Virus record (IMG/VR): IMGVR_UViG_3300013118_000236
Span: 1-52,542 of that record
Direction: 5' to 3' (one strand)
Length of the DNA stretch: 52,542 nucleotides
From: a virus
Taxonomy: Duplodnaviria > Caudoviricetes
The notes under the pieces are model-generated. The model saw only the letters and a list, made by a program, of their open reading frames with translations, did not search any database and had not been told where the DNA came from. Made by a program: the position numbers and the translations under genes. This document shows positions 1 to 52,542 of this stretch, piece after piece; the stretch's first letter is position 1; the number at the start of each line of letters is the position of its first letter.

Positions 1-2
1 TG

Positions 3-806
3 CTTCCGTTGCTTGTCATACTTGCCGCCTGTCGTTGGAAACTGCTTTGCAACATCAATGGTAGACGGCTCACAGTCCAGCCAGCCATCAGGCGGATCAA
101 GCGATGGGATGAGCGAAGCGACGGGCTCCGGTTCATGGGTGAGTTCCGCATGATCACGGACCTCCTTAAAGTTTTCCTGCAATCTCAAAATCTTGTCGCG
201 AGAGGTCCAGCGACTTTGGTTAGCTGATGCCAGCTTGCCAGCCTCCACATGGTAAACCCACAGACCAGCGCGAGCGGCAGTAAGCGCGTTCCAATCTACG
301 CTTTTAACATAGCGGAGCGATGTGTATGATCCCCACTCCTGATCTGGGCCGTGATAGCCGCTGACGCGGATAGGGATCATTGAGCCCACACCAATACCAG
401 TCTCACGGGCATTTTCAAGTGCACCAGCACGAACACGGCGGGATTCCTCGATGAATACCAGCTTGTCACGCTTCACAACCTCGCACACTCGGCGTGTGTG
501 GCCGCGCAGTTGGCAGTATCCACAGGTCACATTCTTCATGCGCTCGGCTTTCGCCACCTTGTTCTTGACCTTCTCGCCAGTCGCCAGATCAATCTTGGTA
601 CGCTTCATATACTGTTGGCGACGATGCTCGGCGCGTTCTTCGTACCACCTTACATCACCATCGTTACCGGCAGCGCGCTCTTTCTCTGCCATCGCCGCAG
701 CACCATGATACTGATCTTCGATCTGATCTGTGAGTTTTTCACACTTGCGTTTGTTGTGTCCCTGACGGTAGCAGTGTGAGCAGGTTACGGTTCCAGACCA
801 TGACAT
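3..806 (-). CDS. Double CCHC zinc-knuckle protein (3' end runs out of the window)
   Basis: Not in the ORF track because there is no stop in the window. ATG at 806 follows AAAGGAGAA and a promoter. Translation MSWSGTVTCSHCYRQGHNKRKC...TCGYCQLRGHTRRVC gives two CX2CX4HX4C motifs. Confidence 0.8.
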   Translation of the reverse strand, partial: MSWSGTVTCSHCYRQGHNKRKCEKLTDQIEDQYHGAAAMAEKERAAGNDGDVRWYEERAEHRRQQYMKRTKIDLATGEKVKNKVAKAERMKNVTCGYCQLRGHTRRVCEVVKRDKLVFIEESRRVRAGALENARETGIGVGSMIPIRVSGYHGPDQEWGSYTSLRYVKSVDWNALTAARAGLWVYHVEAGKLASANQSRWTSRDKILRLQENFKEVRDHAELTHEPEPVASLIPSLDPPDGWLDCEPSTIDVAKQFPTTGGKYDKQRK

Positions 807-831
807 AATGATTTCTCCTTTCTATACTTAT

Positions 832-886
832 AATATAACAAATCTGACGGGTAAAGTCAAGCTAAACTCTGTCAAGCAGTTGTCAA
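832..886 (-). promoter_or_regulatory. Early sigma70-type promoter P1 with two extra upstream TTGACA boxes
   Basis: TTGACA(886-881), TTGACA(875-870), TTGACT(860-855)-17 nt-TATATT(837-832). Confidence 0.8.
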
Positions 887-1066
887 GAGTTCTAAACTTT
901 TCTCGCCGCACCATTCTTGATGACCGGGACCGAAAAGCGATTCGCCCTGCGTAGTCCACATCACTTGAACGGGTGCGATGTTGCGGGAGTCTCGGTTACA
1001 CGAAACATCCACCACAATACCGATCTGCTCGGTCAGAAAATGTTTAACTAAGTCACCGACTTGCAT
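872..1066 (-). CDS. Small SH3/KOW-like beta-barrel protein (MKVGDLV family)
   Basis: MQVGDLVKH...GIVVDV...VQVMW...LELL. Confidence 0.8.
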   Translation of the reverse strand: MQVGDLVKHFLTEQIGIVVDVSCNRDSRNIAPVQVMWTTQGESLFGPGHQEWCGEKSLELLTTA

Positions 1067-1220
1067 TGATCAACTCCAAAAAGCCGCTACACTCCACGAT
1101 GGGCTTGCGCCTGTTGTTCCACAGCACATATACATCACCAGATTTAGCCCATCGCTTTATGCAGGGCGCAGTAACAATGCCCAAAATGCCATCGAGTCTT
1201 ACCAAATCACCTACTTTCAC
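1053..1220 (-). CDS. Small SH3/KOW-like protein (MKVGDLV family), 55 aa
   Basis: Read manually: MKVGDLVRLDGILGIVTAPCIKRWAKSGDVYVLWNNRRKPIVECSGFLELINASR; GTG start; 14-nt overlaps on both sides. Confidence 0.8.
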   Translation of the reverse strand: MKVGDLVRLDGILGIVTAPCIKRWAKSGDVYVLWNNRRKPIVECSGFLELINASR

Positions 1221-1392
1221 TGATCACCTCTACCCAGCTTTCGGGTTCCCAGTCCGTTCTGCCTGAACCTCCGAGCCACTTTATGCCTACCTGAATAGAA
1301 CTACGGTGATAGTCCCTGTCAACAACAATGCCGACAAATCCCGTGCTATGGGTTTTCATCCTCACCAGATCGCCTATCTTAATGCCGTGCAC
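1207..1392 (-). CDS. Small SH3/KOW-like protein (MKVGDLV family)
   Basis: IKIGDLVRM...GIVVD...GIKW...VEVISESR. Confidence 0.8.
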   Translation of the reverse strand: MHGIKIGDLVRMKTHSTGFVGIVVDRDYHRSSIQVGIKWLGGSGRTDWEPESWVEVISESR

Positions 1393-1579
1393 TGATCACC
1401 TCCAGAGTGTCCGATGAGTGATTAGATTCATCACACCATACAGCCGTCCATAATACGGCAACTTCTTCTTCGTCATTGATGCCTTCGGGATCAACGGCGA
1501 CGACGATGCCCTTTGGCTTTGGGGCACCCTCGTATCTGTGATCAGAATAGCGCATTGTTACAAGATCGCCTACTTTCAT
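1379..1579 (-). CDS. Small SH3/KOW-like protein (MKVGDLV family)
   Basis: MKVGDLVTM...GIVVAV...VAVLW...LEVIS. Confidence 0.8.
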   Translation of the reverse strand: MKVGDLVTMRYSDHRYEGAPKPKGIVVAVDPEGINDEEEVAVLWTAVWCDESNHSSDTLEVISARH

Positions 1580-1758
1580 GCTATCACTCTCATATCTTTG
1601 ACATGGACCCAGCCGCTTGTACGGGTTTTTGGATAGAATACACGGGCCAATGCTTTTGATTCTTCGGCAGTGTTGAGAAGGCGTAAAACGATCCCGATAT
1701 TGGCCTTTTTGCCATTATGGGTATACTCGCTCTGTACCATACTTCCGACTTTGATCAT
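1576..1758 (-). CDS. Small SH3/KOW-like protein (MKVGDLV family)
   Basis: MIKVGSMV...GIVLRL...ARVFY...MRVIA; first gene after P2. Confidence 0.75.
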   Translation of the reverse strand: MIKVGSMVQSEYTHNGKKANIGIVLRLLNTAEESKALARVFYPKTRTSGWVHVKDMRVIA

Positions 1759-1783
1759 AGATTTTTTCCCTTTCTACACCTAT

Positions 1784-1837
1784 AATATAGCCACTTGTGG
1801 GCTATTGTCAAGGCTTCAAATGTCAAGAGGATGTAAA
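1784..1837 (-). promoter_or_regulatory. Early promoter P2 with extra upstream boxes
   Basis: TTTACA(1837-1832), TTGACA(1826-1821), TTGACA(1811-1806)-16 nt-TATATT(1789-1784). Confidence 0.75.
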
Positions 1838-2020
1838 GTGTTCCAAGAACATTTCGTGAAACTTTAACTGTGTACCTGTCCCAAGAAAAACGATCGTGTA
1901 AGATTCGGTATAGTTTCCCGAAGCATCGGCGCGGTCGATGATCATGCCGGCCCGGTGATCAGGGATCTCAGCCGCATGGGTTCCGTCGCGGATCTTCACC
2001 AGATCACCTATCTTGAACAC
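1823..2020 (-). CDS. Small SH3/KOW-like protein (MKVGDLV family, 'DGTH..IPDHR' subfamily)
   Basis: FKIGDLVKIRDGTHAAEIPDHR; close paralog of 7726..7935. Confidence 0.8.
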   Translation of the reverse strand: MFKIGDLVKIRDGTHAAEIPDHRAGMIIDRADASGNYTESYTIVFLGTGTQLKFHEMFLEHFTSS

Positions 2021-2198
2021 TTAAAACCTCGAGCCATTTTGTCGGCTCCCACGATGCTTCTGCATCTTCAATCCAGTAAACTTTAACACGGTGAAGACTC
2101 GGTGTTCCACGATTGATGCCATCGGGCTTCGTTCGCAAAACAACTCCCGTTGCGGGATAGATAGAACCGGGCATATGTACCAAGTCACCCACTTGCAC
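2004..2198 (-). CDS. Small SH3/KOW-like protein (MKVGDLV family)
   Basis: MQVGDLVH...GVVLR...VKVYW...LEVLS. Confidence 0.8.
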   Translation of the reverse strand: MQVGDLVHMPGSIYPATGVVLRTKPDGINRGTPSLHRVKVYWIEDAEASWEPTKWLEVLSVQDR

Positions 2199-2361
2199 TG
2201 ACCACCTCCAAATGTTTATAATGAATATATCTTGTCTCGCCGTTTGACCAAAACACGCCGATTAGGTTCTTTGCTGTTTTGTGGATCTCAACAATAAGCC
2301 TCGGATCATACCAATGACCATTCGCAGAAACCACCAGATCACCTATTTTAATGCGTTTCAC
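2185..2361 (-). CDS. Small SH3/KOW-like protein (MKVGDLV family)
   Basis: Start reassigned to GTG 2361 (GTGA overlap with the upstream gene): MKRIKIGDLVV...LIVEI...GVFW...LEVVSASG. Confidence 0.75.
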   Translation of the reverse strand: MKRIKIGDLVVSANGHWYDPRLIVEIHKTAKNLIGVFWSNGETRYIHYKHLEVVSASG

Positions 2362-2519
2362 GCGCTGACCAATACTGTTACGTCTGAGCGCAATGCACAT
2401 ATGTCGCGAGGATGCTTTTGTGGCTTGATGTGTATACCATCTTCATCAATCAGAACAATAACTCCTAACTTCGTGCCGTAGTGCTTTGTGTTAACTCTTA
2501 CCAGATCGCCAACTTTCAT
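2358..2519 (-). CDS. Small SH3/KOW-like protein (MKVGDLV family), 53 aa
   Basis: Read manually: MKVGDLVRVNTKHYGTKLGVIVLIDEDGIHIKPQKHPRDICALRSDVTVLVSA. Confidence 0.8.
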   Translation of the reverse strand: MKVGDLVRVNTKHYGTKLGVIVLIDEDGIHIKPQKHPRDICALRSDVTVLVSA

Positions 2520-2608
2520 GGTTGCTCCCTATTCTTTTTTTGTTTTTGTTGTTTGAGGTACTTTTCGCGCTCTTCATTCAACTTCTTGAGAGTCTCTAAA
2601 TCCCACAT
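2516..2608 (-). CDS. 30-aa hypothetical peptide
   Basis: GGAGGT RBS; MWDLETLKKLNEEREKYLKQQKQKKNREQP; ATGA overlap with the next gene. Confidence 0.55.
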   Translation of the reverse strand: MWDLETLKKLNEEREKYLKQQKQKKNREQP

Positions 2609-2639
2609 AAATACCTCCAGTTGTTTTCTTCATACATAT

Positions 2640-2694
2640 AATATAAGACCGCGAAGCGGTTACGGCAAGTTTTTTCTTGTCAAGCATATGTCAT
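2640..2694 (-). promoter_or_regulatory. Early promoter P3 with extra upstream boxes
   Basis: ATGACA(2694-2689), TTGACA(2683-2678), TTGCCG(2668-2663)-17 nt-TATATT(2645-2640). Confidence 0.7.
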
Positions 2695-3344
2695 GACTTT
2701 GACTTTTTGGGCTTCGGAGCTTTCTTCAGTCGACGTTCCTCTACCCAAAATGAAATCGTTGAGCCTACGGGCAGGATCTTGTAACGCTTGGCACCCTTTG
2801 CTGCTGACTGAATAAGGCTGCTTATTTCAATAACAAATCCGCCGCGTCTCTTAAAATCACTGAATACGTGACGACTGAGCCGGCCAGAGTCAGCAGCAAA
2901 CAAGTCACTATGCTGGCATGCTGCATTACCCACAATATAATCGCCAAGACTAAACTTCGAAAGTTTCTTAGCCTCGGTCAAAACTTTCGCTGCGTATTTA
3001 TTGTTTAGCATCTTGTAAAACTGATGCCGCTGGGGTACTAATCCATTTTGAATGTCGCGCACAACCTCTTGATAGTAGGGAGTTTTGCTATAATAGAACG
3101 CGAGGATCTCTGCATTGTCGTACCAAGAGTTTTGATATTCTTGCGGCCAAGCTGCAAGGGCCTTGACTGCTTCCTCGGTGTTCTCGTTAAAAATGCGAGT
3201 TAGTACCTCCATCTGTTTCCCCGAGAGACGACGCCCACGATCAATCTGATCAACGATTGATTCGCAAAAACCGCGGGACCAATCATTAAATGTTGGATAA
3301 TCTTGTATTTGCTTGATTCGTGCTTTGATTGCATGTTCGGTCAT
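2691..3344 (-). CDS. Hypothetical phage protein, possible C-terminal SH3-like domain
   Basis: 217-aa ORF; C-terminal FSLGDYIV...GFVIEI...YKIL...WVEERRLK pattern. Confidence 0.7.
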   Translation of the reverse strand: MTEHAIKARIKQIQDYPTFNDWSRGFCESIVDQIDRGRRLSGKQMEVLTRIFNENTEEAVKALAAWPQEYQNSWYDNAEILAFYYSKTPYYQEVVRDIQNGLVPQRHQFYKMLNNKYAAKVLTEAKKLSKFSLGDYIVGNAACQHSDLFAADSGRLSRHVFSDFKRRGGFVIEISSLIQSAAKGAKRYKILPVGSTISFWVEERRLKKAPKPKKSKS

Positions 3345-3424
3345 TGTGTCCTGCTTTACTTAAATATGTTGAAAAAGAGATTTTTAGGTGGAAAAAAATG
3401 GCGGAAAAAATCGCGGCGATCGAA

Positions 3425-3826
3425 CTAAAACTCGATGCTCCTGTTGACACAAATATCTCCCCACATCGCGTCACCACGATACTCAATATCCTCGGTTTCT
3501 TCACCGATGCGAATGAACTTGTAAAACTCAAATGCGGGATTTGTTTTTTCTTTGCCTTCATAATCTTTCTTGCCCGTGGGAAGATCCTCGCCATCGCACC
3601 AGTCCATGAAGTCGGTGAGAGCGCGAACACACTCAAACGAGTCATACCACTTGAGCCAGCCCCACTTGAAAAGAAACGATCCCTTTTCTCCATTGTAGTC
3701 TTTGACCATATTATCGGCGTCAGCAAAGCACAACTCTCGCGCTCTTGGCGACTTAGCCATAGTGACCAAGAACTGAGGCATAACCTCTGGACCGACATAT
3801 AAAACAACTTCTGAACGATAACCCAT
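3425..3826 (-). CDS. Hypothetical phage protein (MGYRS-start family)
   Basis: MGYRSEV...LKWY...FIRIGEE..D pattern; AAAGGAGAA RBS after P4. Confidence 0.75.
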   Translation of the reverse strand: MGYRSEVVLYVGPEVMPQFLVTMAKSPRARELCFADADNMVKDYNGEKGSFLFKWGWLKWYDSFECVRALTDFMDWCDGEDLPTGKKDYEGKEKTNPAFEFYKFIRIGEETEDIEYRGDAMWGDICVNRSIEF

Positions 3827-3848
3827 GTATTCTCCTTTCTATATCTAT

Positions 3849-3903
3849 AATATAGCACCCAAACGCATCACTGTCAACGGCTAAGTTGTCAACTAATCGT
3901 CAA
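3849..3903 (-). promoter_or_regulatory. Early promoter P4 with extra upstream boxes
   Basis: TTGACG(3903-3898), TTGACA(3892-3887), TTGACA(3877-3872)-17 nt-TATATT(3854-3849). Confidence 0.8.
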
Positions 3904-4240
3904 CGACGAAATGTACCCCGATAGGCGCGACACCACGTGGAACCTCGCCGTCAACGATACCGCCGTGCTTTGCCAGCACATTCGTCACCACTTGAACCGG
4001 CACATACGCATAAACCGTTTGTGTTGGCTTGTCTGGTTCCTCTGCGTATTCCATGATCATATCTTCCCTTTGGCTGGGAAAGCCTACCTCTACTTCTTCG
4101 TATTTGTCTGCTCCACTCATCCTTGGGGTACAATACGCACCATGATGCGCCTGCACGCTCATCTTAAAACCATCGGCGCATACCACCTGTCGGTTTCTGT
4201 TGGAACCAACTGTATTAAAAAACTCATTCGCGCTACCCAT
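3893..4240 (-). CDS. Hypothetical phage protein
   Basis: CADGFKMSVQA...YCTPR...EVEVGFPS...YAYVP...KHGG, a motif pattern I recall from phage proteins of unknown function; AAAGGAG RBS. Confidence 0.75.
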   Translation of the reverse strand: MGSANEFFNTVGSNRNRQVVCADGFKMSVQAHHGAYCTPRMSGADKYEEVEVGFPSQREDMIMEYAEEPDKPTQTVYAYVPVQVVTNVLAKHGGIVDGEVPRGVAPIGVHFVVDD

Positions 4241-4539
4241 TATTCAAACTCTCCTTTTTTGACAAACTTTAAGTCATTTCTGAGAAAATACGCATCTTCT
4301 CTATTCTTGTTAAAACTCCGCCCCCAGCGCCCATTCGGGCCATCACTTTGCATCCACCTGACGTAGAATCGTGTCTTTTCGTTAACGGAAGTCCATGAAT
4401 AGACTTTTGGCACTGTTTTGATTTCCATAACCAAACCGACGAGGGGCCTCTTTTCAATCCAAATCCGTCGCGACCAACGGCGCAAATCATTTGTTTGAAG
4501 GGCGTATGCCGATAATGTTACTAAATCACCTACTTTCAT
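4240..4539 (-). CDS. SH3/KOW-like protein with long loops (MKVGDLV family)
   Basis: MKVGDLVTL...GLVMEI...FYVRW...LKFVK. Confidence 0.8.
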   Translation of the reverse strand: MKVGDLVTLSAYALQTNDLRRWSRRIWIEKRPLVGLVMEIKTVPKVYSWTSVNEKTRFYVRWMQSDGPNGRWGRSFNKNREDAYFLRNDLKFVKKGEFE

Positions 4540-4874
4540 GCCTGAATCTCCACGGGGATTGCGTCAAGGTTATAACTTCGATCTGCCATTCTGTCCCAAC
4601 TAATCTCGCACCACTCAGAAAAAATCTTCCAAAGCTGCTCGCTCGGCATTTCTTTCAGTCTCTCTTGGTCCCACTCAATCGCTTCGGTCTGATCGCCATC
4701 GGTTTCTGCATACGGGTTACAATCGTTCATAACTGACAAAGCGGTTTCGTCATCGTCAACACCCAAAAACTCTGTTATATCCGAAATGCACGCGAGCGCA
4801 CAACCTTTCTGTGTCAGATGTACGCTGCTAAACAACTCGCCTTCGTAGCTTCCCTGCATAACCCAAACTTTCAT
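4536..4874 (-). CDS. Hypothetical acidic phage protein
   Basis: 112-aa ORF; ATGA overlaps on both sides; GAGGTG RBS. Confidence 0.7.
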   Translation of the reverse strand: MKVWVMQGSYEGELFSSVHLTQKGCALACISDITEFLGVDDDETALSVMNDCNPYAETDGDQTEAIEWDQERLKEMPSEQLWKIFSEWCEISWDRMADRSYNLDAIPVEIQA

Positions 4875-5020
4875 CCAACCACCTCAAACGCAGCTTTGAA
4901 CTGCCACATCTTATGGTTGTGTTTCTGACTAACAACCAGCACTTGATCTGCGATAACATCAAGAGCAATCCATTTGCTGTGATTGCCCCACATTCTAAGT
5001 AGCGATCCAACTTCGATCAT
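4871..5020 (-). CDS. Small SH3/KOW-like protein, 49 aa
   Basis: Read manually: MIEVGSLLRMWGNHSKWIALDVIADQVLVVSQKHNHKMWQFKAAFEVVG; AAAGGAGAA RBS after P5. Confidence 0.7.
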   Translation of the reverse strand: MIEVGSLLRMWGNHSKWIALDVIADQVLVVSQKHNHKMWQFKAAFEVVG

Positions 5021-5042
5021 TGTTTCTCCTTTCTATACCTAT

Positions 5043-5097
5043 AATATAACATAAGGGGGTGCGGGTAGCAAGGGTATTCTTGTCAAGTGAATGTCAA
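5043..5097 (-). promoter_or_regulatory. Early promoter P5 with extra upstream boxes
   Basis: TTGACA(5097-5092), TTGACA(5086-5081), TTGCTA(5071-5066)-17 nt-TATATT(5048-5043). Confidence 0.75.
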
Positions 5098-5333
5098 GAG
5101 ATTTGACTGTTCGCCCAGGGTTCGATATATGCTTGTCTGTCGCCATCTTTTGCAACAGTAAAAGCGTCGGTTGTGAGCATCGGATTGATGCCACGCTTAA
5201 TAATAAACCATTCTTGGCCGCTAACTTGGAGCAAATCAGGGTATGGACGGCCGTGAGACTGCGGGTGCATATCCACCACAATAGCCATAACTCCGGGGTT
5301 AAACTTATACATTACCAAATCACCGACTTTCAT
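5094..5333 (-). CDS. Small SH3/KOW-like protein (MKVGDLV family)
   Basis: True start MKVGDLVMY at 5333; the longer track ORF crosses promoter P6. Confidence 0.75.
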   Translation of the reverse strand: MKVGDLVMYKFNPGVMAIVVDMHPQSHGRPYPDLLQVSGQEWFIIKRGINPMLTTDAFTVAKDGDRQAYIEPWANSQIS

Positions 5334-5467
5334 ACGCGCACCTTTCCTCGGCATGCCTTTTTGTTGGCTGCCTTCTTGCGATCCTTCATCGCTCCAGCGC
5401 GACGAAAGTGCGCGGCAACTGCGATCCAGTTCCGGCGCTTTGGGGTATTGGTCTTTTTCTTCTTCAT
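5330..5467 (-). CDS. 45-aa highly basic peptide, probably leaderless
   Basis: MKKKKTNTPKRRNWIAVAAHFRRAGAMKDRKKAANKKACRGKVRV; ATG 7 nt after the P6 -10 box; ATGA overlap with the next gene. Confidence 0.7.
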   Translation of the reverse strand: MKKKKTNTPKRRNWIAVAAHFRRAGAMKDRKKAANKKACRGKVRV

Positions 5468-5473
5468 ACATAT

Positions 5474-5528
5474 AATATAGCATAGTGGGATGCGGGTAGC
5501 AAGGGTATTCCTGTCAAGTGAATGTCAA
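5474..5528 (-). promoter_or_regulatory. Early promoter P6 with extra upstream boxes
   Basis: TTGACA(5528-5523), TTGACA(5517-5512), TTGCTA(5502-5497)-17 nt-TATATT(5479-5474). Confidence 0.75.
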
Positions 5529-5532
5529 GTGT

Positions 5533-5727
5533 CTAAATAACATTCCAGGCACCGTAATCGCTTCTTTCGATGATTTCTCCGTGCTTGAGGATCTTGGCTA
5601 TCCCGGTGCGCTGATCAACATCAATGACCAGCCCGATCCATTCGGCAAAGGTGCCTATACATTCGTGTACCACGTCACCTGGAAAGATAAATCGCACGGG
5701 CCGGGCTTCCATTTCTTCAGGACTCAT
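5533..5727 (-). CDS. Small SH3/KOW-like protein
   Basis: FIFPGDVVH...GLVIDV...AKIL; AAGGAGAGG RBS after P7. Confidence 0.7.
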   Translation of the reverse strand: MSPEEMEARPVRFIFPGDVVHECIGTFAEWIGLVIDVDQRTGIAKILKHGEIIERSDYGAWNVI

Positions 5728-5749
5728 TTGTTCCTCTCCTTATACATAT

Positions 5750-5794
5750 AATATACCACCGAAACGCCCCTAAGTCAAGTCAAGGAGTTGTCAA
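5750..5794 (-). promoter_or_regulatory. Early promoter P7 (box pair 10 bp closer to -35)
   Basis: TTGACA(5794-5789), TTGACT(5783-5778), TTGACT(5778-5773)-17 nt-TATATT(5755-5750). Confidence 0.75.
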
Positions 5795-5986
5795 GTAAAC
5801 CACATCATCATTTCTTTCGTTGACAAGGTATTTGCCCCCATCGATCCACACAACCCACAACAAATCTTTCCAGCCGCCCGCCTGTCGATCATCGGACTCA
5901 AAACTTTCCAATACAACGCCGGGGTTAGACCAATCCTCGTCACCGAACGATTTTGGCTTGAACGATATTAGATCACCGACTTTCAT
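5780..5986 (-). CDS. Small SH3/KOW-like protein (MKVGDLV family)
   Basis: MKVGDLISF...GVVLE...WVVW. Confidence 0.8.
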   Translation of the reverse strand: MKVGDLISFKPKSFGDEDWSNPGVVLESFESDDRQAGGWKDLLWVVWIDGGKYLVNERNDDVVYLTTP

Positions 5987-6131
5987 TCAACAACTCCCAA
6001 GAGGTTGAGTTGAAAACTTGGTTAGGAGATTCGCCAGCAACCTTGAAATATGCACCGTGCTCATTGACACACCATATCACAATACTGATCCTACCTGTGA
6101 ACTTGCACCTAATCAGATCACCCACATTCAT
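5973..6131 (-). CDS. Small SH3/KOW-like protein (MKVGDLV family), 52 aa
   Basis: Read manually: MNVGDLIRCKFTGRISIVIWCVNEHGAYFKVAGESPNQVFNSTSWELLNESR. Confidence 0.8.
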   Translation of the reverse strand: MNVGDLIRCKFTGRISIVIWCVNEHGAYFKVAGESPNQVFNSTSWELLNESR

Positions 6132-6318
6132 TCAAAATCTCCAGTTGATCGAGCGGGGTCGAATAAACTTCGCCTTCCCACAACACGTGGGCGTGAGTAA
6201 TAACAGTCCACCCATCTTTATCTAATGCGGTTGCATAGGTATCATCCTCAATAAAAATGCCAGTGATGGGTTTTTCATTCGGACCAAAACTTACTTTTAC
6301 CAGATCACCGTGTTTCAC
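6118..6318 (-). CDS. Small SH3/KOW-like protein (MKVGDLV family)
   Basis: MKHGDLVKV...GIFIE...AHVLW...LEILNECG. Confidence 0.8.
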   Translation of the reverse strand: MKHGDLVKVSFGPNEKPITGIFIEDDTYATALDKDGWTVITHAHVLWEGEVYSTPLDQLEILNECG

Positions 6319-6493
6319 TTACTAACTCCCAATCATCTTCGCGGAGCCAGCCCACAGATTCTCCATGGGCAAGCACCTTTATCCAGTTGATTCGTGTCTC
6401 TGTCACGATATGTATGCTGCTGCTCTTGAAGGACGCCGCCGTAAGTACATGATATTGTCTGTATTTCTTTCTCACCAGATCACCGACTTTCAC
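6305..6493 (-). CDS. Small SH3/KOW-like protein (MKVGDLV family)
   Basis: MKVGDLVRK...IVTE...IKVL...WELVSETR. Confidence 0.8.
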   Translation of the reverse strand: MKVGDLVRKKYRQYHVLTAASFKSSSIHIVTETRINWIKVLAHGESVGWLREDDWELVSETR

Positions 6494-6677
6494 TTAGCAC
6501 CTCGACGTATCCAATGGGATACCATGATTCTTGTCCCTCTTCCAAAACTTTAACTAACCCTAAGCCGTTTGGGTGCTGTCCACTCTTGTTGACTTCCAAC
6601 ACAATGCTTACAAAGTTAGCGCAATCCTCTACACGGCTTGAGTGATAACCCACCTTTACCAGATCACCCACCTTCAC
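6480..6677 (-). CDS. Small SH3/KOW-like protein (MKVGDLV family)
   Basis: MKVGDLVKV...IVLEV...VKVL...VEVLSESR. Confidence 0.8.
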   Translation of the reverse strand: MKVGDLVKVGYHSSRVEDCANFVSIVLEVNKSGQHPNGLGLVKVLEEGQESWYPIGYVEVLSESR

Positions 6678-6846
6678 TCAGCACCTCAAGCATCTTTATA
6701 AACTCGTAAGTCATATCCCCGTCATTCCATTGAATCCTTGCCACGCGATTGCCGTGGTCAATCGCTGTCTCTTGGGGTCCAACCTCCACAACAATGCCGT
6801 GGTGTATGTGGTCATCCCTTCTTTTAACTAAGTTACCGACTTTCAT
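6664..6846 (-). CDS. Small SH3/KOW-like protein (MKVGDLV family)
   Basis: MKVGNLVKR...GIVVEV...ARIQWNDG...LEVLSEGG. Confidence 0.8.
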   Translation of the reverse strand: MKVGNLVKRRDDHIHHGIVVEVGPQETAIDHGNRVARIQWNDGDMTYEFIKMLEVLSEGG

Positions 6847-7057
6847 CAATCACCTCTAAATCTGTGATAGGGACTGTACGCTTGTCACCGTTAATCAATA
6901 CGATTGCGTGTGGCTCTGGATCGATCTTGCCCCAGTCTACCTTGCTGCCAAGCTCATCTGTGCGCCAACACTTCTTTTCTATCAAATCAACAATGAGGCC
7001 GGCGCGGAATGATGCTCCGTGAACTGCTGAAAGTTTAACTAAGTCACCTATTTTCAT
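6833..7057 (-). CDS. Small SH3/KOW-like protein (MKVGDLV family), probably leaderless
   Basis: MKIGDLVKL...GLIVDL...LEVIDESR; ATG 7 nt after the P8 -10 box with no RBS. Confidence 0.8.
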   Translation of the reverse strand: MKIGDLVKLSAVHGASFRAGLIVDLIEKKCWRTDELGSKVDWGKIDPEPHAIVLINGDKRTVPITDLEVIDESR

Positions 7058-7063
7058 ATATAT

Positions 7064-7118
7064 AATATAGCACCAAAGCCGGCGCTCGTCAACCTCTAAG
7101 TTGTCAAGTGAGTGTTAA
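7064..7118 (-). promoter_or_regulatory. Early promoter P8 with extra upstream boxes
   Basis: TTAACA(7118-7113), TTGACA(7107-7102), TTGACG(7092-7087)-17 nt-TATATT(7069-7064). Confidence 0.8.
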
Positions 7119-7123
7119 GTGCG

Positions 7124-7330
7124 CTAAACTTTTCCAGGCTGCCCCTTTGGGCTAACAACTTTTAGCTTTGAGCGTTGCCACCATCCGATAGGGTTGTTTT
7201 CGGATGACCACAGGATTTTACATTCGATCCCTTTAGTCTCGGTCACCAATCCAACGCAAGAAATATCGCGTTCCTCATCGTAGAGCGCGACAACCAGATC
7301 ACCGATGCTTGGGGCGCCGCTATCCTTCAT
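7124..7330 (-). CDS. Small SH3/KOW-like protein (MKVGDLV family)
   Basis: PSIGDLVV...GLVTE...CKILW...LKVVS. Confidence 0.75.
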   Translation of the reverse strand: MKDSGAPSIGDLVVALYDEERDISCVGLVTETKGIECKILWSSENNPIGWWQRSKLKVVSPKGQPGKV

Positions 7331-7348
7331 TGAACACCAGTCTTACAA

Positions 7349-7654
7349 TCAATAATCATCTAACTCGGCACCGTTTGTGATTGTATCGATATATCCAGTT
7401 GGAACCTTAACAACCATGGTGCGCCAACCTTCCCATTTAGGCCACACATCAAAAAAAGGAAACGAATCGTTTTGTGACTCAATCGTGGCACTCACGTTTT
7501 CGACTTCAACCTGAATCTCCAGATGTGTACCACCGTCATCTGAAGCGGCCAAAACCTCATAGCGTCCATCAAAGTAGTTAGAAATGTACACCAAAAGATT
7601 GTTGATTGCTTGCTGCTTAGGAGCCTTCTCCTCATTAAAAAATATATTCGCCAT
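7349..7654 (-). CDS. Hypothetical protein
   Basis: Likely start MANIFF at 7654 behind AAGGGG. Confidence 0.6.
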   Translation of the reverse strand: MANIFFNEEKAPKQQAINNLLVYISNYFDGRYEVLAASDDGGTHLEIQVEVENVSATIESQNDSFPFFDVWPKWEGWRTMVVKVPTGYIDTITNGAELDDY

Positions 7655-7725
7655 CGGTTCAGTCCCCTTAGATAAGTAAGAGAATAAAACACTTTTAACC
7701 TTTTCAAAAAAATGAACCATAAAAA

Positions 7726-7935
7726 TCAATCTACTTTTTGTATTGGAACAATGAAATATCCATTAAATCTATAAGTTTTTTCTGAACCAAGAAACATTAA
7801 ATCGTATTCTTCACTTGCGCGTACATAGTCGGATCCGGGGACTGCGCTACTGGAAACTATTATAGCTGTCCGATGATCCGGAATACCATCCTCGTGTGTT
7901 CCATCCTTTAATCTTACTAAGTCACCGACTTTCAC
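7726..7935 (-). CDS. Small SH3/KOW-like protein ('DGTH..IPDHR' subfamily)
   Basis: MKVGDLVRLKDGTHEDGIPDHR; paralog of 1823..2020. Confidence 0.8.
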   Translation of the reverse strand: MKVGDLVRLKDGTHEDGIPDHRTAIIVSSSAVPGSDYVRASEEYDLMFLGSEKTYRFNGYFIVPIQKVD

Positions 7936-8122
7936 TTACCACCTCAAGCCTTCCAGAATCCACCCACCAAGTCTCTCCGTCGTTAAACAAAACTTGTGCT
8001 GATACTGTATCATGTCCTGTCTTGGATATTTGAATCACCAAGCCGTGTTCTGTGCGGGGGTTGGCTTCAAACACATCGAACTCCAAATCGCTATCAAACT
8101 TTACCAAATCACCGGCTTTCAC
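7922..8122 (-). CDS. Small SH3/KOW-like protein (MKVGDLV family)
   Basis: MKAGDLVKF...GLVIQI...AQVLFNDG...LEVVSESR. Confidence 0.8.
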   Translation of the reverse strand: MKAGDLVKFDSDLEFDVFEANPRTEHGLVIQISKTGHDTVSAQVLFNDGETWWVDSGRLEVVSESR

Positions 8123-8291
8123 TTATGACCTCCAATGTCCATATGCTGCTCCAATCAATCGGACATTCTTCCCACTCATCAACCCAGTGGACTTTAACCT
8201 GCTTGCCGCTCGCCTTAATATCGAGAACAATGCCATGTCCCAGCCATCCAGCCGGATCATTCTTCACTTTTACCAGATCGCCCACTTTCAT
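8109..8291 (-). CDS. Small SH3/KOW-like protein (MKVGDLV family)
   Basis: MKVGDLVKV...GIVLDI...VKVHW...LEVISESR. Confidence 0.8.
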   Translation of the reverse strand: MKVGDLVKVKNDPAGWLGHGIVLDIKASGKQVKVHWVDEWEECPIDWSSIWTLEVISESR

Positions 8292-8388
8292 TTATAATCT
8301 CAAAATCAAAACATTCGGTACACATTTCAGACTCTTTAATAGTTTTGCGAGACAACTCTATTATTGCTCTGCGGTGAAACCTAATCAT

Positions 8389-8417
8389 ATTATAGTGCGA
8401 TTCGATGCATCTGTCAA
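8389..8417 (-). promoter_or_regulatory. Consensus sigma70 promoter
   Basis: TTGACA(8417-8412)-17 nt-TATAAT(8394-8389). Confidence 0.8.
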
Positions 8418-8668
8418 TCAGTTTTCTCTCGTCGGGGTTCACTCTTTTCTTCCTTTTGACAAACAATGGAGGCATCCTGTTCTTCGTGTAGTTTAACCAC
8501 ATAAAAAACTTTACCTTCGTAAATCTCACACGGGAATACCGATACAGGCATCACAGCCACTGCGGGACCGCCATTAGATGCCGGTGTTGTACTTAGTTCC
8601 ACCGTTGCAAAATATGGGTCATAGGAATCAATCATTCCAACTAAAATAAATGTTGTTAAGTATGTCAT
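8414..8668 (-). CDS. Hypothetical protein
   Basis: Likely start MTYLTTF at 8668 behind GGAGAG; ACTATTTA motif upstream. Confidence 0.6.
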   Translation of the reverse strand: MTYLTTFILVGMIDSYDPYFATVELSTTPASNGGPAVAVMPVSVFPCEIYEGKVFYVVKLHEEQDASIVCQKEEKSEPRREKTD

Positions 8669-8684
8669 TTTCTCTCCGTTTAAG

Positions 8685-9035
8685 TTATGTATACATTTTA
8701 AGAATAGTAAATAGTTCAGCCGAACAAAGACCAGCAGCATCTTTTTGTGCGCCGGAGCTGGCACATTCAAAATCTTCTTGTAACCAAACCAGCAAAGTCT
8801 CAGCAGCATATGCTAACTTTTCATCTGGCACAGCCTGTGTGATCAGAAATGTTATGTTGGCGTAACGATTGTGGATACTGGCATATTCTTGTCTATAAGA
8901 GTCGCACGTATCCCTGCATGAATCAACTACTTGTAACAATCTGTCCGTACCCCAAGAACCAAGTGATTCTCTCAAATGGTGACTATTTTTAACGCTACGC
9001 GGGAGTCCGGTCTTCTCTATATAAAAATCATTCAT
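8685..9035 (-). CDS. Hypothetical protein
   Basis: 116-aa ORF in a tightly packed operon. Confidence 0.6.
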   Translation of the reverse strand: MNDFYIEKTGLPRSVKNSHHLRESLGSWGTDRLLQVVDSCRDTCDSYRQEYASIHNRYANITFLITQAVPDEKLAYAAETLLVWLQEDFECASSGAQKDAAGLCSAELFTILKMYT

Positions 9036-9040
9036 ATTTC

Positions 9041-9223
9041 TTACTCATCCAAAACTTTTTGAAGTTTAGATTTCAAGTCTTTAGTGGATAACACAGATAT
9101 ATCACCGGTGTTGTCCAGCACCTCTTGGATCTTTCTAAGTTTTTCCTCTGCCCTAATAAGAGGATTAACTACTTCTATTCCTGTTTTGTTATAACCATGT
9201 GGCGGCCTTCCATGATATGACAT
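9041..9223 (-). CDS. Hypothetical protein
   Basis: 60-aa ORF downstream of tRNA-Arg. Confidence 0.55.
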   Translation of the reverse strand: MSYHGRPPHGYNKTGIEVVNPLIRAEEKLRKIQEVLDNTGDISVLSTKDLKSKLQKVLDE

Positions 9224-9250
9224 TTACTATTTCCCTTTTGTTAGTCGTGG

Positions 9251-9327
9251 TGGTACGTCCTGTAGGATTCGAACCTACGGCCCTTGGCTTAGAAGGCCAA
9301 TGCTCTATCCAACTGAGCTAAGGACGC
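9251..9327 (-). tRNA. tRNA-Arg(UCU)
   Basis: GCGTCCTTAGCTCAGTTGGATAGAGCA-TTGGC-CTTCTAA-GCCAA-GGGCCGTAGGTTCGAATCCTACAGGACGTACCA; cloverleaf with encoded CCA. Confidence 0.95.
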
Positions 9328-9335
9328 ATATGTAT

Positions 9336-9363
9336 AATATAATCACTTATGAGACAATGTCAA
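9336..9363 (-). promoter_or_regulatory. Sigma70-type promoter for tRNA-Arg
   Basis: TTGACA(9363-9358)-16 nt-TATATT(9341-9336). Confidence 0.65.
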
Positions 9364-9541
9364 CAATTTCGTCATATGTTTTGACATTTGCTTGACCATC
9401 AATCAGCAGCACAAGGCACGCCTTTTTGTTTTTTCGCTTTTCGTACAATTCGTGCCATGCCTTGCTGCGATCATTGGCCGCGGCATGAGTCTCAAATGAA
9501 AATCGTCCACCATTATCTTGAAATACAGCAGTGTAGATCAT
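9347..9541 (-). CDS. Hypothetical protein
   Basis: 64-aa ORF; ATGA overlap with the upstream peptide. Confidence 0.6.
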   Translation of the reverse strand: MIYTAVFQDNGGRFSFETHAAANDRSKAWHELYEKRKNKKACLVLLIDGQANVKTYDEIVDIVS

Positions 9542-9690
9542 TTTCCTTGGCCCCGATAACGCTTCTTATAGCCTCTGTTGCCTCCGTGTGGGCCCGGCTG
9601 CTTGTGTTTAGTCTGAGTGCTGTTGCCAATTGAAGTTTTCTTCTTGTGGCTCCTTGATGTTGTTGATGATGAATTTTTTTTACTAGCCAT
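9538..9690 (-). CDS. 50-aa basic peptide (KKTSIG...KKRYRGQGK type)
   Basis: Read manually: MASKKNSSSTTSRSHKKKTSIGNSTQTKHKQPGPHGGNRGYKKRYRGQGK; AAGGAG RBS. Confidence 0.7.
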   Translation of the reverse strand: MASKKNSSSTTSRSHKKKTSIGNSTQTKHKQPGPHGGNRGYKKRYRGQGK

Positions 9691-9712
9691 GCGGCTTCTC
9701 CTTTTGTTAAAA

Positions 9713-9789
9713 TGGTGGGCTTTGTGGGACTTGAACCCACGACCAACCGGTTATGAGCCGGATGCTCTGACCAACTGAGCTAAAAGCCC
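9713..9789 (-). tRNA. tRNA with CAU anticodon, most likely tRNA-Ile2 (lysidine type)
   Basis: GGGCTTTTAGCTCAGTTGGTCAGAGCA-TCCGG-CTCATAA-CCGGT-TGGTCGTGGGTTCAAGTCCCACAAAGCCCACCA. G1-C72 is paired, so it is not an initiator; the body resembles bacterial Ile2. Confidence 0.9.
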
Positions 9790-9795
9790 GCAGAC

Positions 9796-9966
9796 TTATC
9801 TGCAAAGTGGTGGTTTTGCGAAAAGCATAAAACCTTTTCTCTGTTTCCAGCCATATTTTTTGATATAGCTTTCTTTAGCACTTTTGCTATCAACACCTTC
9901 AGCGATGCCAATAGATGTATATTTTTGTGTTTCAATGTTATATTCCATTATTGTGAAATCAATCAT
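9796..9966 (-). CDS. Hypothetical protein
   Basis: Start MIDFTI at 9966 behind AAGGAG, between two tRNAs. Confidence 0.6.
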   Translation of the reverse strand: MIDFTIMEYNIETQKYTSIGIAEGVDSKSAKESYIKKYGWKQRKGFMLFAKPPLCR

Positions 9967-9982
9967 TTTTACTCCTTGTGAG

Positions 9983-10058
9983 TGGTGGGTCACGCAGGAT
10001 TCGAACCTGCGGCCGGCGGGTTAAAAGCCCGATGCTCTACCAACTGAGCTAGTGACCC
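9983..10058 (-). tRNA. tRNA-Lys(UUU)
   Basis: GGGTCACTAGCTCAGTTGGTAGAGCA-TCGGG-CTTTTAA-CCCGC-CGGCCGCAGGTTCGAATCCTGCGTGACCCACCA. Confidence 0.95.
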
Positions 10059-10315
10059 TTTTTCATTGGCCTTCCGTCTCTATCGAGTCCCGAAACATCA
10101 TATTCAAGTTTTTTAAGTTCCGCCAATCTAAGACTTGACTTCCAAACTTTAACAGCATAACCATAGCAATCGTGGTTTTGGCTGTAGTTGTGGCTGAGTC
10201 CCTCTGTCTCAATACGAGACTGGGTGTCTTTTGCTGCCTTAATGAGAGAGACAAGGTTGACTTCCATCTCGCGGAGGGCGGCCATTTGAGCGTTCCAGAT
10301 AATGTCTTTGTTCAT
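10049..10315 (-). CDS. Hypothetical helical protein, probably leaderless
   Basis: MNKDIIW start 8 nt after a -10 box; the 3' end overlaps tRNA-Lys by 10 nt. Confidence 0.6.
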   Translation of the reverse strand: MNKDIIWNAQMAALREMEVNLVSLIKAAKDTQSRIETEGLSHNYSQNHDCYGYAVKVWKSSLRLAELKKLEYDVSGLDRDGRPMKKGH

Positions 10316-10322
10316 ACTATCT

Positions 10323-10351
10323 ATAATAACCGATCCAAAAGCGAATGTCAA
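10323..10351 (-). promoter_or_regulatory. Sigma70-type promoter
   Basis: TTGACA(10351-10346)-17 nt-TATTAT(10328-10323). Confidence 0.7.
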
Positions 10352-10593
10352 GAGGATTTATCACCATCGGCACTACTAATCACTTCAAAGCCGTCATGTA
10401 TCATATGTATCATCAGCAAAGTGCCATCGCTTCTCATCTGGCACACTATTACGTTGTTGGGATCAGTCTTCGAGACTTCAAATATTATACCGTAGGCATA
10501 CACTGGTTTGATTGGAAAAACCTCATCCTCTGTAACCTCAAACAGATCGTGTTCAGTGATCCATCTGATAAGATCGCCCTTCTTTAAGTCCAC
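10348..10593 (-). CDS. SH3/KOW-like protein (outlier of the MKVGDLV family)
   Basis: LKKGDLIRW...GIIFEV...VIVC...FEVIS. Confidence 0.7.
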   Translation of the reverse strand: MDLKKGDLIRWITEHDLFEVTEDEVFPIKPVYAYGIIFEVSKTDPNNVIVCQMRSDGTLLMIHMIHDGFEVISSADGDKSS

Positions 10594-10618
10594 ATAATAT
10601 ATATGCGGCCACTCAGTT

Positions 10619-10882
10619 TCATTCTCTTAGCTTGGTTTTTAGTATCTTGGCGCCGGCCTGATCGGAGCGGAACAAAACCACAACGTCCACATTGCCCTTG
10701 AGAGTGTTTCTGAGGTCTTTCAGTGATGGTGGGCGCCATCCGTCGCTGGTCAGCATTAGGACTTCTCTGTATCCTTCGTTAGCAAGTTTAAGCGCGTCCC
10801 TGTAGACTGCCTTGAGAGATGAATAAACACCTTCAAAATTATCTTCATGATCAAAAAGGCAATAGGTGTAAATGTTAGTCAT
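10619..10882 (-). CDS. Hypothetical protein
   Basis: 87-aa ORF; IYTYCL...GVYSS pattern. Confidence 0.6.
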   Translation of the reverse strand: MTNIYTYCLFDHEDNFEGVYSSLKAVYRDALKLANEGYREVLMLTSDGWRPPSLKDLRNTLKGNVDVVVLFRSDQAGAKILKTKLRE

Positions 10883-11030
10883 TTTCTAAACTCAGGTCAC
10901 TTATCAATGATTCAAGAAATTCTTTCTGAATCTTACAATCAAGCAAATCCTTTCTAAGTCTGGCTTCCCTCTCTTTGAGAATTTGTAACTGAATCAGGCA
11001 GAAGTGTTTTACTTTTTGATCGTGATTCAT
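10875..11030 (-). CDS. 51-aa coiled-coil hypothetical protein
   Basis: Read manually: MNHDQKVKHFCLIQLQILKEREARLRKDLLDCKIQKEFLESLISDLSLEND; fills the gap and overlaps both neighbours. Confidence 0.55.
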   Translation of the reverse strand: MNHDQKVKHFCLIQLQILKEREARLRKDLLDCKIQKEFLESLISDLSLEND

Positions 11031-11269
11031 TTTTTATTGCTGCCGCAACCCTTACACCTACTTGCTCGTGGGCGTTCTCTGTATTGTTTTTTCGTCATCA
11101 CGATCTTCTTAAAATTAGCCAACTCATCTTCCATCAAAGCGCCATTCATAAAGGCGCGTACTGTTTCGTCAACGAGAGCAGCATATACTACTACTGTGTG
11201 AGTCGGGGAGTGCAAGATCATCTCGCCGGGACGTAAAAGCTTTGAGTCACTTATTTCTTCAAATTCCAT
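11027..11269 (-). CDS. Hypothetical small beta-barrel protein with C-terminal CxxC
   Basis: LLRPGEMILH...RCKGCGS. Confidence 0.6.
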   Translation of the reverse strand: MEFEEISDSKLLRPGEMILHSPTHTVVVYAALVDETVRAFMNGALMEDELANFKKIVMTKKQYRERPRASRCKGCGSNKK

Positions 11270-12168
11270 CAATCATCCACTGTATTCAACTGGTCATATG
11301 AATTATACTTCAATTTTGTTAATTTGTTTAGCACTTTAGCTCGCCGTAGCATCTTAAAAGCAATATTTTCTGGTGAGTATTCCATGAGTTCACTTTCCAA
11401 GCCGGCAGATCGCATACTACGTATTTTATTTTTAAGCCTTTCCACATTCCTCAATACCTTGTCATGCTCACCATCGGCATAGTCGGCCTCAATGGATCTG
11501 GTTTGCTCGTCAATGTCGGTCGCTTTCTTACGTGCTGTTTCAATATCTATGGTTTGCTCAATGTATTCTGGGTGTTTGATCCACTCGTCATTCATCAGAG
11601 AGTACACACCCGTTGACTTATGATCTTCGCCGCTGTTTTCAACATAAATTTCAACGTCGTAATCTTTTATTGTTATATCATGGATATCATTCCAGCGCAT
11701 CCTCTGGGCATCAAAAAATCCTTTGACCAAATCTCCGTTCTCATCTATTGTATCGAAGCTTACGATGATATGAAGGTCAACATCAGAATACTTGGACCAG
11801 TTATAATTTGCAAGCGAGCCGGTTAATGTAATGTCTTCCACTTTTACTCGGATAGGCAGATCATCCACAAAATCATTAGCTATTTTTATAAGTTTCTTTC
11901 TAATCTCTGGTTCAATTTTTTCGTCGCCCCAGATCTGAGGATCCAAATCATCATGAATTTTGAACGAATCAACATCAACTTCAAGCTCTTCTTCTAGTTG
12001 CTTATCAAATGTTACGTGAGTGCCCATTTTTTTGGAATATGGTGGAGTATTTTTATTGCCGCCTTTGCCGAGCATCTTATTCCTGTCTGAAATATAGGAC
12101 CGGATGCGGTTCTTGAAACTGTTGGCTTCCTCAACGGACGCTATATAATCTTTCCATTCTTCCATCAT
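11269..12168 (-). CDS. Pol-beta-superfamily nucleotidyltransferase
   Basis: TGSLANYNWSKYSDVDLH (GS...DxD) plus a third acidic motif DVEIYV; start reassigned to MMEEW after ACTATTTA. Confidence 0.8.
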   Translation of the reverse strand: MMEEWKDYIASVEEANSFKNRIRSYISDRNKMLGKGGNKNTPPYSKKMGTHVTFDKQLEEELEVDVDSFKIHDDLDPQIWGDEKIEPEIRKKLIKIANDFVDDLPIRVKVEDITLTGSLANYNWSKYSDVDLHIIVSFDTIDENGDLVKGFFDAQRMRWNDIHDITIKDYDVEIYVENSGEDHKSTGVYSLMNDEWIKHPEYIEQTIDIETARKKATDIDEQTRSIEADYADGEHDKVLRNVERLKNKIRSMRSAGLESELMEYSPENIAFKMLRRAKVLNKLTKLKYNSYDQLNTVDD

Positions 12169-12190
12169 AATATAAATAGTTTCCTTTAGG

Positions 12191-13219
12191 TTAAAAAGGC
12201 TTAACCTTATTATACTCAACCGACAAAAGCTGCCGGCCGGCGTCATGCGCGCTGGTCCAAGTCGTACCAAGATTCGTAGTATACGCAATTCCTGTGTCTT
12301 TTCCGCATGCTACAACGGTAGTTCCATCTGTGGCAATACCCATCACAAACCCCACACCAGTTGGCCTTGTAACCTTTGTCCATGATACACAATTATCTGT
12401 AGATTTCCACACGTCAGAAGCTCTGGAGAGTAGCCAGTCGTTCCCCGACACGTGACAAACCGCCCAAGTCGAATTTCCTCCGGCAGTAATAGAATTCCAA
12501 GTGTCGAGAGTATCGCTATCTGAGATAGAGGTTGCATAGTGGGCGTTGCTACTATTATTAGTTTTTAACCATACCCCATTGTTGTATTCGATCCTGTTTC
12601 CTCTCTCTTCGTGGGAAACGTACCACGTAAGCCCATCATCGTGTGATTTTATAGTTTTGGATGCGCCGCCAATTAGCCACAATCCGCCGCCGTCAGTAGC
12701 TATACATAAATTGACACCTACGCCAGTCAGACCAGTGCTTATTTCAGTCCAACTTGAGCCCCCATCAGTTGATCTCTGAATTGTACCGCTGGGATTCTTA
12801 TTTCGTGTAGCTATCCATGTTCCATTAACTCCATACTCTGTTGCTCTTGTTTTGTGTGTGCTAGAAAAATTAACTGCTGACCAATCATCTGCGTCGGTAG
12901 TTGGATCAGACGCCGTGTATAACTCCGGCGAAGCAATACCTGTTGAGATCACCCACATATCATCGTTGTTGCCATCCTTCCCAAAGGAAAGATCCCAATA
13001 ATCCACTGATGTGCCAACTGGTACGCGGTATTCACTCCAAGTCGCAGCATCTGTTGAGTGGCAAACAGTACCATCTCTTCCGATACAGACCCACAGTGGA
13101 TCGTGAGCCGGCGCCGCTGCCAACGCTTGTCCGTTTATCTTGGTACAGCTATCAACCGTTTTGCCATTTATCTTGGCGATGCTCGCCACTGCAATCCCGT
13201 TTATTTTATTGACACCCAT
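12191..13219 (-). CDS. BNR/Asp-box beta-propeller, probable receptor-binding or tail appendage protein
   Basis: SxDxGxxW-type repeats (STDGGSSW, SHDDGLTW, STDNCVSW); N-terminal KING repeats; paralog of 45507..46457. Confidence 0.7.
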   Translation of the reverse strand: MGVNKINGIAVASIAKINGKTVDSCTKINGQALAAAPAHDPLWVCIGRDGTVCHSTDAATWSEYRVPVGTSVDYWDLSFGKDGNNDDMWVISTGIASPELYTASDPTTDADDWSAVNFSSTHKTRATEYGVNGTWIATRNKNPSGTIQRSTDGGSSWTEISTGLTGVGVNLCIATDGGGLWLIGGASKTIKSHDDGLTWYVSHEERGNRIEYNNGVWLKTNNSSNAHYATSISDSDTLDTWNSITAGGNSTWAVCHVSGNDWLLSRASDVWKSTDNCVSWTKVTRPTGVGFVMGIATDGTTVVACGKDTGIAYTTNLGTTWTSAHDAGRQLLSVEYNKVKPF

Positions 13220-13822
13220 TTAGCTTAACTCCAATGTAGTCGACTCCGGATTAAAATATATTACATTGGCTGTGTTTGTGCAATAGCCCACACACCTCAC
13301 CACATCATCTGTTCCCGAAGGCTTTGTTGTATCCATCGTGCCCGCTGTTATTGAAAGATATACCGGCAAGCCTGATACAAAGTTAGACAAGTAGGTGGTT
13401 GCGTCAAAGAAACCTCGCAAAAGCATTCCGTTGGCGGGGGCAGTCCCAAGCGCAATAGCCAATAAACCATCACTGGTGGCAATTGCGTCGGCATCGGTCG
13501 TTATCCATGTTCCGCTGCTATTCAGGTAATACACCTTCCCAGCCGTGAAATCATTGCCGCCATTACTTCCAAATGTTACCACTTCGCCGCCGCCAGTATC
13601 GTTAGAGAGGGAGGTGGGATTGTGATGAACATCTATTGCTGTCGCCGGGGCTGTTGTGCCGATGCCGACAGAAGTAGCTGTTGCGTGGAGTATTTGCGAA
13701 CCGCTGGGCCGCAGCGTTATAGTATCCATACCAAAATCTATGTAGGTGGGATCACCATCGCGATCATCTTCATAATAGATGTCGCCTTGGCGAAGGCTTC
13801 CCGTTGTATATTTATACGACAT
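13220..13822 (-). CDS. Probable virion structural (tail-fibre/decoration-like) protein
   Basis: G/T/S-rich; VGIGTTAP motif; VYLS..AG...T.PS..DVVRCVG...IYFNP C-terminal module. Confidence 0.6.
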   Translation of the reverse strand: MSYKYTTGSLRQGDIYYEDDRDGDPTYIDFGMDTITLRPSGSQILHATATSVGIGTTAPATAIDVHHNPTSLSNDTGGGEVVTFGSNGGNDFTAGKVYYLNSSGTWITTDADAIATSDGLLAIALGTAPANGMLLRGFFDATTYLSNFVSGLPVYLSITAGTMDTTKPSGTDDVVRCVGYCTNTANVIYFNPESTTLELS

Positions 13823-13824
13823 GA

Positions 13825-14184
13825 TTATCCTCCGTCATAAATAGTCTGCTCACCATCTTCAAACGTGAGAATTGTCTTGTTAGATGGGTGAGGCTTAATG
13901 TGTACTTTTTCAAAATCTTGAAGCGAATCAAAGATAGCTAGACCACCGCGTGGCGGAGGGTAGAGCCAGTGAATTATACAATGCCCGGACGCCAGTAAGA
14001 CACCTTCAATAACAACACCCTCGCCAGAAACTCCAGTTTCATCTTTTTGTCGGCATACCGTAAAAGTTTTAATGCCGCGTGGAGCAAGGCGTGGAGGTGG
14101 CTTAGGTTTTAAATCGGCAGCGGGGGATGAGTCTTCTTCATCACGCTCACTGATCTTGCTCGTTGCTTGACTTTCCGTTTCCAT
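13825..14184 (-). CDS. Hypothetical phage protein
   Basis: R.KDETGVSGEGVVIEGV...G...IHW motif; start METESQ behind AAGGA. Confidence 0.65.
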   Translation of the reverse strand: METESQATSKISERDEEDSSPAADLKPKPPPRLAPRGIKTFTVCRQKDETGVSGEGVVIEGVLLASGHCIIHWLYPPPRGGLAIFDSLQDFEKVHIKPHPSNKTILTFEDGEQTIYDGG

Positions 14185-14332
14185 TTGTAAATTCCTTATT
14201 ATTGATATTGTCCGATTCCAAATCTTGACTCTGAACATATTCTATCACATTTTTGATACTATTTTTAAGATCTGTTATGTGATTTTCTAATTCTGCTAAT
14301 TTAATGGCTACTTTTTCTAGTTTATTAAACAT
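14147..14332 (-). CDS. Short coiled-coil hypothetical protein
   Basis: MFNKLEKVAIKLAELENHITDLK; AGGTG RBS. Confidence 0.5.
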   Translation of the reverse strand: MFNKLEKVAIKLAELENHITDLKNSIKNVIEYVQSQDLESDNINNKEFTNGNGKSSNEQDQ

Positions 14333-14336
14333 ATTT

Positions 14337-15104
14337 TCACCTATGTAGGGCGTTTGCCCAATCAATGTGATGGACCGGCACAACGATAAGTAGGTTTTCC
14401 AACACGTCAACGCCATATTGTGTTGTTCCAACGTCTAAAGCCATGATGATTCCAATTAATTTTCCTCTATCATTAAACACTCCGGAGCCCGATGAACCAG
14501 TCCATGCATATGAATTTAAAAATATAAACCCATTGTCCGCGAATCCAGAAACTGTTCCAGTGAAAGATAACGGCCCAATATTGTTAGGATATCCGGTGTA
14601 GTATATTTTATCAAGCAATTTAGGATATTTGGCCGGCCGAAATTCGATAGAATTGAGCACAGTTAAAGGTTTTCTGTTCGGCAGCTCTTCAATTTCAATG
14701 ATAGCATAATCAACTTGTGTGTTGATCAGTGTGTATTCAACGCACTTCGCGGAATCAGTGAAATATGTAACAATTAAATCTTTACACAAGCCGGCGACTG
14801 CATGTGACACTGTTAAAACATAATATTTTCCGAGATAAACAAAGTACGTACCCGAGGCAAGAGATATACCTTCACCACTTTCATCAACTGACATGACCCT
14901 GACTGCTGAATCTACCGATTTCTTAAGTGATTTTTTTTCGCTAACTGTGTATTTTTTAGAAACGTTGCTTGAATCTGATAAGGCTCTTTTAATTTGGTAT
15001 GGGCCCGGTGTCGCTCTTTGTTTCGTGACGGAAAAGGTAACGATGAGCCCTACGAAAAAGAACAAAAACGAAGTAATAAGAACTCTAGCAATAGCTTTAA
15101 TCAT
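14337..15104 (-). CDS. Membrane-anchored trypsin-like serine protease
   Basis: N-terminal TM segment; triad motifs LTVSH, VDYAII, GSSGSGV. Confidence 0.85.
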   Translation of the reverse strand: MIKAIARVLITSFLFFFVGLIVTFSVTKQRATPGPYQIKRALSDSSNVSKKYTVSEKKSLKKSVDSAVRVMSVDESGEGISLASGTYFVYLGKYYVLTVSHAVAGLCKDLIVTYFTDSAKCVEYTLINTQVDYAIIEIEELPNRKPLTVLNSIEFRPAKYPKLLDKIYYTGYPNNIGPLSFTGTVSGFADNGFIFLNSYAWTGSSGSGVFNDRGKLIGIIMALDVGTTQYGVDVLENLLIVVPVHHIDWANALHR

Positions 15105-15130
15105 CAGTTGGCCCTATAGTATATACTCCG

Positions 15131-18100
15131 TTAAACTTGTTTTTGATAACTAAAGAAAACCGGAAGTTCTTCCAATCCTGATTTGGTGGCGTACCAAACG
15201 TCATCTTCGTTACCGGTAATTTTAATTCTACCGTTCTGACCCACAGCAACATATACCGGCACTTGGGGGCCGTGTTTGATAAAGTTTTTGTATCCACCGT
15301 CAAATGAATCGGCTGGGGCCCGAAATTCTCTAGAACAGAACCCTTTCAATTCTTTGGTGGGAACCATTACGTGGTATGCCATGTTATTGGTATTCATGGG
15401 CACATCATATGCCATTACGCCCGCGTCCATCCAGTCTTGGGCCACCTTATCAATTGACATGCGTGGTGTGTTAATTGGCTGCCTAGCGTGTTCAGGGGGG
15501 TCCATGGGAGTATGTGACGACTCTCTAATTTTTTTGATCTCCTCTGGAAAACTGTAGCCGGACGGCCCGATGTTTAGGCCGCTAATACCCCTGATATATG
15601 GTAGGAATAGCTGATCTAGATAAATCTTACGGGCCTCTTGTCCCTTGAGAGCAAATTTAATACTGAGCAAAGCCATTGTCTTGGTGGCCATCTTGCGAGT
15701 GCTTACAGTCTGAACGGTGGTTACACCCTTGCATGCACGAATCGCGTCCTTATAATCTTCAATTGAAGATTTTTCAGTTGTTTCAAGAGATAGTTCGATG
15801 TGCATCTTATAACGTCTTACTTCAATAAGCTCGTTCATTAACCTATCAATCCTTTCGATCTGCTCTTCCACGCTCTCCGACAAGTCACGTGGCTCTCCCA
15901 GTGTGCCGGTTTGCGTTTCTCCGCGTTGAACGCCACCATAGTTGCGTACAGTGCCGCTGAAGGCTCTCATTCGTTTCATCTGCTCTTGAACCTTCTCATT
16001 CCAGCGAATTGGTTTGCCGGCATCATCGCCTTCGGGTTCAATCTCACCTTCACGAGCCATATTGAATTGATTGTTTCTTATCGGTGAGAGGTAATCATAC
16101 CAAGCTACGTGCTTTTCTGGTTCGTTCATCTGCTCAAAGTTTTGATTGATCCACCTAGCCATCGCTACTTTGCGCTCTGCCCATTCATCAGAGCCGGAAC
16201 GCACATTGGGTCCGAGCATAGAATCAATCTGTCTGATGGTTGCGTAAACAATCCTTCCCGACATCACATCTGCTTTCGTTGCTTCTGCCAGCGCTACCGA
16301 GCCTTCAAGTGCTATATCAATAGTCTCTTTGGCGGCATCCATAACCAACTGAGGGTTCTCGTTAAAGTATCTTACGATGTCCTTGACTGTCTGTACCTCT
16401 TCTGGTGATGCACTGGAGTCTACACCGATGGTATAGCGCCAGCCAATGGGCATCTCGGGGTATGCGCCTGCGCCTTGTCCACTGGTGTTGTATGCGGCGG
16501 CGCCTTGAATAACAAAGCGAGAGTCTTTCGCTAAGACAATCGGTACATGCTTGGCGGCGTACTTGTCACCGAAGGGAAATTGCTCTTGTCCTGCGGCATT
16601 GGTTTCCTTGTTTTTCTTATACAATCTCTCCAGTGTTCTCGCCATATTGCGATCTAGATCAGGGTTGCCGTAGCGGGCTGCGGAGCGGGGCTGTATCGCC
16701 ATTCCGGTAGATCGACCAAAGGCGCGAGAGTATAAGTGATCTATGTGTCCGGGTCGTCGGTGTTGCCCCCACATCTTCAATATCATCGGCATATCGCCGT
16801 ACTCAACAAGCGTGTCGGCGCTGCTTTCTGGGCGGAACCAAAACTCTAATCCTGACTTGTCGGTGTAGATGTTCCAGTGATCTAATTCATACTCACTCAT
16901 CTCACCGCGATCACGATCATAAGCTGTCTTGACAGAGTAGCCTTCTTGTGCAAGTTTGGCCCTTAGCTCTTCTTTGATCTCGTCGTACTCGTCTTCAAAT
17001 CCCGATTGTACTCCTGAGGCAAAGTTCTCTGCTATGCGGCTAGCATCATCTTCGTCTTCCACGCTCTCGTATTCGTAACAACGGAAGCTAACTATAAGGT
17101 GTGCGGTTGCCGGATAGTCTGGATCTATCTCTTCATCATCTGGCTGAGCGCCTGTGAGCATTTTAACTTCCCACTCAACCTCGGTTTCTCCGGGGAGATC
17201 ATAGCCAATCTCATCTAAGCCTATTTCACTCGTAAAGTCTCTTGCGCTGCTTCCCCAAGTGTTCTCGGGTATCGTTTCGTATCTGTCGTCCTGCGTGGTA
17301 TCGTTTGCCATTATGGTAGGAGTGTACTCATTGTTTCTAAGCTCAAATCCCTTCCACCCCAAGTTAATCTCCAAGCTACCATCACCGTTCATTTGCACAG
17401 TATAGTAATCACCACCGTGATCTTCTGGACCCCGTACTTCTCCAAAGATACTTGAGTTCTCGCCGTCGTAGTCGTTGACAACCTCGTCTATCGCTTCTTG
17501 CATTGCGCCTTCGTCAACTGCGCCTGTGAAGTTCACATCGCGGTTGCGTGGTTGCAGATACTCTATCATCTCTCGGAAGCCTTCTTCATCGTTAGAGTGT
17601 TCGCCTGTTTCTTGAACGCTGCTGATATCCATATTTCTGATGAACCACTCGATGTGATCCCACATTTCCATCGGAGGTGCGTCATTAGAGCGTCCTTTGA
17701 TCTGGTAAAGCGTATCGCTATCCCAAGTCATCGTGACATAGGACGAGGATGCCTTGCGCTTGCTTTGGCGCTTGCGGAGCGAGACTAGCACACCGCGAGA
17801 GTCAGAGCCGCAGTGTCCCATTCGCTCGCCTTCTACCGAGCAGTTAGACACCTGCAAGTTATACCAGTACGAGCCATCTTCAAATTTATGCAGGATCTGT
17901 TCTGGATCTTCTTGGTTCTCCAAGTCCTGCATGGCGGTATTGTATGCGTTGTCAATGTCATCGCCCTTGATCATTTCGTAGTTCGTTGGTTCGTCGTTGA
18001 GCCAAGAGAACAACTCGTTATATCTGCCCCAGTATGTTCTCCACTGAGCCAGCATGTTACGCTGCAACTCATCTTTGACCACCTCAACCTTCTCGGAAGG

Positions 18101-18583
18101 CAAGCCTGCTTTACTTAGCGCCTTGACTGCTTTCATAAATGTCTTGCGCCAAGTGCCGGCGGGCTTTGCCCACGCTTGCTTTATATTGTCTGCGACGAAT
18201 GCGATCTTCTTGTTTTGCTCGATGGTTTCGTCGTCATATTGCACGCGAGTTGTTGGTTCGCGAACCATTCCATCAATAGTATAGGGGGTGATTGTACGTG
18301 CTTGCACTGGGTTATGTGTAGCGCGCGGAAGCTGTATTTGATCTCTAAAATTACGCTCCATGAAACTCAGCCAGTTCTGTTGAGTGCTGTCAATGTAGCC
18401 GGGATTGCCCAGCCTGTGTTCTTTCCAGTTATTGCCTGCGTACATCTTTGACTTCTCGGGAGCATTCGGCATGCCTTCCTCAATAAAGTCAATGATGACC
18501 TCGGGCAAGCCGATGTCTCGTAGCCCCTCCGTTAAAACTTCTTCGCGTAAATATTTAAACCAGCTTCCTGTTGAAATGTCCAT
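15131..18583 (-). CDS. Large multidomain protein (PcfJ-like segment, degenerate ParB-like C-terminus), possibly virion-internal
   Basis: 1150 aa; EGERMGHCG...SLR...QIKGRSN motif; C-terminal PVYVAVG..G.IKITGN...GLEELPV. Confidence 0.65.
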   Translation of the reverse strand: MDISTGSWFKYLREEVLTEGLRDIGLPEVIIDFIEEGMPNAPEKSKMYAGNNWKEHRLGNPGYIDSTQQNWLSFMERNFRDQIQLPRATHNPVQARTITPYTIDGMVREPTTRVQYDDETIEQNKKIAFVADNIKQAWAKPAGTWRKTFMKAVKALSKAGLPSEKVEVVKDELQRNMLAQWRTYWGRYNELFSWLNDEPTNYEMIKGDDIDNAYNTAMQDLENQEDPEQILHKFEDGSYWYNLQVSNCSVEGERMGHCGSDSRGVLVSLRKRQSKRKASSSYVTMTWDSDTLYQIKGRSNDAPPMEMWDHIEWFIRNMDISSVQETGEHSNDEEGFREMIEYLQPRNRDVNFTGAVDEGAMQEAIDEVVNDYDGENSSIFGEVRGPEDHGGDYYTVQMNGDGSLEINLGWKGFELRNNEYTPTIMANDTTQDDRYETIPENTWGSSARDFTSEIGLDEIGYDLPGETEVEWEVKMLTGAQPDDEEIDPDYPATAHLIVSFRCYEYESVEDEDDASRIAENFASGVQSGFEDEYDEIKEELRAKLAQEGYSVKTAYDRDRGEMSEYELDHWNIYTDKSGLEFWFRPESSADTLVEYGDMPMILKMWGQHRRPGHIDHLYSRAFGRSTGMAIQPRSAARYGNPDLDRNMARTLERLYKKNKETNAAGQEQFPFGDKYAAKHVPIVLAKDSRFVIQGAAAYNTSGQGAGAYPEMPIGWRYTIGVDSSASPEEVQTVKDIVRYFNENPQLVMDAAKETIDIALEGSVALAEATKADVMSGRIVYATIRQIDSMLGPNVRSGSDEWAERKVAMARWINQNFEQMNEPEKHVAWYDYLSPIRNNQFNMAREGEIEPEGDDAGKPIRWNEKVQEQMKRMRAFSGTVRNYGGVQRGETQTGTLGEPRDLSESVEEQIERIDRLMNELIEVRRYKMHIELSLETTEKSSIEDYKDAIRACKGVTTVQTVSTRKMATKTMALLSIKFALKGQEARKIYLDQLFLPYIRGISGLNIGPSGYSFPEEIKKIRESSHTPMDPPEHARQPINTPRMSIDKVAQDWMDAGVMAYDVPMNTNNMAYHVMVPTKELKGFCSREFRAPADSFDGGYKNFIKHGPQVPVYVAVGQNGRIKITGNEDDVWYATKSGLEELPVFFSYQKQV

Positions 18584-18625
18584 GTACCAAACTCCGTCAC
18601 TATAAATAGTTGTTTTTAGTGGTAT

Positions 18626-19384
18626 CTACGCAAAAGGGTCAGTCTTTAATAGTTTAACTGTATCTTCCCACGTTTCAACTTCATATGCAGCACCGTTCGG
18701 GTGGGCGCGGAGCAATTCGGCCAGTGTATGATCATTGCCGGGTGCGGCTATCCTATCGCCCACAAAATGTATCCGATTGTGCTCAAGCGCTTCCTTAAAA
18801 TATCGGTCGATAACCTGTGATTTGTCGTTACCCTTATTGAATATGTCCATACTAACCGCGCCGCCGATAACAAAGTCAAGAGTCTTAAACTTTTTACGTA
18901 AAACTTCAACGATCTGTTTTCTTTCCTGTTTCTCTGCATCCCATTTTTCATACTGTTCTCGCTGATCTTGGCTGGCATTCCGGCCGACGATAGAATAATT
19001 TATCATACCGACGCGTTCTTCATAATGGTGACCGGTCTTAACCGGGAAGTCGGATTTAGCAACAATAGATTCAAGACGACGAACAAGATTCTTGGGGTAG
19101 ACAAACTTATTCTTGTATACCAGTTCCCATTCGTTAAAGCCGGTATCGTTAATAAGCTCAGCCTTTTGAAGAAACGCATTACCCATGCAGGCAAAGACAC
19201 CTGACGTTTTGTTGAGAACATCGGTACCGAGCTGGTTTACAATTCTTTCAAATGTTCCGCCTGAAACAATATAAACTTCTTTTTTGTCCATCCACTTCAG
19301 AAAATCTTTCTGGAAGGAGGAATCTATTTTGTGTTTAGCTACTGTGAGTGTACCATCAACATCAAAAAGAAAAATATCGCTCAT
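18626..19384 (-). CDS. HAD-IIB phosphomannomutase-like phosphatase (eukaryotic PMM type)
   Basis: FDVDGTLT, VSGG, ERVGMINYSIVGRNA, GGAVSMDIF, FVGD...PGND. Confidence 0.85.
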   Translation of the reverse strand: MSDIFLFDVDGTLTVAKHKIDSSFQKDFLKWMDKKEVYIVSGGTFERIVNQLGTDVLNKTSGVFACMGNAFLQKAELINDTGFNEWELVYKNKFVYPKNLVRRLESIVAKSDFPVKTGHHYEERVGMINYSIVGRNASQDQREQYEKWDAEKQERKQIVEVLRKKFKTLDFVIGGAVSMDIFNKGNDKSQVIDRYFKEALEHNRIHFVGDRIAAPGNDHTLAELLRAHPNGAAYEVETWEDTVKLLKTDPFA

Positions 19385-19713
19385 CTTTTATAATCGTCCG
19401 CTAGCCTTACAACGTCATCTAAATGGGGTGTTGAAACCTCCATCAATCTAACTAGTGTCTTGCCAGCGCCGAAGCGATGAACTTGGTTAGGTTTTACGTG
19501 AAACACAGAACCTGCTTTAAACTTTTGCGGCGGGTCAGTCTTATCAGTCCAATTTAATAACGTTCCCTCTAACACGTACACAGTTTCTTCTTTAACTTCA
19601 TGATACTGAAGAGACAAACGCTGTTCTGGTTCTATGTGCAACATCTTGGCTACATAACCATCTGTTTCGGCCCAGATATGTTCAAAGCCCCAAGGTTTTT
19701 CTACAATTCTCAT
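19381..19713 (-). CDS. Cupin protein, mannose-6-phosphate isomerase type II-like
   Basis: KPWG, RLSLQYH..KEET, HRF, EVSTP..DDVVRL.DDY. Confidence 0.85.
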   Translation of the reverse strand: MRIVEKPWGFEHIWAETDGYVAKMLHIEPEQRLSLQYHEVKEETVYVLEGTLLNWTDKTDPPQKFKAGSVFHVKPNQVHRFGAGKTLVRLMEVSTPHLDDVVRLADDYKR

Positions 19714-19714
19714 A

Positions 19715-20065
19715 TTATCTCCAAAATAACTGAATTCCAATAATCAAAAACGACAAAAATACACACAACATCGTCTTAGTCGTGAACATACTTTCATTCA
19801 GTAGCCACCAAGTTAGTACCGGGAAAGTAAAGTACGATGCCCCGAAGCCCAGCATCCTAGCGGTCCATGCAGCATTTGTAGCATCTACAGCGATCTTGGT
19901 ACCATACCAAAACATAACGCTAGCAGGGATACCAAAAATAATCGCAGCATGAAAAGGCTTGCCTTGCCACCATTCCCAAATATAATGTGAATAACATTGA
20001 AACCACACGCAGGCTTGAGCGGTAGCAAATAATGCAAATGTCTTTCCTAATTCAATAATTGGCAA
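19715..20065 (-). CDS. Small multi-pass membrane protein
   Basis: About four hydrophobic segments; GGAGG RBS. Confidence 0.65.
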   Translation of the reverse strand: MPIIELGKTFALFATAQACVWFQCYSHYIWEWWQGKPFHAAIIFGIPASVMFWYGTKIAVDATNAAWTARMLGFGASYFTFPVLTWWLLNESMFTTKTMLCVFLSFLIIGIQLFWR

Positions 20066-20816
20066 TTAGGACCTCCTTGGCCATTTGTTCGTCGCGAGTG
20101 ATTCTTCCATAATTGTCAAGTAAAATTTTTGTCGGAAACTGTTTATACAACCGCATCAAGCGAGGGTGATAAATATAGTCTAGTATTACCTTTTTGTCAA
20201 GTTCTTTAACCTTTTGAGAAAGAGCAACGTGGTTGATAGAAGTTTCTTCAAAGCCGCGACTGATGGACTCCTCAAAAAAATTATAACCAAACTTGCCGAC
20301 AGGGAAATATAAGTAATCAGCATCCGTGTCGGCCTGAATGCTATCTATAAAATTCTCATTTTTATCCCACGCAACATCAAAATTTTCTCTTTTGAATCTC
20401 TGAATATAGGAGAGTGCGATAGGATTAAAATTTTTAGGATCAAACATGCCCGACTGAATCATACCCTCAGAGGAACACCTGTTCAAGATAAAGAACAAGG
20501 CTGCTCTAACTAGGTGATCTTTATAGCCTCGGAAAACTGTCTGATATACATCAAAGAGCTTCTCATCCTCAATTGGCCAAAAATGGTCAACAGCCTGTAA
20601 GATAATATCAGGGTTGTCAAACATGCTTCGCCAAAAATCATAAACAATAAAACTAGTTGTGTGAGCAACAACGTGCCTATCATCTTCGGCTAGGTCGATC
20701 TCTATCTGGCCCGAATATAATAAATAACTGTCAACCTTGGCGGCGGCCGGGATCAGCTCTTTTAATGTCGGCAATGATTTTGGCGAAAACCTCAAATCTT
20801 TAATTGGGGATTTCAT
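20052..20816 (-). CDS. Degenerate Dam/D12-class adenine methyltransferase homolog
   Basis: RAALFFILNRCSSEG target-recognition-like motif and Dam-like layout, but no FxGxG or DPPY. Confidence 0.55.
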   Translation of the reverse strand: MKSPIKDLRFSPKSLPTLKELIPAAAKVDSYLLYSGQIEIDLAEDDRHVVAHTTSFIVYDFWRSMFDNPDIILQAVDHFWPIEDEKLFDVYQTVFRGYKDHLVRAALFFILNRCSSEGMIQSGMFDPKNFNPIALSYIQRFKRENFDVAWDKNENFIDSIQADTDADYLYFPVGKFGYNFFEESISRGFEETSINHVALSQKVKELDKKVILDYIYHPRLMRLYKQFPTKILLDNYGRITRDEQMAKEVLIANY

Positions 20817-21481
20817 TTTTTGCCTATTTTAGATTGTAGTTCCCGAAGCTGTAAGCCGACATTGTTTATATCCGTGAAATCCATTTCATTCATATCGGAT
20901 AGCATAGACAAAACTTCTCTTTCATCCATATTCTCTGCACTATCTCTAAATTTCTTAATTTCCTCTACCTGCTGGTGTAGTCTTTCTGCTTTCTGTTCAC
21001 TCTCCGGAGTTGGGGGGCCATTGTTAATTTTCACAGTTTTTTTCTTGAGTCCCGGTAGAATCTCAGCAGCGTCTTCAAACGATGCAGAATCATTCGATTG
21101 CAACTTCTGCAGTTCTACCAACTTTGTTTGCAACTCTTTCGCGCTCATGTGTGACATATTAACGCTATCCACATCCGGTATTTCAATTTCTTCGGGAACT
21201 TCAAGTTCGCCAGCTAGCTGGGCGGCGCGGAGTTCATTTTGATACTGAATATATTGATCAACAATAGAACTAACATCTCCAAGCATAAGATCTATACTTG
21301 ACAATTCATCTCTTAGGGCGCCGACTTCATTAACTGTCTTGATCGACAGGATGTTACTAGTCTCGGGTACCGTTGCTGCGATAGATGTAAGTCTCGCTAG
21401 CGAATTAGAAAGCAGGCGCGCTGTTTCTGATGGCAATTGACTCTCATCAATGGTGTATTGGAGTACGATTGGTTTTTTCAT
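20813..21481 (-). CDS. Hypothetical coiled-coil protein
   Basis: 222-aa helical ORF. Confidence 0.7.
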   Translation of the reverse strand: MKKPIVLQYTIDESQLPSETARLLSNSLARLTSIAATVPETSNILSIKTVNEVGALRDELSSIDLMLGDVSSIVDQYIQYQNELRAAQLAGELEVPEEIEIPDVDSVNMSHMSAKELQTKLVELQKLQSNDSASFEDAAEILPGLKKKTVKINNGPPTPESEQKAERLHQQVEEIKKFRDSAENMDEREVLSMLSDMNEMDFTDINNVGLQLRELQSKIGKK

Positions 21482-21482
21482 T

Positions 21483-21776
21483 TTATCCTCTTAAAATTTG
21501 TTTGTTTGTGTGTAGTGTTTTTTCAATAATCTCCGGAGCGCCGATTACTACAATTTCGGTACCCGTATTTCCTTTATCAATTGTTATTTTTGAAAACCGA
21601 TGGTTGGTATCTAAACCTTTGTCTATCAGACCTTCTTCGTTTAACTGCCTAAGTCTGTGCTCCTCTCGGACCATAACAACGTGTTCGGGATTGACGAAGA
21701 CTTCTCTTAGTGCGTATTTGGCGTTGGTGGTAACTGCTCCGGTTCCGCACACCTCAGTTAGCTTAACTAGTCCCAT
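21483..21776 (-). CDS. Hypothetical protein
   Basis: Start MGLVKLTEV behind GAGG; VFVNPEHVVMVRE motif. Confidence 0.65.
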   Translation of the reverse strand: MGLVKLTEVCGTGAVTTNAKYALREVFVNPEHVVMVREEHRLRQLNEEGLIDKGLDTNHRFSKITIDKGNTGTEIVVIGAPEIIEKTLHTNKQILRG

Positions 21777-21981
21777 TGAGTTCCTCCAGTGGATATACAT
21801 CTCTTCTTTTAAGCTTCCACGCGTGGCCGTTAGCATAAACTTGATAAACATGGTGACTCATTCTGCTCAAGTAAACACCAACAGTTGGTCTTTCGGTCCT
21901 TCTCAATCTCATTCCTTTATCGGTTTCACACCACAGTTCCACGTCTTGGGGGATGTGAATCAGATCTCCTTGTTGCATCAC
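21763..21981 (-). CDS. Small SH3/KOW-like protein (outlier)
   Basis: QQGDLIHI...GVYL...YQVY...W. Confidence 0.6.
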   Translation of the reverse strand: MMQQGDLIHIPQDVELWCETDKGMRLRRTERPTVGVYLSRMSHHVYQVYANGHAWKLKRRDVYPLEELNGTS

Positions 21982-23555
21982 TTATCCTCCGTTTGAATTA
22001 TAGCGAAGCCGGTTGTTATCAACGTGCCAGCACAGCTAGCTGCATTCTGTAAAGCAGTCGTTGTAACTTTCACTGGATCAATAATACCACTGTCAACCAT
22101 ATTTGTCAAGACATTATTCCTAAAATCCCAGCCCATACCATCATCGGAATCAATAACCAAATTAGTTAATACATCTGGTGAGTCGCCGGCATTGAGCGCC
22201 ATTTGTTTAAAAGGTGCTTTACAGGCTTCTATAACTATTAGCTTTCCAATATTTTGATCTTCATGGGAAACAGTTATCTCAACATCCCTGCTTGCTCGGA
22301 GCAACGCTGTGCCGCCGCCGCCTATGATTCCTTTATCTTGTGCTGATCGTACCGCCTCTAGGGCATCCTCGATTCTATGCTTTCTCTCAATCATCTCAAC
22401 TTCAGTCGTGCCGCCGACAGAAATAATTGCCACACCAGACGATAGTCTGACGACCCTTGACTGGAGCATCTCGGCTTCCGACATGGACTCTGTATCTTTG
22501 ACTTGTTTCTTTAGAGCTTGGATTCTCTCATCAATAGCTTTAAAGTTAGATTTGCCACCCACAACAGTAGTGGTGTACTTTGTACTTTCGATTGCTCTGG
22601 CCATTCCTAAATCAGACAACTTGACGTCTGATAGTTTGGTGCCGCTCTCACGGGTGACAAAAGTGGCACCTACAGATATTGCCAGATCATCTAACAGGTA
22701 CCTGCGTTCTTCGCCATAATAGGGTGCCTTAATAGCAGCAATCTTTAAAGTTCCCCTCATAGCATTCATAATCATAGCAGCCAAGGCTTGGCCATCAATA
22801 TCTTCAGCGACAATTATCAGGGGGCGACCTTCCCTTGCTACCATTTCTAGTAATGGTAAGATGGGCTCAACTTGTGAAATCTTATAGTCTGTCACGAGTA
22901 TAAGTGGTTCCTCATAATTCATAGTTGCGCGGCGTTCATCAGTAACGAAGGCTGCGGCGCAATAGCCTGACTGAACCTTAAATCCTTCTGTAACATCAAT
23001 AGACGTGTCAAGAGAACGAGACTCTTCAATTGTTATGGAGCCATCTTCGCCCACCCTATCAATAGCAAGAGTGACAAGATTTCCAATAGCAGTATCGTTG
23101 TTGGCTGAAATTGTAGCAACGTGAGCGATATCTTCCGCGCTAGCGACTGGGGCTGCCATCTCTTCAAGATTGTTTGTAATTTCTCTAACTGTTGCATCTA
23201 TACCTCTCTTTAGTTCAATAGGAGAAACGCCGGTAGCAATATACTTTTGCGATTCATTTAAAATTGCTCGCGCAAGTACGGTTGCGGTGGTCGTTCCATC
23301 ACCAGCAGTGTTGTTGGTTTCAATTGCAGCTTGCTTAATAATCTGGGAACCTGCGTTTTCAAAAGGATCTTCCAGTGAAACAAAGTGCGCCACAGTTACC
23401 CCGTCTTTCGTGATGAAGGGTGGCCTCCCATTTTCTTGTAGAATTACGTTACGGCCTCGTGGACCAAGTGTTGACGCAACATTATCAGCTAATGTGTTAA
23501 CGCCTTTAAGAATTTTTTGTTGCAATGAAGTTTTATTATCAAATGCTCTGCTCAT
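21978..23555 (-). CDS. groEL: Chaperonin GroEL
   Basis: TLGPRGRNV, ITKDGVTVA, GDGTTTATVLA, GIIDPVKV; 525 aa; no GGM tail. Confidence 0.97.
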   Translation of the reverse strand: MSRAFDNKTSLQQKILKGVNTLADNVASTLGPRGRNVILQENGRPPFITKDGVTVAHFVSLEDPFENAGSQIIKQAAIETNNTAGDGTTTATVLARAILNESQKYIATGVSPIELKRGIDATVREITNNLEEMAAPVASAEDIAHVATISANNDTAIGNLVTLAIDRVGEDGSITIEESRSLDTSIDVTEGFKVQSGYCAAAFVTDERRATMNYEEPLILVTDYKISQVEPILPLLEMVAREGRPLIIVAEDIDGQALAAMIMNAMRGTLKIAAIKAPYYGEERRYLLDDLAISVGATFVTRESGTKLSDVKLSDLGMARAIESTKYTTTVVGGKSNFKAIDERIQALKKQVKDTESMSEAEMLQSRVVRLSSGVAIISVGGTTEVEMIERKHRIEDALEAVRSAQDKGIIGGGGTALLRASRDVEITVSHEDQNIGKLIVIEACKAPFKQMALNAGDSPDVLTNLVIDSDDGMGWDFRNNVLTNMVDSGIIDPVKVTTTALQNAASCAGTLITTGFAIIQTEDK

Positions 23556-23576
23556 TAATACCTCAAGTTATAACAT

Positions 23577-23605
23577 ATTATAGTTTGTTTATGGAAATTT
23601 GTCAA
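23577..23605 (-). promoter_or_regulatory. Consensus sigma70 promoter for groEL
   Basis: TTGACA-17 nt-TATAAT. Confidence 0.8.
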
Positions 23606-23610
23606 GTATT

Positions 23611-24252
23611 TTATATAATAATATCGGCGATCCCATGTTGGACGGCTTCTTCTGCAGATAAATAAATATTGACTTTCTCATTTAACATTTTTGTAAGTCT
23701 TTTCTTTGAAAGCTTCGTGCTTTCAACCAAAGCTGCCACGTAATCATCTTGCAATTGTTGTATTGCCTCTATCTCGTTAGTCAAGTTTGGCAGCGAGCCC
23801 ATGGTGCCACCAACTACGTTATGTAGCATTACACGACAATTCCTGCCAATTTTTCGTTTGCCTTGCGTTCCAGCAGCCAGCAGCAAGACGCCGGCGGACA
23901 TAACCTTTCCCAATCCAATGGTGTGAATCTCTGTGTTTTCTTTTATTGTAGTCATCAAGTCATATAGGGCGAACATATCGTCCGCATTGCCGCCATATGT
24001 TGACACGTAGAACTCAATAGGTCTTTTCTCTTGTTCTTTTTTGAGATTTTTATTTGTTTCATTCATATAAATCATGGACTGGCAAATCTCGGCGATTTTC
24101 TCTTGTTCAACATCTGAGAAAAGGCCCACAATTCTAAGATCGGGTTCAGGCGCGGATCCTATTGCATCAGGGTCTAATAATATTACCCTATCTTTATTTG
24201 GCGGAGATACCGCTAATGCTTCCTGTAGTTTTTTAATTATTTTATCTATCAT
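23611..24252 (-). CDS. clpP: ClpP-family (S14) protease
   Basis: STYGG, GKVMSAG (catalytic Ser), VMLH, YLSAEEAV..GIAD. Confidence 0.88.
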   Translation of the reverse strand: MIDKIIKKLQEALAVSPPNKDRVILLDPDAIGSAPEPDLRIVGLFSDVEQEKIAEICQSMIYMNETNKNLKKEQEKRPIEFYVSTYGGNADDMFALYDLMTTIKENTEIHTIGLGKVMSAGVLLLAAGTQGKRKIGRNCRVMLHNVVGGTMGSLPNLTNEIEAIQQLQDDYVAALVESTKLSKKRLTKMLNEKVNIYLSAEEAVQHGIADIII

Positions 24253-24264
24253 CTGGCTTTTCCT

Positions 24265-24672
24265 TTAAGACATAAATGTCTGGGCAATTTTTTTATTGGT
24301 GTCAAGGTACGACATGGCAGTGTCCCAATCGTCGAACTCGGGCACAGTTCTAAAATAATCAGGATGCAAGGCGAGAATCGTGGCGATTCCGCGTTTCTTA
24401 AAAAGCTCAACCTCCTGATCGTGCATGCGGGTTGTCTTTTTATATACTTCGTCGTCTTTTGTGACTCCACATTTTAAGAGCGCTAGCAGCTTCTGGGATT
24501 CTGCATAGCTATACTCTTCTATGCATTTAACCAAAATTGCAAGACAAACAACGTGCGTAACTTTCAATAATTGGATAGAGACTCTAGTAGTTTTCAAAAA
24601 GTAGAACGTTCGGCATGTGACATAGCCAAATATAAAAGTTAAAAGATGCAGTGCGTATTGTTCTAAACCCAT
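24265..24672 (-). CDS. Hypothetical membrane-associated protein
   Basis: N-terminal hydrophobic segments; GAGG RBS. Confidence 0.6.
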   Translation of the reverse strand: MGLEQYALHLLTFIFGYVTCRTFYFLKTTRVSIQLLKVTHVVCLAILVKCIEEYSYAESQKLLALLKCGVTKDDEVYKKTTRMHDQEVELFKKRGIATILALHPDYFRTVPEFDDWDTAMSYLDTNKKIAQTFMS

Positions 24673-24681
24673 TAAATCCTC

Positions 24682-24710
24682 AAAAAAATAACCATCGCTA
24701 GATGGTTATT
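24682..24710 (-). terminator. Intrinsic terminator overlapping a promoter
   Basis: AATAACCATC-TAGC-GATGGTTATT followed by a T-run. Confidence 0.7.
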
Positions 24711-24736
24711 ATATCAAACAATCTGTTGATTGTCAA
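24708..24736 (-). promoter_or_regulatory. Consensus sigma70 promoter
   Basis: TTGACA-17 nt-TATAAT. Confidence 0.8.
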
Positions 24737-24739
24737 GCA

Positions 24740-25429
24740 TTACTTGCTCGTTAAGCGAGTGAAGATGCGCTCGGCAAGCTGGTCAACTACCTTTTGTTTG
24801 CTGTCTTCGCTACGGAGCCTCTCAGCTACGCGCTTGGCAACTTCGCTAACGATGGCATCGGTTTTACCTTCTTGATAACTTCTCATACCGGGAAGGTCTT
24901 CTTCATCTTCTTCTGGCGGCAGTTCGTCGCCCATGGGCGCTTCTTCTTCGCCGCCAAGATCGGCATCGAGTGCGGCTTCATCACCTAAGTCATCACCCCC
25001 TTCTAGGGAATCCACATCATCACCCATTTCCATCTCGGCATCAGCAACGGCTTCGCCGTCATCCATTTCAACATCAACACCAACCAAATCAGCTAGCTGC
25101 TGTACAAGGTCCATAAATTGATCTTCTTTATCTCCACCACCAAGGTCTGTTGCTGGGCCTTCTTCAGCACCGAGATCATCTCCGAGATCGGCATCAAGCT
25201 CGGCGTCCATTTCCATGTCATCTACGGCGCCCAGATCGGCATCCATTTCCATGTCATCTACGGCTGCAGCATCGTCGCTGGGCAGTCCTTCCTCGTCTTC
25301 TTCGGGGGGAAGCTCTTCCTCAATGGGCGGACTCCATTCTTGTAGTCGCGCGTCACCAACAGGGGTTAAATTTGCGAGCTTCATGAAGCTGCGAATTTCA
25401 GCCTCGGTTAAAAGTGTTTTGCGAGCCAT
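24740..25429 (-). CDS. Highly acidic protein, possible prohead core/scaffold-type protein
   Basis: LLTEAEIRSFMKLANL N-terminus; D/E-rich low-complexity body with an internal 36-nt duplication (AVDDMEMDA x2); ACTATTTA motif upstream. Confidence 0.6.
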   Translation of the reverse strand: MARKTLLTEAEIRSFMKLANLTPVGDARLQEWSPPIEEELPPEEDEEGLPSDDAAAVDDMEMDADLGAVDDMEMDAELDADLGDDLGAEEGPATDLGGGDKEDQFMDLVQQLADLVGVDVEMDDGEAVADAEMEMGDDVDSLEGGDDLGDEAALDADLGGEEEAPMGDELPPEEDEEDLPGMRSYQEGKTDAIVSEVAKRVAERLRSEDSKQKVVDQLAERIFTRLTSK

Positions 25430-25498
25430 AGTAAATTCTCCTTGATAAACTCATGATTAAATAGTAGCTATTATTAACAAAAGACACAAAATGTTTCC

Positions 25499-25747
25499 TC
25501 AATCTGCCAGATCGGACTTTTTCATCTTGTGGAGCGCCTTCATTTCTATCTGCTTTACTCTCGCAAAAGAAATACCTAATCGGTCGGCAGTTTCTCTCAA
25601 TGTCAGATTACCATGTTTAAAAACTGTGATTAGTACACAGTTAAATTCAGCAGGATAATCAATAAAATGGCGGCACTCTCTTTTCTTACATTGGGTGTTT
25701 TTTCGCATGCACATTCTTGAGCACGCCTTCAGTCCGTCAGTTTTCAT
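25499..25747 (-). CDS. Stand-alone sigma70 region 4 HTH protein with Cys-rich N-terminus
   Basis: LTLRETADRLGISFARVKQIEMKALHKM resembles sigma 4.2; five Cys in the N-terminal half. Confidence 0.8.
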   Translation of the reverse strand: MKTDGLKACSRMCMRKNTQCKKRECRHFIDYPAEFNCVLITVFKHGNLTLRETADRLGISFARVKQIEMKALHKMKKSDLAD

Positions 25748-26085
25748 AGCTCTGGGAACTCCTCCGCGATCAAATCAAAGACATCTTCAACTTCATCGGC
25801 GTTCAAGGAAAAGTCTTTGCTCAATTGTTGTCCTTGTGTGATTAATTTTTTGCTTTTCTTTATTCTTTGTTTGTTTAATTTCTGTTTACTTGAAACATAA
25901 TCACCTATAAAAGATAAAATTGTGTCGTTATCGGAATTAACAGCTTCTATAATGGCCTTAAAGAATTCGGACTGGGTTAGTGAATTGTGGCGGAGGCGTA
26001 CTATCAATTTCGCGTGGTCGTGGTCTGAGACCTTAAAAACAATCCTCTTGGTGCTGTGACCGTAGTCACTGAAATCCTCGGGCAT
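25744..26085 (-). CDS. Hypothetical protein, possible ribbon-helix-helix N-terminus
   Basis: KRIVFKVSD..HAKL....HNSLTQSEFF pattern. Confidence 0.6.
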   Translation of the reverse strand: MPEDFSDYGHSTKRIVFKVSDHDHAKLIVRLRHNSLTQSEFFKAIIEAVNSDNDTILSFIGDYVSSKQKLNKQRIKKSKKLITQGQQLSKDFSLNADEVEDVFDLIAEEFPEL

Positions 26086-26088
26086 AAT

Positions 26089-27126
26089 TTACCACTTCCT
26101 TGTGTTTATGTGGGTGCGGCTCTCGCCCAGACCAGCGGAGGTTTGGCGTACAAATTTAGCTTTGTGCTGTAACTCTTTCAAATTTTGCGCACCGCTATAT
26201 GAAAAACCGCTCCTAATCCCTCTCTCAATATCCTCCAGAATGCCAATCACACTGCCGCGAAAAGGAACTTGAGTAGCAACCCCCTCAAAAGACGAGTAGG
26301 CACCTCTCCAACTCATCTGTGCTTCTTTGGATGCCATACCACGATATGATTTATACTTAAACCCATCGGCGCCTTCAAAAACATTCCCCGGAGATTCTGT
26401 TGTACCGGCTAACAGCGATCCGCACATGACTGCATCTGCGCCGGCGGATAAAGCTTTTACAATATCGCCGGAGTTTCTTATGCCACCATCTGCGACGATA
26501 GCCACATCGCGATCAGTTTTAGAGCATTCAAAGATAGTTTGGAGGCCCGGCAAGCCATGGCCGGTTTGAACGCGAGTGGAGCATATAGAACCGCCTCCAA
26601 TATTGCACCTTACTGAATCGGCCCCCCAATCTGATAGATCGTTGACCCCTTGCAAGGTCGCGACATTTCCAGCCATGATGTGGAAATCTGCGGTAAGTTT
26701 CCTAAGATTTTCTAATGCTTCTTTCATCATGATGTGGTGGCCATGGGCCACGTCAACGCACAAAAAATCAACACCAGCGGACAGCAACGCCGTAGCACGT
26801 TCCAAATAATCTCCGGAAATGCCAATTGCGGCGCCGAGCACCGGTGATATAGAATTTACGCTACATTCATAAGCTCTCACAACCTGAAGTACTTGTTCTT
26901 CAATTGTGTTATAGCGGTGGATGATACCGGCACCACCTATCCCATACATCGACGAAGCCATCTGGCCGCCTGTAATTGTGTCCATCGGTGATGAAAATAT
27001 AGGCAACTTCAACTGAAGGCCGCGGCCGAGATCGGTGCCAATGTTGATTTCTTTCCGTGAGCGTATTTCTGAATATTGTGGCTGCAGTAGGACATCATCG
27101 TACGTCAAAGCTTCTGTCTTATTCAC
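26089..27126 (-). CDS. guaB: IMP dehydrogenase / GMP reductase family enzyme (no CBS domains)
   Basis: [42 protein letters not shown]; guaB versus guaC not resolved. Confidence 0.88.
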
Positions 27127-27478
27127 TGGGCTCCTCCCTTCTCTTTCTGGCCTTGGCTGCTTTTTTTGCTCTTTTCATTGTAGGTGAATTGTCAGAGTCA
27201 ACAACAGTTTCAGCGGCCTCAATACGGACTGGCGGTGGTACTGGCGGCTCCACGACAGGAGCTTGAGGAGTTTTGGGTACGAAGTGAGATTGTAGTGTGC
27301 CGTACGCCTCCTCGCATTCTGAAAGGCCCTTGGCGTGCCGTATGATTTCGGCAACAAAATCGGTGTGTTCCGAAATGGCTGCTGGGTTATTGATCAATAT
27401 CTCAATAGCACCGAAATGTTCTAACGCTTTACCGCGAAGCTGCATTAACGCTGCTTCTAAATTTTTTAATGAGGCCAT
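27119..27478 (-). CDS. Hypothetical protein
   Basis: Start MASLKNL behind AAAGGAG. Confidence 0.65.
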   Translation of the reverse strand: MASLKNLEAALMQLRGKALEHFGAIEILINNPAAISEHTDFVAEIIRHAKGLSECEEAYGTLQSHFVPKTPQAPVVEPPVPPPVRIEAAETVVDSDNSPTMKRAKKAAKARKRREEPSE

Positions 27479-27482
27479 ATTA

Positions 27483-27875
27483 TTAACTCCTTTCCTTTTG
27501 TGTGTGTTTGTATCTCTCAATAAATTCGTGTATCTGGTCTTCATAGTACCATGTCGCTTCGGATGGCTTTTCTGCGTCAGGCAGAATCTTTATTCTAGTA
27601 TTCTCGCCCTCTGTTCTCACGAAACAAATAGTTGGAACACCTTCAAAGCCGTACTTTGCTTCAAGTTCTTCGCCATCGTGATACGTGTTGTAAACGTAAA
27701 ACATGACATCCTCATACTCATCTGATATTCTTTTATATATCGGTGCGAGGGCATGACACATATGGCACTGTGATGAATAAAACTTAATCACGACGGAGTG
27801 CTTTTCATCAACCTCCCCGTTCATAATCATGTCTAGACTTTTTCTATCAATCCTCTGGATTCTTGGCATTGTCAA
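27483..27875 (-). CDS. Thioredoxin-family protein
   Basis: VIKFYSSQCHMC...P; cis-Pro GVPT. Confidence 0.85.
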   Translation of the reverse strand: MTMPRIQRIDRKSLDMIMNGEVDEKHSVVIKFYSSQCHMCHALAPIYKRISDEYEDVMFYVYNTYHDGEELEAKYGFEGVPTICFVRTEGENTRIKILPDAEKPSEATWYYEDQIHEFIERYKHTQKERS

Positions 27876-28104
27876 TTACCTCCTTTGCTTTCTTCATGCA
27901 TTCGGGACAAAATAATCTTACCACCTCTTGCTTAACAACAACCGACCATGATTGTAACATGTCTCTATCTTCTTTGTCAAATGTTTCCTGACAAATACTG
28001 CATTGTTCCGGTAGCTTGCCAAACTGGGAAATTTTTTCCGCGAGGTTTTCTGTGGCTTGCTTATCTACGTACTTCTTTAGCGTACGGCGCTGCTGGCGAT
28101 TCAT
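27847..28104 (-). CDS. Zinc-finger-like hypothetical protein
   Basis: CSIC...CPEC. Confidence 0.65.
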   Translation of the reverse strand: MNRQQRRTLKKYVDKQATENLAEKISQFGKLPEQCSICQETFDKEDRDMLQSWSVVVKQEVVRLFCPECMKKAKEVIDNAKNPED

Positions 28105-28574
28105 CGGTTCATAGCTCCGAAGATTTGCCTTTCGTTTGTTCCGTCGAAGACAACAACGGCGGAGGGAAAGGGGGCGCTGTTATTACAATCACCGAATTTA
28201 AGGCGACCCTTTACAAAATAGACTTCGTCCGCCTTCATGACGTACTCGTGCCAATATTTGGTGTCGGTTCGCGCAGGAATAAGCATCACCGCTTTGGTAC
28301 CTTCCTTGCGGGATTCTTGGTAGGCCTTTTTGATCCACTTCTCAATGCCGCGGCCATATGGCGGATTGATAAAGCTGGCAAAACCTGACCAGTCTTTAGA
28401 CAAGCCATTCTCGGCTTCTGTAAAGAAGTTTGCGCATTTTGTATTAGTTGGATCTGCGCACGGGTCCAAGTCAAATGGTCCGAAGCGCCAATCTAGCTTA
28501 TCGAAAAATTCCTGTGGTGTTGCCCACTCTCCTGTTTTAGATGAGAACATCGTTAGTTGTGTATTTTTATTCAC
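28101..28574 (-). CDS. Phage N6-adenine methyltransferase (short Dam-like family)
   Basis: EWATPQ, LDPCA, NPPYG, LIPARTDT, GRLKFG, APFPS. Confidence 0.92.
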   Translation of the reverse strand: MNKNTQLTMFSSKTGEWATPQEFFDKLDWRFGPFDLDPCADPTNTKCANFFTEAENGLSKDWSGFASFINPPYGRGIEKWIKKAYQESRKEGTKAVMLIPARTDTKYWHEYVMKADEVYFVKGRLKFGDCNNSAPFPSAVVVFDGTNERQIFGAMNR

Positions 28575-29472
28575 TTGTTTTCCTTTTTTTGTTAGTTGGG
28601 AATCCCCGTTGAACCAATAAATTACTCATGTCAGCATAATCTTTATTAATTTCAAAAGCGATCCATTTTAAATTGTTTTGTTTGCAAACCAATGCCTCAC
28701 TGCCTGTGCCAGCAAAGGGTATCACGACGCGGGGCGCCCCATCTTCATGCAGGCAACCATCCAGCAATTTTTGTGTTAGCTTGATAGGTTTTTGTGTGGG
28801 ATGTTTGATTCCGTCGGTAACATTGAGGGCTTTAGCTTGCTTACTTGTATACAGTGCAGCGGCGGAGGGAGAATACACGTAGCGCTCAGAGATGCCGGAT
28901 CCGCCAGCAAGAGAAGGCACCTTAATAACATCTCGTGGAAGGGCGCCCTTCTTGTTGACGGTATAAGTTGTGGTCACATCCTTGCCTTTGGTATTAAACC
29001 GGCCGGTACCGGGCGGGCGTTTGCGCTTGCCATCTGAGTAACCTTTAACGAACCCCTCTGTATATGGTTCTCTAACACTATCTCTGTTGAAAATTCTCTT
29101 ATTCTTATCTTTCCAGACACACAATATTGATTCATGGCTGCGTTGCCAAAAATGCAAAGAAGGGACTGTTTTGTTGGTGTAATGCCATACAAGCCACCGG
29201 TGCGGTAAAGATAACTCAACAGAAATAAAAGCCAGAATCTCGCTAAAGCCATAGATATACATCGTGCCCGAAGGGGCCAAGATCCTCTCACATTCTGTTA
29301 ACCATTCCTTGCACCACGAAATATAATCTTGAATTTCTTTTCTTGTCTTGTTGTTTCCAAAATCCTTACCAATATTATAAGGAGGATCAACAATCAAACA
29401 ATCAACAGAATCCGCGTCTATTTGTGGAAGACCATCAATGCAACTCATTAAATTGACTGTGTTCCAATTCAT
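28567..29472 (-). CDS. N6/N4 DNA methyltransferase (beta class)
   Basis: DPPYN, HPTQKP, PFAGTGS; ATGA coupling to the upstream nuclease-like gene. Confidence 0.92.
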   Translation of the reverse strand: MNWNTVNLMSCIDGLPQIDADSVDCLIVDPPYNIGKDFGNNKTRKEIQDYISWCKEWLTECERILAPSGTMYIYGFSEILAFISVELSLPHRWLVWHYTNKTVPSLHFWQRSHESILCVWKDKNKRIFNRDSVREPYTEGFVKGYSDGKRKRPPGTGRFNTKGKDVTTTYTVNKKGALPRDVIKVPSLAGGSGISERYVYSPSAAALYTSKQAKALNVTDGIKHPTQKPIKLTQKLLDGCLHEDGAPRVVIPFAGTGSEALVCKQNNLKWIAFEINKDYADMSNLLVQRGFPTNKKRKTSE

Positions 29473-30098
29473 AGACCCCACTTCTCAATTGGGTACACAA
29501 ATGATAGATTGATCAGTTTTTGAAACTTGTTGGATCCTGCTAACATATAGTCATCATTACTGCCACCTTCGCCGCCCTGTTGGCGGGAGAATAATCTGGA
29601 TTTTTTATTTGGGCCGGCCATGTAACGAACAAAGTCCGCCTTATGCATCCAGAACATTCTTAATTCGGGAGGCCGGGTTTCGGGGGAAGCCCATAAAACA
29701 TTCGGGTTATCCAAAGATGGATTGACGCCACAAAAAATTAATCGCGACCAATCCTTTTTTTCTGCAATATGATTAAAAGTAAATTCATCAGGCTTAATTA
29801 GCTTACGGCCGAAATGTACACTGGACTTCCTCTTTACCTTTGGAGAGTTAGCGACACTGAATTTAATTTCCGTCTTGATATCGTCAAATATCCTATCATG
29901 GGCCGGATTTTGGGGTACCTGTACAACACAGCCTTCGTTACTCATGTATTGTTCTACGGCCATTTCACCGTACACACCCTTGTTTTTGGTGCTCAGGCCA
30001 ACATATTTTTCAATAGGCGTCCCGATCCAATTATTGTGTTGATTGCTGTCAAGAAAGCTGATTAGCGTTTGATGCTCAAACAATGTTGAAGCCATCAT
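29469..30098 (-). CDS. Putative PD-(D/E)xK restriction-type endonuclease
   Basis: KGVYGE...HDRIFDDIKTEIKFS; translationally coupled to a methyltransferase. Confidence 0.6.
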   Translation of the reverse strand: MMASTLFEHQTLISFLDSNQHNNWIGTPIEKYVGLSTKNKGVYGEMAVEQYMSNEGCVVQVPQNPAHDRIFDDIKTEIKFSVANSPKVKRKSSVHFGRKLIKPDEFTFNHIAEKKDWSRLIFCGVNPSLDNPNVLWASPETRPPELRMFWMHKADFVRYMAGPNKKSRLFSRQQGGEGGSNDDYMLAGSNKFQKLINLSFVYPIEKWGL

Positions 30099-30349
30099 TG
30101 TTCTTCCCCAACACCAGAGATTAGTGCGAAGTTGTCAACCACCTCGTCAATATTGTACTTCTGCTTATAAAGACGATATGCCTTCACTGCTGCTCGGATC
30201 TCATCCGTATTGAGCCATCCATTCTCCCGAAACTCCGAACGAAGTTCTCGCTTCTGTTCCTGATAGGGTTCGATGCACTCTTCAATTGCTGCTAGGGAGC
30301 GGATATACTCCTTAACGTATTGTTTCTTTTGATCATTTGTTGTAGCCAT
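30095..30349 (-). CDS. Small dsDNA-binding protein (GapR/T4 DsbA-like)
   Basis: YIRSLAAIEE...EQKRELRSEF..G...IRAAVK helical pattern. Confidence 0.55.
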   Translation of the reverse strand: MATTNDQKKQYVKEYIRSLAAIEECIEPYQEQKRELRSEFRENGWLNTDEIRAAVKAYRLYKQKYNIDEVVDNFALISGVGEEQ

Positions 30350-30372
30350 GTGGCCTCCTTATTTACTCTATT

Positions 30373-30401
30373 AATATAGCAGAATATTGGGAAGCTGTCA
30401 A
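30373..30401 (-). promoter_or_regulatory. Sigma70-type promoter
   Basis: TTGACA-17 nt-TATATT. Confidence 0.75.
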
Positions 30402-30405
30402 GTAT

Positions 30406-31104
30406 TTAATCCACGTGAACTTGAAAAACTTGATATATAAAATTGCGCATCAAACGCTGTTTTTCTTCTTCTGTTTCGCATTCAGCGTACTTGTAGTTGT
30501 AGGTTGCCTTCTCGTTCTGAATTTTAGACTCTATTTCTTGAATTTTTGTTTTCATCCATCTAGTTTGCTGCTTGTAGTTCTTTGGAGTTCTGACTCCGAA
30601 TCTCTCCGAAAGGTCAAGGAGGAAATAATATCGTTCTTCTTTTAATGCCCTTTGTGCTTCCTTGAACAATTCAAGCCTCTCTTTCTTTTCCTCATCTGAT
30701 AAATTCTGTAATCGATCAGGGTGGAGGTAGAGTGCTATTTGTTTAAAAAGCTTGGCGAAAGCGTTAGATAATTCTTTGCTGTCTTTTATTAAAACCTCGT
30801 CGTCTGCATCAGCCTCTGATTTGTCGTGATGAACCACAAGCGCCCCATCGGCATCAACGTCGGTCTCTGGCAACCTGAGCCTTTCTTCAGGCTGGCTTTC
30901 CTCAATCTTGATTGATTGTGCGGCTAGAAGATTTTTGTTTAGATCAACAAGATCTACTTCTTTTTCCCTACAAAAATCCTCAAGATACCTCTGAAATTCT
31001 TGAGCATGGGACTCATTGATATCATCTATAAATTCCAACTCGCTATGCTTAAACCTAAGTTCATTCAAGGTTCTTTTCCATTTTAACAAATTAGATGCGC
31101 GCAC
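30406..31104 (-). CDS. J-domain-containing protein
   Basis: FKQIALYLHPDRL...LFKEAQRA (HPD motif). Confidence 0.75.
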   Translation of the reverse strand: MRASNLLKWKRTLNELRFKHSELEFIDDINESHAQEFQRYLEDFCREKEVDLVDLNKNLLAAQSIKIEESQPEERLRLPETDVDADGALVVHHDKSEADADDEVLIKDSKELSNAFAKLFKQIALYLHPDRLQNLSDEEKKERLELFKEAQRALKEERYYFLLDLSERFGVRTPKNYKQQTRWMKTKIQEIESKIQNEKATYNYKYAECETEEEKQRLMRNFIYQVFQVHVD

Positions 31105-31130
31105 GACCCTTACTCCGTGCTATAATTAGG

Positions 31131-34100
31131 CTAACCAAGCAGTTTAAATGTCTTACCCACAGCATAAGTGGAAAAGCCCCACTGCTCGTCATACTTTAAC
31201 TTGGCCATATAGGGCCTATTGGTGAAAATCTTATCTTTTTCTGGCTTGACGCCCCAACATCTAATCTTCTCTGTCTCGTTGTTGGAGTCAATTACCTCAA
31301 CAATCCAATAATTCTTGCCGTTCTTGGTTTTCTTCGGAACAATCTTGCGTGGAATGAACCAACACACGCACAGATCCGAATCAAATTCAGAAATAGGTGG
31401 AATAAATTTATCCTTGAGTCTTTGAATAGTTTCAGTGGTGATTACCAGATTCATTGGGAACACTCCAGTCAGTTCTGACTTAAAGTGAATGATTTCTTCT
31501 TCCGAGAAGTCTCCTTCCTTGCTGTAAGCTTCAATATTCTCAGCAAACTTCTTTCTATTTTTTGGTCTATCAACAACTGCTGCAGACCAAAAATGTTTAC
31601 GACCAGAGAATCTCTCGTCAACAAGCTTATCCATGGCTCCGGCGCGACAGAGGGCATCCAGCGCCTTCTTGTTCAATTTAGAATATGTTATCTCTTCCCG
31701 GAACAATAGGTCTTCAATGTTGTTGAAGGGTCGGTGTTCAATTATCTGCTCCAATGCAGAATCTCCAAAACCCTTAATGGAAGTAAGCGGCTGGATCAAC
31801 GTCGTGTTGTCTGATGCAATCTCCCACACACGTCCGGATTTATTAACGTCCACCGGTGCAATATTGTATCCGAATGACTTTGCAATATTGATTGCTTTTT
31901 CCTTACGGGTCTCAGGCTCTTTATCCAAGAATGCAGCCATCCATTCGGCCTCATAGTAATTCAGTAACCACGCGCACTGATAGGAGATCACACTATAGGA
32001 GACCGCATGTGACTTGTTAAAACCATATCCGGAGAAGTATTCAAACTTATCCCACAGTGCTTGCGCTTCGTCGCGAGAAATGTCTTTTGCCACACAGCCC
32101 TTAATGAATTTGTCATGCAGCCTGCCCTTTACGGAACCTTTGCCTGTTCCCTTCTTGGTTAACACCTTGCGAAGCATGTTACCTTCATCGAGAGTCAATC
32201 CCCCAAGCTTGTGGGCTAACAGGGCGATCTGCTCTTGGAAGATGAGGAATCCAAATGTTTCCTCGGTAATCTCTCGGGCCTCTTCAGAGAGATATCCAAT
32301 GCGATGCGGATGATTTTTTGCGTCCACGTAGTCAGCATCCACACCTGCTGATAATGGGCCCGGGCGAAAGATGGATGTAATAGCTGACACATCAATAATA
32401 TTACGAGGTTTCACTCTGGTGCAAAATCCTTGTGCGCCAGTCTCAGTGAACTGGAATACACCTGCCCACTTGCCTTTATGAAATATGTTTTCGTATACTT
32501 TTTGATCTTCAAGATCAATTACGTCTGGGTGTAAGTTTTCATTGTAGTAGTCGCGTACTTGGGTAAAGGTAGGCTCCTCAACGTTGTGGTAACGACGAAG
32601 TATGTGCTGAATGCAAACTTCCATCATCTTAAGAGTAGATAAGCCGAGCAAATCGAATTTAATGAACCCCATCGGTTCAAGATGACGTACGTTTTGACCC
32701 TCGGCCCATGGGGCCTGACGCACACCACCTGAGTTAATCAGGGGCATACTCTTGTCTAGATCTTCTGCAATAACTACCCCGCCTGCATGACGTGAACATG
32801 AGCGAACTTGGCCAACCAATCCTTCAACGTGTGTTTTTACTTGAGGATACTTGTTTAGATATGCGGTCAGTGTCGGTGAGAATTCCATCACCTCTTCCCA
32901 AGTTGGCACATATACGCCGGCTTTGATGCCGTGCTTACGCTTGGCCTCGGGTGTTGCTTCGCGGATCATAATAGACGTGACTGTGTTGACCTCTGTAAAT
33001 TCTATGTTGTAGAGTTTGGAGATATCTTTAATCAGCGATTTAAGCTGCAGCGTGTTCCAGTTGGAAATTGGCGCAACGCAATCCTCTCCCCACATTTCAA
33101 CAAGTCTCTCTTTGAGTGCCATACTGTCGGACACATCGTAGTCAATGTCAGGATAATCGGTTGCATCAGAACGCAAAAATCTTGAGAACAGAAGGCCATG
33201 CTTGATTGGATCAATTTGGGTGATACCCAGTGCATAGGCAACAAGAGAACCTGCGGCTGAGCCGCGGCCCGGGCCGGCGAGCATCATATTATTGGTGACG
33301 TCAACAATCGCTTTCATGGTAAGGAAATACTTGGAGAAGCCGCGATCATCTATCACATTAAGCTCTCTTCGTAATCTATCCGTGTACTCTTTGTTTGTGT
33401 GTAAGGCACGGTCTTTCAAGCCCTCTAGGGCAAAATTTACTAAGGCCTGTGTGGCGGTAAATCCGGCCGGCACAACAAACTCAGGAAGACGAACCGTGTT
33501 GTCGGGCAGGAATGATTCAATGCGCCCAAAAGCGATCTTGTGTGTTTCTTCAATACTTTGCAAGACTATATCATCGTTGTATTCAAACCCCTGCTCTGCG
33601 GAATATTGTTTGTAACTCTCCCACATTTGATCGCCATTCTTTGGGTATAGCTCATAACCGATCTCTTCAACACCATCAGGCAATTGAGATTCTTCTTCAG
33701 CCCAAGATGGCCGGCCTTTACCGAGCCAACCAAGGCGTTTGTAAAGTTCGCGATCTTTCCAAGCATCGGGGCCCGGATAATGACTATCGGCTGTTGATAT
33801 TAATTTAACATCAAACTCGTCGGCTACCTGCATTACATATTGATTTAATTCATGTTGTTCTTTAATGTTGTTCCATTGGATTTCGGCATACCACCGATCA
33901 CCAAAAACATCGACCATGCGTCTAGTGGTTTCGCGCATGGCTGCCAGCACTGCATCGTCGCTATCATCTCTATTCTCCCAATAGTCGCCGGCGTATACGC
34001 CGCCAAGACAAGCAGAAGAAGCGATAATGCCTTCATTGTATTTCTTGAGAAGCGCATAATCAATACGCGGATAGCGGTAAAAGTTTTCTGGCTGATATGA

Positions 34101-34559
34101 CTCAGAAACTAATTTAAATAGATTGTTTAAGCCCGTCTGGTTCTGTACCAACAATACAAGATGACGTCTGCGGCGCAATATATCTTGGGTTTTCTTGCTG
34201 TTGCCTTCGTCTTCTACGGTGGCGCCCGACTGGGCATCCTTCTTGATACTCTTGGCGCGCTTCTTGTCTGCCATGGCCTGATCATAGGCTTCTCGCCATT
34301 CTGCAATTGAGGGAGTAAAATACGCCTCGCAACCAAAAATAGGCTTGAAGTTTTTACCTTCGGCTTGCATTTTCTTTGCATGCAAAACCTGATATGCTAG
34401 ACCATTCATGTTTCCATGATCGGTTAAGGCTAGCGCCTCGCAGCCATTTTCGTACGCAAAATTCATATGATCCTGCGGAAATCCAATAGCATCAAAAATA
34501 GAACCGGCAACGCTATGTGCATGCAGTCCCACGAACTTAATCTTTGGTTGTTTATTCAT
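31131..34559 (-). CDS. dnaE: DNA polymerase III alpha subunit
   Basis: PHP motifs LHAHS, TDHG, DSHY; GRGSAAGSL; PDIDYD; HAGGVV; KFDLLGL; GFNKSHA; 1142 aa. Confidence 0.97.
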   Translation of the reverse strand: MNKQPKIKFVGLHAHSVAGSIFDAIGFPQDHMNFAYENGCEALALTDHGNMNGLAYQVLHAKKMQAEGKNFKPIFGCEAYFTPSIAEWREAYDQAMADKKRAKSIKKDAQSGATVEDEGNSKKTQDILRRRRHLVLLVQNQTGLNNLFKLVSESYQPENFYRYPRIDYALLKKYNEGIIASSACLGGVYAGDYWENRDDSDDAVLAAMRETTRRMVDVFGDRWYAEIQWNNIKEQHELNQYVMQVADEFDVKLISTADSHYPGPDAWKDRELYKRLGWLGKGRPSWAEEESQLPDGVEEIGYELYPKNGDQMWESYKQYSAEQGFEYNDDIVLQSIEETHKIAFGRIESFLPDNTVRLPEFVVPAGFTATQALVNFALEGLKDRALHTNKEYTDRLRRELNVIDDRGFSKYFLTMKAIVDVTNNMMLAGPGRGSAAGSLVAYALGITQIDPIKHGLLFSRFLRSDATDYPDIDYDVSDSMALKERLVEMWGEDCVAPISNWNTLQLKSLIKDISKLYNIEFTEVNTVTSIMIREATPEAKRKHGIKAGVYVPTWEEVMEFSPTLTAYLNKYPQVKTHVEGLVGQVRSCSRHAGGVVIAEDLDKSMPLINSGGVRQAPWAEGQNVRHLEPMGFIKFDLLGLSTLKMMEVCIQHILRRYHNVEEPTFTQVRDYYNENLHPDVIDLEDQKVYENIFHKGKWAGVFQFTETGAQGFCTRVKPRNIIDVSAITSIFRPGPLSAGVDADYVDAKNHPHRIGYLSEEAREITEETFGFLIFQEQIALLAHKLGGLTLDEGNMLRKVLTKKGTGKGSVKGRLHDKFIKGCVAKDISRDEAQALWDKFEYFSGYGFNKSHAVSYSVISYQCAWLLNYYEAEWMAAFLDKEPETRKEKAINIAKSFGYNIAPVDVNKSGRVWEIASDNTTLIQPLTSIKGFGDSALEQIIEHRPFNNIEDLLFREEITYSKLNKKALDALCRAGAMDKLVDERFSGRKHFWSAAVVDRPKNRKKFAENIEAYSKEGDFSEEEIIHFKSELTGVFPMNLVITTETIQRLKDKFIPPISEFDSDLCVCWFIPRKIVPKKTKNGKNYWIVEVIDSNNETEKIRCWGVKPEKDKIFTNRPYMAKLKYDEQWGFSTYAVGKTFKLLG

Positions 34560-35445
34560 CAGTGTCTCCCTCTTGACTATTACATAGTATAGTATGTTTG
34601 CGAGCGATTGTCAAGCTGTCTGCCGGCTTTTGTATAAAGTTTTCGCTAGCCATATATTCTCTATATCCATCCCAGTTGCCAGCGTCCCAAAACCACTCAG
34701 TTTCATGTATCTTGCAGTTGGTTTCATCAACCTGCGAGAACACCGTGTTGATGCTGAACTTTCTGGCGCTCCATCGCTCATTAATTGGCAATTTTTTGGA
34801 GGGATATTTTTCGCCATCTTCAGTATTGTAAAACGTTTTAGTTGTCTCAGAATTGACATACCTTCTGCATCTTTTAAAGTCTTCCCCAAACATGGTAAAT
34901 GGTAAATATTTATTATCCTTGACAGTCTCGCCTTCAAACGATAAAAAGAAGTTATCTTGATGATGTAAAATATCAGCCCTCATTGCACGTAGTGAATAAA
35001 TATTAAAGGCAGAATGCGGAAACGAAATATAATATTTTTCAGGCACGATCCACTTTGATAATCTGCTAGCGACATACCATGCGGAATGCATGCCGAACAG
35101 AGCGGACCAACCATAAGAGTCGCGACGGTCGCGATCTTTCGGATGAATCGGCACATAGTAAATTGGTATCTCTTTGCGCTTGTCCTTATAATACTTTTCT
35201 TTTCTATAATAATAAACTGGATCGTAAATCCATTCGCCAATAACCTTTCTTATTATGGGCGCCATGTCGTCGTTGGCAACAATCCATATCGTTTGGCAAC
35301 CAGCAAGGGCACACTCAAATACCGATTTCTGGATCATGGTAAAATTTTCGTCAAGGGGCAGAAGACACCATGGATACTTCATCCCAAAGGTATCTTCGTA
35401 GTTGGCTATGGGTATTATGCCCGCCATGTGAATATGTTTGCTCAT
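34552..35445 (-). CDS. Divergent sugar-nucleotidyltransferase (NTP_transferase)-like protein
   Basis: AGIIPIA...P.CLLP...ALAGCQTIWIV, C-terminal W.DAGNW..Y; GxGTR motif eroded. Confidence 0.55.
   Translation of the reverse strand: MSKHIHMAGIIPIANYEDTFGMKYPWCLLPLDENFTMIQKSVFECALAGCQTIWIVANDDMAPIIRKVIGEWIYDPVYYYRKEKYYKDKRKEIPIYYVPIHPKDRDRRDSYGWSALFGMHSAWYVASRLSKWIVPEKYYISFPHSAFNIYSLRAMRADILHHQDNFFLSFEGETVKDNKYLPFTMFGEDFKRCRRYVNSETTKTFYNTEDGEKYPSKKLPINERWSARKFSINTVFSQVDETNCKIHETEWFWDAGNWDGYREYMASENFIQKPADSLTIARKHTILCNSQEGDTDE
34586..34614 (-). promoter_or_regulatory. Sigma70-type promoter for dnaE
   Basis: TTGACA-17 nt-TATACT. Confidence 0.75.
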
Positions 35446-36257
35446 AAGTGTCTCAAATATTTTTGATAATGAAAAGAAGAACTATCAAGCTTGTCGAATT
35501 GCTCATCACGAACGCTAGAATCGTAGATTTTTTTTTGCCTAGCAATTGTTGATGTTTTAAATTTGTAATGTTTTGGTTTGCCATTGGGCCCATAACTACT
35601 CAGCAGGCCTTTCATGCCTCTTTTCTCCATCTCTCTGACCACCTTAAATCTGGCCATGGTTTCTGAAAAATCAAAATCTTCGATCAGCTGTTTGTCAATG
35701 CTGGAAATAGCGCAAGCATCCTTAACCTTAGTGTTCCCGCATATTCTATCAGACGAATAGAACCATATTTCTCTAACAAAGTCGTCATCTGTCCGAATGA
35801 AATCAATTTCGTGTTTGCCTCCACTATTGAATGCAACCCAGTCGCAACACATTATTTTTTCACTGGGTGGCGAAGCAGTAAAGTCATGTAATTTTTCATA
35901 ATGAACTTTAGCTATCTTAGAATATTCATTGAAACAAGTGATGGCGTTGTGCTCAAGTCGCATACTGGTGCAAAGATTTGAGGTTGGCATGTTGCCATCT
36001 AATGATAGCAAGAAAAGAAGCCTTTCCCATAGTAGTTCCTTCGGGAGTCCAATTCTCTTTTCTCCATCAAAGGTCGTTAAAGTTTTTCGAGTTTTACTCG
36101 AGAGTTTTAAGAAGTCAAAATCTACATCCGGTTCAAAATAATCAAACCTAAATGGTCTTTCTGCCTCGGAAAAGAATAGGGGATATCTATTGTTAAATGA
36201 ATATACAACGGCTTCCAGTGAGCTACCCAAAACTATGTCGCGATATTCATATATCAA
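35442..36257 (-). CDS. Hypothetical protein with eroded Rossmann-like N-terminus
   Basis: DIVLGSSLEAVVYS. Confidence 0.6.
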   Translation of the reverse strand: MIYEYRDIVLGSSLEAVVYSFNNRYPLFFSEAERPFRFDYFEPDVDFDFLKLSSKTRKTLTTFDGEKRIGLPKELLWERLLFLLSLDGNMPTSNLCTSMRLEHNAITCFNEYSKIAKVHYEKLHDFTASPPSEKIMCCDWVAFNSGGKHEIDFIRTDDDFVREIWFYSSDRICGNTKVKDACAISSIDKQLIEDFDFSETMARFKVVREMEKRGMKGLLSSYGPNGKPKHYKFKTSTIARQKKIYDSSVRDEQFDKLDSSSFHYQKYLRHL

Positions 36258-37441
36258 TCGCGTCTTCTAAACCCCGCTATCAAAGCAGCCATAAAAATAG
36301 TGTACAGGCTTCCACGATTAGCGACAGCGCAGCTACAGCCGGAAGAAGACTTCGTTCCCGGGTCGGATGACGCGGACGCGAACTCAAACGGGGCAGCTGT
36401 ATCTTGACCTTCTTCGTGCTCAAATCCAGTATCATGATGTTCCGGAGAATCGCCCGTGTCATCTTCTTCGGCGCTTGGTTCGTCTTCTTCTCCCGCTGGA
36501 ATAAAATACGGTTGGGAAATAACTAAATCGCTTAAAGTTACGCCAAGTTCATGATGGAATGGATCGTACCAGCCAGTGTCAAAGTTCCCCACAAAGTTTA
36601 ATTGATCTATCATGAAGGGCATGCCTTCTTCAACTTGAACACTCAAAAAGTATTCGTGGTATGCTGATTGTGTCTCTCTTGCACCAAGATTTAGATACAT
36701 GTCCCACGCCATCAGGTCGGCACGACCATCTACGAACACATCCCACTCATAAAGCGTGACTTCGTATTGGGTCTGCACAGAGTATTCTGACGAATGATAA
36801 CCCTTTACTTGGAGGTTACCGGCAGCTTGCATCTCGGCGCCTTCTTCGTCAATCTTATATTCGCCGTGTGCCATCACAGCACCCTCAGAGTCAGAGCCGA
36901 TACCATATGCGTTCTGGAATGTTACTTGCCCATAGGCGTCAATACCATACGATTCAAACGGAACCGACCAGTCCCAACGGAAGGCGCCCTGTTCACGCTC
37001 CACGTCAGTCATAGCCTCAACGCTTAGAACGGGATGTTCACCCCAATCACTCCACTCGTCTGCCCAGAGCTTACACTGTGCTCCTCGTGCCCAATCCCAT
37101 GGAGCGTAGTAGCAGTCATGTCCCGGCGTAACCCGAGTCTTGATAACGGCAACATAAAAATCTGTACCCCTGTCGATTGATGACTGGAACCAGAAAAATT
37201 CCACAATGGCATCAATGGTGTTATCATAAATGTCCGAGTTCCCAACGTAAAGGGTATTCCCCTCAAAAAAGGCGTACGGAAATCGGCCCTCACTGCCAGC
37301 GATGTCAGTAGCGTCTTCAAACGATACGTCCCAGTCTCCTTCTAAAATAGATGCGCCCGTATAGGACGTCTCGCTGGCACTTAAGTCTTCAGCGTGGGCC
37401 GGACCCATGAGGCACAGCGATAATAGTAAGTTTGTAAACAT
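36254..37441 (-). CDS. Secreted acidic protein with MYXO-CTERM-type sorting signal
   Basis: Start MFTNLLL behind AGGAGA; signal peptide ending AHA; C-terminus SSGCSCAVANRGSLYTIFMAALIAGFRRRD. Confidence 0.8.
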   Translation of the reverse strand: MFTNLLLSLCLMGPAHAEDLSASETSYTGASILEGDWDVSFEDATDIAGSEGRFPYAFFEGNTLYVGNSDIYDNTIDAIVEFFWFQSSIDRGTDFYVAVIKTRVTPGHDCYYAPWDWARGAQCKLWADEWSDWGEHPVLSVEAMTDVEREQGAFRWDWSVPFESYGIDAYGQVTFQNAYGIGSDSEGAVMAHGEYKIDEEGAEMQAAGNLQVKGYHSSEYSVQTQYEVTLYEWDVFVDGRADLMAWDMYLNLGARETQSAYHEYFLSVQVEEGMPFMIDQLNFVGNFDTGWYDPFHHELGVTLSDLVISQPYFIPAGEEDEPSAEEDDTGDSPEHHDTGFEHEEGQDTAAPFEFASASSDPGTKSSSGCSCAVANRGSLYTIFMAALIAGFRRRD

Positions 37442-37466
37442 GTTTCTCCTGATATATGTTTGATAC

Positions 37467-37495
37467 ATTATAACTTAGTTAGCTGAAAATGTCAA
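37467..37495 (-). promoter_or_regulatory. Consensus sigma70 promoter
   Basis: TTGACA-17 nt-TATAAT. Confidence 0.8.
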
Positions 37496-38029
37496 CTATC
37501 TTTTGTGGAGCCCGTAAGAATCGTAGCCGCCGAGCCACCAATTTGGGTGCATTATGTGGCTTCTGTGGCTGTAGTGTTGCCACCCCAAGGCATGACCTAT
37601 CTCGTGTTCAAGCACGCGTTCCTTGCGGCCAGATCTTGGAAAAATGAAAATTTTTGCCTTGATAATCTCATCAGTGAATTTGCTTGTATATAATCTTGTT
37701 GCGGCCATTTTATCATCGGCGATCCCTTGGGATGGTAAAACGATAGCTATCTCATTATCTTTCGGGTTCATGCAGAGTGAATGGCGGTCTAAATAAATTT
37801 CTCCAAATTCATAACCTAGCCGTTCCCAATAATTGACGGCCCTCCGGACTCTCCCCAAGGACACTTCCGTATCTTGGCATACTCTAATCATAGGCGGCTG
37901 GCTCCACTTATATTTTTTCAATGGTTTTTGAGAAAATACTGAGACCTTATAAAATTTTGTAAACGGATTGTGGTCATAAGCCGCACTATCAGTTTGAAAG
38001 GCCATTAAAAATAACAGGAGAAACATCAT
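37496..38029 (-). CDS. Matrixin-family (metzincin) metalloprotease
   Basis: HEIGHALGWQH plus Met-turn HIMHP; N-terminal signal-like segment. Confidence 0.85.
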   Translation of the reverse strand: MMFLLLFLMAFQTDSAAYDHNPFTKFYKVSVFSQKPLKKYKWSQPPMIRVCQDTEVSLGRVRRAVNYWERLGYEFGEIYLDRHSLCMNPKDNEIAIVLPSQGIADDKMAATRLYTSKFTDEIIKAKIFIFPRSGRKERVLEHEIGHALGWQHYSHRSHIMHPNWWLGGYDSYGLHKR

Positions 38030-38935
38030 TCATAGTTCTTCCTTCACTTCATCAAGCAGTGCTTTGATGTCTAGGCCGGCACAATCGATCTTTCGCTTGC
38101 TAACGTGATAATGACTTACGAATCCTTTAAATTTTCCATATGCCACATTTTGTTGATAGTAATTTGAAGTTTTGCCAAATTGATTGAGGGGCGTTTCGTA
38201 TGGGATCCCAGCTGCTTGATGGATTGCTTTCCACAAAGCCTTGAGAGCCTTAATTTGTTCAGGATAAAATCCCATAAAGGGCCCAAGTTCATGGCCATTA
38301 ATATATGCCTTTTCGATTATTGGTCGCTCGCCGAAACCATTTTCCACGTACCAAGATTGATATTTGGGGTAGTAAGCATTTGAGATTTCAACGCCGACTG
38401 AGGGCCTGTTGGTTCTTTCGGAGCCGGCATGCCAAGCAGCGTGCTGCATGTCCATAGTTTGGTATATGGTGCCGTCATTGTCAATGAGGAAGTGAACTGA
38501 GATTCCTCTTTTATCCAAAACTCTCTGACAAGATTTAGAACTGAGGCAAACATCCCAATGGTTAACAAAATATCTAATTTTTCGTTTTGGCCGGCCGGTG
38601 TAATCGTAATACGTCCCACGTTTGGTTTTCAAGCCGTTGGGCTCTGACCATAAAACAACCTTGTCCCAGTCAATGTGGGTAAAGTTTCCATTAAAAACAA
38701 CATAATTTGAATACTGGCATTTGTCGGGCGTGTGATCATCAATATTCTCTTGCCTTTCTGTCCAGAGGCGACGAAACGTAGCTGGGCCACACAAACCATC
38801 AGCTATAAGTCCCAGAGCCCTTTGAAACACCTTAACGGCCCTTGTCAATTTATCATCAAAGTATTTTTCACCAAACCACGACGGATCCCATCCGAGCTTA
38901 GCAGCCGAAGCTTCGTTATAAAAGTTTTTGTCCAT
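38030..38935 (-). CDS. N-acetylmuramoyl-L-alanine amidase with peptidoglycan-binding domain (endolysin-like)
   Basis: AVKVFQRALGLIADGLCGPAT; SVHFLIDNDGTIYQ, AWHAG, VGVEI, SHY...KIDC. Confidence 0.9.
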   Translation of the reverse strand: MDKNFYNEASAAKLGWDPSWFGEKYFDDKLTRAVKVFQRALGLIADGLCGPATFRRLWTERQENIDDHTPDKCQYSNYVVFNGNFTHIDWDKVVLWSEPNGLKTKRGTYYDYTGRPKRKIRYFVNHWDVCLSSKSCQRVLDKRGISVHFLIDNDGTIYQTMDMQHAAWHAGSERTNRPSVGVEISNAYYPKYQSWYVENGFGERPIIEKAYINGHELGPFMGFYPEQIKALKALWKAIHQAAGIPYETPLNQFGKTSNYYQQNVAYGKFKGFVSHYHVSKRKIDCAGLDIKALLDEVKEEL

Positions 38936-38950
38936 TTAAGATACGTCCTG

Positions 38951-39223
38951 TTAGATTATGCCCACAATATAATTATCTTGTATAATAGAATATGTCGTGT
39001 TGTTCACGGTTATTTCTTCAATCATGCTATTATCGACAACCACTTGGCTGCCCTTTGATAGCTCAAATCTGACGTCTTCGGCCCAGTCAAGCACGTCAGT
39101 ACACACGTATCTTTCTTCGGTAGGCTTGAAGTCTTCGGGCAACAGGATTCCCATTGGGGTTTCGGTTTCGTTTTTTGGAGGTCTATTCTCAATAAGAACG
39201 TACCGATTGACTGGCTTAAACAC
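38951..39223 (-). CDS. groES: Co-chaperonin GroES
   Basis: FKPVNRYVLI...T.MGILLP...IVGI; 90 aa. Confidence 0.8.
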   Translation of the reverse strand: MFKPVNRYVLIENRPPKNETETPMGILLPEDFKPTEERYVCTDVLDWAEDVRFELSKGSQVVVDNSMIEEITVNNTTYSIIQDNYIVGII

Positions 39224-39449
39224 GGGCTATCTCCTTTAGTAATATTTTCTCGTGATTTTTGTAATTATTTTCGTCTAGAAACACGTTTGTGCGTGCGAGA
39301 CACTGTTCACAGACCAACGAAACACAGACATTGGCGCCCGAGGTAGCTTTAATATTACCCGTTGGTCTCCACTGGCAAAGTTCTGTGTCTCGCTGCTTAC
39401 AATTAATAAGTAGTTCGCGTTTTTCTAGTAAGTGATTAAAATTTTTCAA
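39216..39449 (-). CDS. Cys-containing hypothetical protein
   Basis: TTG start behind AGGAGG; C...C...CEQC. Confidence 0.55.
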   Translation of the reverse strand: MKNFNHLLEKRELLINCKQRDTELCQWRPTGNIKATSGANVCVSLVCEQCLARTNVFLDENNYKNHEKILLKEIARV

Positions 39450-39457
39450 ATTTCCTC

Positions 39458-41422
39458 CTAAATGATACAAGATTCGCCATCACAAAATTTAGTTCCTGAG
39501 CCACCTTCAGCATCAAATCTGGTGATTGGTGTGATATTTGCCGAGAGTTCATGATAACGTTCTTCTGTGATCGGTTCATATGGCGCCTGTTCATATCCAG
39601 TCTCTTCATACTTTAGAAACGAGACTGCTTTGAGGCGTGTTTCATACATTTCAAGTGCGTCCTTGATTTGATCTGCTTCGTCGGGCTTAAAAGTAACTGT
39701 GACAGATACTGAATTATCAGCCCAGTAATGCTGGTACTGTGCGGCTATTTCTAACTGTTCCCACATGCTTATCTCTTTCTTTCCTTTGAGGAAATACGGT
39801 TCCTTAACGGGGAATTCAACGCATACAGTATTAGGAGTGTACATATCATCTTCAATATTATATCCTGACTCGCGCAATTTGTCAATCATTTTGCTATCTT
39901 TTGAGAACCTGATCCTCCTAATATAATATTCATCCTCTGGAAAGTGAATCCCCGGAGTAGACCCATTAAGCAGCGAAACAGTGCCGGAAGGTTTGATACT
40001 AGTCATGCGAACAGACTTTGGAATGCACAGCCAGTCAGAGTAGTCTTCATCCAGACTCTTAATGTGCTCGTAAGCATTGTCACACCAATTTAAAACCTCG
40101 CGACGGCCATGTTTATTAAATGCTTGAACAACACCGGACTGAGAAAGTCCAATTCGCCGGTTCTTAAGCATTTTTGCATTTGTTTCTGGCCAATGAGTAT
40201 TAGAAAGCGTGACTGTCTTGCCGTAAAGGTAAGCAATCTTTAAAGTTTTTAGATAGTCTTCATATGTATCGTGTTTTGCAGGGAATGTTTCAACAAGACA
40301 GCATAACTCCGCATCTTCAAGCTGCTGTTCAACACAAGGATTAAAACCCATAACACTCTTGTCATCATCCCTAGGTTCATCAGCCATGCGACCGCGAGTT
40401 CGTGCATTATTGAGCCAGATATAGCCCGGCTCACCATTGCTTTGTGATTGTTTGGCGTGCCATGTGTAATCCATGCCGACTAAAGCGTGGAAAGAATTGT
40501 TAGAACCCCAACGGTGATGATACAATTTTTCTTGATCGTTCTTCATTTCAAGGTAGTGTTTATCATCATGGGCTCCCATCGCAAGTGCTGCAGAGCGCCT
40601 TACGTTACCCGATACGACACAGCGGCCAATAAGATTTTCAGTGTCAACGATGTCAACAGAGGTAATTTTTTGACCGATGCGACTGTCATATAGTTCCTTC
40701 AGATTTTCGTGTAACTCAATTAAGGGATCAGGGCCCGAGGAAGTTCCGCCGAAACCCTTTATGGGGGCCCCGTAACCACGTATTAGAGAGTAATCAAATT
40801 TTGGCACTTGGTTGCCGAAAAAATATCCGTCCAGAAGAACTTTAACGGAGTCAACCCAGCCTTCCCGACTGTCTTCAACAAAATGAATTTCGCTTGTGTG
40901 TTGTGGCTCTCGGATCGTTACTGTGTCGGCCCCTAACGTATCAAAACCAACCCCAATGCCAACCATTAAAGCATCCATCATCCATGCAAAAAGGTATCCC
41001 CCTTTGGACGACAAATCCTTTGTGGAGCGGAATGCGCAATTGAACAATCCGGCGGCAGTTCGCTCTTCAATAAATTTGGTGCCCATCATCCACAGGCCGC
41101 GGCCGGGTGGGGTCCATTTCAAATTAAACAATCGATCATAAGCGTCTTTGGCTGTCTTTTGAGCTTTGCTGTCATTCCATTCTAATCCAAGCATGAAAAC
41201 ATGCTGTTTTTGCATGTTAAACATGCCCTCAATAACTCTCCGGCACGTGTGAAGCCACTCCTCGGTGCCCTTCAGGTCTGGGTCAAACTCGGATAGCCTT
41301 CTGGAATATGTGCGCTTAAAGGTAACGTACCCTAGAGGGCCCCAAGGCACCTCTTTTTCTCTGTATTGTTCAATAAAGGTATCTGATAGCTTAAATTTTC
41401 TAATATTGTCGATTGTTCTCAT
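39458..41422 (-). CDS. nrdJ: Class II (B12-dependent, monomeric) ribonucleotide reductase
   Basis: RTYSR, PPGRGLW, LFNC, GNVRRSA, NPCVEQ, IKPSGTVS, C-terminal CDGESC. Confidence 0.93.
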   Translation of the reverse strand: MRTIDNIRKFKLSDTFIEQYREKEVPWGPLGYVTFKRTYSRRLSEFDPDLKGTEEWLHTCRRVIEGMFNMQKQHVFMLGLEWNDSKAQKTAKDAYDRLFNLKWTPPGRGLWMMGTKFIEERTAAGLFNCAFRSTKDLSSKGGYLFAWMMDALMVGIGVGFDTLGADTVTIREPQHTSEIHFVEDSREGWVDSVKVLLDGYFFGNQVPKFDYSLIRGYGAPIKGFGGTSSGPDPLIELHENLKELYDSRIGQKITSVDIVDTENLIGRCVVSGNVRRSAALAMGAHDDKHYLEMKNDQEKLYHHRWGSNNSFHALVGMDYTWHAKQSQSNGEPGYIWLNNARTRGRMADEPRDDDKSVMGFNPCVEQQLEDAELCCLVETFPAKHDTYEDYLKTLKIAYLYGKTVTLSNTHWPETNAKMLKNRRIGLSQSGVVQAFNKHGRREVLNWCDNAYEHIKSLDEDYSDWLCIPKSVRMTSIKPSGTVSLLNGSTPGIHFPEDEYYIRRIRFSKDSKMIDKLRESGYNIEDDMYTPNTVCVEFPVKEPYFLKGKKEISMWEQLEIAAQYQHYWADNSVSVTVTFKPDEADQIKDALEMYETRLKAVSFLKYEETGYEQAPYEPITEERYHELSANITPITRFDAEGGSGTKFCDGESCII

Positions 41423-41428
41423 TATAAT

Positions 41429-42808
41429 TTATTTCCTTCTAGTTTTAAATTTTTCATAACGATTTTGCAGAATATTTCTCTGCTCTTTGGCAGTAACCGG
41501 TGCCGGGCTCATAGGTAGGCTGCTGTTGATTGGTGTGGGTGATATTTTTGGAAGCATCTTAATACAAACATTTGAAGTGTCCATGAATATATCATAAATA
41601 ATACCGTCCGGGCCGTTTCGGTTCTTAGCGATGAACATTTTTCCCTGATTTTTTTGTTTATCCTCAATGGTACGCGATATAGTACAAATAAAATCAGCAA
41701 CAAAACATTTATTAAATGCTTCTGAAATTTGTTCCATCGTAATTACTTCGGCGTTGAGGCCTGAACGATTTGTCTGAGAAGCTGTCCAAACGGGGCATTC
41801 AAACTCTTGAGATATCGCCCTGAGTTCTTCGTAAATAGATTCTAGCTCATTACGTTTTTCCTTACGAACAGTCACGGGCTTGAGTAGATCGGCGTAATCA
41901 ACCACAATCATACCGGGCCTGATCCCTCTTTTGATCAACTTTGATAAATGGGTCTTGATAGTATTAGTCGAGGCTGATTTTGTTGGATATTCTTTAACTA
42001 TCAACTTACCTTCAATGTCCTTGACAATATCGTAAATTTCGCTTTTAAAGCCTTTCAACTCAGATAACGGATAGCTCGTGATACAGCTATCATACCTAGA
42101 TGCTACAACGGTGTCCTGCAACTCAAGCGTATAATGTATTACTGTTTTGCCTTCCTTGATTGCTTGGGCGCCTAAGTGAACCAATACCATAGACTTGCCG
42201 GCGCCAGTGGGAGCAATAACAACCCCTAATTCACTCTTGCCTAAGCCGCCGCTGCAAATATTGTCAATATCGCTCCAGCCGGTTGACACAGGTTTACGAA
42301 ACTTTGGAATAAATCTTTGTTCAAAATCGGCCAAATAATCATAGCCGAAATTGTTATCGGAACCCAGCTTTAAAGCATCGTTAATGACTTTTGAGATTTC
42401 ATCAAATGAGCACGATTGCAGCAGGTTAACTGATTCAATCATCGCCTCTTTTAATTTTTGCTTACGACAGAACTCTAAAGATACCTCTTTAATATATTCG
42501 CAGTCCGCCACTTCATTGATTTCAATGCGATTACAATAATCAAATAATTGTTTTTCGGCCACCTCATCATCAAGGTCTTCTGTCTTAAAAATCGTCAGTA
42601 ACGCTTGACTAGACGGATGCTTGCTGTATTTGTGCCTATACTTCATCAACTTACTAACGAAGATCTTCAAGTACTCAAGTTCAAGAAAGTTAATATCTAG
42701 AACTTCCGTTATTTGGTCTGCGAAAGTGCGATCTTCAAGGATAAGTTGTACCAACCCTTCTTGAAAGGATTTACCATATCTACTAAAATCAATTTTTTCT
42801 GTCAGCAT
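41429..42808 (-). CDS. DnaB-like replicative helicase
   Basis: Walker A APTGAGKS, VVDYADL, TASQTNR, KNRNG. Confidence 0.92.
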   Translation of the reverse strand: MLTEKIDFSRYGKSFQEGLVQLILEDRTFADQITEVLDINFLELEYLKIFVSKLMKYRHKYSKHPSSQALLTIFKTEDLDDEVAEKQLFDYCNRIEINEVADCEYIKEVSLEFCRKQKLKEAMIESVNLLQSCSFDEISKVINDALKLGSDNNFGYDYLADFEQRFIPKFRKPVSTGWSDIDNICSGGLGKSELGVVIAPTGAGKSMVLVHLGAQAIKEGKTVIHYTLELQDTVVASRYDSCITSYPLSELKGFKSEIYDIVKDIEGKLIVKEYPTKSASTNTIKTHLSKLIKRGIRPGMIVVDYADLLKPVTVRKEKRNELESIYEELRAISQEFECPVWTASQTNRSGLNAEVITMEQISEAFNKCFVADFICTISRTIEDKQKNQGKMFIAKNRNGPDGIIYDIFMDTSNVCIKMLPKISPTPINSSLPMSPAPVTAKEQRNILQNRYEKFKTRRK

Positions 42809-42829
42809 ATTCCTCTCAATATCTTAATA

Positions 42830-42857
42830 ACTATAACATTTCCAGCCGTAAAGTCAA
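42830..42857 (-). promoter_or_regulatory. Sigma70-type promoter
   Basis: TTGACT-16 nt-TATAGT. Confidence 0.6.
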
Positions 42858-42873
42858 GCTGAAAACTCTCAAA

Positions 42874-43872
42874 TCAAACTGCAACGTCAACACTTTCGTT
42901 AGTAATCTTGTTTAAGTGAACCTTAAGTTCTTCCCAATTTAGCTCACCAAATCCATCTTCAATCATCATCTTAAGGATGGCAGTTTTATTGAAATTAAAA
43001 TCAAACTTTTCTACTGATTCTTTAACAACGATCTTGGATTGAATTGACATCTGTGGTGAGTACAGTTGCATCATTTTATAATTGTGTTCGATCAGCTCTC
43101 TACTATCAACAATGTTATTATAAACTTTCAGTTTACTATTTTCTAACTGTTTTTCACAGTGTTGAATGATATCATCAACTGTGTGTGTTTCTTCTTCCGA
43201 CAAGAACTGCAATCTTTTTGCAACTGTACCGAAGCCAACACCTTTAACGCCCGGCAAGTTGTCGGACGTATCACCAATAATTGCCCTCGCTAGCGCCATA
43301 TTAGTCGGATGGACGCCAGTTTGTTCCACGATTCTGTTAGTGTTCAAAAGCTCGTCTTTTGTGGGGCGCCAAAGTACCGTCTCATCATCACAAAGTTGCA
43401 TGAAGTCTTTATCATTTGATACTATGATTTTTTGCCATCCATCATAGTGCGGAAGGTTGCAAACATATGAGATAACATCATCTGCTTCCACCTGTTCAAT
43501 CATTGTTTGAATAATCGGCATCTCGTTCAAATATTCAATAAGTCGGCTTTGTTGCCAAATCTTATTTTGGATCTCTTCGTCGCCAGTAAGGTTATGAAAA
43601 GCGCGATTGAGACGGATCGGCTTGCGGCCTTGCTTGTAGTTCTTGTCCATGGTCTTGCGCTTTCGCGAACCATCAGGACCATCCCAAGCAATAATAATAT
43701 TGTCGGGCTTCGTTGTGCGCACAAGCTTCTGGAGGATCTTCAAGGATCCCTTCAGGCCGCCAATCGGCTGGCCATGCTGTGACAGGCTAGGATCAACGAT
43801 ATAAGCACGTAAATACATATTTAATGCGTCAATGACCAATACTCTCTTCTTTTCTTTATTCTTCATATTCAT
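42874..43872 (-). CDS. 5'-3' exonuclease / flap endonuclease (PolI N-terminal, T4 RNase H type)
   Basis: LVIDALN, YKQGR, EADDVI, SNDKDF.QL, GDTSDNLPGVKGVG. Confidence 0.93.
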   Translation of the reverse strand: MNMKNKEKKRVLVIDALNMYLRAYIVDPSLSQHGQPIGGLKGSLKILQKLVRTTKPDNIIIAWDGPDGSRKRKTMDKNYKQGRKPIRLNRAFHNLTGDEEIQNKIWQQSRLIEYLNEMPIIQTMIEQVEADDVISYVCNLPHYDGWQKIIVSNDKDFMQLCDDETVLWRPTKDELLNTNRIVEQTGVHPTNMALARAIIGDTSDNLPGVKGVGFGTVAKRLQFLSEEETHTVDDIIQHCEKQLENSKLKVYNNIVDSRELIEHNYKMMQLYSPQMSIQSKIVVKESVEKFDFNFNKTAILKMMIEDGFGELNWEELKVHLNKITNESVDVAV

Positions 43873-44161
43873 AATTAATTAACTCGTAAATGTTGCCCCA
43901 TGGGTCCTTGGAATACACAGATCTGGAGCCGTCTCTATGTGGTTTGACTTTGTTTTCCATGCCTTCGAAATTGTCAGTCTCAAAAGCAAAATGTGCTGGA
44001 TGTGTGCCCCTCTTCACAAAGGCCATTTTGATATTCTCAAATTCCACAAGGGCCCAAGAATCATCACTGTAAAGCCTTGATGCTCCGAAATTTAGTTCGT
44101 ACCATTCTGCTGCACGCCCGGGGTCTTCCACGGGCAACGCAATGTGGTCAATTTTAGTCAT
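43856..44161 (-). CDS. VOC/glyoxalase family protein
   Basis: IDHIALPV.D...A.WY, HFAF, DPWGNIYEL. Confidence 0.85.
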   Translation of the reverse strand: MTKIDHIALPVEDPGRAAEWYELNFGASRLYSDDSWALVEFENIKMAFVKRGTHPAHFAFETDNFEGMENKVKPHRDGSRSVYSKDPWGNIYELINYEYEE

Positions 44162-44164
44162 AAA

Positions 44165-44240
44165 TGCCCCCAGAGGAGCTTTACGGCGCTAGCAGTATAA
44201 CTTACCGCAGCGTCCCACAAAGCGCGCTCAGGGCCCTCCT
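44165..44240 (-). ncRNA. Candidate structured 5' leader RNA
   Basis: GC-rich leader with nested stems GAGC/GCTC, GCGCT/AGCGC, GCGGTA/TACTGC between a promoter and the VOC start; family not recognised. Confidence 0.35.
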
Positions 44241-44252
44241 AGATATGTTACT

Positions 44253-44281
44253 AGTATATACGCTTATACGATGCTTGTCAA
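44253..44281 (-). promoter_or_regulatory. Sigma70-type promoter
   Basis: TTGACA-17 nt-TATACT. Confidence 0.75.
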
Positions 44282-44284
44282 GTA

Positions 44285-45406
44285 CTATTTCTCATCTTCG
44301 TCATAATAGTCGGCAGCGTTCCCTTGTCGATTCTGAAATTTTTGAATGACTTCGACTTCCATGAGTTCAAGAACCTTATTCCTAAACTCTTCGTCGTTCT
44401 TTACCAATTCGGTCCACTTCGATGGCTGGAACTTTTTGGAGTAATCGCCCATTGTCAGCGTATACCATGAGCCGGCAGACTGCATGTGCTTAGAACTCTT
44501 AACGGCATCGAACCATGATTCATGGTCTTGGATGCCAATTTCTTCAGTGCCCCATAGAATACGGAATGTGCAATTTCTGCCCTCAGTACCAAACCTTGAC
44601 TTTTCAAGTTTTACCTTAACTTCCGAACCAATCTTGAACCCTTTCTCGTCAAGTACAGCGGCCGCTTTGGATTTACGACCAGTAAGCCAAATACGCAATG
44701 AGTATGAATAGTGCATTGCTTTTCCACCCGGTGTAACATACGGCGTAGTCATTGCAATCTGTCGTGCCATCGGGCCTTGCGGAATATTGGTCTTTAATTG
44801 ATTGAGTACGATAAACGTTGCTTTTTGATCCGCGATAGGAATGACCAGTTTGGACATACCTTTTGCCAAGATTCGGGCCTTGGTGGCCACAGATGATTGC
44901 GGATTGAAGTCACCCTCAACATCTGAAATAGAAGGCGTAAACGCGAGAGAGTCCCATATGAAGACCAACTGATCTTCTGCTGCTCCGAGTAATTCCTCAA
45001 TAGTCTCCAAGACAAACTCAACTGAAGATGCCTGAACATACATTAAATTTTCCAAATCACAACCAGCACGACTTAAGAAGTCAGGATCGATAGCTGATTC
45101 AGAGTCAAAATAAACAACCATCTTGCCTTGTTTCTGAGCGTTGGCAGCAATTTGTGCTGCCATATAAGATTTACCAGTTGATTGAAGGCCCGCGATCTCG
45201 GTAATTTTACCAACCGGCACTCCGGCTAGATGACCCTTACAAATAATAGAGTCAAGCCACCTAGAGCCTGTTGGGATCCACTCCTTAACAGAAGTGGGGT
45301 TGTCGGTGGTAAGATCGTGCGCCACCTCACGGCCAGCTTTTTTATTCACTAGCTTCATAAGGTCGTGCATAGATACACGACCGGCCTTTGCTTTGGCTTT
45401 TGCCAT
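44285..45406 (-). CDS. recA: RecA/UvsX recombinase
   Basis: IPTGS..LD, GLQSTGKS, DSE.A.D, WDSLA, LNQLK, TPGGKA. Confidence 0.93.
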   Translation of the reverse strand: MAKAKAKAGRVSMHDLMKLVNKKAGREVAHDLTTDNPTSVKEWIPTGSRWLDSIICKGHLAGVPVGKITEIAGLQSTGKSYMAAQIAANAQKQGKMVVYFDSESAIDPDFLSRAGCDLENLMYVQASSVEFVLETIEELLGAAEDQLVFIWDSLAFTPSISDVEGDFNPQSSVATKARILAKGMSKLVIPIADQKATFIVLNQLKTNIPQGPMARQIAMTTPYVTPGGKAMHYSYSLRIWLTGRKSKAAAVLDEKGFKIGSEVKVKLEKSRFGTEGRNCTFRILWGTEEIGIQDHESWFDAVKSSKHMQSAGSWYTLTMGDYSKKFQPSKWTELVKNDEEFRNKVLELMEVEVIQKFQNRQGNAADYYDEDEK

Positions 45407-45457
45407 ATTAGCTCCTTAATTTTCTTTAGCTATACACTGTAATAGTGATACTCAAAT

Positions 45458-45486
45458 AGTATAACATAGTGTAGCTAATAAGGCAA
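45458..45486 (-). promoter_or_regulatory. Sigma70-type promoter for recA
   Basis: TTGCCT-17 nt-TATACT. Confidence 0.6.
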
Positions 45487-45506
45487 GCAATATAAAAACT
45501 TTTATA

Positions 45507-46457
45507 TTAAAAAGGTTTAACCTTGTTGTATTCGAGCACAAGAACATCCACGGCCGATGTGAATCGCACTGTCCATGATTGCCCGTTGTCTGTTGAGCTA
45601 CTTATCTTATTGCCTTTACCGCCGGCTATAATCGTCGTCCCATCTGACGCTAATCCCATGATTTGGCCAACATCCGGATTCGCCAGATCGGTAGTGGCCC
45701 ATGACGCACAATTGTCAGTTGATATATATAATTGAGTTCCCTTGTTGGCAGTCATCCAAGTGTTTCCTGTGATGTGACAGATTGCCCAAAGAGCCTCCGA
45801 AATACCGGTTACGGCGCTCCAAGTATCTGTTGTGTCGCTCTCTGTAATTGAGGTTATTCGGTAAGAAGTTGTGCCATTGCCGGCTAAGAACCATACTCCG
45901 TTGTTGTATTCGATACCGTTCGCGCGGGTGGCTGTGGATTCGTACCAGTTCAAGCCATCATCATATGATTTAAGAGTCTTCAGGGTGCCTCCCATGAGCC
46001 ATGTTCCGGCACCATCGGTTGCAAGGCAAAGGTTTAAGCCTGCACCAGATTCAACATCGGTAATTTTAGTCCAGCTATCTCCGCCGTTGGTTGATCTAAA
46101 CACATCGTCGCCAGTTGCGGCGATCCAAGTTCCGTTGTCACCGTACTCAACTGTTCTGGCTGCGTCCGACGTGCCGGAGAAATCGATTGATGACCAAGAG
46201 CCGGAGGTTGTAGGGTCCGCCGAGTACCTGAGTTCAGGACTTGTGTTGGTAGCAACAATCCACCGAGCATCATCACTGTCATCCTTGCCAAAAGATATAT
46301 CCCAATAATCAGATGTTTCTCCGGCCGGGCTTTCATACTCAGTCCAACTTTCAGCATCTGATGAGTACATCACCCGGCCGTCCCTACCGACGCCGGCCCA
46401 CAACGGGACGTGATCCTCTTCCTCTCTCCAATGGTTCATTTGAAATTTGTATGTCAC
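45507..46457 (-). CDS. BNR/Asp-box beta-propeller, paralog of 12191..13219
   Basis: STNGGDSW, SYDDGLNW, STDNGQSW; shared C-terminus EYNKVKPF; start uncertain (GTG 46457 or ATG 46439). Confidence 0.7.
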   Translation of the reverse strand: MTYKFQMNHWREEEDHVPLWAGVGRDGRVMYSSDAESWTEYESPAGETSDYWDISFGKDDSDDARWIVATNTSPELRYSADPTTSGSWSSIDFSGTSDAARTVEYGDNGTWIAATGDDVFRSTNGGDSWTKITDVESGAGLNLCLATDGAGTWLMGGTLKTLKSYDDGLNWYESTATRANGIEYNNGVWFLAGNGTTSYRITSITESDTTDTWSAVTGISEALWAICHITGNTWMTANKGTQLYISTDNCASWATTDLANPDVGQIMGLASDGTTIIAGGKGNKISSSTDNGQSWTVRFTSAVDVLVLEYNKVKPF

Positions 46458-46501
46458 TGGTGTGTGCCCCCTGATTATATATAGCATGGAGGGGCCAAGG
46501 C

Positions 46502-46529
46502 GGCAGACTTATACCGGTCTGCCAGCGGT
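46502..46529 (-). repeat. H-type pseudoknot repeat, copy D
   Basis: ACCG-CT-GGCAGAC-CGGT-ATAA-GTCTGCC. Confidence 0.8.
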
Positions 46530-46540
46530 CACTGAGGCCT

Positions 46541-47755
46541 TTAAGCCGCAAGTTTTCGTAGACCAAACGCAAATACGTTAGTTTTTACACAATCGGTAAG
46601 CTTTTTGATTCTCTTGGCGCGTGCGCCCGCATAATGGGGCAAATTAATCCAAGTAAAGTAATATTGTTGTTTTGAAACTTCGTCAGGATCTAAATTATTT
46701 GCGATGTATCTTGTTTTCTCGTTAGCATACGCAGTATCACTTTGACTAATAAGACTGTCGTCTAATTCTTTTAATTTGTTAAAAAACAAAGAATAAGAAT
46801 TGCAATCAATGTCATAGTTGTTATCATAGACCCACTCACAAACATAGAGTACAGCCCAACACATTTTTGCTGCTATTGTTTTTGATGGAGGGTAATAAGT
46901 TTGATTACAAATTGTGTGCCTCCACATGTCTAGAATCTCTTCCACTCTCTGTATGTCATTCGAAGAGTACGGACACCCTTCATCAGAAATAGAGTGATAA
47001 CCCAGGCCCATAGAATAAAAACGATCTATTTCATCGGAGGATAAGCCCCAATGATTGGTTTTGTTATTGGCTGGGTTGTTCCTCATAAGGACCATGGTCA
47101 TTTTAGCCACTAACTCATCATCCAGCATCCTAGTAGCATCTTTTCTGCTGACAACTCTCATAAGAGCGTCGTCAAGAGTTTTTCTAGTTTTTCTTACCCA
47201 ATCAGAAATTGGCGTTTTAAGAGAATTTCTTTTTTCATGGGCATTTAATGGCTCACCAGAATTTAGTGCTAAGAAAATATCCGATAATGTATCTTTTCCA
47301 CAAGGAGGGGCTACTTCAACATTAAGAAAACCTCCATCCAAAATGCGATCACGAAGGCGCTCAGGAAAATCTTTAAATAATTTATTTGTTACCGTTTGCG
47401 ACACATCGTCAGCATCCAAAAAAGTTCCGGAAATAGGAAACTTATCATTTAAGAATTCAACAATCTTTTTTGATCTGTTTTGACCGTCTAAAGAGATATA
47501 GCGATACCCCTTGTTTAGAATTCTATGAAAATATTTGGCTGATACGCGATCACCGTTTTTTCTAGAAAACTTTAAACACTTTTTAACGTCGGCCACAACG
47601 ATTGTTGTAAGTTGGGACCAGCCGCGGCATACAGAAACCATGAACAGCGCTAAGAGTTCGTTATTCCAAACTTCCCGGCGCTGGTGCTCCTCTGCATAAT
47701 ATACTTCCGTGAAATCATGATCTTCACGGAACTCTTTTAAACTAACTAATGACAT
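46541..47755 (-). CDS. DUF262 (GmrS/ParB-like) domain protein
   Basis: QRREVW, SLDGQNRS, IF..LNSG.PL...EKRN; GGAGGT RBS. Confidence 0.75.
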   Translation of the reverse strand: MSLVSLKEFREDHDFTEVYYAEEHQRREVWNNELLALFMVSVCRGWSQLTTIVVADVKKCLKFSRKNGDRVSAKYFHRILNKGYRYISLDGQNRSKKIVEFLNDKFPISGTFLDADDVSQTVTNKLFKDFPERLRDRILDGGFLNVEVAPPCGKDTLSDIFLALNSGEPLNAHEKRNSLKTPISDWVRKTRKTLDDALMRVVSRKDATRMLDDELVAKMTMVLMRNNPANNKTNHWGLSSDEIDRFYSMGLGYHSISDEGCPYSSNDIQRVEEILDMWRHTICNQTYYPPSKTIAAKMCWAVLYVCEWVYDNNYDIDCNSYSLFFNKLKELDDSLISQSDTAYANEKTRYIANNLDPDEVSKQQYYFTWINLPHYAGARAKRIKKLTDCVKTNVFAFGLRKLAA

Positions 47756-47778
47756 TTTACACCTCCAGTTTATTGTGT

Positions 47779-47812
47779 GATTAAACCAATGTCATGTGAC
47801 AAACGTTTAATC
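47779..47812. repeat. Inverted repeat in the leader of the DUF262 gene
   Basis: GATTAAAC-N3-TGTCA-N2-TGACA-N3-GTTTAATC. Confidence 0.6.
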
Positions 47813-47830
47813 TAGTCTTTCGTTAAAGGC

Positions 47831-47859
47831 GGCAGACTTTACACCGGTCTGCCAGCGGC
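47831..47859 (-). repeat. H-type pseudoknot repeat, copy C
   Basis: GCCG-CT-GGCAGAC-CGGT-GTAAA-GTCTGCC. Confidence 0.8.
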
Positions 47860-47866
47860 TTTTGTT

Positions 47867-47977
47867 TTACTCCACTGCAGTGTCTGCAGAGGCGGCGGTA
47901 TCTTCCGCCGTGTCTTCATCCTTATCCCCACAACCCATCAATAGGGTCGCAGCAAGGACTGGTAGAACGAGTCTCAT
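47867..47977 (-). CDS. 36-aa micro-lipoprotein
   Basis: Read manually: MRLVLPVLAATLLMG-CGDKDEDTAEDTAASADTAVE; lipobox LMGC; AAGGAG RBS. Confidence 0.75.
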   Translation of the reverse strand: MRLVLPVLAATLLMGCGDKDEDTAEDTAASADTAVE

Positions 47978-47999
47978 TTTGCTTTATCTCCTTAAAAGC

Positions 48000-48028
48000 G
48001 GCAGACTTTTTACCGGTCTGCCAGCGGC
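48000..48028 (-). repeat. H-type pseudoknot repeat, copy B
   Basis: GCCG-CT-GGCAGAC-CGGT-AAAAA-GTCTGCC. Confidence 0.8.
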
Positions 48029-48036
48029 TTTTTTCA

Positions 48037-48309
48037 CTACTCGGTTGTAGTTGTTTCCGTAGTAGTTGTTGTCTCACCTGTAGTTTCAGTGGTTGTTCCG
48101 CCTTCCGTGGTTCCACCGCTCGCTGTTTCAGTTGCGGTGGTGGAAGAAACTTCAATAGAATTTGTAGTCTCCCCAATGGTGGTGTTGTCTGACACCGTTG
48201 CCGGATCTACAGAACAGGTCCCGTAGGCGGTTGCGACAACTAAGACACCTCCGACGACAGTAACCTGTATCTTCCATTTAGCCCATACGGACTTCATCCA
48301 ATCTAACAT
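48037..48309 (-). CDS. Membrane-anchored Thr-rich protein
   Basis: Start MLDWMK behind AAGGAGA; one hydrophobic segment then a T/E-rich tail. Confidence 0.7.
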   Translation of the reverse strand: MLDWMKSVWAKWKIQVTVVGGVLVVATAYGTCSVDPATVSDNTTIGETTNSIEVSSTTATETASGGTTEGGTTTETTGETTTTTETTTTE

Positions 48310-48340
48310 AATATTTCTCCTTCTATGTTGTTGAAAAGGG

Positions 48341-48367
48341 GCGCCCATTAACCGGGGCGCTATCGGC
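48341..48367 (-). repeat. H-type pseudoknot repeat, copy A (covariant stem 2)
   Basis: GCCG-ATA-GCGCCC-CGGT-TAAT-GGGCGC. Confidence 0.7.
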
Positions 48368-48375
48368 TTAATGTG

Positions 48376-49146
48376 TTAACCAGCCATCAACTCATCGAAG
48401 GCTTTGTCAACGTCGTTAGCTTCCTTTTTACCATACGACTCAGTTTGGCGCGAGCGACCTTCAGCAGAAGAATCGGAGGCCAACTGTTCGTCAAGAATGG
48501 CATCAACCTGTTCGGGCGTCAGGCGCTCAAACAAGCTGTCAAAATCGGGCATATTTTCCAGAAGCCCGGGAAGAGCGTCAGAGTCACTTAGGAGGGGACT
48601 AGTGTTACGACGCATCTTCAAGTTGGTTTGTGGGTACGCACCGGGACGAGTGGGCTTCGTATAAGTGAGCGTAATGTCAGTACCCTCTACCGAATCGGTG
48701 ATATCACCGTATTCAGGATCAAGAATATATCCTAAAAGCAACTCATACGCGGTCTTTCCGTAACCATAGACCTTAATACCCTCATCCTCGCGTCCACGCA
48801 CCACTACCGGAGAGAAATAACGTTGACGCACAAAAAGCGACTTTGCCAACTTCTTGCTTTCCTCATCATTCTTCTCGGTGCCCTCGCGCCACAAAGATGA
48901 CGCGAATTCACATATAGGACAGCGTTCGCCAAAGTTGCGCTTCGGACAAAGCACACCGCCCTTATGATCTCCCACATTATAGTGGAAATACATTTCCTTT
49001 AACGGATCACCATCTGATGTTGGCACGATCCGAATATCTTGGTCTCCTTCATCTGGCTTAAACCAGTGTGAGGTACCATTATCTCTAGTTCCCTCGCCAC
49101 GCAATGTGGCGAGCTTTTGTTTCATTAGTTCCATGTTAATAGACAT
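48376..49146 (-). CDS. Single-stranded DNA-binding protein (T4 gp32-like)
   Basis: WFKP..G...IRIVP, HY...CPK...CPICE, YGDITD..GTDI, acidic tail DVDKAFDELM. Confidence 0.85.
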   Translation of the reverse strand: MSINMELMKQKLATLRGEGTRDNGTSHWFKPDEGDQDIRIVPTSDGDPLKEMYFHYNVGDHKGGVLCPKRNFGERCPICEFASSLWREGTEKNDEESKKLAKSLFVRQRYFSPVVVRGREDEGIKVYGYGKTAYELLLGYILDPEYGDITDSVEGTDITLTYTKPTRPGAYPQTNLKMRRNTSPLLSDSDALPGLLENMPDFDSLFERLTPEQVDAILDEQLASDSSAEGRSRQTESYGKKEANDVDKAFDELMAG

Positions 49147-49200
49147 TACTTTTTTCTCCTTTTTGTTTTGATAAAGTATACTGAGCTTTCCTCAGCATCT

Positions 49201-49229
49201 AATGTATTACTCTTGCTCTAGCTTGTCAA
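49201..49229 (-). promoter_or_regulatory. Sigma70-type promoter for SSB, followed by a 5' hairpin and A-rich leader
   Basis: TTGACA-17 nt-TACATT; then TGCTGAG-GAAAG-CTCAGTA hairpin. Confidence 0.65.
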
Positions 49230-50070
49230 GAGTTTTTTGTTGTATTACGTTGGTATGGGCAACGCAAAACCCAAAGTCTGTTTCAAAAGGCGACTCGTAA
49301 ATTGCATAAGAAACATTTTTAAATGCATTCCTAGGTTTATTTTTGAGATGGCCTATAATATTTTTGTGTAAATCTCCGTCCTTTTCCAATTTTTCAGTTG
49401 ATATACAGATATAATAACATACATCACGAGAGCTGTCAAGATCAAAATACCAATTTTCTTGAAGAGTTTGTGGGTCAATCCTCCCCAAAGAGCGGATTCT
49501 TTGAATGCCGGGGGCGGCCACTAAATTCCCAATAATTGGTGATGTATGATCAAATAAGTTCTTATAATGTACACAATAATAAATAGTTTTATTTATAGTT
49601 TCAAAGTATTTTTTAATAGGTACTGAGCCTATAGATTCTTCTAATATTGGGTTACTAAAAATTGTAAAAGAGTTGAATAAGCCGGACCTCGCATATTGCT
49701 GTAGAACACTAAAAATAGCACGTTCTTGGAGTTTCGCAGCACCCAACAATAGATCAATATCTGGCTCAATGTAAAAGATGTCGATTTTCTTATCTTTTAG
49801 TTGTTGCAAGATAGTCAACGTTGCGTTAGCAGTTCTCGCTGAACCACACAAGAATACTTGCACACGTTCCTCCATACTGGAAAAGAATTTCTCCAAGTTG
49901 GGAGTGCTTGTTTCGTAATCTTCAAGATTTGCTTGATATTTTATCTTTCGCTTGTATTTTGTATTTCTTTCAACATTATCAGACATAACATAGCAGTTAT
50001 ACTCTTTGTTGTTGGAAAAGCAATTAACAATATTTTCACCAGCAGTCCCAATACCCAAAAGTGATATCAC
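49207..50070 (-). CDS. Divergent tubulin/FtsZ-like (PhuZ-like) protein
   Basis: N-terminal LLGIGTAGENIV (T1 loop) and FtsZ-like layout; the GGGTGS signature appears replaced by CGSARTAN. Confidence 0.55.
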   Translation of the reverse strand: MISLLGIGTAGENIVNCFSNNKEYNCYVMSDNVERNTKYKRKIKYQANLEDYETSTPNLEKFFSSMEERVQVFLCGSARTANATLTILQQLKDKKIDIFYIEPDIDLLLGAAKLQERAIFSVLQQYARSGLFNSFTIFSNPILEESIGSVPIKKYFETINKTIYYCVHYKNLFDHTSPIIGNLVAAPGIQRIRSLGRIDPQTLQENWYFDLDSSRDVCYYICISTEKLEKDGDLHKNIIGHLKNKPRNAFKNVSYAIYESPFETDFGFCVAHTNVIQQKTLDKLEQE

Positions 50071-51251
50071 AAAATCAACTCCTTAAGATCATAGTAATTT
50101 TTTCCAGCATTGATGTTGCCACGAAATTTGCCGAGCGAATTATTTTCAAAAATATTTTTAATCAAAGGGGCCACACTACGCTCTGAATCATCAAGATCAA
50201 TAACTATTTCGTCATGCACAATATGTGATATAAATGATTTCTTTCCCTCTAGAAACTTATCAATCTCAACAGCGCGTTCCATGACTAAGTCTGCCGTCGT
50301 ACTCTGTATCAAATAGTTAAAGGCTTTTCTGTGTTCTACCGGAACTGCTCTTCCGGTCATGGTGTTAACTTTTCCATCTACATAATAATCGGATAATATT
50401 TTATCTCTGTTATACAGATCGCTTTTTATTGCGTCTGAGTCTGGATTGTATAACCAAGCAAAGAATTTTTCTTTAGCTTCTCCGCGTGATAAAACACCGC
50501 CAAACACATTTTTTGCATTCCACTGGTGGATGTCCCAATCGGGCTGCGGCTCATTGCCGAGAGCCAATACTGTTCTTAATTCGGCGCCATTATAATCCAA
50601 ACTGAGGAACCAATCATTTTTGGGCTTGATTATTTTACGGTGTGTCTTTTTCATGGTTAAAATTGGCAGAGAATTGCTGAATGTTGTCAAGCGACCAGTC
50701 ACTGTACCAAATAGATTATAATCAACGTGTGAGGGCCCAGACAACAGCCTTTGAAGTTGAAGGCGGTCCCTTGAATTGGTCATTAGCTCTCGGCAGTCTT
50801 TGTTGCTAGTAGTCAAATTGTTAAATTTGATCTTGTGCAGTAGTCTATGTACACTGGCTAGATGCTCATAGTTGCGCGGCTTTTCGTAATTTTCAAAAAC
50901 ATGTTTTGTAATCTGATTCTTAGTTTCGCAAAAGTTTAACAAAAAGTCTTCAGGCACCAAATCGTAAAAACACAATTCACGTAAATTAATTTTTGCTATT
51001 CTAAATGACTGAAGGTATGCTTTAAATTTGGCCTGATTCGAGGCCAATTTTGCAGATATATCGGTCGGGCAGACTTCAGCGAGATTCTTGCCGCCAGTCA
51101 TAATCCACGCATATTCCACAGAATTATCAGTGATAGCACCGGAATGGCGCCATGTTTTTGTTAGATTAACCGGCAGATCCTCAAAATATAGTTTACCATT
51201 TGTGTATATTCCGACGCACTCTGATTTATCGTCTAGACTTTGAAAGTACAA
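50067..51251 (-). CDS. Short family A DNA polymerase (polymerase domain only)
   Basis: TVTGRLT, motif A LDYNGAELR, motif B R.EAK..FF..LY, NYLIQSTTAD, motif C VHDEIVID; TTG start behind GGAG. Confidence 0.85.
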   Translation of the reverse strand: MYFQSLDDKSECVGIYTNGKLYFEDLPVNLTKTWRHSGAITDNSVEYAWIMTGGKNLAEVCPTDISAKLASNQAKFKAYLQSFRIAKINLRELCFYDLVPEDFLLNFCETKNQITKHVFENYEKPRNYEHLASVHRLLHKIKFNNLTTSNKDCRELMTNSRDRLQLQRLLSGPSHVDYNLFGTVTGRLTTFSNSLPILTMKKTHRKIIKPKNDWFLSLDYNGAELRTVLALGNEPQPDWDIHQWNAKNVFGGVLSRGEAKEKFFAWLYNPDSDAIKSDLYNRDKILSDYYVDGKVNTMTGRAVPVEHRKAFNYLIQSTTADLVMERAVEIDKFLEGKKSFISHIVHDEIVIDLDDSERSVAPLIKNIFENNSLGKFRGNINAGKNYYDLKELIL

Positions 51252-52467
51252 TTTTTTCTCCGTAACCTTTTTTGTTCCTATTAACATTATAACTCAATGA
51301 GCCTCTATAGTCAAATGGATGGTTGATTGTAACTTCAAAAACAACGCCGGCACGGGATGGGCCTAGGCGATCATACACCGACAGACAATCGCGAAGGATT
51401 GTTTTTTTCTCGGGTTTGGTAAATTCTTTTGGCTCTTCGCGCATGCGAATTTCAAATAAAAATGCCAACAATTCTCTTTCCGTAAAAATTCTGGTTAATT
51501 GATCTTCAGAATATGACTCAGGCACAACATAACGCGTGCGAATACGACCGTTACATTCTTCAATAATCGGAATTTTTGGTAATTTCACCATGTTATATAA
51601 TCTAAGCAGATATTTTCTAAATTTTTCATAATAGATATAATCTGCCCGACTATATCCGATGTTTATGATCCTGTTGGTTTTCTGCAAGTTATATTGTGCG
51701 GCGTACTGTAGCATCTCGCTTGAGCCGATATCTGCCACTATTCTCCATGGTATATTTTTGTCAACCATAAAACCAAACGAGCGGCATGCATTCAGGAAGT
51801 ATTCCCAGTGGCCACTTTGAACGAAATGTTTCATTTTTTTGCTGTCGTCAAAATAATCAAGATCGGCAACTTCAATAGCTAACCCGCTAACGTTAATAGG
51901 GCAATATCTACTCTTTAAAAATGCAGAAAAAGTAAATGGGTGGCGCGACACAGATTGCATTAATAGTGGCCCTAAGTGATTCATAAATTCATGAAAATTT
52001 TTAACTTGAATCTTCTTGTCCCTGAAATGATTTACTATCGCTGTTGAATAATTGTCTTGGTGAGTATTAAAAAGCTCTATTGGACTAACAAAAGATTTAT
52101 AAACATTCAAATTGCTAAGATACGGGTGATTCGGATCCAATTGTCCTTGAGCAACTGCCTTTTTAAAAACTTGCTGTAAGTCTTTGAATGCGTCTACAAC
52201 AAAATTGATAGCACTCTGTTCTGGGCCGCCGGCATTATCCCCCGTAGCATCATTGAGCGGTTTTAAGCTTGCTGCGGACTGTTTCTCAAGATATACCGGT
52301 ACAAACTGAAAGTTCACGCGGCCGTACAAAAATTTCTCTCCGAAATTAAAGTTGGTTAGATTTTCATATTGTTCAGCATTAATAACTGCATCATAATTAT
52401 ATGCCGCTCTCTTATAATATGTCAATGCGGATCCGTCGCGGTTTTTAGTAATGTAAATTTCTGCCAT
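51226..52467 (-). CDS. Hypothetical phage protein
   Basis: 413-aa ORF; AAGGA RBS; GFMVDKNIPWRIVAD motif. Confidence 0.7.
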   Translation of the reverse strand: MAEIYITKNRDGSALTYYKRAAYNYDAVINAEQYENLTNFNFGEKFLYGRVNFQFVPVYLEKQSAASLKPLNDATGDNAGGPEQSAINFVVDAFKDLQQVFKKAVAQGQLDPNHPYLSNLNVYKSFVSPIELFNTHQDNYSTAIVNHFRDKKIQVKNFHEFMNHLGPLLMQSVSRHPFTFSAFLKSRYCPINVSGLAIEVADLDYFDDSKKMKHFVQSGHWEYFLNACRSFGFMVDKNIPWRIVADIGSSEMLQYAAQYNLQKTNRIINIGYSRADYIYYEKFRKYLLRLYNMVKLPKIPIIEECNGRIRTRYVVPESYSEDQLTRIFTERELLAFLFEIRMREEPKEFTKPEKKTILRDCLSVYDRLGPSRAGVVFEVTINHPFDYRGSLSYNVNRNKKGYGEKIVLSKSRR

Positions 52468-52542
52468 TTTTTCGTTCCTTTACTAATATGTAGATAAAAA
52501 CCAGTTTATTCAAGAGTCCGCGGGGGGATCGGAGGGTGCGGT

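What the first reader, a model, noticed from the sequence alone, without database searches (positions are those of the whole stretch)
872..8291. Array of 24 paralogous small SH3/KOW-like genes: a possible phage binding-protein repertoire
Seen: 24 genes of about 49-99 aa share the frame M-K-V-G-D-L-V...G-I-V-x-E-V...V-x-V-x-W...L-E-V-I, while the loops between strands are unrelated in length and sequence. Four are missing from the ORF track (1053-1220, 2358-2519, 4871-5020, 5973-6131), and three more outliers lie at 10348, 11027 and 21763. Known: this strand pattern is typical of five-stranded SH3/KOW/Tudor-like barrels, which act as versatile binding modules. Inference: an early-expressed family with a fixed scaffold and variable loops, used for host takeover or anti-defence and expanded by duplication and shuffling.
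Basis: partly seen in the sequence, partly recalled or inferred. Interest (0 to 1): 0.88.

Follow-up and report, generated by a model that had tools for sequence, protein, structure and literature searches.

The report
Swappable mini SH3-like phage genes
An uncultured large marine phage uses about 7 kb for 24 tiny genes that encode one small beta-barrel fold with different loops; the genes are chained by an overlapping stop/start junction and are exchanged gene by gene between related phages, but what the proteins bind is still unknown.

Summary
All 24 minus-strand ORFs (49-99 aa) lie at 872-8291.

- **Fold.** Two members were folded, one typical and one divergent. Both give five-stranded SH3/KOW/Tudor-like barrels (pLDDT 89.4 and 81.1).
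- **Homology.** With both termini removed, 15 of 24 cores beat all 300 shuffles and 18 of 24 are reached by at most 3. Five cannot be told from shuffles.
- **Termini.** The conserved ends are partly imposed by a dual-coding junction. At 13 junctions the next gene's start overlaps the previous gene by 14-17 nt, the stop sits in the next gene's Gly-Asp codons, and the Shine-Dalgarno sits in the previous gene's L-E-V codons.
- **Turnover.** 347 members in 19 loci form 142 types. Only 36 of 409 shared cassettes keep the same neighbour, and DNA homology blocks are one cassette long.
- **Selection.** Orthologues evolve under purifying selection (dN/dS about 0.22, dS near saturation). Paralogues are old (core identity at most 39%).

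No Pfam, PHROG or deposited-phage match was found, and no paper in four searches. Early expression and a host-takeover or anti-defence role remain inference.

This scan noted the same family earlier on other DNA (e1-5411281, e1-5411292).

The parts
8109..8291 (-). Member 24 (60 aa). Head of an operon, ATG start, uses GGC for the Gly codon.
   Evidence: AF2 pLDDT 89.4 with five strands. Core test 0/300. Same type found in 4 of 16 other loci.
7922..8122 (-). Member 23 (66 aa). GTG start, 14-nt overlap with member 24.
   Evidence: Core test 0/300. Same type in 10 of 16 loci.
7726..7935 (-). Member 22 (69 aa). Divergent subfamily with G-T-H..P..R; 14-nt overlap.
   Evidence: Core test 6/300. AF2 pLDDT 81.1 with five strands. 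VIA Z 5.3-4.2 to Tudor/KOW/EF-P domain I. Same type in 1 of 16 loci.
7349..7729 (-). Non-member gene (up to 126 aa) inside the array.
   Evidence: No Pfam or PHROG match.
7124..7330 (-). Member 21 (68 aa). Has an N-terminal extension and no junction tail.
   Evidence: Core test 0/300. Same type in 4 of 16 loci.
6833..7057 (-). Member 20 (74 aa). Operon head directly after a promoter module.
   Evidence: Core test 22/300, so not distinguishable. Same type in 4 of 16 loci.
6664..6849 (-). Member 19 (60-61 aa). Has G-N in place of G-D, so the upstream stop is TAA.
   Evidence: Core test 0/300. Same type in 6 of 16 loci.
6480..6677 (-). Member 18 (65 aa). 14-nt overlap.
   Evidence: Core test 3/300. 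Same type in 6 of 16 loci.
6305..6493 (-). Member 17 (62 aa). 14-nt overlap.
   Evidence: Core test 21/300. No counterpart of at least 50% identity in the 16 other loci.
6118..6318 (-). Member 16 (66 aa). 14-nt overlap.
   Evidence: Core test 0/300. Same type in 1 of 16 loci.
5973..6131 (-). Member 15 (52 aa). 14-nt overlap.
   Evidence: Core test 108/300, so supported only by the termini and the strand pattern. Same type in 1 of 16 loci.
5780..5986 (-). Member 14 (68 aa). Last gene of its operon, no S-E-S-R tail.
   Evidence: Core test 0/300. Same type in 9 of 16 loci.
5533..5727 (-). Member 13 (64 aa). Has a 13-residue N-terminal extension; a single-gene unit behind its own promoter.
   Evidence: Core test 0/300. 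Same type in 1 of 16 loci.
5094..5333 (-). Member 12 (79 aa from the inner ATG). The longer frame to 5483 runs through a promoter module.
   Evidence: Core test 0/300. Same type in 2 of 16 loci.
4871..5020 (-). Member 11 (49 aa). The weakest member.
   Evidence: HMM E 2.4e-8, which is circular. Core test 263/300. Same type in 1 of 16 loci.
4536..4874 (-). Non-member gene (112 aa), joined by 4-nt overlaps on both sides.
   Evidence: No Pfam or PHROG match.
4240..4539 (-). Member 10 (99 aa). Has a long beta1-beta2 insert and a C-terminal extension.
   Evidence: Core test 0/300. Same type in 7 of 16 loci.
2691..4240 (-). Three non-member genes (115, 133 and 217 aa) that split the array. The 133-aa and 217-aa genes were used as markers to fetch related loci.
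2358..2519 (-). Member 9 (53 aa). Operon head.
   Evidence: Core test 14/300. Same type in 4 of 16 loci.
2185..2400 (-). Member 8. The barrel starts near 2352; the ATG at 2400 adds 16 residues.
   Evidence: Core test 0/300. Same type in 3 of 16 loci.
2004..2198 (-). Member 7 (64 aa). 14-nt overlap.
   Evidence: Core test 0/300. Same type in 7 of 16 loci.
1823..2020 (-). Member 6 (65 aa). Same G-T-H..P..R subfamily as member 22; 17-nt overlap.
   Evidence: Core test 1/300. Same type in 3 of 16 loci.
1576..1758 (-). Member 5 (60 aa). Operon head.
   Evidence: Core test 0/300. Same type in 4 of 16 loci.
1379..1579 (-). Member 4 (66 aa). 4-nt ATGA overlap with member 5.
   Evidence: Core test 1/300. 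Same type in 4 of 16 loci.
1207..1392 (-). Member 3 (61 aa). 14-nt overlap, with the upstream stop being TAA.
   Evidence: Core test 0/300. Same type in 10 of 16 loci.
1053..1220 (-). Member 2 (55 aa). 14-nt overlap.
   Evidence: Core test 0/300. Same type in 6 of 16 loci.
872..1066 (-). Member 1 (64 aa). 14-nt overlap; last gene of its operon.
   Evidence: Core test 0/300. Same type in 7 of 16 loci.
832..8417 (-). Nine sigma-70-like promoter matches on the coding strand. First hexamer at 860, 1811, 2668, 3877, 5071, 5502, 5778, 7092 and 8417; -10 element TATATT or TATAAT. They sit in about 76-nt repeated promoter modules, for example 5023-5098 and 5454-5529 (86% identical).
   Evidence: These are consensus matches only; no transcription data.
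1053..8122 (-). 13 dual-coding junctions with 14-17 nt overlap, at 1053-1066, 1207-1220, 1379-1392, 2004-2020, 2185-2198, 5973-5986, 6118-6131, 6305-6318, 6480-6493, 6664-6677, 6833-6849, 7922-7935 and 8109-8122. The stop lies in the next gene's G-D (or G-N) codons. GAGGT or GGAG lies 6-12 nt before the start.
   Evidence: Repeat families D1-D3, D5, D7 and D9.

Best explanation
This is the variable ('hyperplastic') early region of an uncultured marine phage of about 190 kb. It holds roughly eight short operons, each behind a sigma-70-like promoter module. Inside the operons are 24 mini-genes, and each encodes one free-standing SH3/KOW/Tudor-like small beta-barrel of about 50-70 residues.

Shown:
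- The genes are chained by a dual-coding junction. The next gene's start codon (GTG at 9 of the 13 junctions) lies 11 nt before the previous gene's stop.
- That stop is the TGA inside the next gene's GGT-GAY (Gly-Asp) codons.
- The previous gene's L-E-V(-I) codons spell a strong Shine-Dalgarno (GGAGGTGATC-like).
- As a result the S-E-S-R tail and part of the L-E-V-I motif are by-products of the overlap. M-K-V-G-D-L-V and the beta5 hydrophobic pattern are still kept in genes that are not coupled.
- Each cassette is an old, distinct type under purifying selection. Related phages carry 17-26 copies in one region of about 20 kb, drawn from a very large pool (at least 1178 clusters at 50% identity). 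Content and neighbours change one whole cassette at a time.

Inferred:
- The junction couples translation by termination and re-initiation.
- The junction's roughly 30-nt repeat, together with the repeated promoter modules, serves as the homology for cassette gain, loss and swapping.
- The proteins are made early. They act as separate binding modules whose variable RT-like and n-Src-like loops recognise different host, or competing-element, targets. That would make them accessory host-takeover or counter-defence factors rather than essential phage machinery.
For: Array and frame.

Fold:
- AF2 gave pLDDT 89.4 with strands at 6-9, 19-25, 31-37, 45-49 and 53-57.
- Foldseek TMq was 0.62-0.77 to Spt5/NusG KOW, TDRD3/PHF Tudor, PWWP, NdhS and the HERC2 CPH domain.
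- The divergent member gave pLDDT 81.1 with five strands, and VIA Z 5.3-4.2 to Tudor, KOW, EF-P domain I, CarD and the UvrD C-terminal domain.
- The weak PDB profile hits are mostly small SH3-like barrel domains.

Core homology without the termini: 15 of 24 at 0 of 300 shuffles, and 18 of 24 at 3 or fewer.

Junction:
- 13 overlaps of 14-17 nt in the window.
- Of 1020 unique member contexts in 137 loci plus the window, 826 have GGTGA, and in 608 of those the upstream frame is open for at least 40 codons. GGT is used 846 times and GGC 102 times, and GGC is the consensus where there is no GGTGA.
- dS is lower in the overlapped N-terminal codons (0.62) than in the strands (1.26) or loops (1.72).

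Promoters: 31 sigma-70-like matches against 16.7 +/- 3.6 in shuffles, nine of them placed before operon heads on the coding strand. The promoter modules are repeated.

Turnover:
- 347 members in 19 loci fall into 142 types, with 69 singletons and 1 within-locus duplicate.
- In 17 non-redundant loci, 94 of 142 types occur in a single locus, and 36 of 409 shared cassettes (8.8%) keep the same downstream neighbour. Gross order is partly kept (Kendall tau 0.29-1.00 in 11 loci).
- Of 54 blastn blocks, 46 span exactly one cassette. Block ends lie a median 6 nt from a cassette boundary, against 43.2 +/- 4.8 at random.

Five complete relatives of 191-203 kb have 17-26 matches each, nearly all in one region.

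Selection: across 33 types and 495 pairs, dN/dS is 0.225 overall, with pN 0.30 in loops and 0.20 in strands.

Diverse surfaces: pI runs from 4.3 to 10.2, with 15 acidic and 7 basic members of 24. Loop lengths vary most between beta1-beta2 and beta2-beta3.
Against: - No expression data. No RNA run holds the stretch, so 'early' rests on consensus promoter matches only.
- No target, partner or phenotype is known, and the host is unknown.
- Five of 24 cores cannot be told from shuffles. Only two members were folded.
- Fold matches are modest, as is usual for 60-residue barrels: Foldseek E at least 0.013 for model 1 and at least 0.59 for model 2, and VIA Z under 8.
- dS is near saturation (pS 0.6-0.7), so dN/dS values are rough.
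- Loops are conserved within types, which argues against a fast arms race at the level of single cassettes.
- Blocks that end at cassette boundaries show that whole cassettes are the unit of exchange. They do not show that the junction is the recombination site.
- Translational coupling is inferred from geometry alone.
Confidence: 0.55

Rival explanations
1. The 'family' is an artefact of the junction. Unrelated short ORFs look alike only because each must carry the overlapping start, stop and Shine-Dalgarno signals at its ends. They share neither ancestry nor fold.
For: The S-E-S-R tail is the next gene's M-K-V-G in another frame, and L-E-V overlaps the Shine-Dalgarno. Genes at operon ends lose the tail. 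Five of 24 cores cannot be told from shuffles, and 10 of 24 with the window-only profile.
Against: - With termini removed, 15 of 24 cores beat all 300 shuffles and 18 of 24 are reached by 3 or fewer.
- M-K-V-G-D-L-V is kept in the 194 contexts without GGTGA, and synonymous sites vary, so the conservation is at protein level.
- Both folded members, one of them with a core that tested weakly, give the same five-strand barrel.
Confidence: 0.1
2. The barrels are nucleic-acid or transcription/translation-machinery binders of one common function, for example KOW-like, CarD- or UvrD-Tudor-like RNA-polymerase binders, or Sm/Hfq-like RNA chaperones. The many copies would tune phage gene expression rather than target diverse host factors.
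For: Structural neighbours include NusG/Spt5 KOW, CarD, the UvrD C-terminal Tudor domain bound to the RNA-polymerase lobe, EF-P domain I, ribosomal L24-type proteins and Cren7. Seven of 24 members are basic, with pI above 8.
Against: - Charge is very uneven: pI 4.3-10.2, with 15 of 24 acidic. Across the 19 loci, 161 of 347 have pI below 6.5.
- No Pfam KOW match reached its cut-off.
- A single shared function would not need 142 or more types with one copy of each per genome.
- Fold similarity of small barrels does not indicate function.
Confidence: 0.15
3. The cassettes are mainly selfish or near-neutral passengers. They persist because the junction and promoter repeats let them spread by recombination among co-infecting phages, with little benefit to the phage.
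For: Patchy distribution: 94 of 142 types occur in a single locus. Neighbour turnover is high, with 8.8% of neighbours kept. Blocks are cassette-sized. The analogy is the PeSL-bounded ORFans of T4-type phages (abstract of PMC2839356).
Against: - Orthologues are under purifying selection, loops included (dN/dS about 0.22; pN 0.30 against pS 0.68 in loops).
- All five complete relatives keep 17-26 copies in about 10% of the genome.
- Some types are widespread: 3 types occur in at least 10 of 17 loci.
Confidence: 0.15
4. The barrels assemble with each other into homo- or hetero-oligomers, such as Sm-like rings or R67-DHFR-like tetramers. Translational coupling would then serve to make them in equal amounts.
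For: Tight coupling is typical of subunits made in fixed ratios (general knowledge). Sm/Hfq and R67 DHFR are small SH3-like barrels that oligomerise; R67 DHFR appeared among weak neighbours (at Z 4.2; as a lead at 0.87).
Against: Neighbours are rarely conserved (36 of 409) and the copy set differs between genomes. That is hard to reconcile with fixed hetero-complexes.
Confidence: 0.05

Closest known systems
PeSL (promoter-early stem-loop) cassettes in the hyperplastic regions of T4-type phages (Arbiol et al. 2010, PMC2839356; I read the outline and abstract)
   Same: A region rich in small, apparently non-essential genes of unknown function. Strong sigma-70-like promoters recur as repeated modules. 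Related phages differ by insertion, deletion and replacement of small gene units bounded by the repeats.
   Different: - Here the commonest connector is a coding, dual-frame stop/start/Shine-Dalgarno overlap inside operons, not a promoter plus terminator stem-loop.
- Terminator-like hairpins are not enriched (11 found against 9.1 +/- 2.6).
- The shuffled genes are mostly members of one fold family instead of unrelated ORFans.
- Mini-circles were not tested.
Lineage-specific expansions of one small domain in large phages, such as about 35 zinc-ribbon copies in Bacillus phage G (Iyer et al. 2021, PMC7824862; passages read via find)
   Same: One small domain is multiplied to tens of copies in a large phage genome, with function unknown. 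For phage G the paper suggests transcription factors or structural DNA-binding proteins.
   Different: A different fold (SH3-like barrel) and an uncultured marine lineage. The copies are old distinct types with one of each per genome, linked by a conserved overlapping junction and exchanged between genomes.
Small beta-barrel (SH3-like) domains: KOW (PF00467), Tudor/PWWP/chromo, PsaE, NdhS (survey: bioRxiv 10.1101/140376; search listing and start of abstract only)
   Same: Five-strand barrel and a G-D-x-V type first strand. The variable beta1-beta2 and beta2-beta3 segments correspond to the RT and n-Src loops that often form binding surfaces (that correspondence is recalled knowledge).
   Different: No sequence membership. 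No Pfam model reaches its cut-off in 10 members, and no family recurs in more than 5 of 149. The proteins are free-standing at 50-70 aa, and no fused longer forms were found, which is weak evidence.
DUF2158/YodC and DUF1918 small bacterial SH3-like proteins
   Same: Free-standing barrels of about 55-60 aa with a similar first strand. One database relative carries the JGI name 'YodC (DUF2158)'. DUF1918 matched 5 of 149 members and DUF2158 matched 1 of 149, all weakly.
   Different: Matches are sporadic and weak (best E 2e-4 and 5e-3). Those families are not known to me as arrays or in phages (recalled).

Membership tests
SH3-like small beta-barrel fold (structural class, not a sequence family) | Five antiparallel strands in the order beta1 to beta5, closing a small barrel | tested here: met
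   DSSP on the AF2 models gives five strands in both members folded. Two of 24 members were folded.
SH3-like small beta-barrel fold (structural class, not a sequence family) | Structural superposition on solved SH3/KOW/Tudor barrels | tested here: met
   Model 1: Foldseek TMq 0.62-0.77 and probability 1.00, but E at least 0.013. Model 2: VIA Z 5.3-4.2 with rmsd 2.1-3.3 over 46-55 residues, and Foldseek E at least 0.59. These scores are modest, as expected for about 60 residues.
KOW motif (Pfam PF00467) | Score at or above the Pfam gathering cut-off (22.3 bits) | tested here: not met
   The best score was 13.3 bits in one of 10 members. KOW itself is not among the families matched by the 149 members at E of 0.05 or less; only KOWx_SPT5 matched, in 1 of 149.
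DUF2158 / YodC (PF09926) | Significant match to the Pfam model | tested here: not met
   1 of 149 members at E 0.0051, and 0 of 10 window members.
DUF1918 (PF08940) | Significant match to the Pfam model | tested here: inconclusive
   5 of 149 members, best E 2e-4. None of the 10 window members tested matched. The PDB relative 2a7y matched at E 0.17.
PeSL-type shuffling cassettes (T4-type phages) | The repeated element holds a strong sigma-70-like early promoter | tested here: met
   Nine coding-strand promoter matches before operon heads, lying in about 76-nt repeated modules (D4, D6, D8, D10). Activity was not measured.
PeSL-type shuffling cassettes (T4-type phages) | The repeated element holds a stem-loop terminator | tested here: not met
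   Terminator-like sites number 11 against 9.1 +/- 2.6 in shuffles. Only two lie within promoter modules, at 7086-7069 and 2660-2648.
PeSL-type shuffling cassettes (T4-type phages) | Related genomes differ by gain, loss or replacement of units bounded by the repeats | tested here: met
   The unit here is bounded mostly by coding junctions.
PeSL-type shuffling cassettes (T4-type phages) | Excised mini-circles | not testable with these tools
   The joints reported by read laying have sides of 31 nt or less at repeats, which the tool itself warns about.
Integron gene cassettes | IntI integrase, attI site and attC imperfect inverted repeats at cassette ends | not tested
   No integrase appeared among the 30 window proteins scanned with Pfam. 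No attC search was run, and the window covers only about 27% of the genome.

The most novel reading that the evidence does not exclude
The roughly 30-nt dual-coding junction is an evolved universal connector. It would at once terminate one mini-gene, load ribosomes on the next, and provide the homology by which co-infecting phages trade whole cassettes.

Under this reading, this clade of marine phages shares an ocean-wide library of more than a thousand small beta-barrel binders. Each genome samples about 20 of them to match its current hosts and their defences. That would be a phage counterpart of the integron cassette pool, built on a single protein scaffold.
Probability: 0.3. Interest if true: 0.85.

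Novelty: new variant of a known kind. Interest (0 to 1): 0.7.

Why it matters
If the reading is right, about a tenth of the genome of a widespread group of uncultured marine phages of about 190-200 kb is a modular library built on one protein scaffold. Such a library would be a natural source of small, stable binders, and possibly of inhibitors of bacterial machinery or of anti-phage defence.

The junction would also be a clear case of one short DNA element serving translation in two reading frames, and possibly serving recombination as well.

The family is large: at least 1178 clusters at 50% identity and 987 copies in 119 viral loci. It is absent from Pfam, PHROGs and deposited phage genomes. 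It is therefore a sizeable, unnamed piece of viral dark matter that could now be given a profile and counted.

Tried and rejected
- **Database names.** Pfam and PHROG scans of 10 members gave nothing significant. Pfam on 149 members gave only sporadic weak hits, most of them to SH3-like families.
- **Deposited phages.** No hit by megablast of the array, by tblastn of one member at E 0.01 or less, or by tblastn of the 133-aa marker. The Pol III alpha is at most 31% identical to any deposited phage.
- **Fused forms.** A search for longer forms found none. The tool itself calls this weak evidence.
- **Protein atlas.** The nearest clusters are unnamed viral proteins. Named leads (SH3-C_UBE2O, DsrB, R67 DHFR, DUF4314) scored 0.86-0.89 and are leads only.
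- **Homodimer test.** A homodimer test of member 24 gave no verdict. It is not evidence either way.
- **Expression.** No RNA holder is listed.
- **Reads laid on the stretch.** Contigs of four marine DNA runs were laid on 1-9000. The joints reported at 1197/1230, 5312/5333, 6472, 7914/7938 and similar places have sides of 19-31 nt and lie on the junction repeats. I read them as repeat matches from other cassettes, not as rearrangements. Run X5, from another study, holds pieces identical to the window, one of them bridging the junctions at 1053-1066 and 1207-1220.
- **Host.** The junction pattern occurs in 11 stretches of MAGs labelled Deltaproteobacteria, Halobacteriovorax, Legionellales, Acidiferrobacteraceae, Flavobacteriales, WOR-3 and others. 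Nine of the 11 hold family members. The labels disagree. The WOR-3 'chromosome' has a run of N between the bacterial genes and the array. I draw no host from this.
- **Chaperonin paper.** PMC5332604 (passages) concerns archaeal viruses and did not help.
- **Literature.** Searches for this family found nothing on it. Paper supplements were not opened and could hold relevant gene lists.
- **Outliers.** 11027-11272 is rejected as a member.

Full report
**Where the window lies**

The window is a whole IMG/VR virus record of 52,542 bases, estimated 27% complete. All long frames are on the minus strand.

It encodes the following:
- a DnaE-type Pol III alpha, a chaperonin, a class II ribonucleotide reductase, DnaB, RecA and a split family-A polymerase;
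- ClpP, a GMP-reductase/IMPDH-type enzyme, a methylase and an amidase;
- three tRNAs.

No deposited phage is close. Pol III alpha is at most 31% identical to any. Megablast of the array, and tblastn of a member and of a marker protein, found nothing. Complete relatives in IMG/VR are 191-203 kb.

**Observation**

The 24 ORFs are there and align on the stated frame.

Because the two termini might be imposed by the gene junction, I tested the middles alone. I removed the first 8 and last 10 residues. I scored each core against a profile of the other cores plus 125 database relatives, leaving out any training sequence at least 40% identical. I compared each score with 300 shuffles.
- 15 of 24 cores are reached by no shuffle.
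- 18 of 24 are reached by at most 3.
- 7726 is reached by 6.
- Five cannot be told from shuffles: 2358, 4871, 5973, 6305 and 6833.
- A profile from the window's own members alone gave 11 of 24.

Of the three outliers, 10348 and 21766 score 8.8 and 5.9 bits, and 11027 scores -1.8 bits. None is significant window-wide.

**Fold**

Member 8109-8291 was folded with an alignment of 149 relatives. It gave pLDDT 89.4 and five strands with a short helical turn before the last. Its Foldseek neighbours, at TMq 0.62-0.77, are Spt5/NusG KOW, Tudor, PWWP, the HERC2 CPH domain, NdhS and ribosomal L24-type barrels, although E is at least 0.013. In the viral library the best hits are many unnamed small viral proteins.

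The divergent member 7726-7935 was folded with 21 subfamily relatives. It gave pLDDT 81.1 and the same strand order. Foldseek was weak for it, with E at least 0.59. The exhaustive aligner gave Z 5.3-4.2 to Tudor, KOW, EF-P domain I, CarD, the UvrD C-terminal Tudor domain and PsaE.

A profile search of PDB sequences gave only weak hits, mostly to small SH3-like barrel domains. No Pfam or PHROG family covers the proteins.

So the fold call is supported for two of two members tested. Sequence membership in KOW or DUF2158 is not.

**The junction**

Thirteen consecutive pairs overlap by 14 nt, or 17 nt where the downstream gene has one extra residue.
- The downstream start is followed by the codons for K-V-G-D. 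Read one base earlier, the same letters give the upstream S-E-S-R (or N-E-S-R, S-E-G-G, N-E-C-G) and a stop.
- The stop is the TGA inside GGT-GAY. It is TAA where the downstream gene has G-N (member 19).
- The upstream L-E-V(-I) codons carry GAGGT or GGAG 6-12 nt before the start. In its fullest form this is a ten-base match to the complement of the 16S rRNA 3' end (that complementarity is recalled knowledge).
- Nine of the 13 coupled genes start with GTG. All 11 others start with ATG.
- Genes at operon ends lack the tail but keep an alternating hydrophobic last strand.

Across 137 related loci plus the window there are 1020 unique member contexts:
- 826 have GGTGA, and in 608 of those the upstream frame is open for at least 40 codons;
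- GGT is used 846 times and GGC 102 times;
- in the 194 contexts without GGTGA, the M-K-V-G-D-L-V codons are still conserved and GGC is the consensus Gly codon.

Synonymous divergence is lower in the overlapped N-terminal codons (dS 0.62) than in strands (1.26) or loops (1.72).

So the tail is a by-product of the overlap. The first strand and the last-strand pattern are protein features.

**Operons**

Nine sigma-70-like matches on the coding strand sit before operon heads, at 860, 1811, 2668, 3877, 5071, 5502, 5778, 7092 and 8417. In all there are 31 matches against 16.7 +/- 3.6 in shuffles.

They lie in repeated modules of about 76 nt. 5023-5098 and 5454-5529 are 86% identical. Terminator-like hairpins are not enriched.

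These are consensus matches only. No RNA run holds the stretch.

**Spread and turnover**

- The family profile finds 162 proteins in the word-indexed search and 1178 cluster representatives at 50% identity at E of 0.001 or less. Nearly all are 50-75 aa, and many end in the same tail.
- The junction motif occurs in at least 118 viral-contig stretches. Those 119 loci (1.03 Mb) hold 987 family matches.
- Five complete relatives have 17-26 matches each, nearly all in one region of roughly 17-22 kb.
- Around a 133-aa marker gene, 19 loci hold 347 members in 142 types (at least 50% identity), with 69 singletons and only one within-locus duplicate.
- In 17 non-redundant loci, 94 of 142 types occur once, 16 occur in at least 5 loci and 3 in at least 10.
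- 23 of the window's 24 types recur elsewhere.
- Only 36 of 409 shared cassettes keep the same downstream family neighbour, although gross order is partly kept (Kendall tau 0.29-1.00 in 11 loci).
- Of 54 distinct blastn blocks between the window's array and the loci, 46 span exactly one cassette. Block ends lie a median 6 nt from a cassette boundary, against 43.2 +/- 4.8 at random. 76% lie within 15 nt, against 21% at random with a maximum of 36% in 1000 trials.

This shows whole cassettes as the unit of change. It does not prove where the DNA was cut and joined.

**Selection and age**

Within the window, the 276 paralogue pairs have a median core identity of 23% and a maximum of 39%, so none is a recent duplicate.

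Between orthologues (33 types, 495 pairs), Nei-Gojobori dN/dS is 0.225. In loops pN is 0.30 and pS 0.68; in strands pN is 0.20 and pS 0.61. dS is near saturation, so the ratios are rough. Both regions are clearly under purifying selection, and loops are only moderately freer.

**Surfaces**

The pI ranges from 4.3 to 10.2: 15 members are acidic, 7 are basic and 2 are near neutral.

Length variation concentrates between beta1 and beta2 (8-29 residues) and between beta2 and beta3 (9-26 residues). In SH3-type domains these are the RT and n-Src loops (recalled knowledge).

**Reading**

The shown parts are:
- a one-fold family;
- a dual-coding junction;
- an operon layout behind sigma-70-like promoters;
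- cassette-wise mosaicism;
- purifying selection.

The mechanism beyond that is inferred: coupling of translation, recombination at the repeats, and early binding modules with different targets. I put the whole statement at 0.55.

Rivals are set out separately:
- junction artefact (0.10);
- a single nucleic-acid or machinery-binding function (0.15);
- selfish passengers (0.15);
- oligomeric assemblies (0.05).

**Known relatives and novelty**

The closest described system is PeSL-mediated shuffling in T4-type hyperplastic regions (abstract). Here the main connector is a coding overlap, and the cargo is mostly one protein family.

Expansions of one small domain in large phages are known, such as about 35 zinc ribbons in phage G (passage).

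Four literature searches found nothing on this family. Supplements were not seen.

The scan itself reported the same family twice before on other DNA, with the same closest-known system. My searches test and agree with those notes on this window.

Noticed in passing
window 5023-5098 and 5454-5529: Two promoter modules are 86% identical over 76 nt. They flank a unit made of a possible 45-aa basic ORF (5330-5467) and member 12. This looks like a recent module duplication or insertion, as first-stage note e1-6300381 says.
   Followed up: partly
window 8292-8417: Between the 12-of-12 promoter match (8417-8389) and member 24 lies a short frame. Its end reads like a junction tail (..F-E-I-I-N-E-S..) and runs on because member 24 uses GGC instead of GGT. 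It may be the remnant of a lost upstream cassette.
   Followed up: no
window 9251-10058: Three tRNA genes (Arg-TCT, Met-CAT, Lys-TTT) lie on the same strand just upstream of the array, interleaved with small ORFs and further sigma-70-like matches at 9363 and 10351.
   Followed up: no
L146 (MAG labelled candidate division WOR-3, 'chromosome'): At least three family members with the typical junction lie next to bacterial EF-G-like and V-type ATPase-like genes, but a run of N separates the two parts. This is probably a scaffolding join, not a prophage.
   Followed up: partly
P0121, P0130, P0149, P0157 (database relatives): Some relatives are two barrels fused in one frame (125-129 aa, or 100 aa), as expected if a junction lost its stop. 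P0124 carries the same N-terminal read-through of a promoter module as the window frame 5094-5483.
   Followed up: no
window 7726-7935 and 1823-2020; 20 relatives in other loci: A distinct subfamily with G-T-H..(I/M)-P..R in the first loop, most of whose members end in L-K-F-H-E-M-F-L-E. P19 is invariant and R22 nearly so. The conserved loop residues could mark a shared ligand site.
   Followed up: partly
window 21978-23555, 23611-24252, 26089-27126: The phage encodes a chaperonin, a ClpP protease and a GMP-reductase/IMPDH-type enzyme. This is an unusual set for a phage with no cultured relative.
   Followed up: no

Follow-up and report, generated by a model that had tools for sequence, protein, structure and literature searches.

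A small, putatively pseudoknotted RNA motif repeated at gene ends beside a phage single-strand DNA-binding protein gene

The window analysed here is a whole stretch of 52,542 nucleotides of DNA from a tailed virus (Caudoviricetes; IMG/VR record IMGVR_UViG_3300013118_000236). On its minus strand we confirmed, to the base, four predicted copies of a compact motif at four consecutive gene ends, a series that does start with a gp32-family single-strand DNA-binding protein (SSB) gene. The predicted distances of 8, 8, 7 and 11 nt from the stop codon to stem 1 of copies A, B, C and D were also correct. The genes and copies are given below in window positions.

48376 to 49146, minus strand: gp32-family single-strand DNA-binding protein gene (Pfam PF08804, E 1.8e-16; PHROG 1192, E 1.9e-27), with copy A 3' of its stop
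48378-48376, 48039-48037, 47869-47867 and 46543-46541, minus strand: stop codons 5' of copies A, B, C and D, respectively
48333 to 48367, minus strand: copy A (sequence read; covariance model R1, 48.9 bits); stem 1 5' arm GCCG 48367-48364, loop 1 AUA, stem 2 5' arm GCGCCC 48360-48355, stem 1 3' arm CGGU 48354-48351, loop 3 UAAU, stem 2 3' arm GGGCGC 48346-48341, tail CCCUUUUC
48037 to 48309, minus strand: 90-aa ORF between copies A and B (ORF list)
47992 to 48028, minus strand: copy B (sequence read; R1, 60.7 bits); stem 1 5' arm GCCG 48028-48025, loop 1 CU, stem 2 5' arm GGCAGAC 48022-48016, stem 1 3' arm CGGU 48015-48012, loop 3 AAAAA, stem 2 3' arm GUCUGCC 48006-48000, tail GCUUUUAA
47867 to 47977, minus strand: 36-aa lipoprotein-like ORF between copies B and C (sequence read; translates without internal stop)
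47823 to 47859, minus strand: copy C (sequence read; R1, 55.6 bits); stem 1 5' arm GCCG 47859-47856, loop 1 CU, stem 2 5' arm GGCAGAC 47853-47847, stem 1 3' arm CGGU 47846-47843, loop 3 GUAAA, stem 2 3' arm GUCUGCC 47837-47831, tail GCCUUUAA
46541 to 47755, minus strand: 404-aa ORF between copies C and D (ORF list)
46494 to 46529, minus strand: copy D (sequence read; R1, 37.2 bits); stem 1 5' arm ACCG 46529-46526, loop 1 CU, stem 2 5' arm GGCAGAC 46523-46517, stem 1 3' arm CGGU 46516-46513, loop 3 AUAA, stem 2 3' arm GUCUGCC 46508-46502, tail GCCUUGGC without a U-run

The 90-aa ORF has a lipobox-like N-terminus and a Thr/Glu-rich tail; neither it nor the 36-aa ORF matches a family in Pfam or PHROG, and for the 404-aa ORF the sole matches are two PHROGs of unknown function, 2598 and 1583. 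Neighbouring copies are 169-1330 nt apart, with ORFs in between. We rejected a reading as type III toxin-antitoxin (ToxI-like) repeats: the copies do not abut, and Pfam and PHROGs revealed no toxin family in the neighbouring ORFs.

The four repeats are confirmed as real copies of the motif, and chance is excluded. With up to 3 mismatches allowed, the shared 16-mer matched 3 times where 0.16 would be expected, a number reached by none of 100 shuffles; in an unfiltered covariance-model scan of the window, the copies scored 60.7, 55.6, 48.9 and 37.2 bits and the next best site 11.5 bits.

The motif is a small uncatalogued RNA pseudoknot with no Rfam family match. At gathering thresholds, Rfam 15 returned only 3 tRNAs over the whole window, and at E up to 10 over 46300-48500 it gave 4 weak matches, none of them on a copy; an existing Rfam family, which the original prediction had named as a result that would overturn it, is thus not the explanation. 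Known ribozyme and riboswitch models did not match the motif either. Megablast and blastn searches of GenBank phage DNA with regions of 2.9 kb and 1.4 kb found no match, the matches of the window's SSB protein are all below 37% identity, and short-query blastn with two motif copies returned partial hits only (E 0.2-8). The motif strings were absent from the relevant literature, and, among the papers listed by concept searches, none described a family of pseudoknotted phage terminators. The motif may be included in a published catalogue that comprises about 10,000 candidate viral RNAs (PMC10690425).

As far as base pairing can be read from related sequences, the fold is an H-type pseudoknot of CPK-1 geometry, with both stems presumably formed simultaneously. 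Stem 2 differs between copy A and copies B-D with pairing kept, as had been noticed, and it covaries strongly in 91 distinct relatives, where 99.4% of the cells are paired and both sides changed in 6 of the 7 pairs. A possible eighth pair is U-G in 49/90 and U-A in 27/90 (76/90 together). Loop 1 reads C or A, then U, and is 1 nt long if that U forms the eighth pair; loop 3 is 70% A, against a background of 31%.

Stem 1 behaves differently in the window's lineage. Its core, CCG/CGG, consists of three pairs that are unvarying in 91/91 distinct rows, and the fourth pair is loosely kept, being unpaired in 15 of the 91 distinct relatives; therefore, the window alone holds no stem-1 covariation. The comparison of copy A with copies B-D, from which a covarying pseudoknot had been proposed, is silent on the invariant CCG/CGG and shows covariation of stem 2 only. 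Likewise, the alternation of A-U and G-U in stem 1 turned out to be weak evidence for the transcribed strand because of the 15 relatives in which the fourth pair is unpaired. The RNA-strand reading itself held: G-U pairs are frequent, and in 80 related loci the strand of the SSB gene carries every one of the 163 hits, none of them upstream of that gene.

The invariant core and the loose fourth pair would be expected of an ordinary terminator hairpin, with CCG and CGG unpaired and kept by common descent or for another reason. The nested minimum-energy fold of each window copy, obtained with tools that do not model pseudoknots, is indeed a plain hairpin, and its z-scores range only from -1.1 to -2.2. 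On the other hand, the hairpin loops of 8-16 nt that result when stem 1 is ignored are atypical for plain terminators, and a consensus terminator scan flagged none of the four window copies.

Furthermore, both arms of stem 1 have changed in unrelated phages. Searches in which stem 2 alone was fixed and stem 1 left free recovered GCG/CGC, CCUCG/CGAGG, CUCUG/CAGAG and CCCGCG/CGCGGG, and covariation was present only at the exact register. In permutation controls, which ignore kinship among the sequences, stem 1 reached at least 5 bp in 9 of 93 distinct non-CCG/CGG instances against about 1.0 expected with permuted loops (2, 0 and 2 at shifted registers) and, with the second stem-2 type GGCACCC, in 10/125 against about 1.4 expected (1, 0 and 3 at shifted registers); the fourth pair was expected in 26.2 of the 45 bacterial-genome copies and 12.8 of the 27 viral copies and formed in 37 and 20, respectively, with 0/10000 permutations as high in either set. 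In an 81-row alignment whose sole filter was a T-rich tail, the stem-1 covariation score was 0.297, against 0.181 +/- 0.021 in shuffles (0/500 as high) and 0.107-0.178 at slid registers. The variants occur in the same gene context, 3' of SSB (record L281) and 3' of head proteins (L321, L338). Absence of stem-1 covariation was the other outcome that the original prediction had staked itself against; across the wider phage diversity stem 1 covaries, in a single register, which supports both stems as real and leaves the plain hairpin an improbable account.

The motif is not a genome-wide or general phage terminator. A copy lies 0-60 nt 3' of SSB in 76 of the 80 related loci. Beyond these loci, the motif was found in many viral contigs and in 45 bacterial genomes of many phyla; the records are marine, gut and soil-type, and include prophage-like regions of at least 45 bacterial species. 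One of the partial short-query blastn hits, in an unannotated record of a faecal phage (L351), scored 35.5 bits with the covariance model and was thereby confirmed. A six-frame open-frame filter for intergenic instances proved too strict, calling 92 of 105 instances coding, and was dropped. Among 67 upstream frames, about 13-15 encode major head proteins and up to 16 encode ssDNA-binding proteins of several PHROG/Pfam families, the SSB kinds 5' of the motif being gp32-like, gp2.5-like, bacterial-type and Enc34-type. The motif is absent behind named relatives of one capsid gene that precedes it elsewhere (in a pelagiphage, a spring-water podovirus and a Ralstonia phage); there, 6-13 nt separate the capsid gene from the start of the next gene. 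The window's complete relatives, 146-203 kb long, carry 1-3 copies each, all beside SSB, a number that a purely generic gene-end signal does not explain.

The presence of the motif after major capsid genes and after SSBs of several families bears directly on the suggestion that it is a site for SSB loading or autoregulation. Such an SSB-specific site, which would serve the gp32-like protein in the way the T4 gene 32 operator does, would fit the adjoining gp32-family gene and a fold class shared with the T2/T6 gene 32 pseudoknot. We nevertheless regard it as very unlikely because the motif follows these other genes too; moreover, its position is 3' of the gene, while the T4 operator is reported to lie 5', 67 nt upstream of the start codon (PMC3014915). 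A separate candidate, a loop-to-downstream pseudoknot in the SSB 5' leader, was unsupported: a change in its loop is uncompensated.

The spacing of 8, 8, 7 and 11 nt in the window resembles the 5-9 nt spacer given for recoding pseudoknots (PMC3988561), and the window's SSB frame continues into the next ORF, as might be expected if the motif stimulated stop-codon read-through or frameshifting. However, the fixed spacing of 7-11 nt that had been proposed is not general, ranging from about 0 to about 50 nt in other phages, and the next in-frame stop comes less than 40 codons on, often after 0-3, in 44 of 46 relatives. With no conserved open frame past the SSB stop, read-through was rejected, and recoding as a whole appears extremely improbable.

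We also considered that the motif may be a specific functional RNA, either bound by a conserved protein (such as RNA polymerase, a ribonuclease or some phage factor) or itself a catalytic or ligand-binding pseudoknot, with any gene-end effect secondary. Forty-five bacterial genomes from many phyla contain a pattern of 22 specified bases, although by our own estimate less than one would be expected; an A three bases 5' of the 3' arm of stem 2 is kept in 90/91 rows, loop 1 is restricted as described, and each genome has few copies, which keep to particular genes. Yet the identity of stem 2 across phyla is in part an artefact of ascertainment, the search patterns having held stem 2 fixed, and among SSB relatives stem 2 varies freely (for example GCGCCC, GGCACCC, GGUGCCC and GGCAGAG), suggesting that shape matters over sequence. 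Taken with the absence of a ribozyme or riboswitch match and of any known candidate partner, this makes a specific functional RNA unlikely.

The gene ends were also compared with those of intrinsic terminators. Copies A-C each show 3-4 U no more than 2-3 nt from the stem, copy D has none, and an A-tract lies immediately 5' of copy B. Tails with 4 or more T in 10 nt follow 22 of 27 viral copies and 23 of 45 bacterial-genome copies, about half of the latter being without a T-rich tail. A match to the consensus promoter TTGACA-N17-TATAAT (searched as TTGACW-N16-18-TANNNT within 70 nt) directly follows the motif in 11 of 104 distinct contexts; 3' of the window copies, promoter-like matches reach only 9 of 12, and none is strong. 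In 74/104 contexts the ribosome-binding site of the next gene lies within 60 nt with no new promoter, and therefore termination would be partial at most. Among public runs, two oligo-dT marine RNA libraries contain 5-8% of the sequence words; 7 short contigs fall on the region, mostly from relatives, one of them matching just the 35 nt of copy B, and the contigs carry no end or strand information.

A main role at the DNA level, as a boundary repeat whose recombination swaps small gene cassettes in the manner of PeSLs, would account for the plastic stretch 3' of SSB, where each related locus holds 1 to 5 copies with different small ORFs between them. It would also be in line with copies B-D being identical over 16 + 9 nt while the genes between them are unrelated, and with the early-type promoter directly after the motif in those 11/104 contexts. 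Against it, both stems covary, strand-specific G-U pairs point to selection at the RNA level, and single copies lie 3' of capsid genes in unrelated phages with no partner repeat. As the main role we therefore consider it rather implausible, although such a role can coexist with one in RNA.

The reading that we favour, and hold to be probable, is that the pseudoknotted RNA acts at gene ends as a leaky terminator and 3' stabiliser; of the roles offered in the original prediction, termination or an exonuclease block appears the best. The motif would then comprise a stem 1 of 4 bp, a loop 1 of 1-2 nt, an abutting stem 2 of 7-8 bp and an A-rich loop 3. As the transcript emerges, the upstream arm would pair with the first bases of an otherwise over-long hairpin loop; the GC-rich stem 2 would then close and stack on stem 1 into a helix of about 12 bp, with a U-rich stretch behind it. 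Pseudoknot and U-rich stretch together would most likely bring about leaky intrinsic termination and also stop 3'-to-5' exonucleases. The upstream message, here that of the SSB gene, may in this way build up above those of the downstream genes, every additional copy lowering expression by one more step.

A stronger proposal, which we put forward only tentatively and consider doubtful, is that the motif represents a widespread and distinct class of phage RNA, a CPK-1 pseudoknot of about 30 nt 3' of SSB and major capsid genes in phages of many bacterial phyla, that has a specific conserved interaction, such as stalling 3'-to-5' exoribonucleases or engaging RNA polymerase, rather than acting as a generic hairpin. 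If so, it would be a bacterial-virus counterpart of exonuclease-resistant viral RNAs.

Phage gene-end signals are usually treated as interchangeable hairpins, whereas the signal described here is a defined pseudoknot with two covarying stems, recurring behind SSB and capsid genes, the two kinds that phages express most heavily. Should it raise termination efficiency or block exonucleases, it would explain the dose of SSB and capsid protein relative to the downstream genes. Annotators would then gain a marker of transcript ends in uncultured phages, and synthetic biologists a portable part of very small size for stabilising or terminating transcripts. The motif also offers an easy test case of whether a pseudoknot can outdo a plain terminator hairpin.

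Among known systems, the motif resembles the PeSLs, composite terminator-promoter modules of T4-type phages, in that a stem-loop recurs between genes of a plastic region, on either side of small ORFs that vary, sometimes with an early promoter after it (PMC4122927). It differs in that a promoter follows in just 11/104 contexts, with no strong one at the window copies, and PeSLs are not described as pseudoknots in the part of that account cited here (PMC4122927). It recalls intrinsic terminators in its GC-rich stem, which at many copies has a U-rich tail behind it and often an A-tract ahead of it; like them and like intercistronic stabilising hairpins, it sits between co-directional genes, after the most-needed gene, and a new promoter sometimes lies 3' of it. 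However, its long loop (8-16 nt) starts with bases that pair to the 5' flank, a U-run is missing from some copies, and there are only 1-5 sites per genome.

The translational operator of gene 32 in T4, T2 and RB69 is similar in that a pseudoknot is tied to a gp32-family gene in both cases. According to the account in PMC3014915, the T4 operator is a 5' pseudoknot located 67 nt ahead of the start codon, the A+U-rich stretch behind it, over the ribosome-binding site, being unstructured, and gene 32 transcripts are the most stable T4 mRNAs. In contrast, all copies of the motif lie 3' of genes rather than in a 5' leader, including capsid genes and genes of other SSB families.

The likeness to the T-even gene 32 pseudoknot that had been proposed from geometry is borne out at the level of the CPK-1 class, which is a structural class and neither a sequence family nor a function. 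As defined in PMC3988561, CPK-1 pseudoknots have a stem 2 of 6-7 bp, a loop 1 of 1-2 nt and no base between the stems, with the T2/T6 gene 32 mRNA pseudoknot and the SRV-1 frameshift pseudoknot as prototypes. The motif shares no sequence with any model tested, and it lies 3' of genes rather than in a 5' leader or at a slippery site. In the window, stem 2 is 6 bp in copy A and 7 bp in copies B-D, and loop 1 is 2 nt (CU) in B-D and 3 nt (AUA) in copy A, beside the 6-bp stem 2; the 3' arm of stem 1 abuts the 5' arm of stem 2 in 91/91 distinct rows. With no base between them, the two stems could thus stack into one quasi-continuous helix.

The four copies of the pseudoknot (A to D; 46502-48367, minus strand) lie exactly where the original prediction had placed them, starting 8, 8, 7 and 11 nt past the stop codons of the gp32-family SSB gene and the next three ORFs. 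Copies B-D share 16 + 9 identical bases, and copy A differs in stem 2. The shared 16-mer matches the window three times against 0.16 expected, a count reached in 0/100 shuffles. R1, a covariance model of the motif built from 32 sequences with stem 2 alone annotated, gives the four copies 37-61 bits and the rest of the window ≤11.5 bits with filters off. A chance origin of the four copies is excluded.

Among 91 distinct sequences, stem 2 is paired in 99.4% of cells, with two-sided changes in 6/7 pairs, and the U before stem 2 pairs with a G or A after it in 76/90 sequences. Read on the opposite strand, both the U-G of this extra pair (49 rows) and the G-U that forms the fourth pair of stem 1 (53 rows) would be mismatches; combined with the constant orientation, they indicate that selection acts on the transcript.

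Stem 1 had also been predicted to covary. The window itself does not bear this out, as the core CCG with CGG is invariant in its lineage, which is therefore uninformative for or against core pairing; the fourth pair there is G-U in 53 cases, G-C in 13, C-G in 8, A-U and U-G in one each, and unpaired in 15. Since this lineage is silent on stem 1, we searched viral contigs with patterns fixing stem 2 alone, and the covariation was found in other phages. With stem 2 set to GGCAGAC, at least 120 stretches were retrieved. Among the matches listed, 93 distinct instance-orientations were other than CCG/CGG, and stem 1 reached ≥5 bp in the exact register in 9 of them, where permuted loops predict about 1.0; moving the register by one to two bases gave 2, 0 and 2. 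The variants in these listed matches include CCCGCG/CGCGGG, UACUCG/CGAGUG, CCUCG/CGAGG, GGACG/CGUCC, UGGCG/CGCCA, CUCUG/CAGAG, CACG/CGUG, GCC/GGC and GCG/CGC. Stem-1 variants come from unrelated contigs and share the gene context of the motif: one follows an SSB (locus L281) and two follow major head proteins (L321, L338). A second search with GGCACCC (at least 118 stretches) gave ≥5 bp in 10/125 of the matches listed (about 1.4 expected; other registers 1, 0, 3).

With only CCG/CGG fixed, the fourth pair forms in 37/45 bacterial-genome copies (26.2 expected; C-G 24, U-A 5, and G-C, A-U, U-G and G-U 2 each) and in 20/27 viral copies (12.8 expected), values reached in 0/10000 permutations each. 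The fifth position of the same sets carries no pairing signal (8/32 versus 9.1 expected; 4/20 versus 4.5), which makes 4 bp the typical length of stem 1. In an 81-row gapless alignment, selected by T-rich tail only and hence still noisy, the stem-1 covariation score was 0.297 versus 0.181 ± 0.021 shuffled (0/500 reach it; these shuffles, like the permutations, ignore relatedness among sequences), and slid registers gave 0.107-0.178. Judged by this comparative evidence, the pseudoknot is real: a 4-bp stem 1, a loop 1 of 1-2 nt, a stem 2 of 7-8 bp contiguous with stem 1, and a loop 3 most commonly of 4-5 nt, rich in A (70% versus 31% background in SSB relatives; 41% versus 22% in the genome set).

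From 564 SSB protein relatives among viral contigs we compared the best 80 loci, in which R1 found 163 copies, all on the SSB strand and none upstream of SSB. A copy begins 0-60 nt past the SSB gene in 76/80; of the other four, three stop at or just past the gene and L045 carries a diverged version missed by R1. Each locus holds 1-5 copies with different small ORFs in between. Whole-length searches of four relatives, of which three are estimated to be complete (146-203 kb), gave only 3, 1, 1 and 1 copies; these adjoin the SSB gene in the 194-kb record and, by locus coordinates, in the 203-kb record. The motif thus does not function as a general terminator of this phage.

The window, 52.5 kb long, is a fragmentary record of an uncultured virus (completeness estimate ~27%). 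Its minus strand carries most of the genes, and its gene content includes the gp32-family SSB, a RecA-like recombinase, a DnaE-type polymerase and a ribonucleotide reductase. Its other features are:

9254-9327, 9716-9789 and 9986-10058, minus strand: three tRNA genes
24673-24739, minus strand: plain hairpin (loop of 4 nt) with a seven-U run, just past a promoter-like site
31131-34559, minus strand: full DnaE-type polymerase III alpha subunit (PHP, polymerase, finger and HHH domains)
46541-47755, minus strand: 404-aa ORF between copies C and D, matched only by PHROGs of unknown function
47867-47977 (between copies B and C) and 48037-48309 (between A and B), minus strand: small ORFs with lipobox-like N-termini and acidic Thr/Glu-rich tails
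49147-49235, minus strand: preceding the SSB gene, a consensus promoter with its -35 hexamer within an inverted repeat, a 5' hairpin covarying among relatives, then conserved UAUACUUUA, and an A-rich unstructured stretch up to the ribosome-binding site
52425-52396, 51314-51286, 49439-49411 and 44281-44253, minus strand: near-perfect sigma-70-type promoters (11-12/12 matches) in front of several genes

These promoters suggest that the replication module is driven by host-polymerase early transcription, and the hairpin at 24673-24739 indicates that the phage also has ordinary terminator-like hairpins elsewhere. The region upstream of SSB may act as a gp32-type operator or stabilise the 5' end; pairing of the loop with downstream sequence into a pseudoknot was unsupported there. 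Neither small ORF matched a Pfam or PHROGs family, and ORFs of this kind vary in number and identity among close relatives. In one of these, L004, a promoter stands in place of the 404-aa ORF. A tRNA gene directly adjoins the motif in some related loci (after it in L022/L023, before it in L107).

The 16-mer is found unchanged in at least 119 viral stretches, among them contigs that have unrelated genes and a G+C content of 40-68%. A pattern of 22 specified bases, for which we estimate <1 chance match, hits 45 bacterial genome records, mostly once each, among them Verrucomicrobia, Lentisphaerae, Bacteroidia, Alpha-, Beta- and Gammaproteobacteria, an actinobacterium, Nitrospira, a planctomycete and a Saccharibacteria genome. 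The motif is also present in an unannotated faecal phage record. Some unrelated contigs or bacterial records (L229, L245, L321, L335, L338) carry two copies after consecutive genes, so the staircase arrangement of the window recurs elsewhere; in L321 and L338 one of the two genes encodes a head protein.

The upstream gene of each copy was taken, crudely and without gene calls, as the longest frame ending just before the motif, and 67 of 74 listed frames were scanned (4 near-duplicates and 3 of ≤43 aa left out). PHROGs identified major head proteins (7 + 6 + 1 + 1) and ssDNA-binding proteins (6 + 5 + 1 + 2 + 2; gp32-like, gp2.5-like and two SSB families), and Pfam was in accord (capsid families 6, 5 and 2; gp32 6; SSB 2; Enc34-type 2; tail tube 2), bearing in mind that several families may fall on one protein. 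The downstream frames (68 of 89 listed, after 21 duplicates, very short or antisense rows were removed by hand) are diverse, with tail tubular proteins (8), primases and recombinases among them. The motif therefore goes with the preceding gene, typically an SSB or major capsid gene. An SSB loading site had been among the proposed roles; since capsid genes and several different SSB families precede the motif, such SSB-specific binding is unlikely. Some other specific partner or activity is possible.

Stop-codon read-through can be rejected, as an early in-frame stop follows in 44/46 relatives. Support for a gene-end role comes from position. T-rich tails accompany 22/27 viral and 23/45 genome copies, and the R1 consensus shows A-tracts upstream of the motif in the window lineage. 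A consensus TTGACA-N17-TATAAT promoter stands directly behind the copy in 11/104 distinct contexts; in the loci compared, L004, L011, L014 and L015, this copy is the last of its cluster. Termination could be no more than partial, since 74/104 contexts have no promoter but the ribosome-binding site and start codon of the next gene within 60 nt, and copy D lacks a U-run. The simplest mechanism would be a leaky terminator doubling as a 3' exonuclease barrier, which would keep the upstream message at a higher level than the messages behind the motif; stem 1 would hold down a loop that is too long by itself and contribute a stacked helix. The motif may also mark a cassette boundary like PeSL, the terminator-promoter module of T4-type phages (PMC4122927); this agrees with a copy number that varies, and an RNA role may exist alongside it.

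The motif matches no existing Rfam family. Literature searches by motif strings and by concept found no description of it; the candidate viral RNA catalogue of PMC10690425 reports structures that precede gp32 genes, together with numerous terminator-like candidates, and may list an equivalent in its supplementary tables. According to PMC3014915, the gene 32 transcripts exceed all other T4 messages in stability and their autoregulatory pseudoknot lies 5' of the gene, whereas our motif lies past the gene end and is not that operator. In geometry, it corresponds to CPK-1, a structural class of H-type pseudoknots, as defined in PMC3988561, where the T2/T6 gene 32 pseudoknot is named a CPK-1 prototype; the predicted likeness to the T-even gene 32 pseudoknot thus holds as a structural class.
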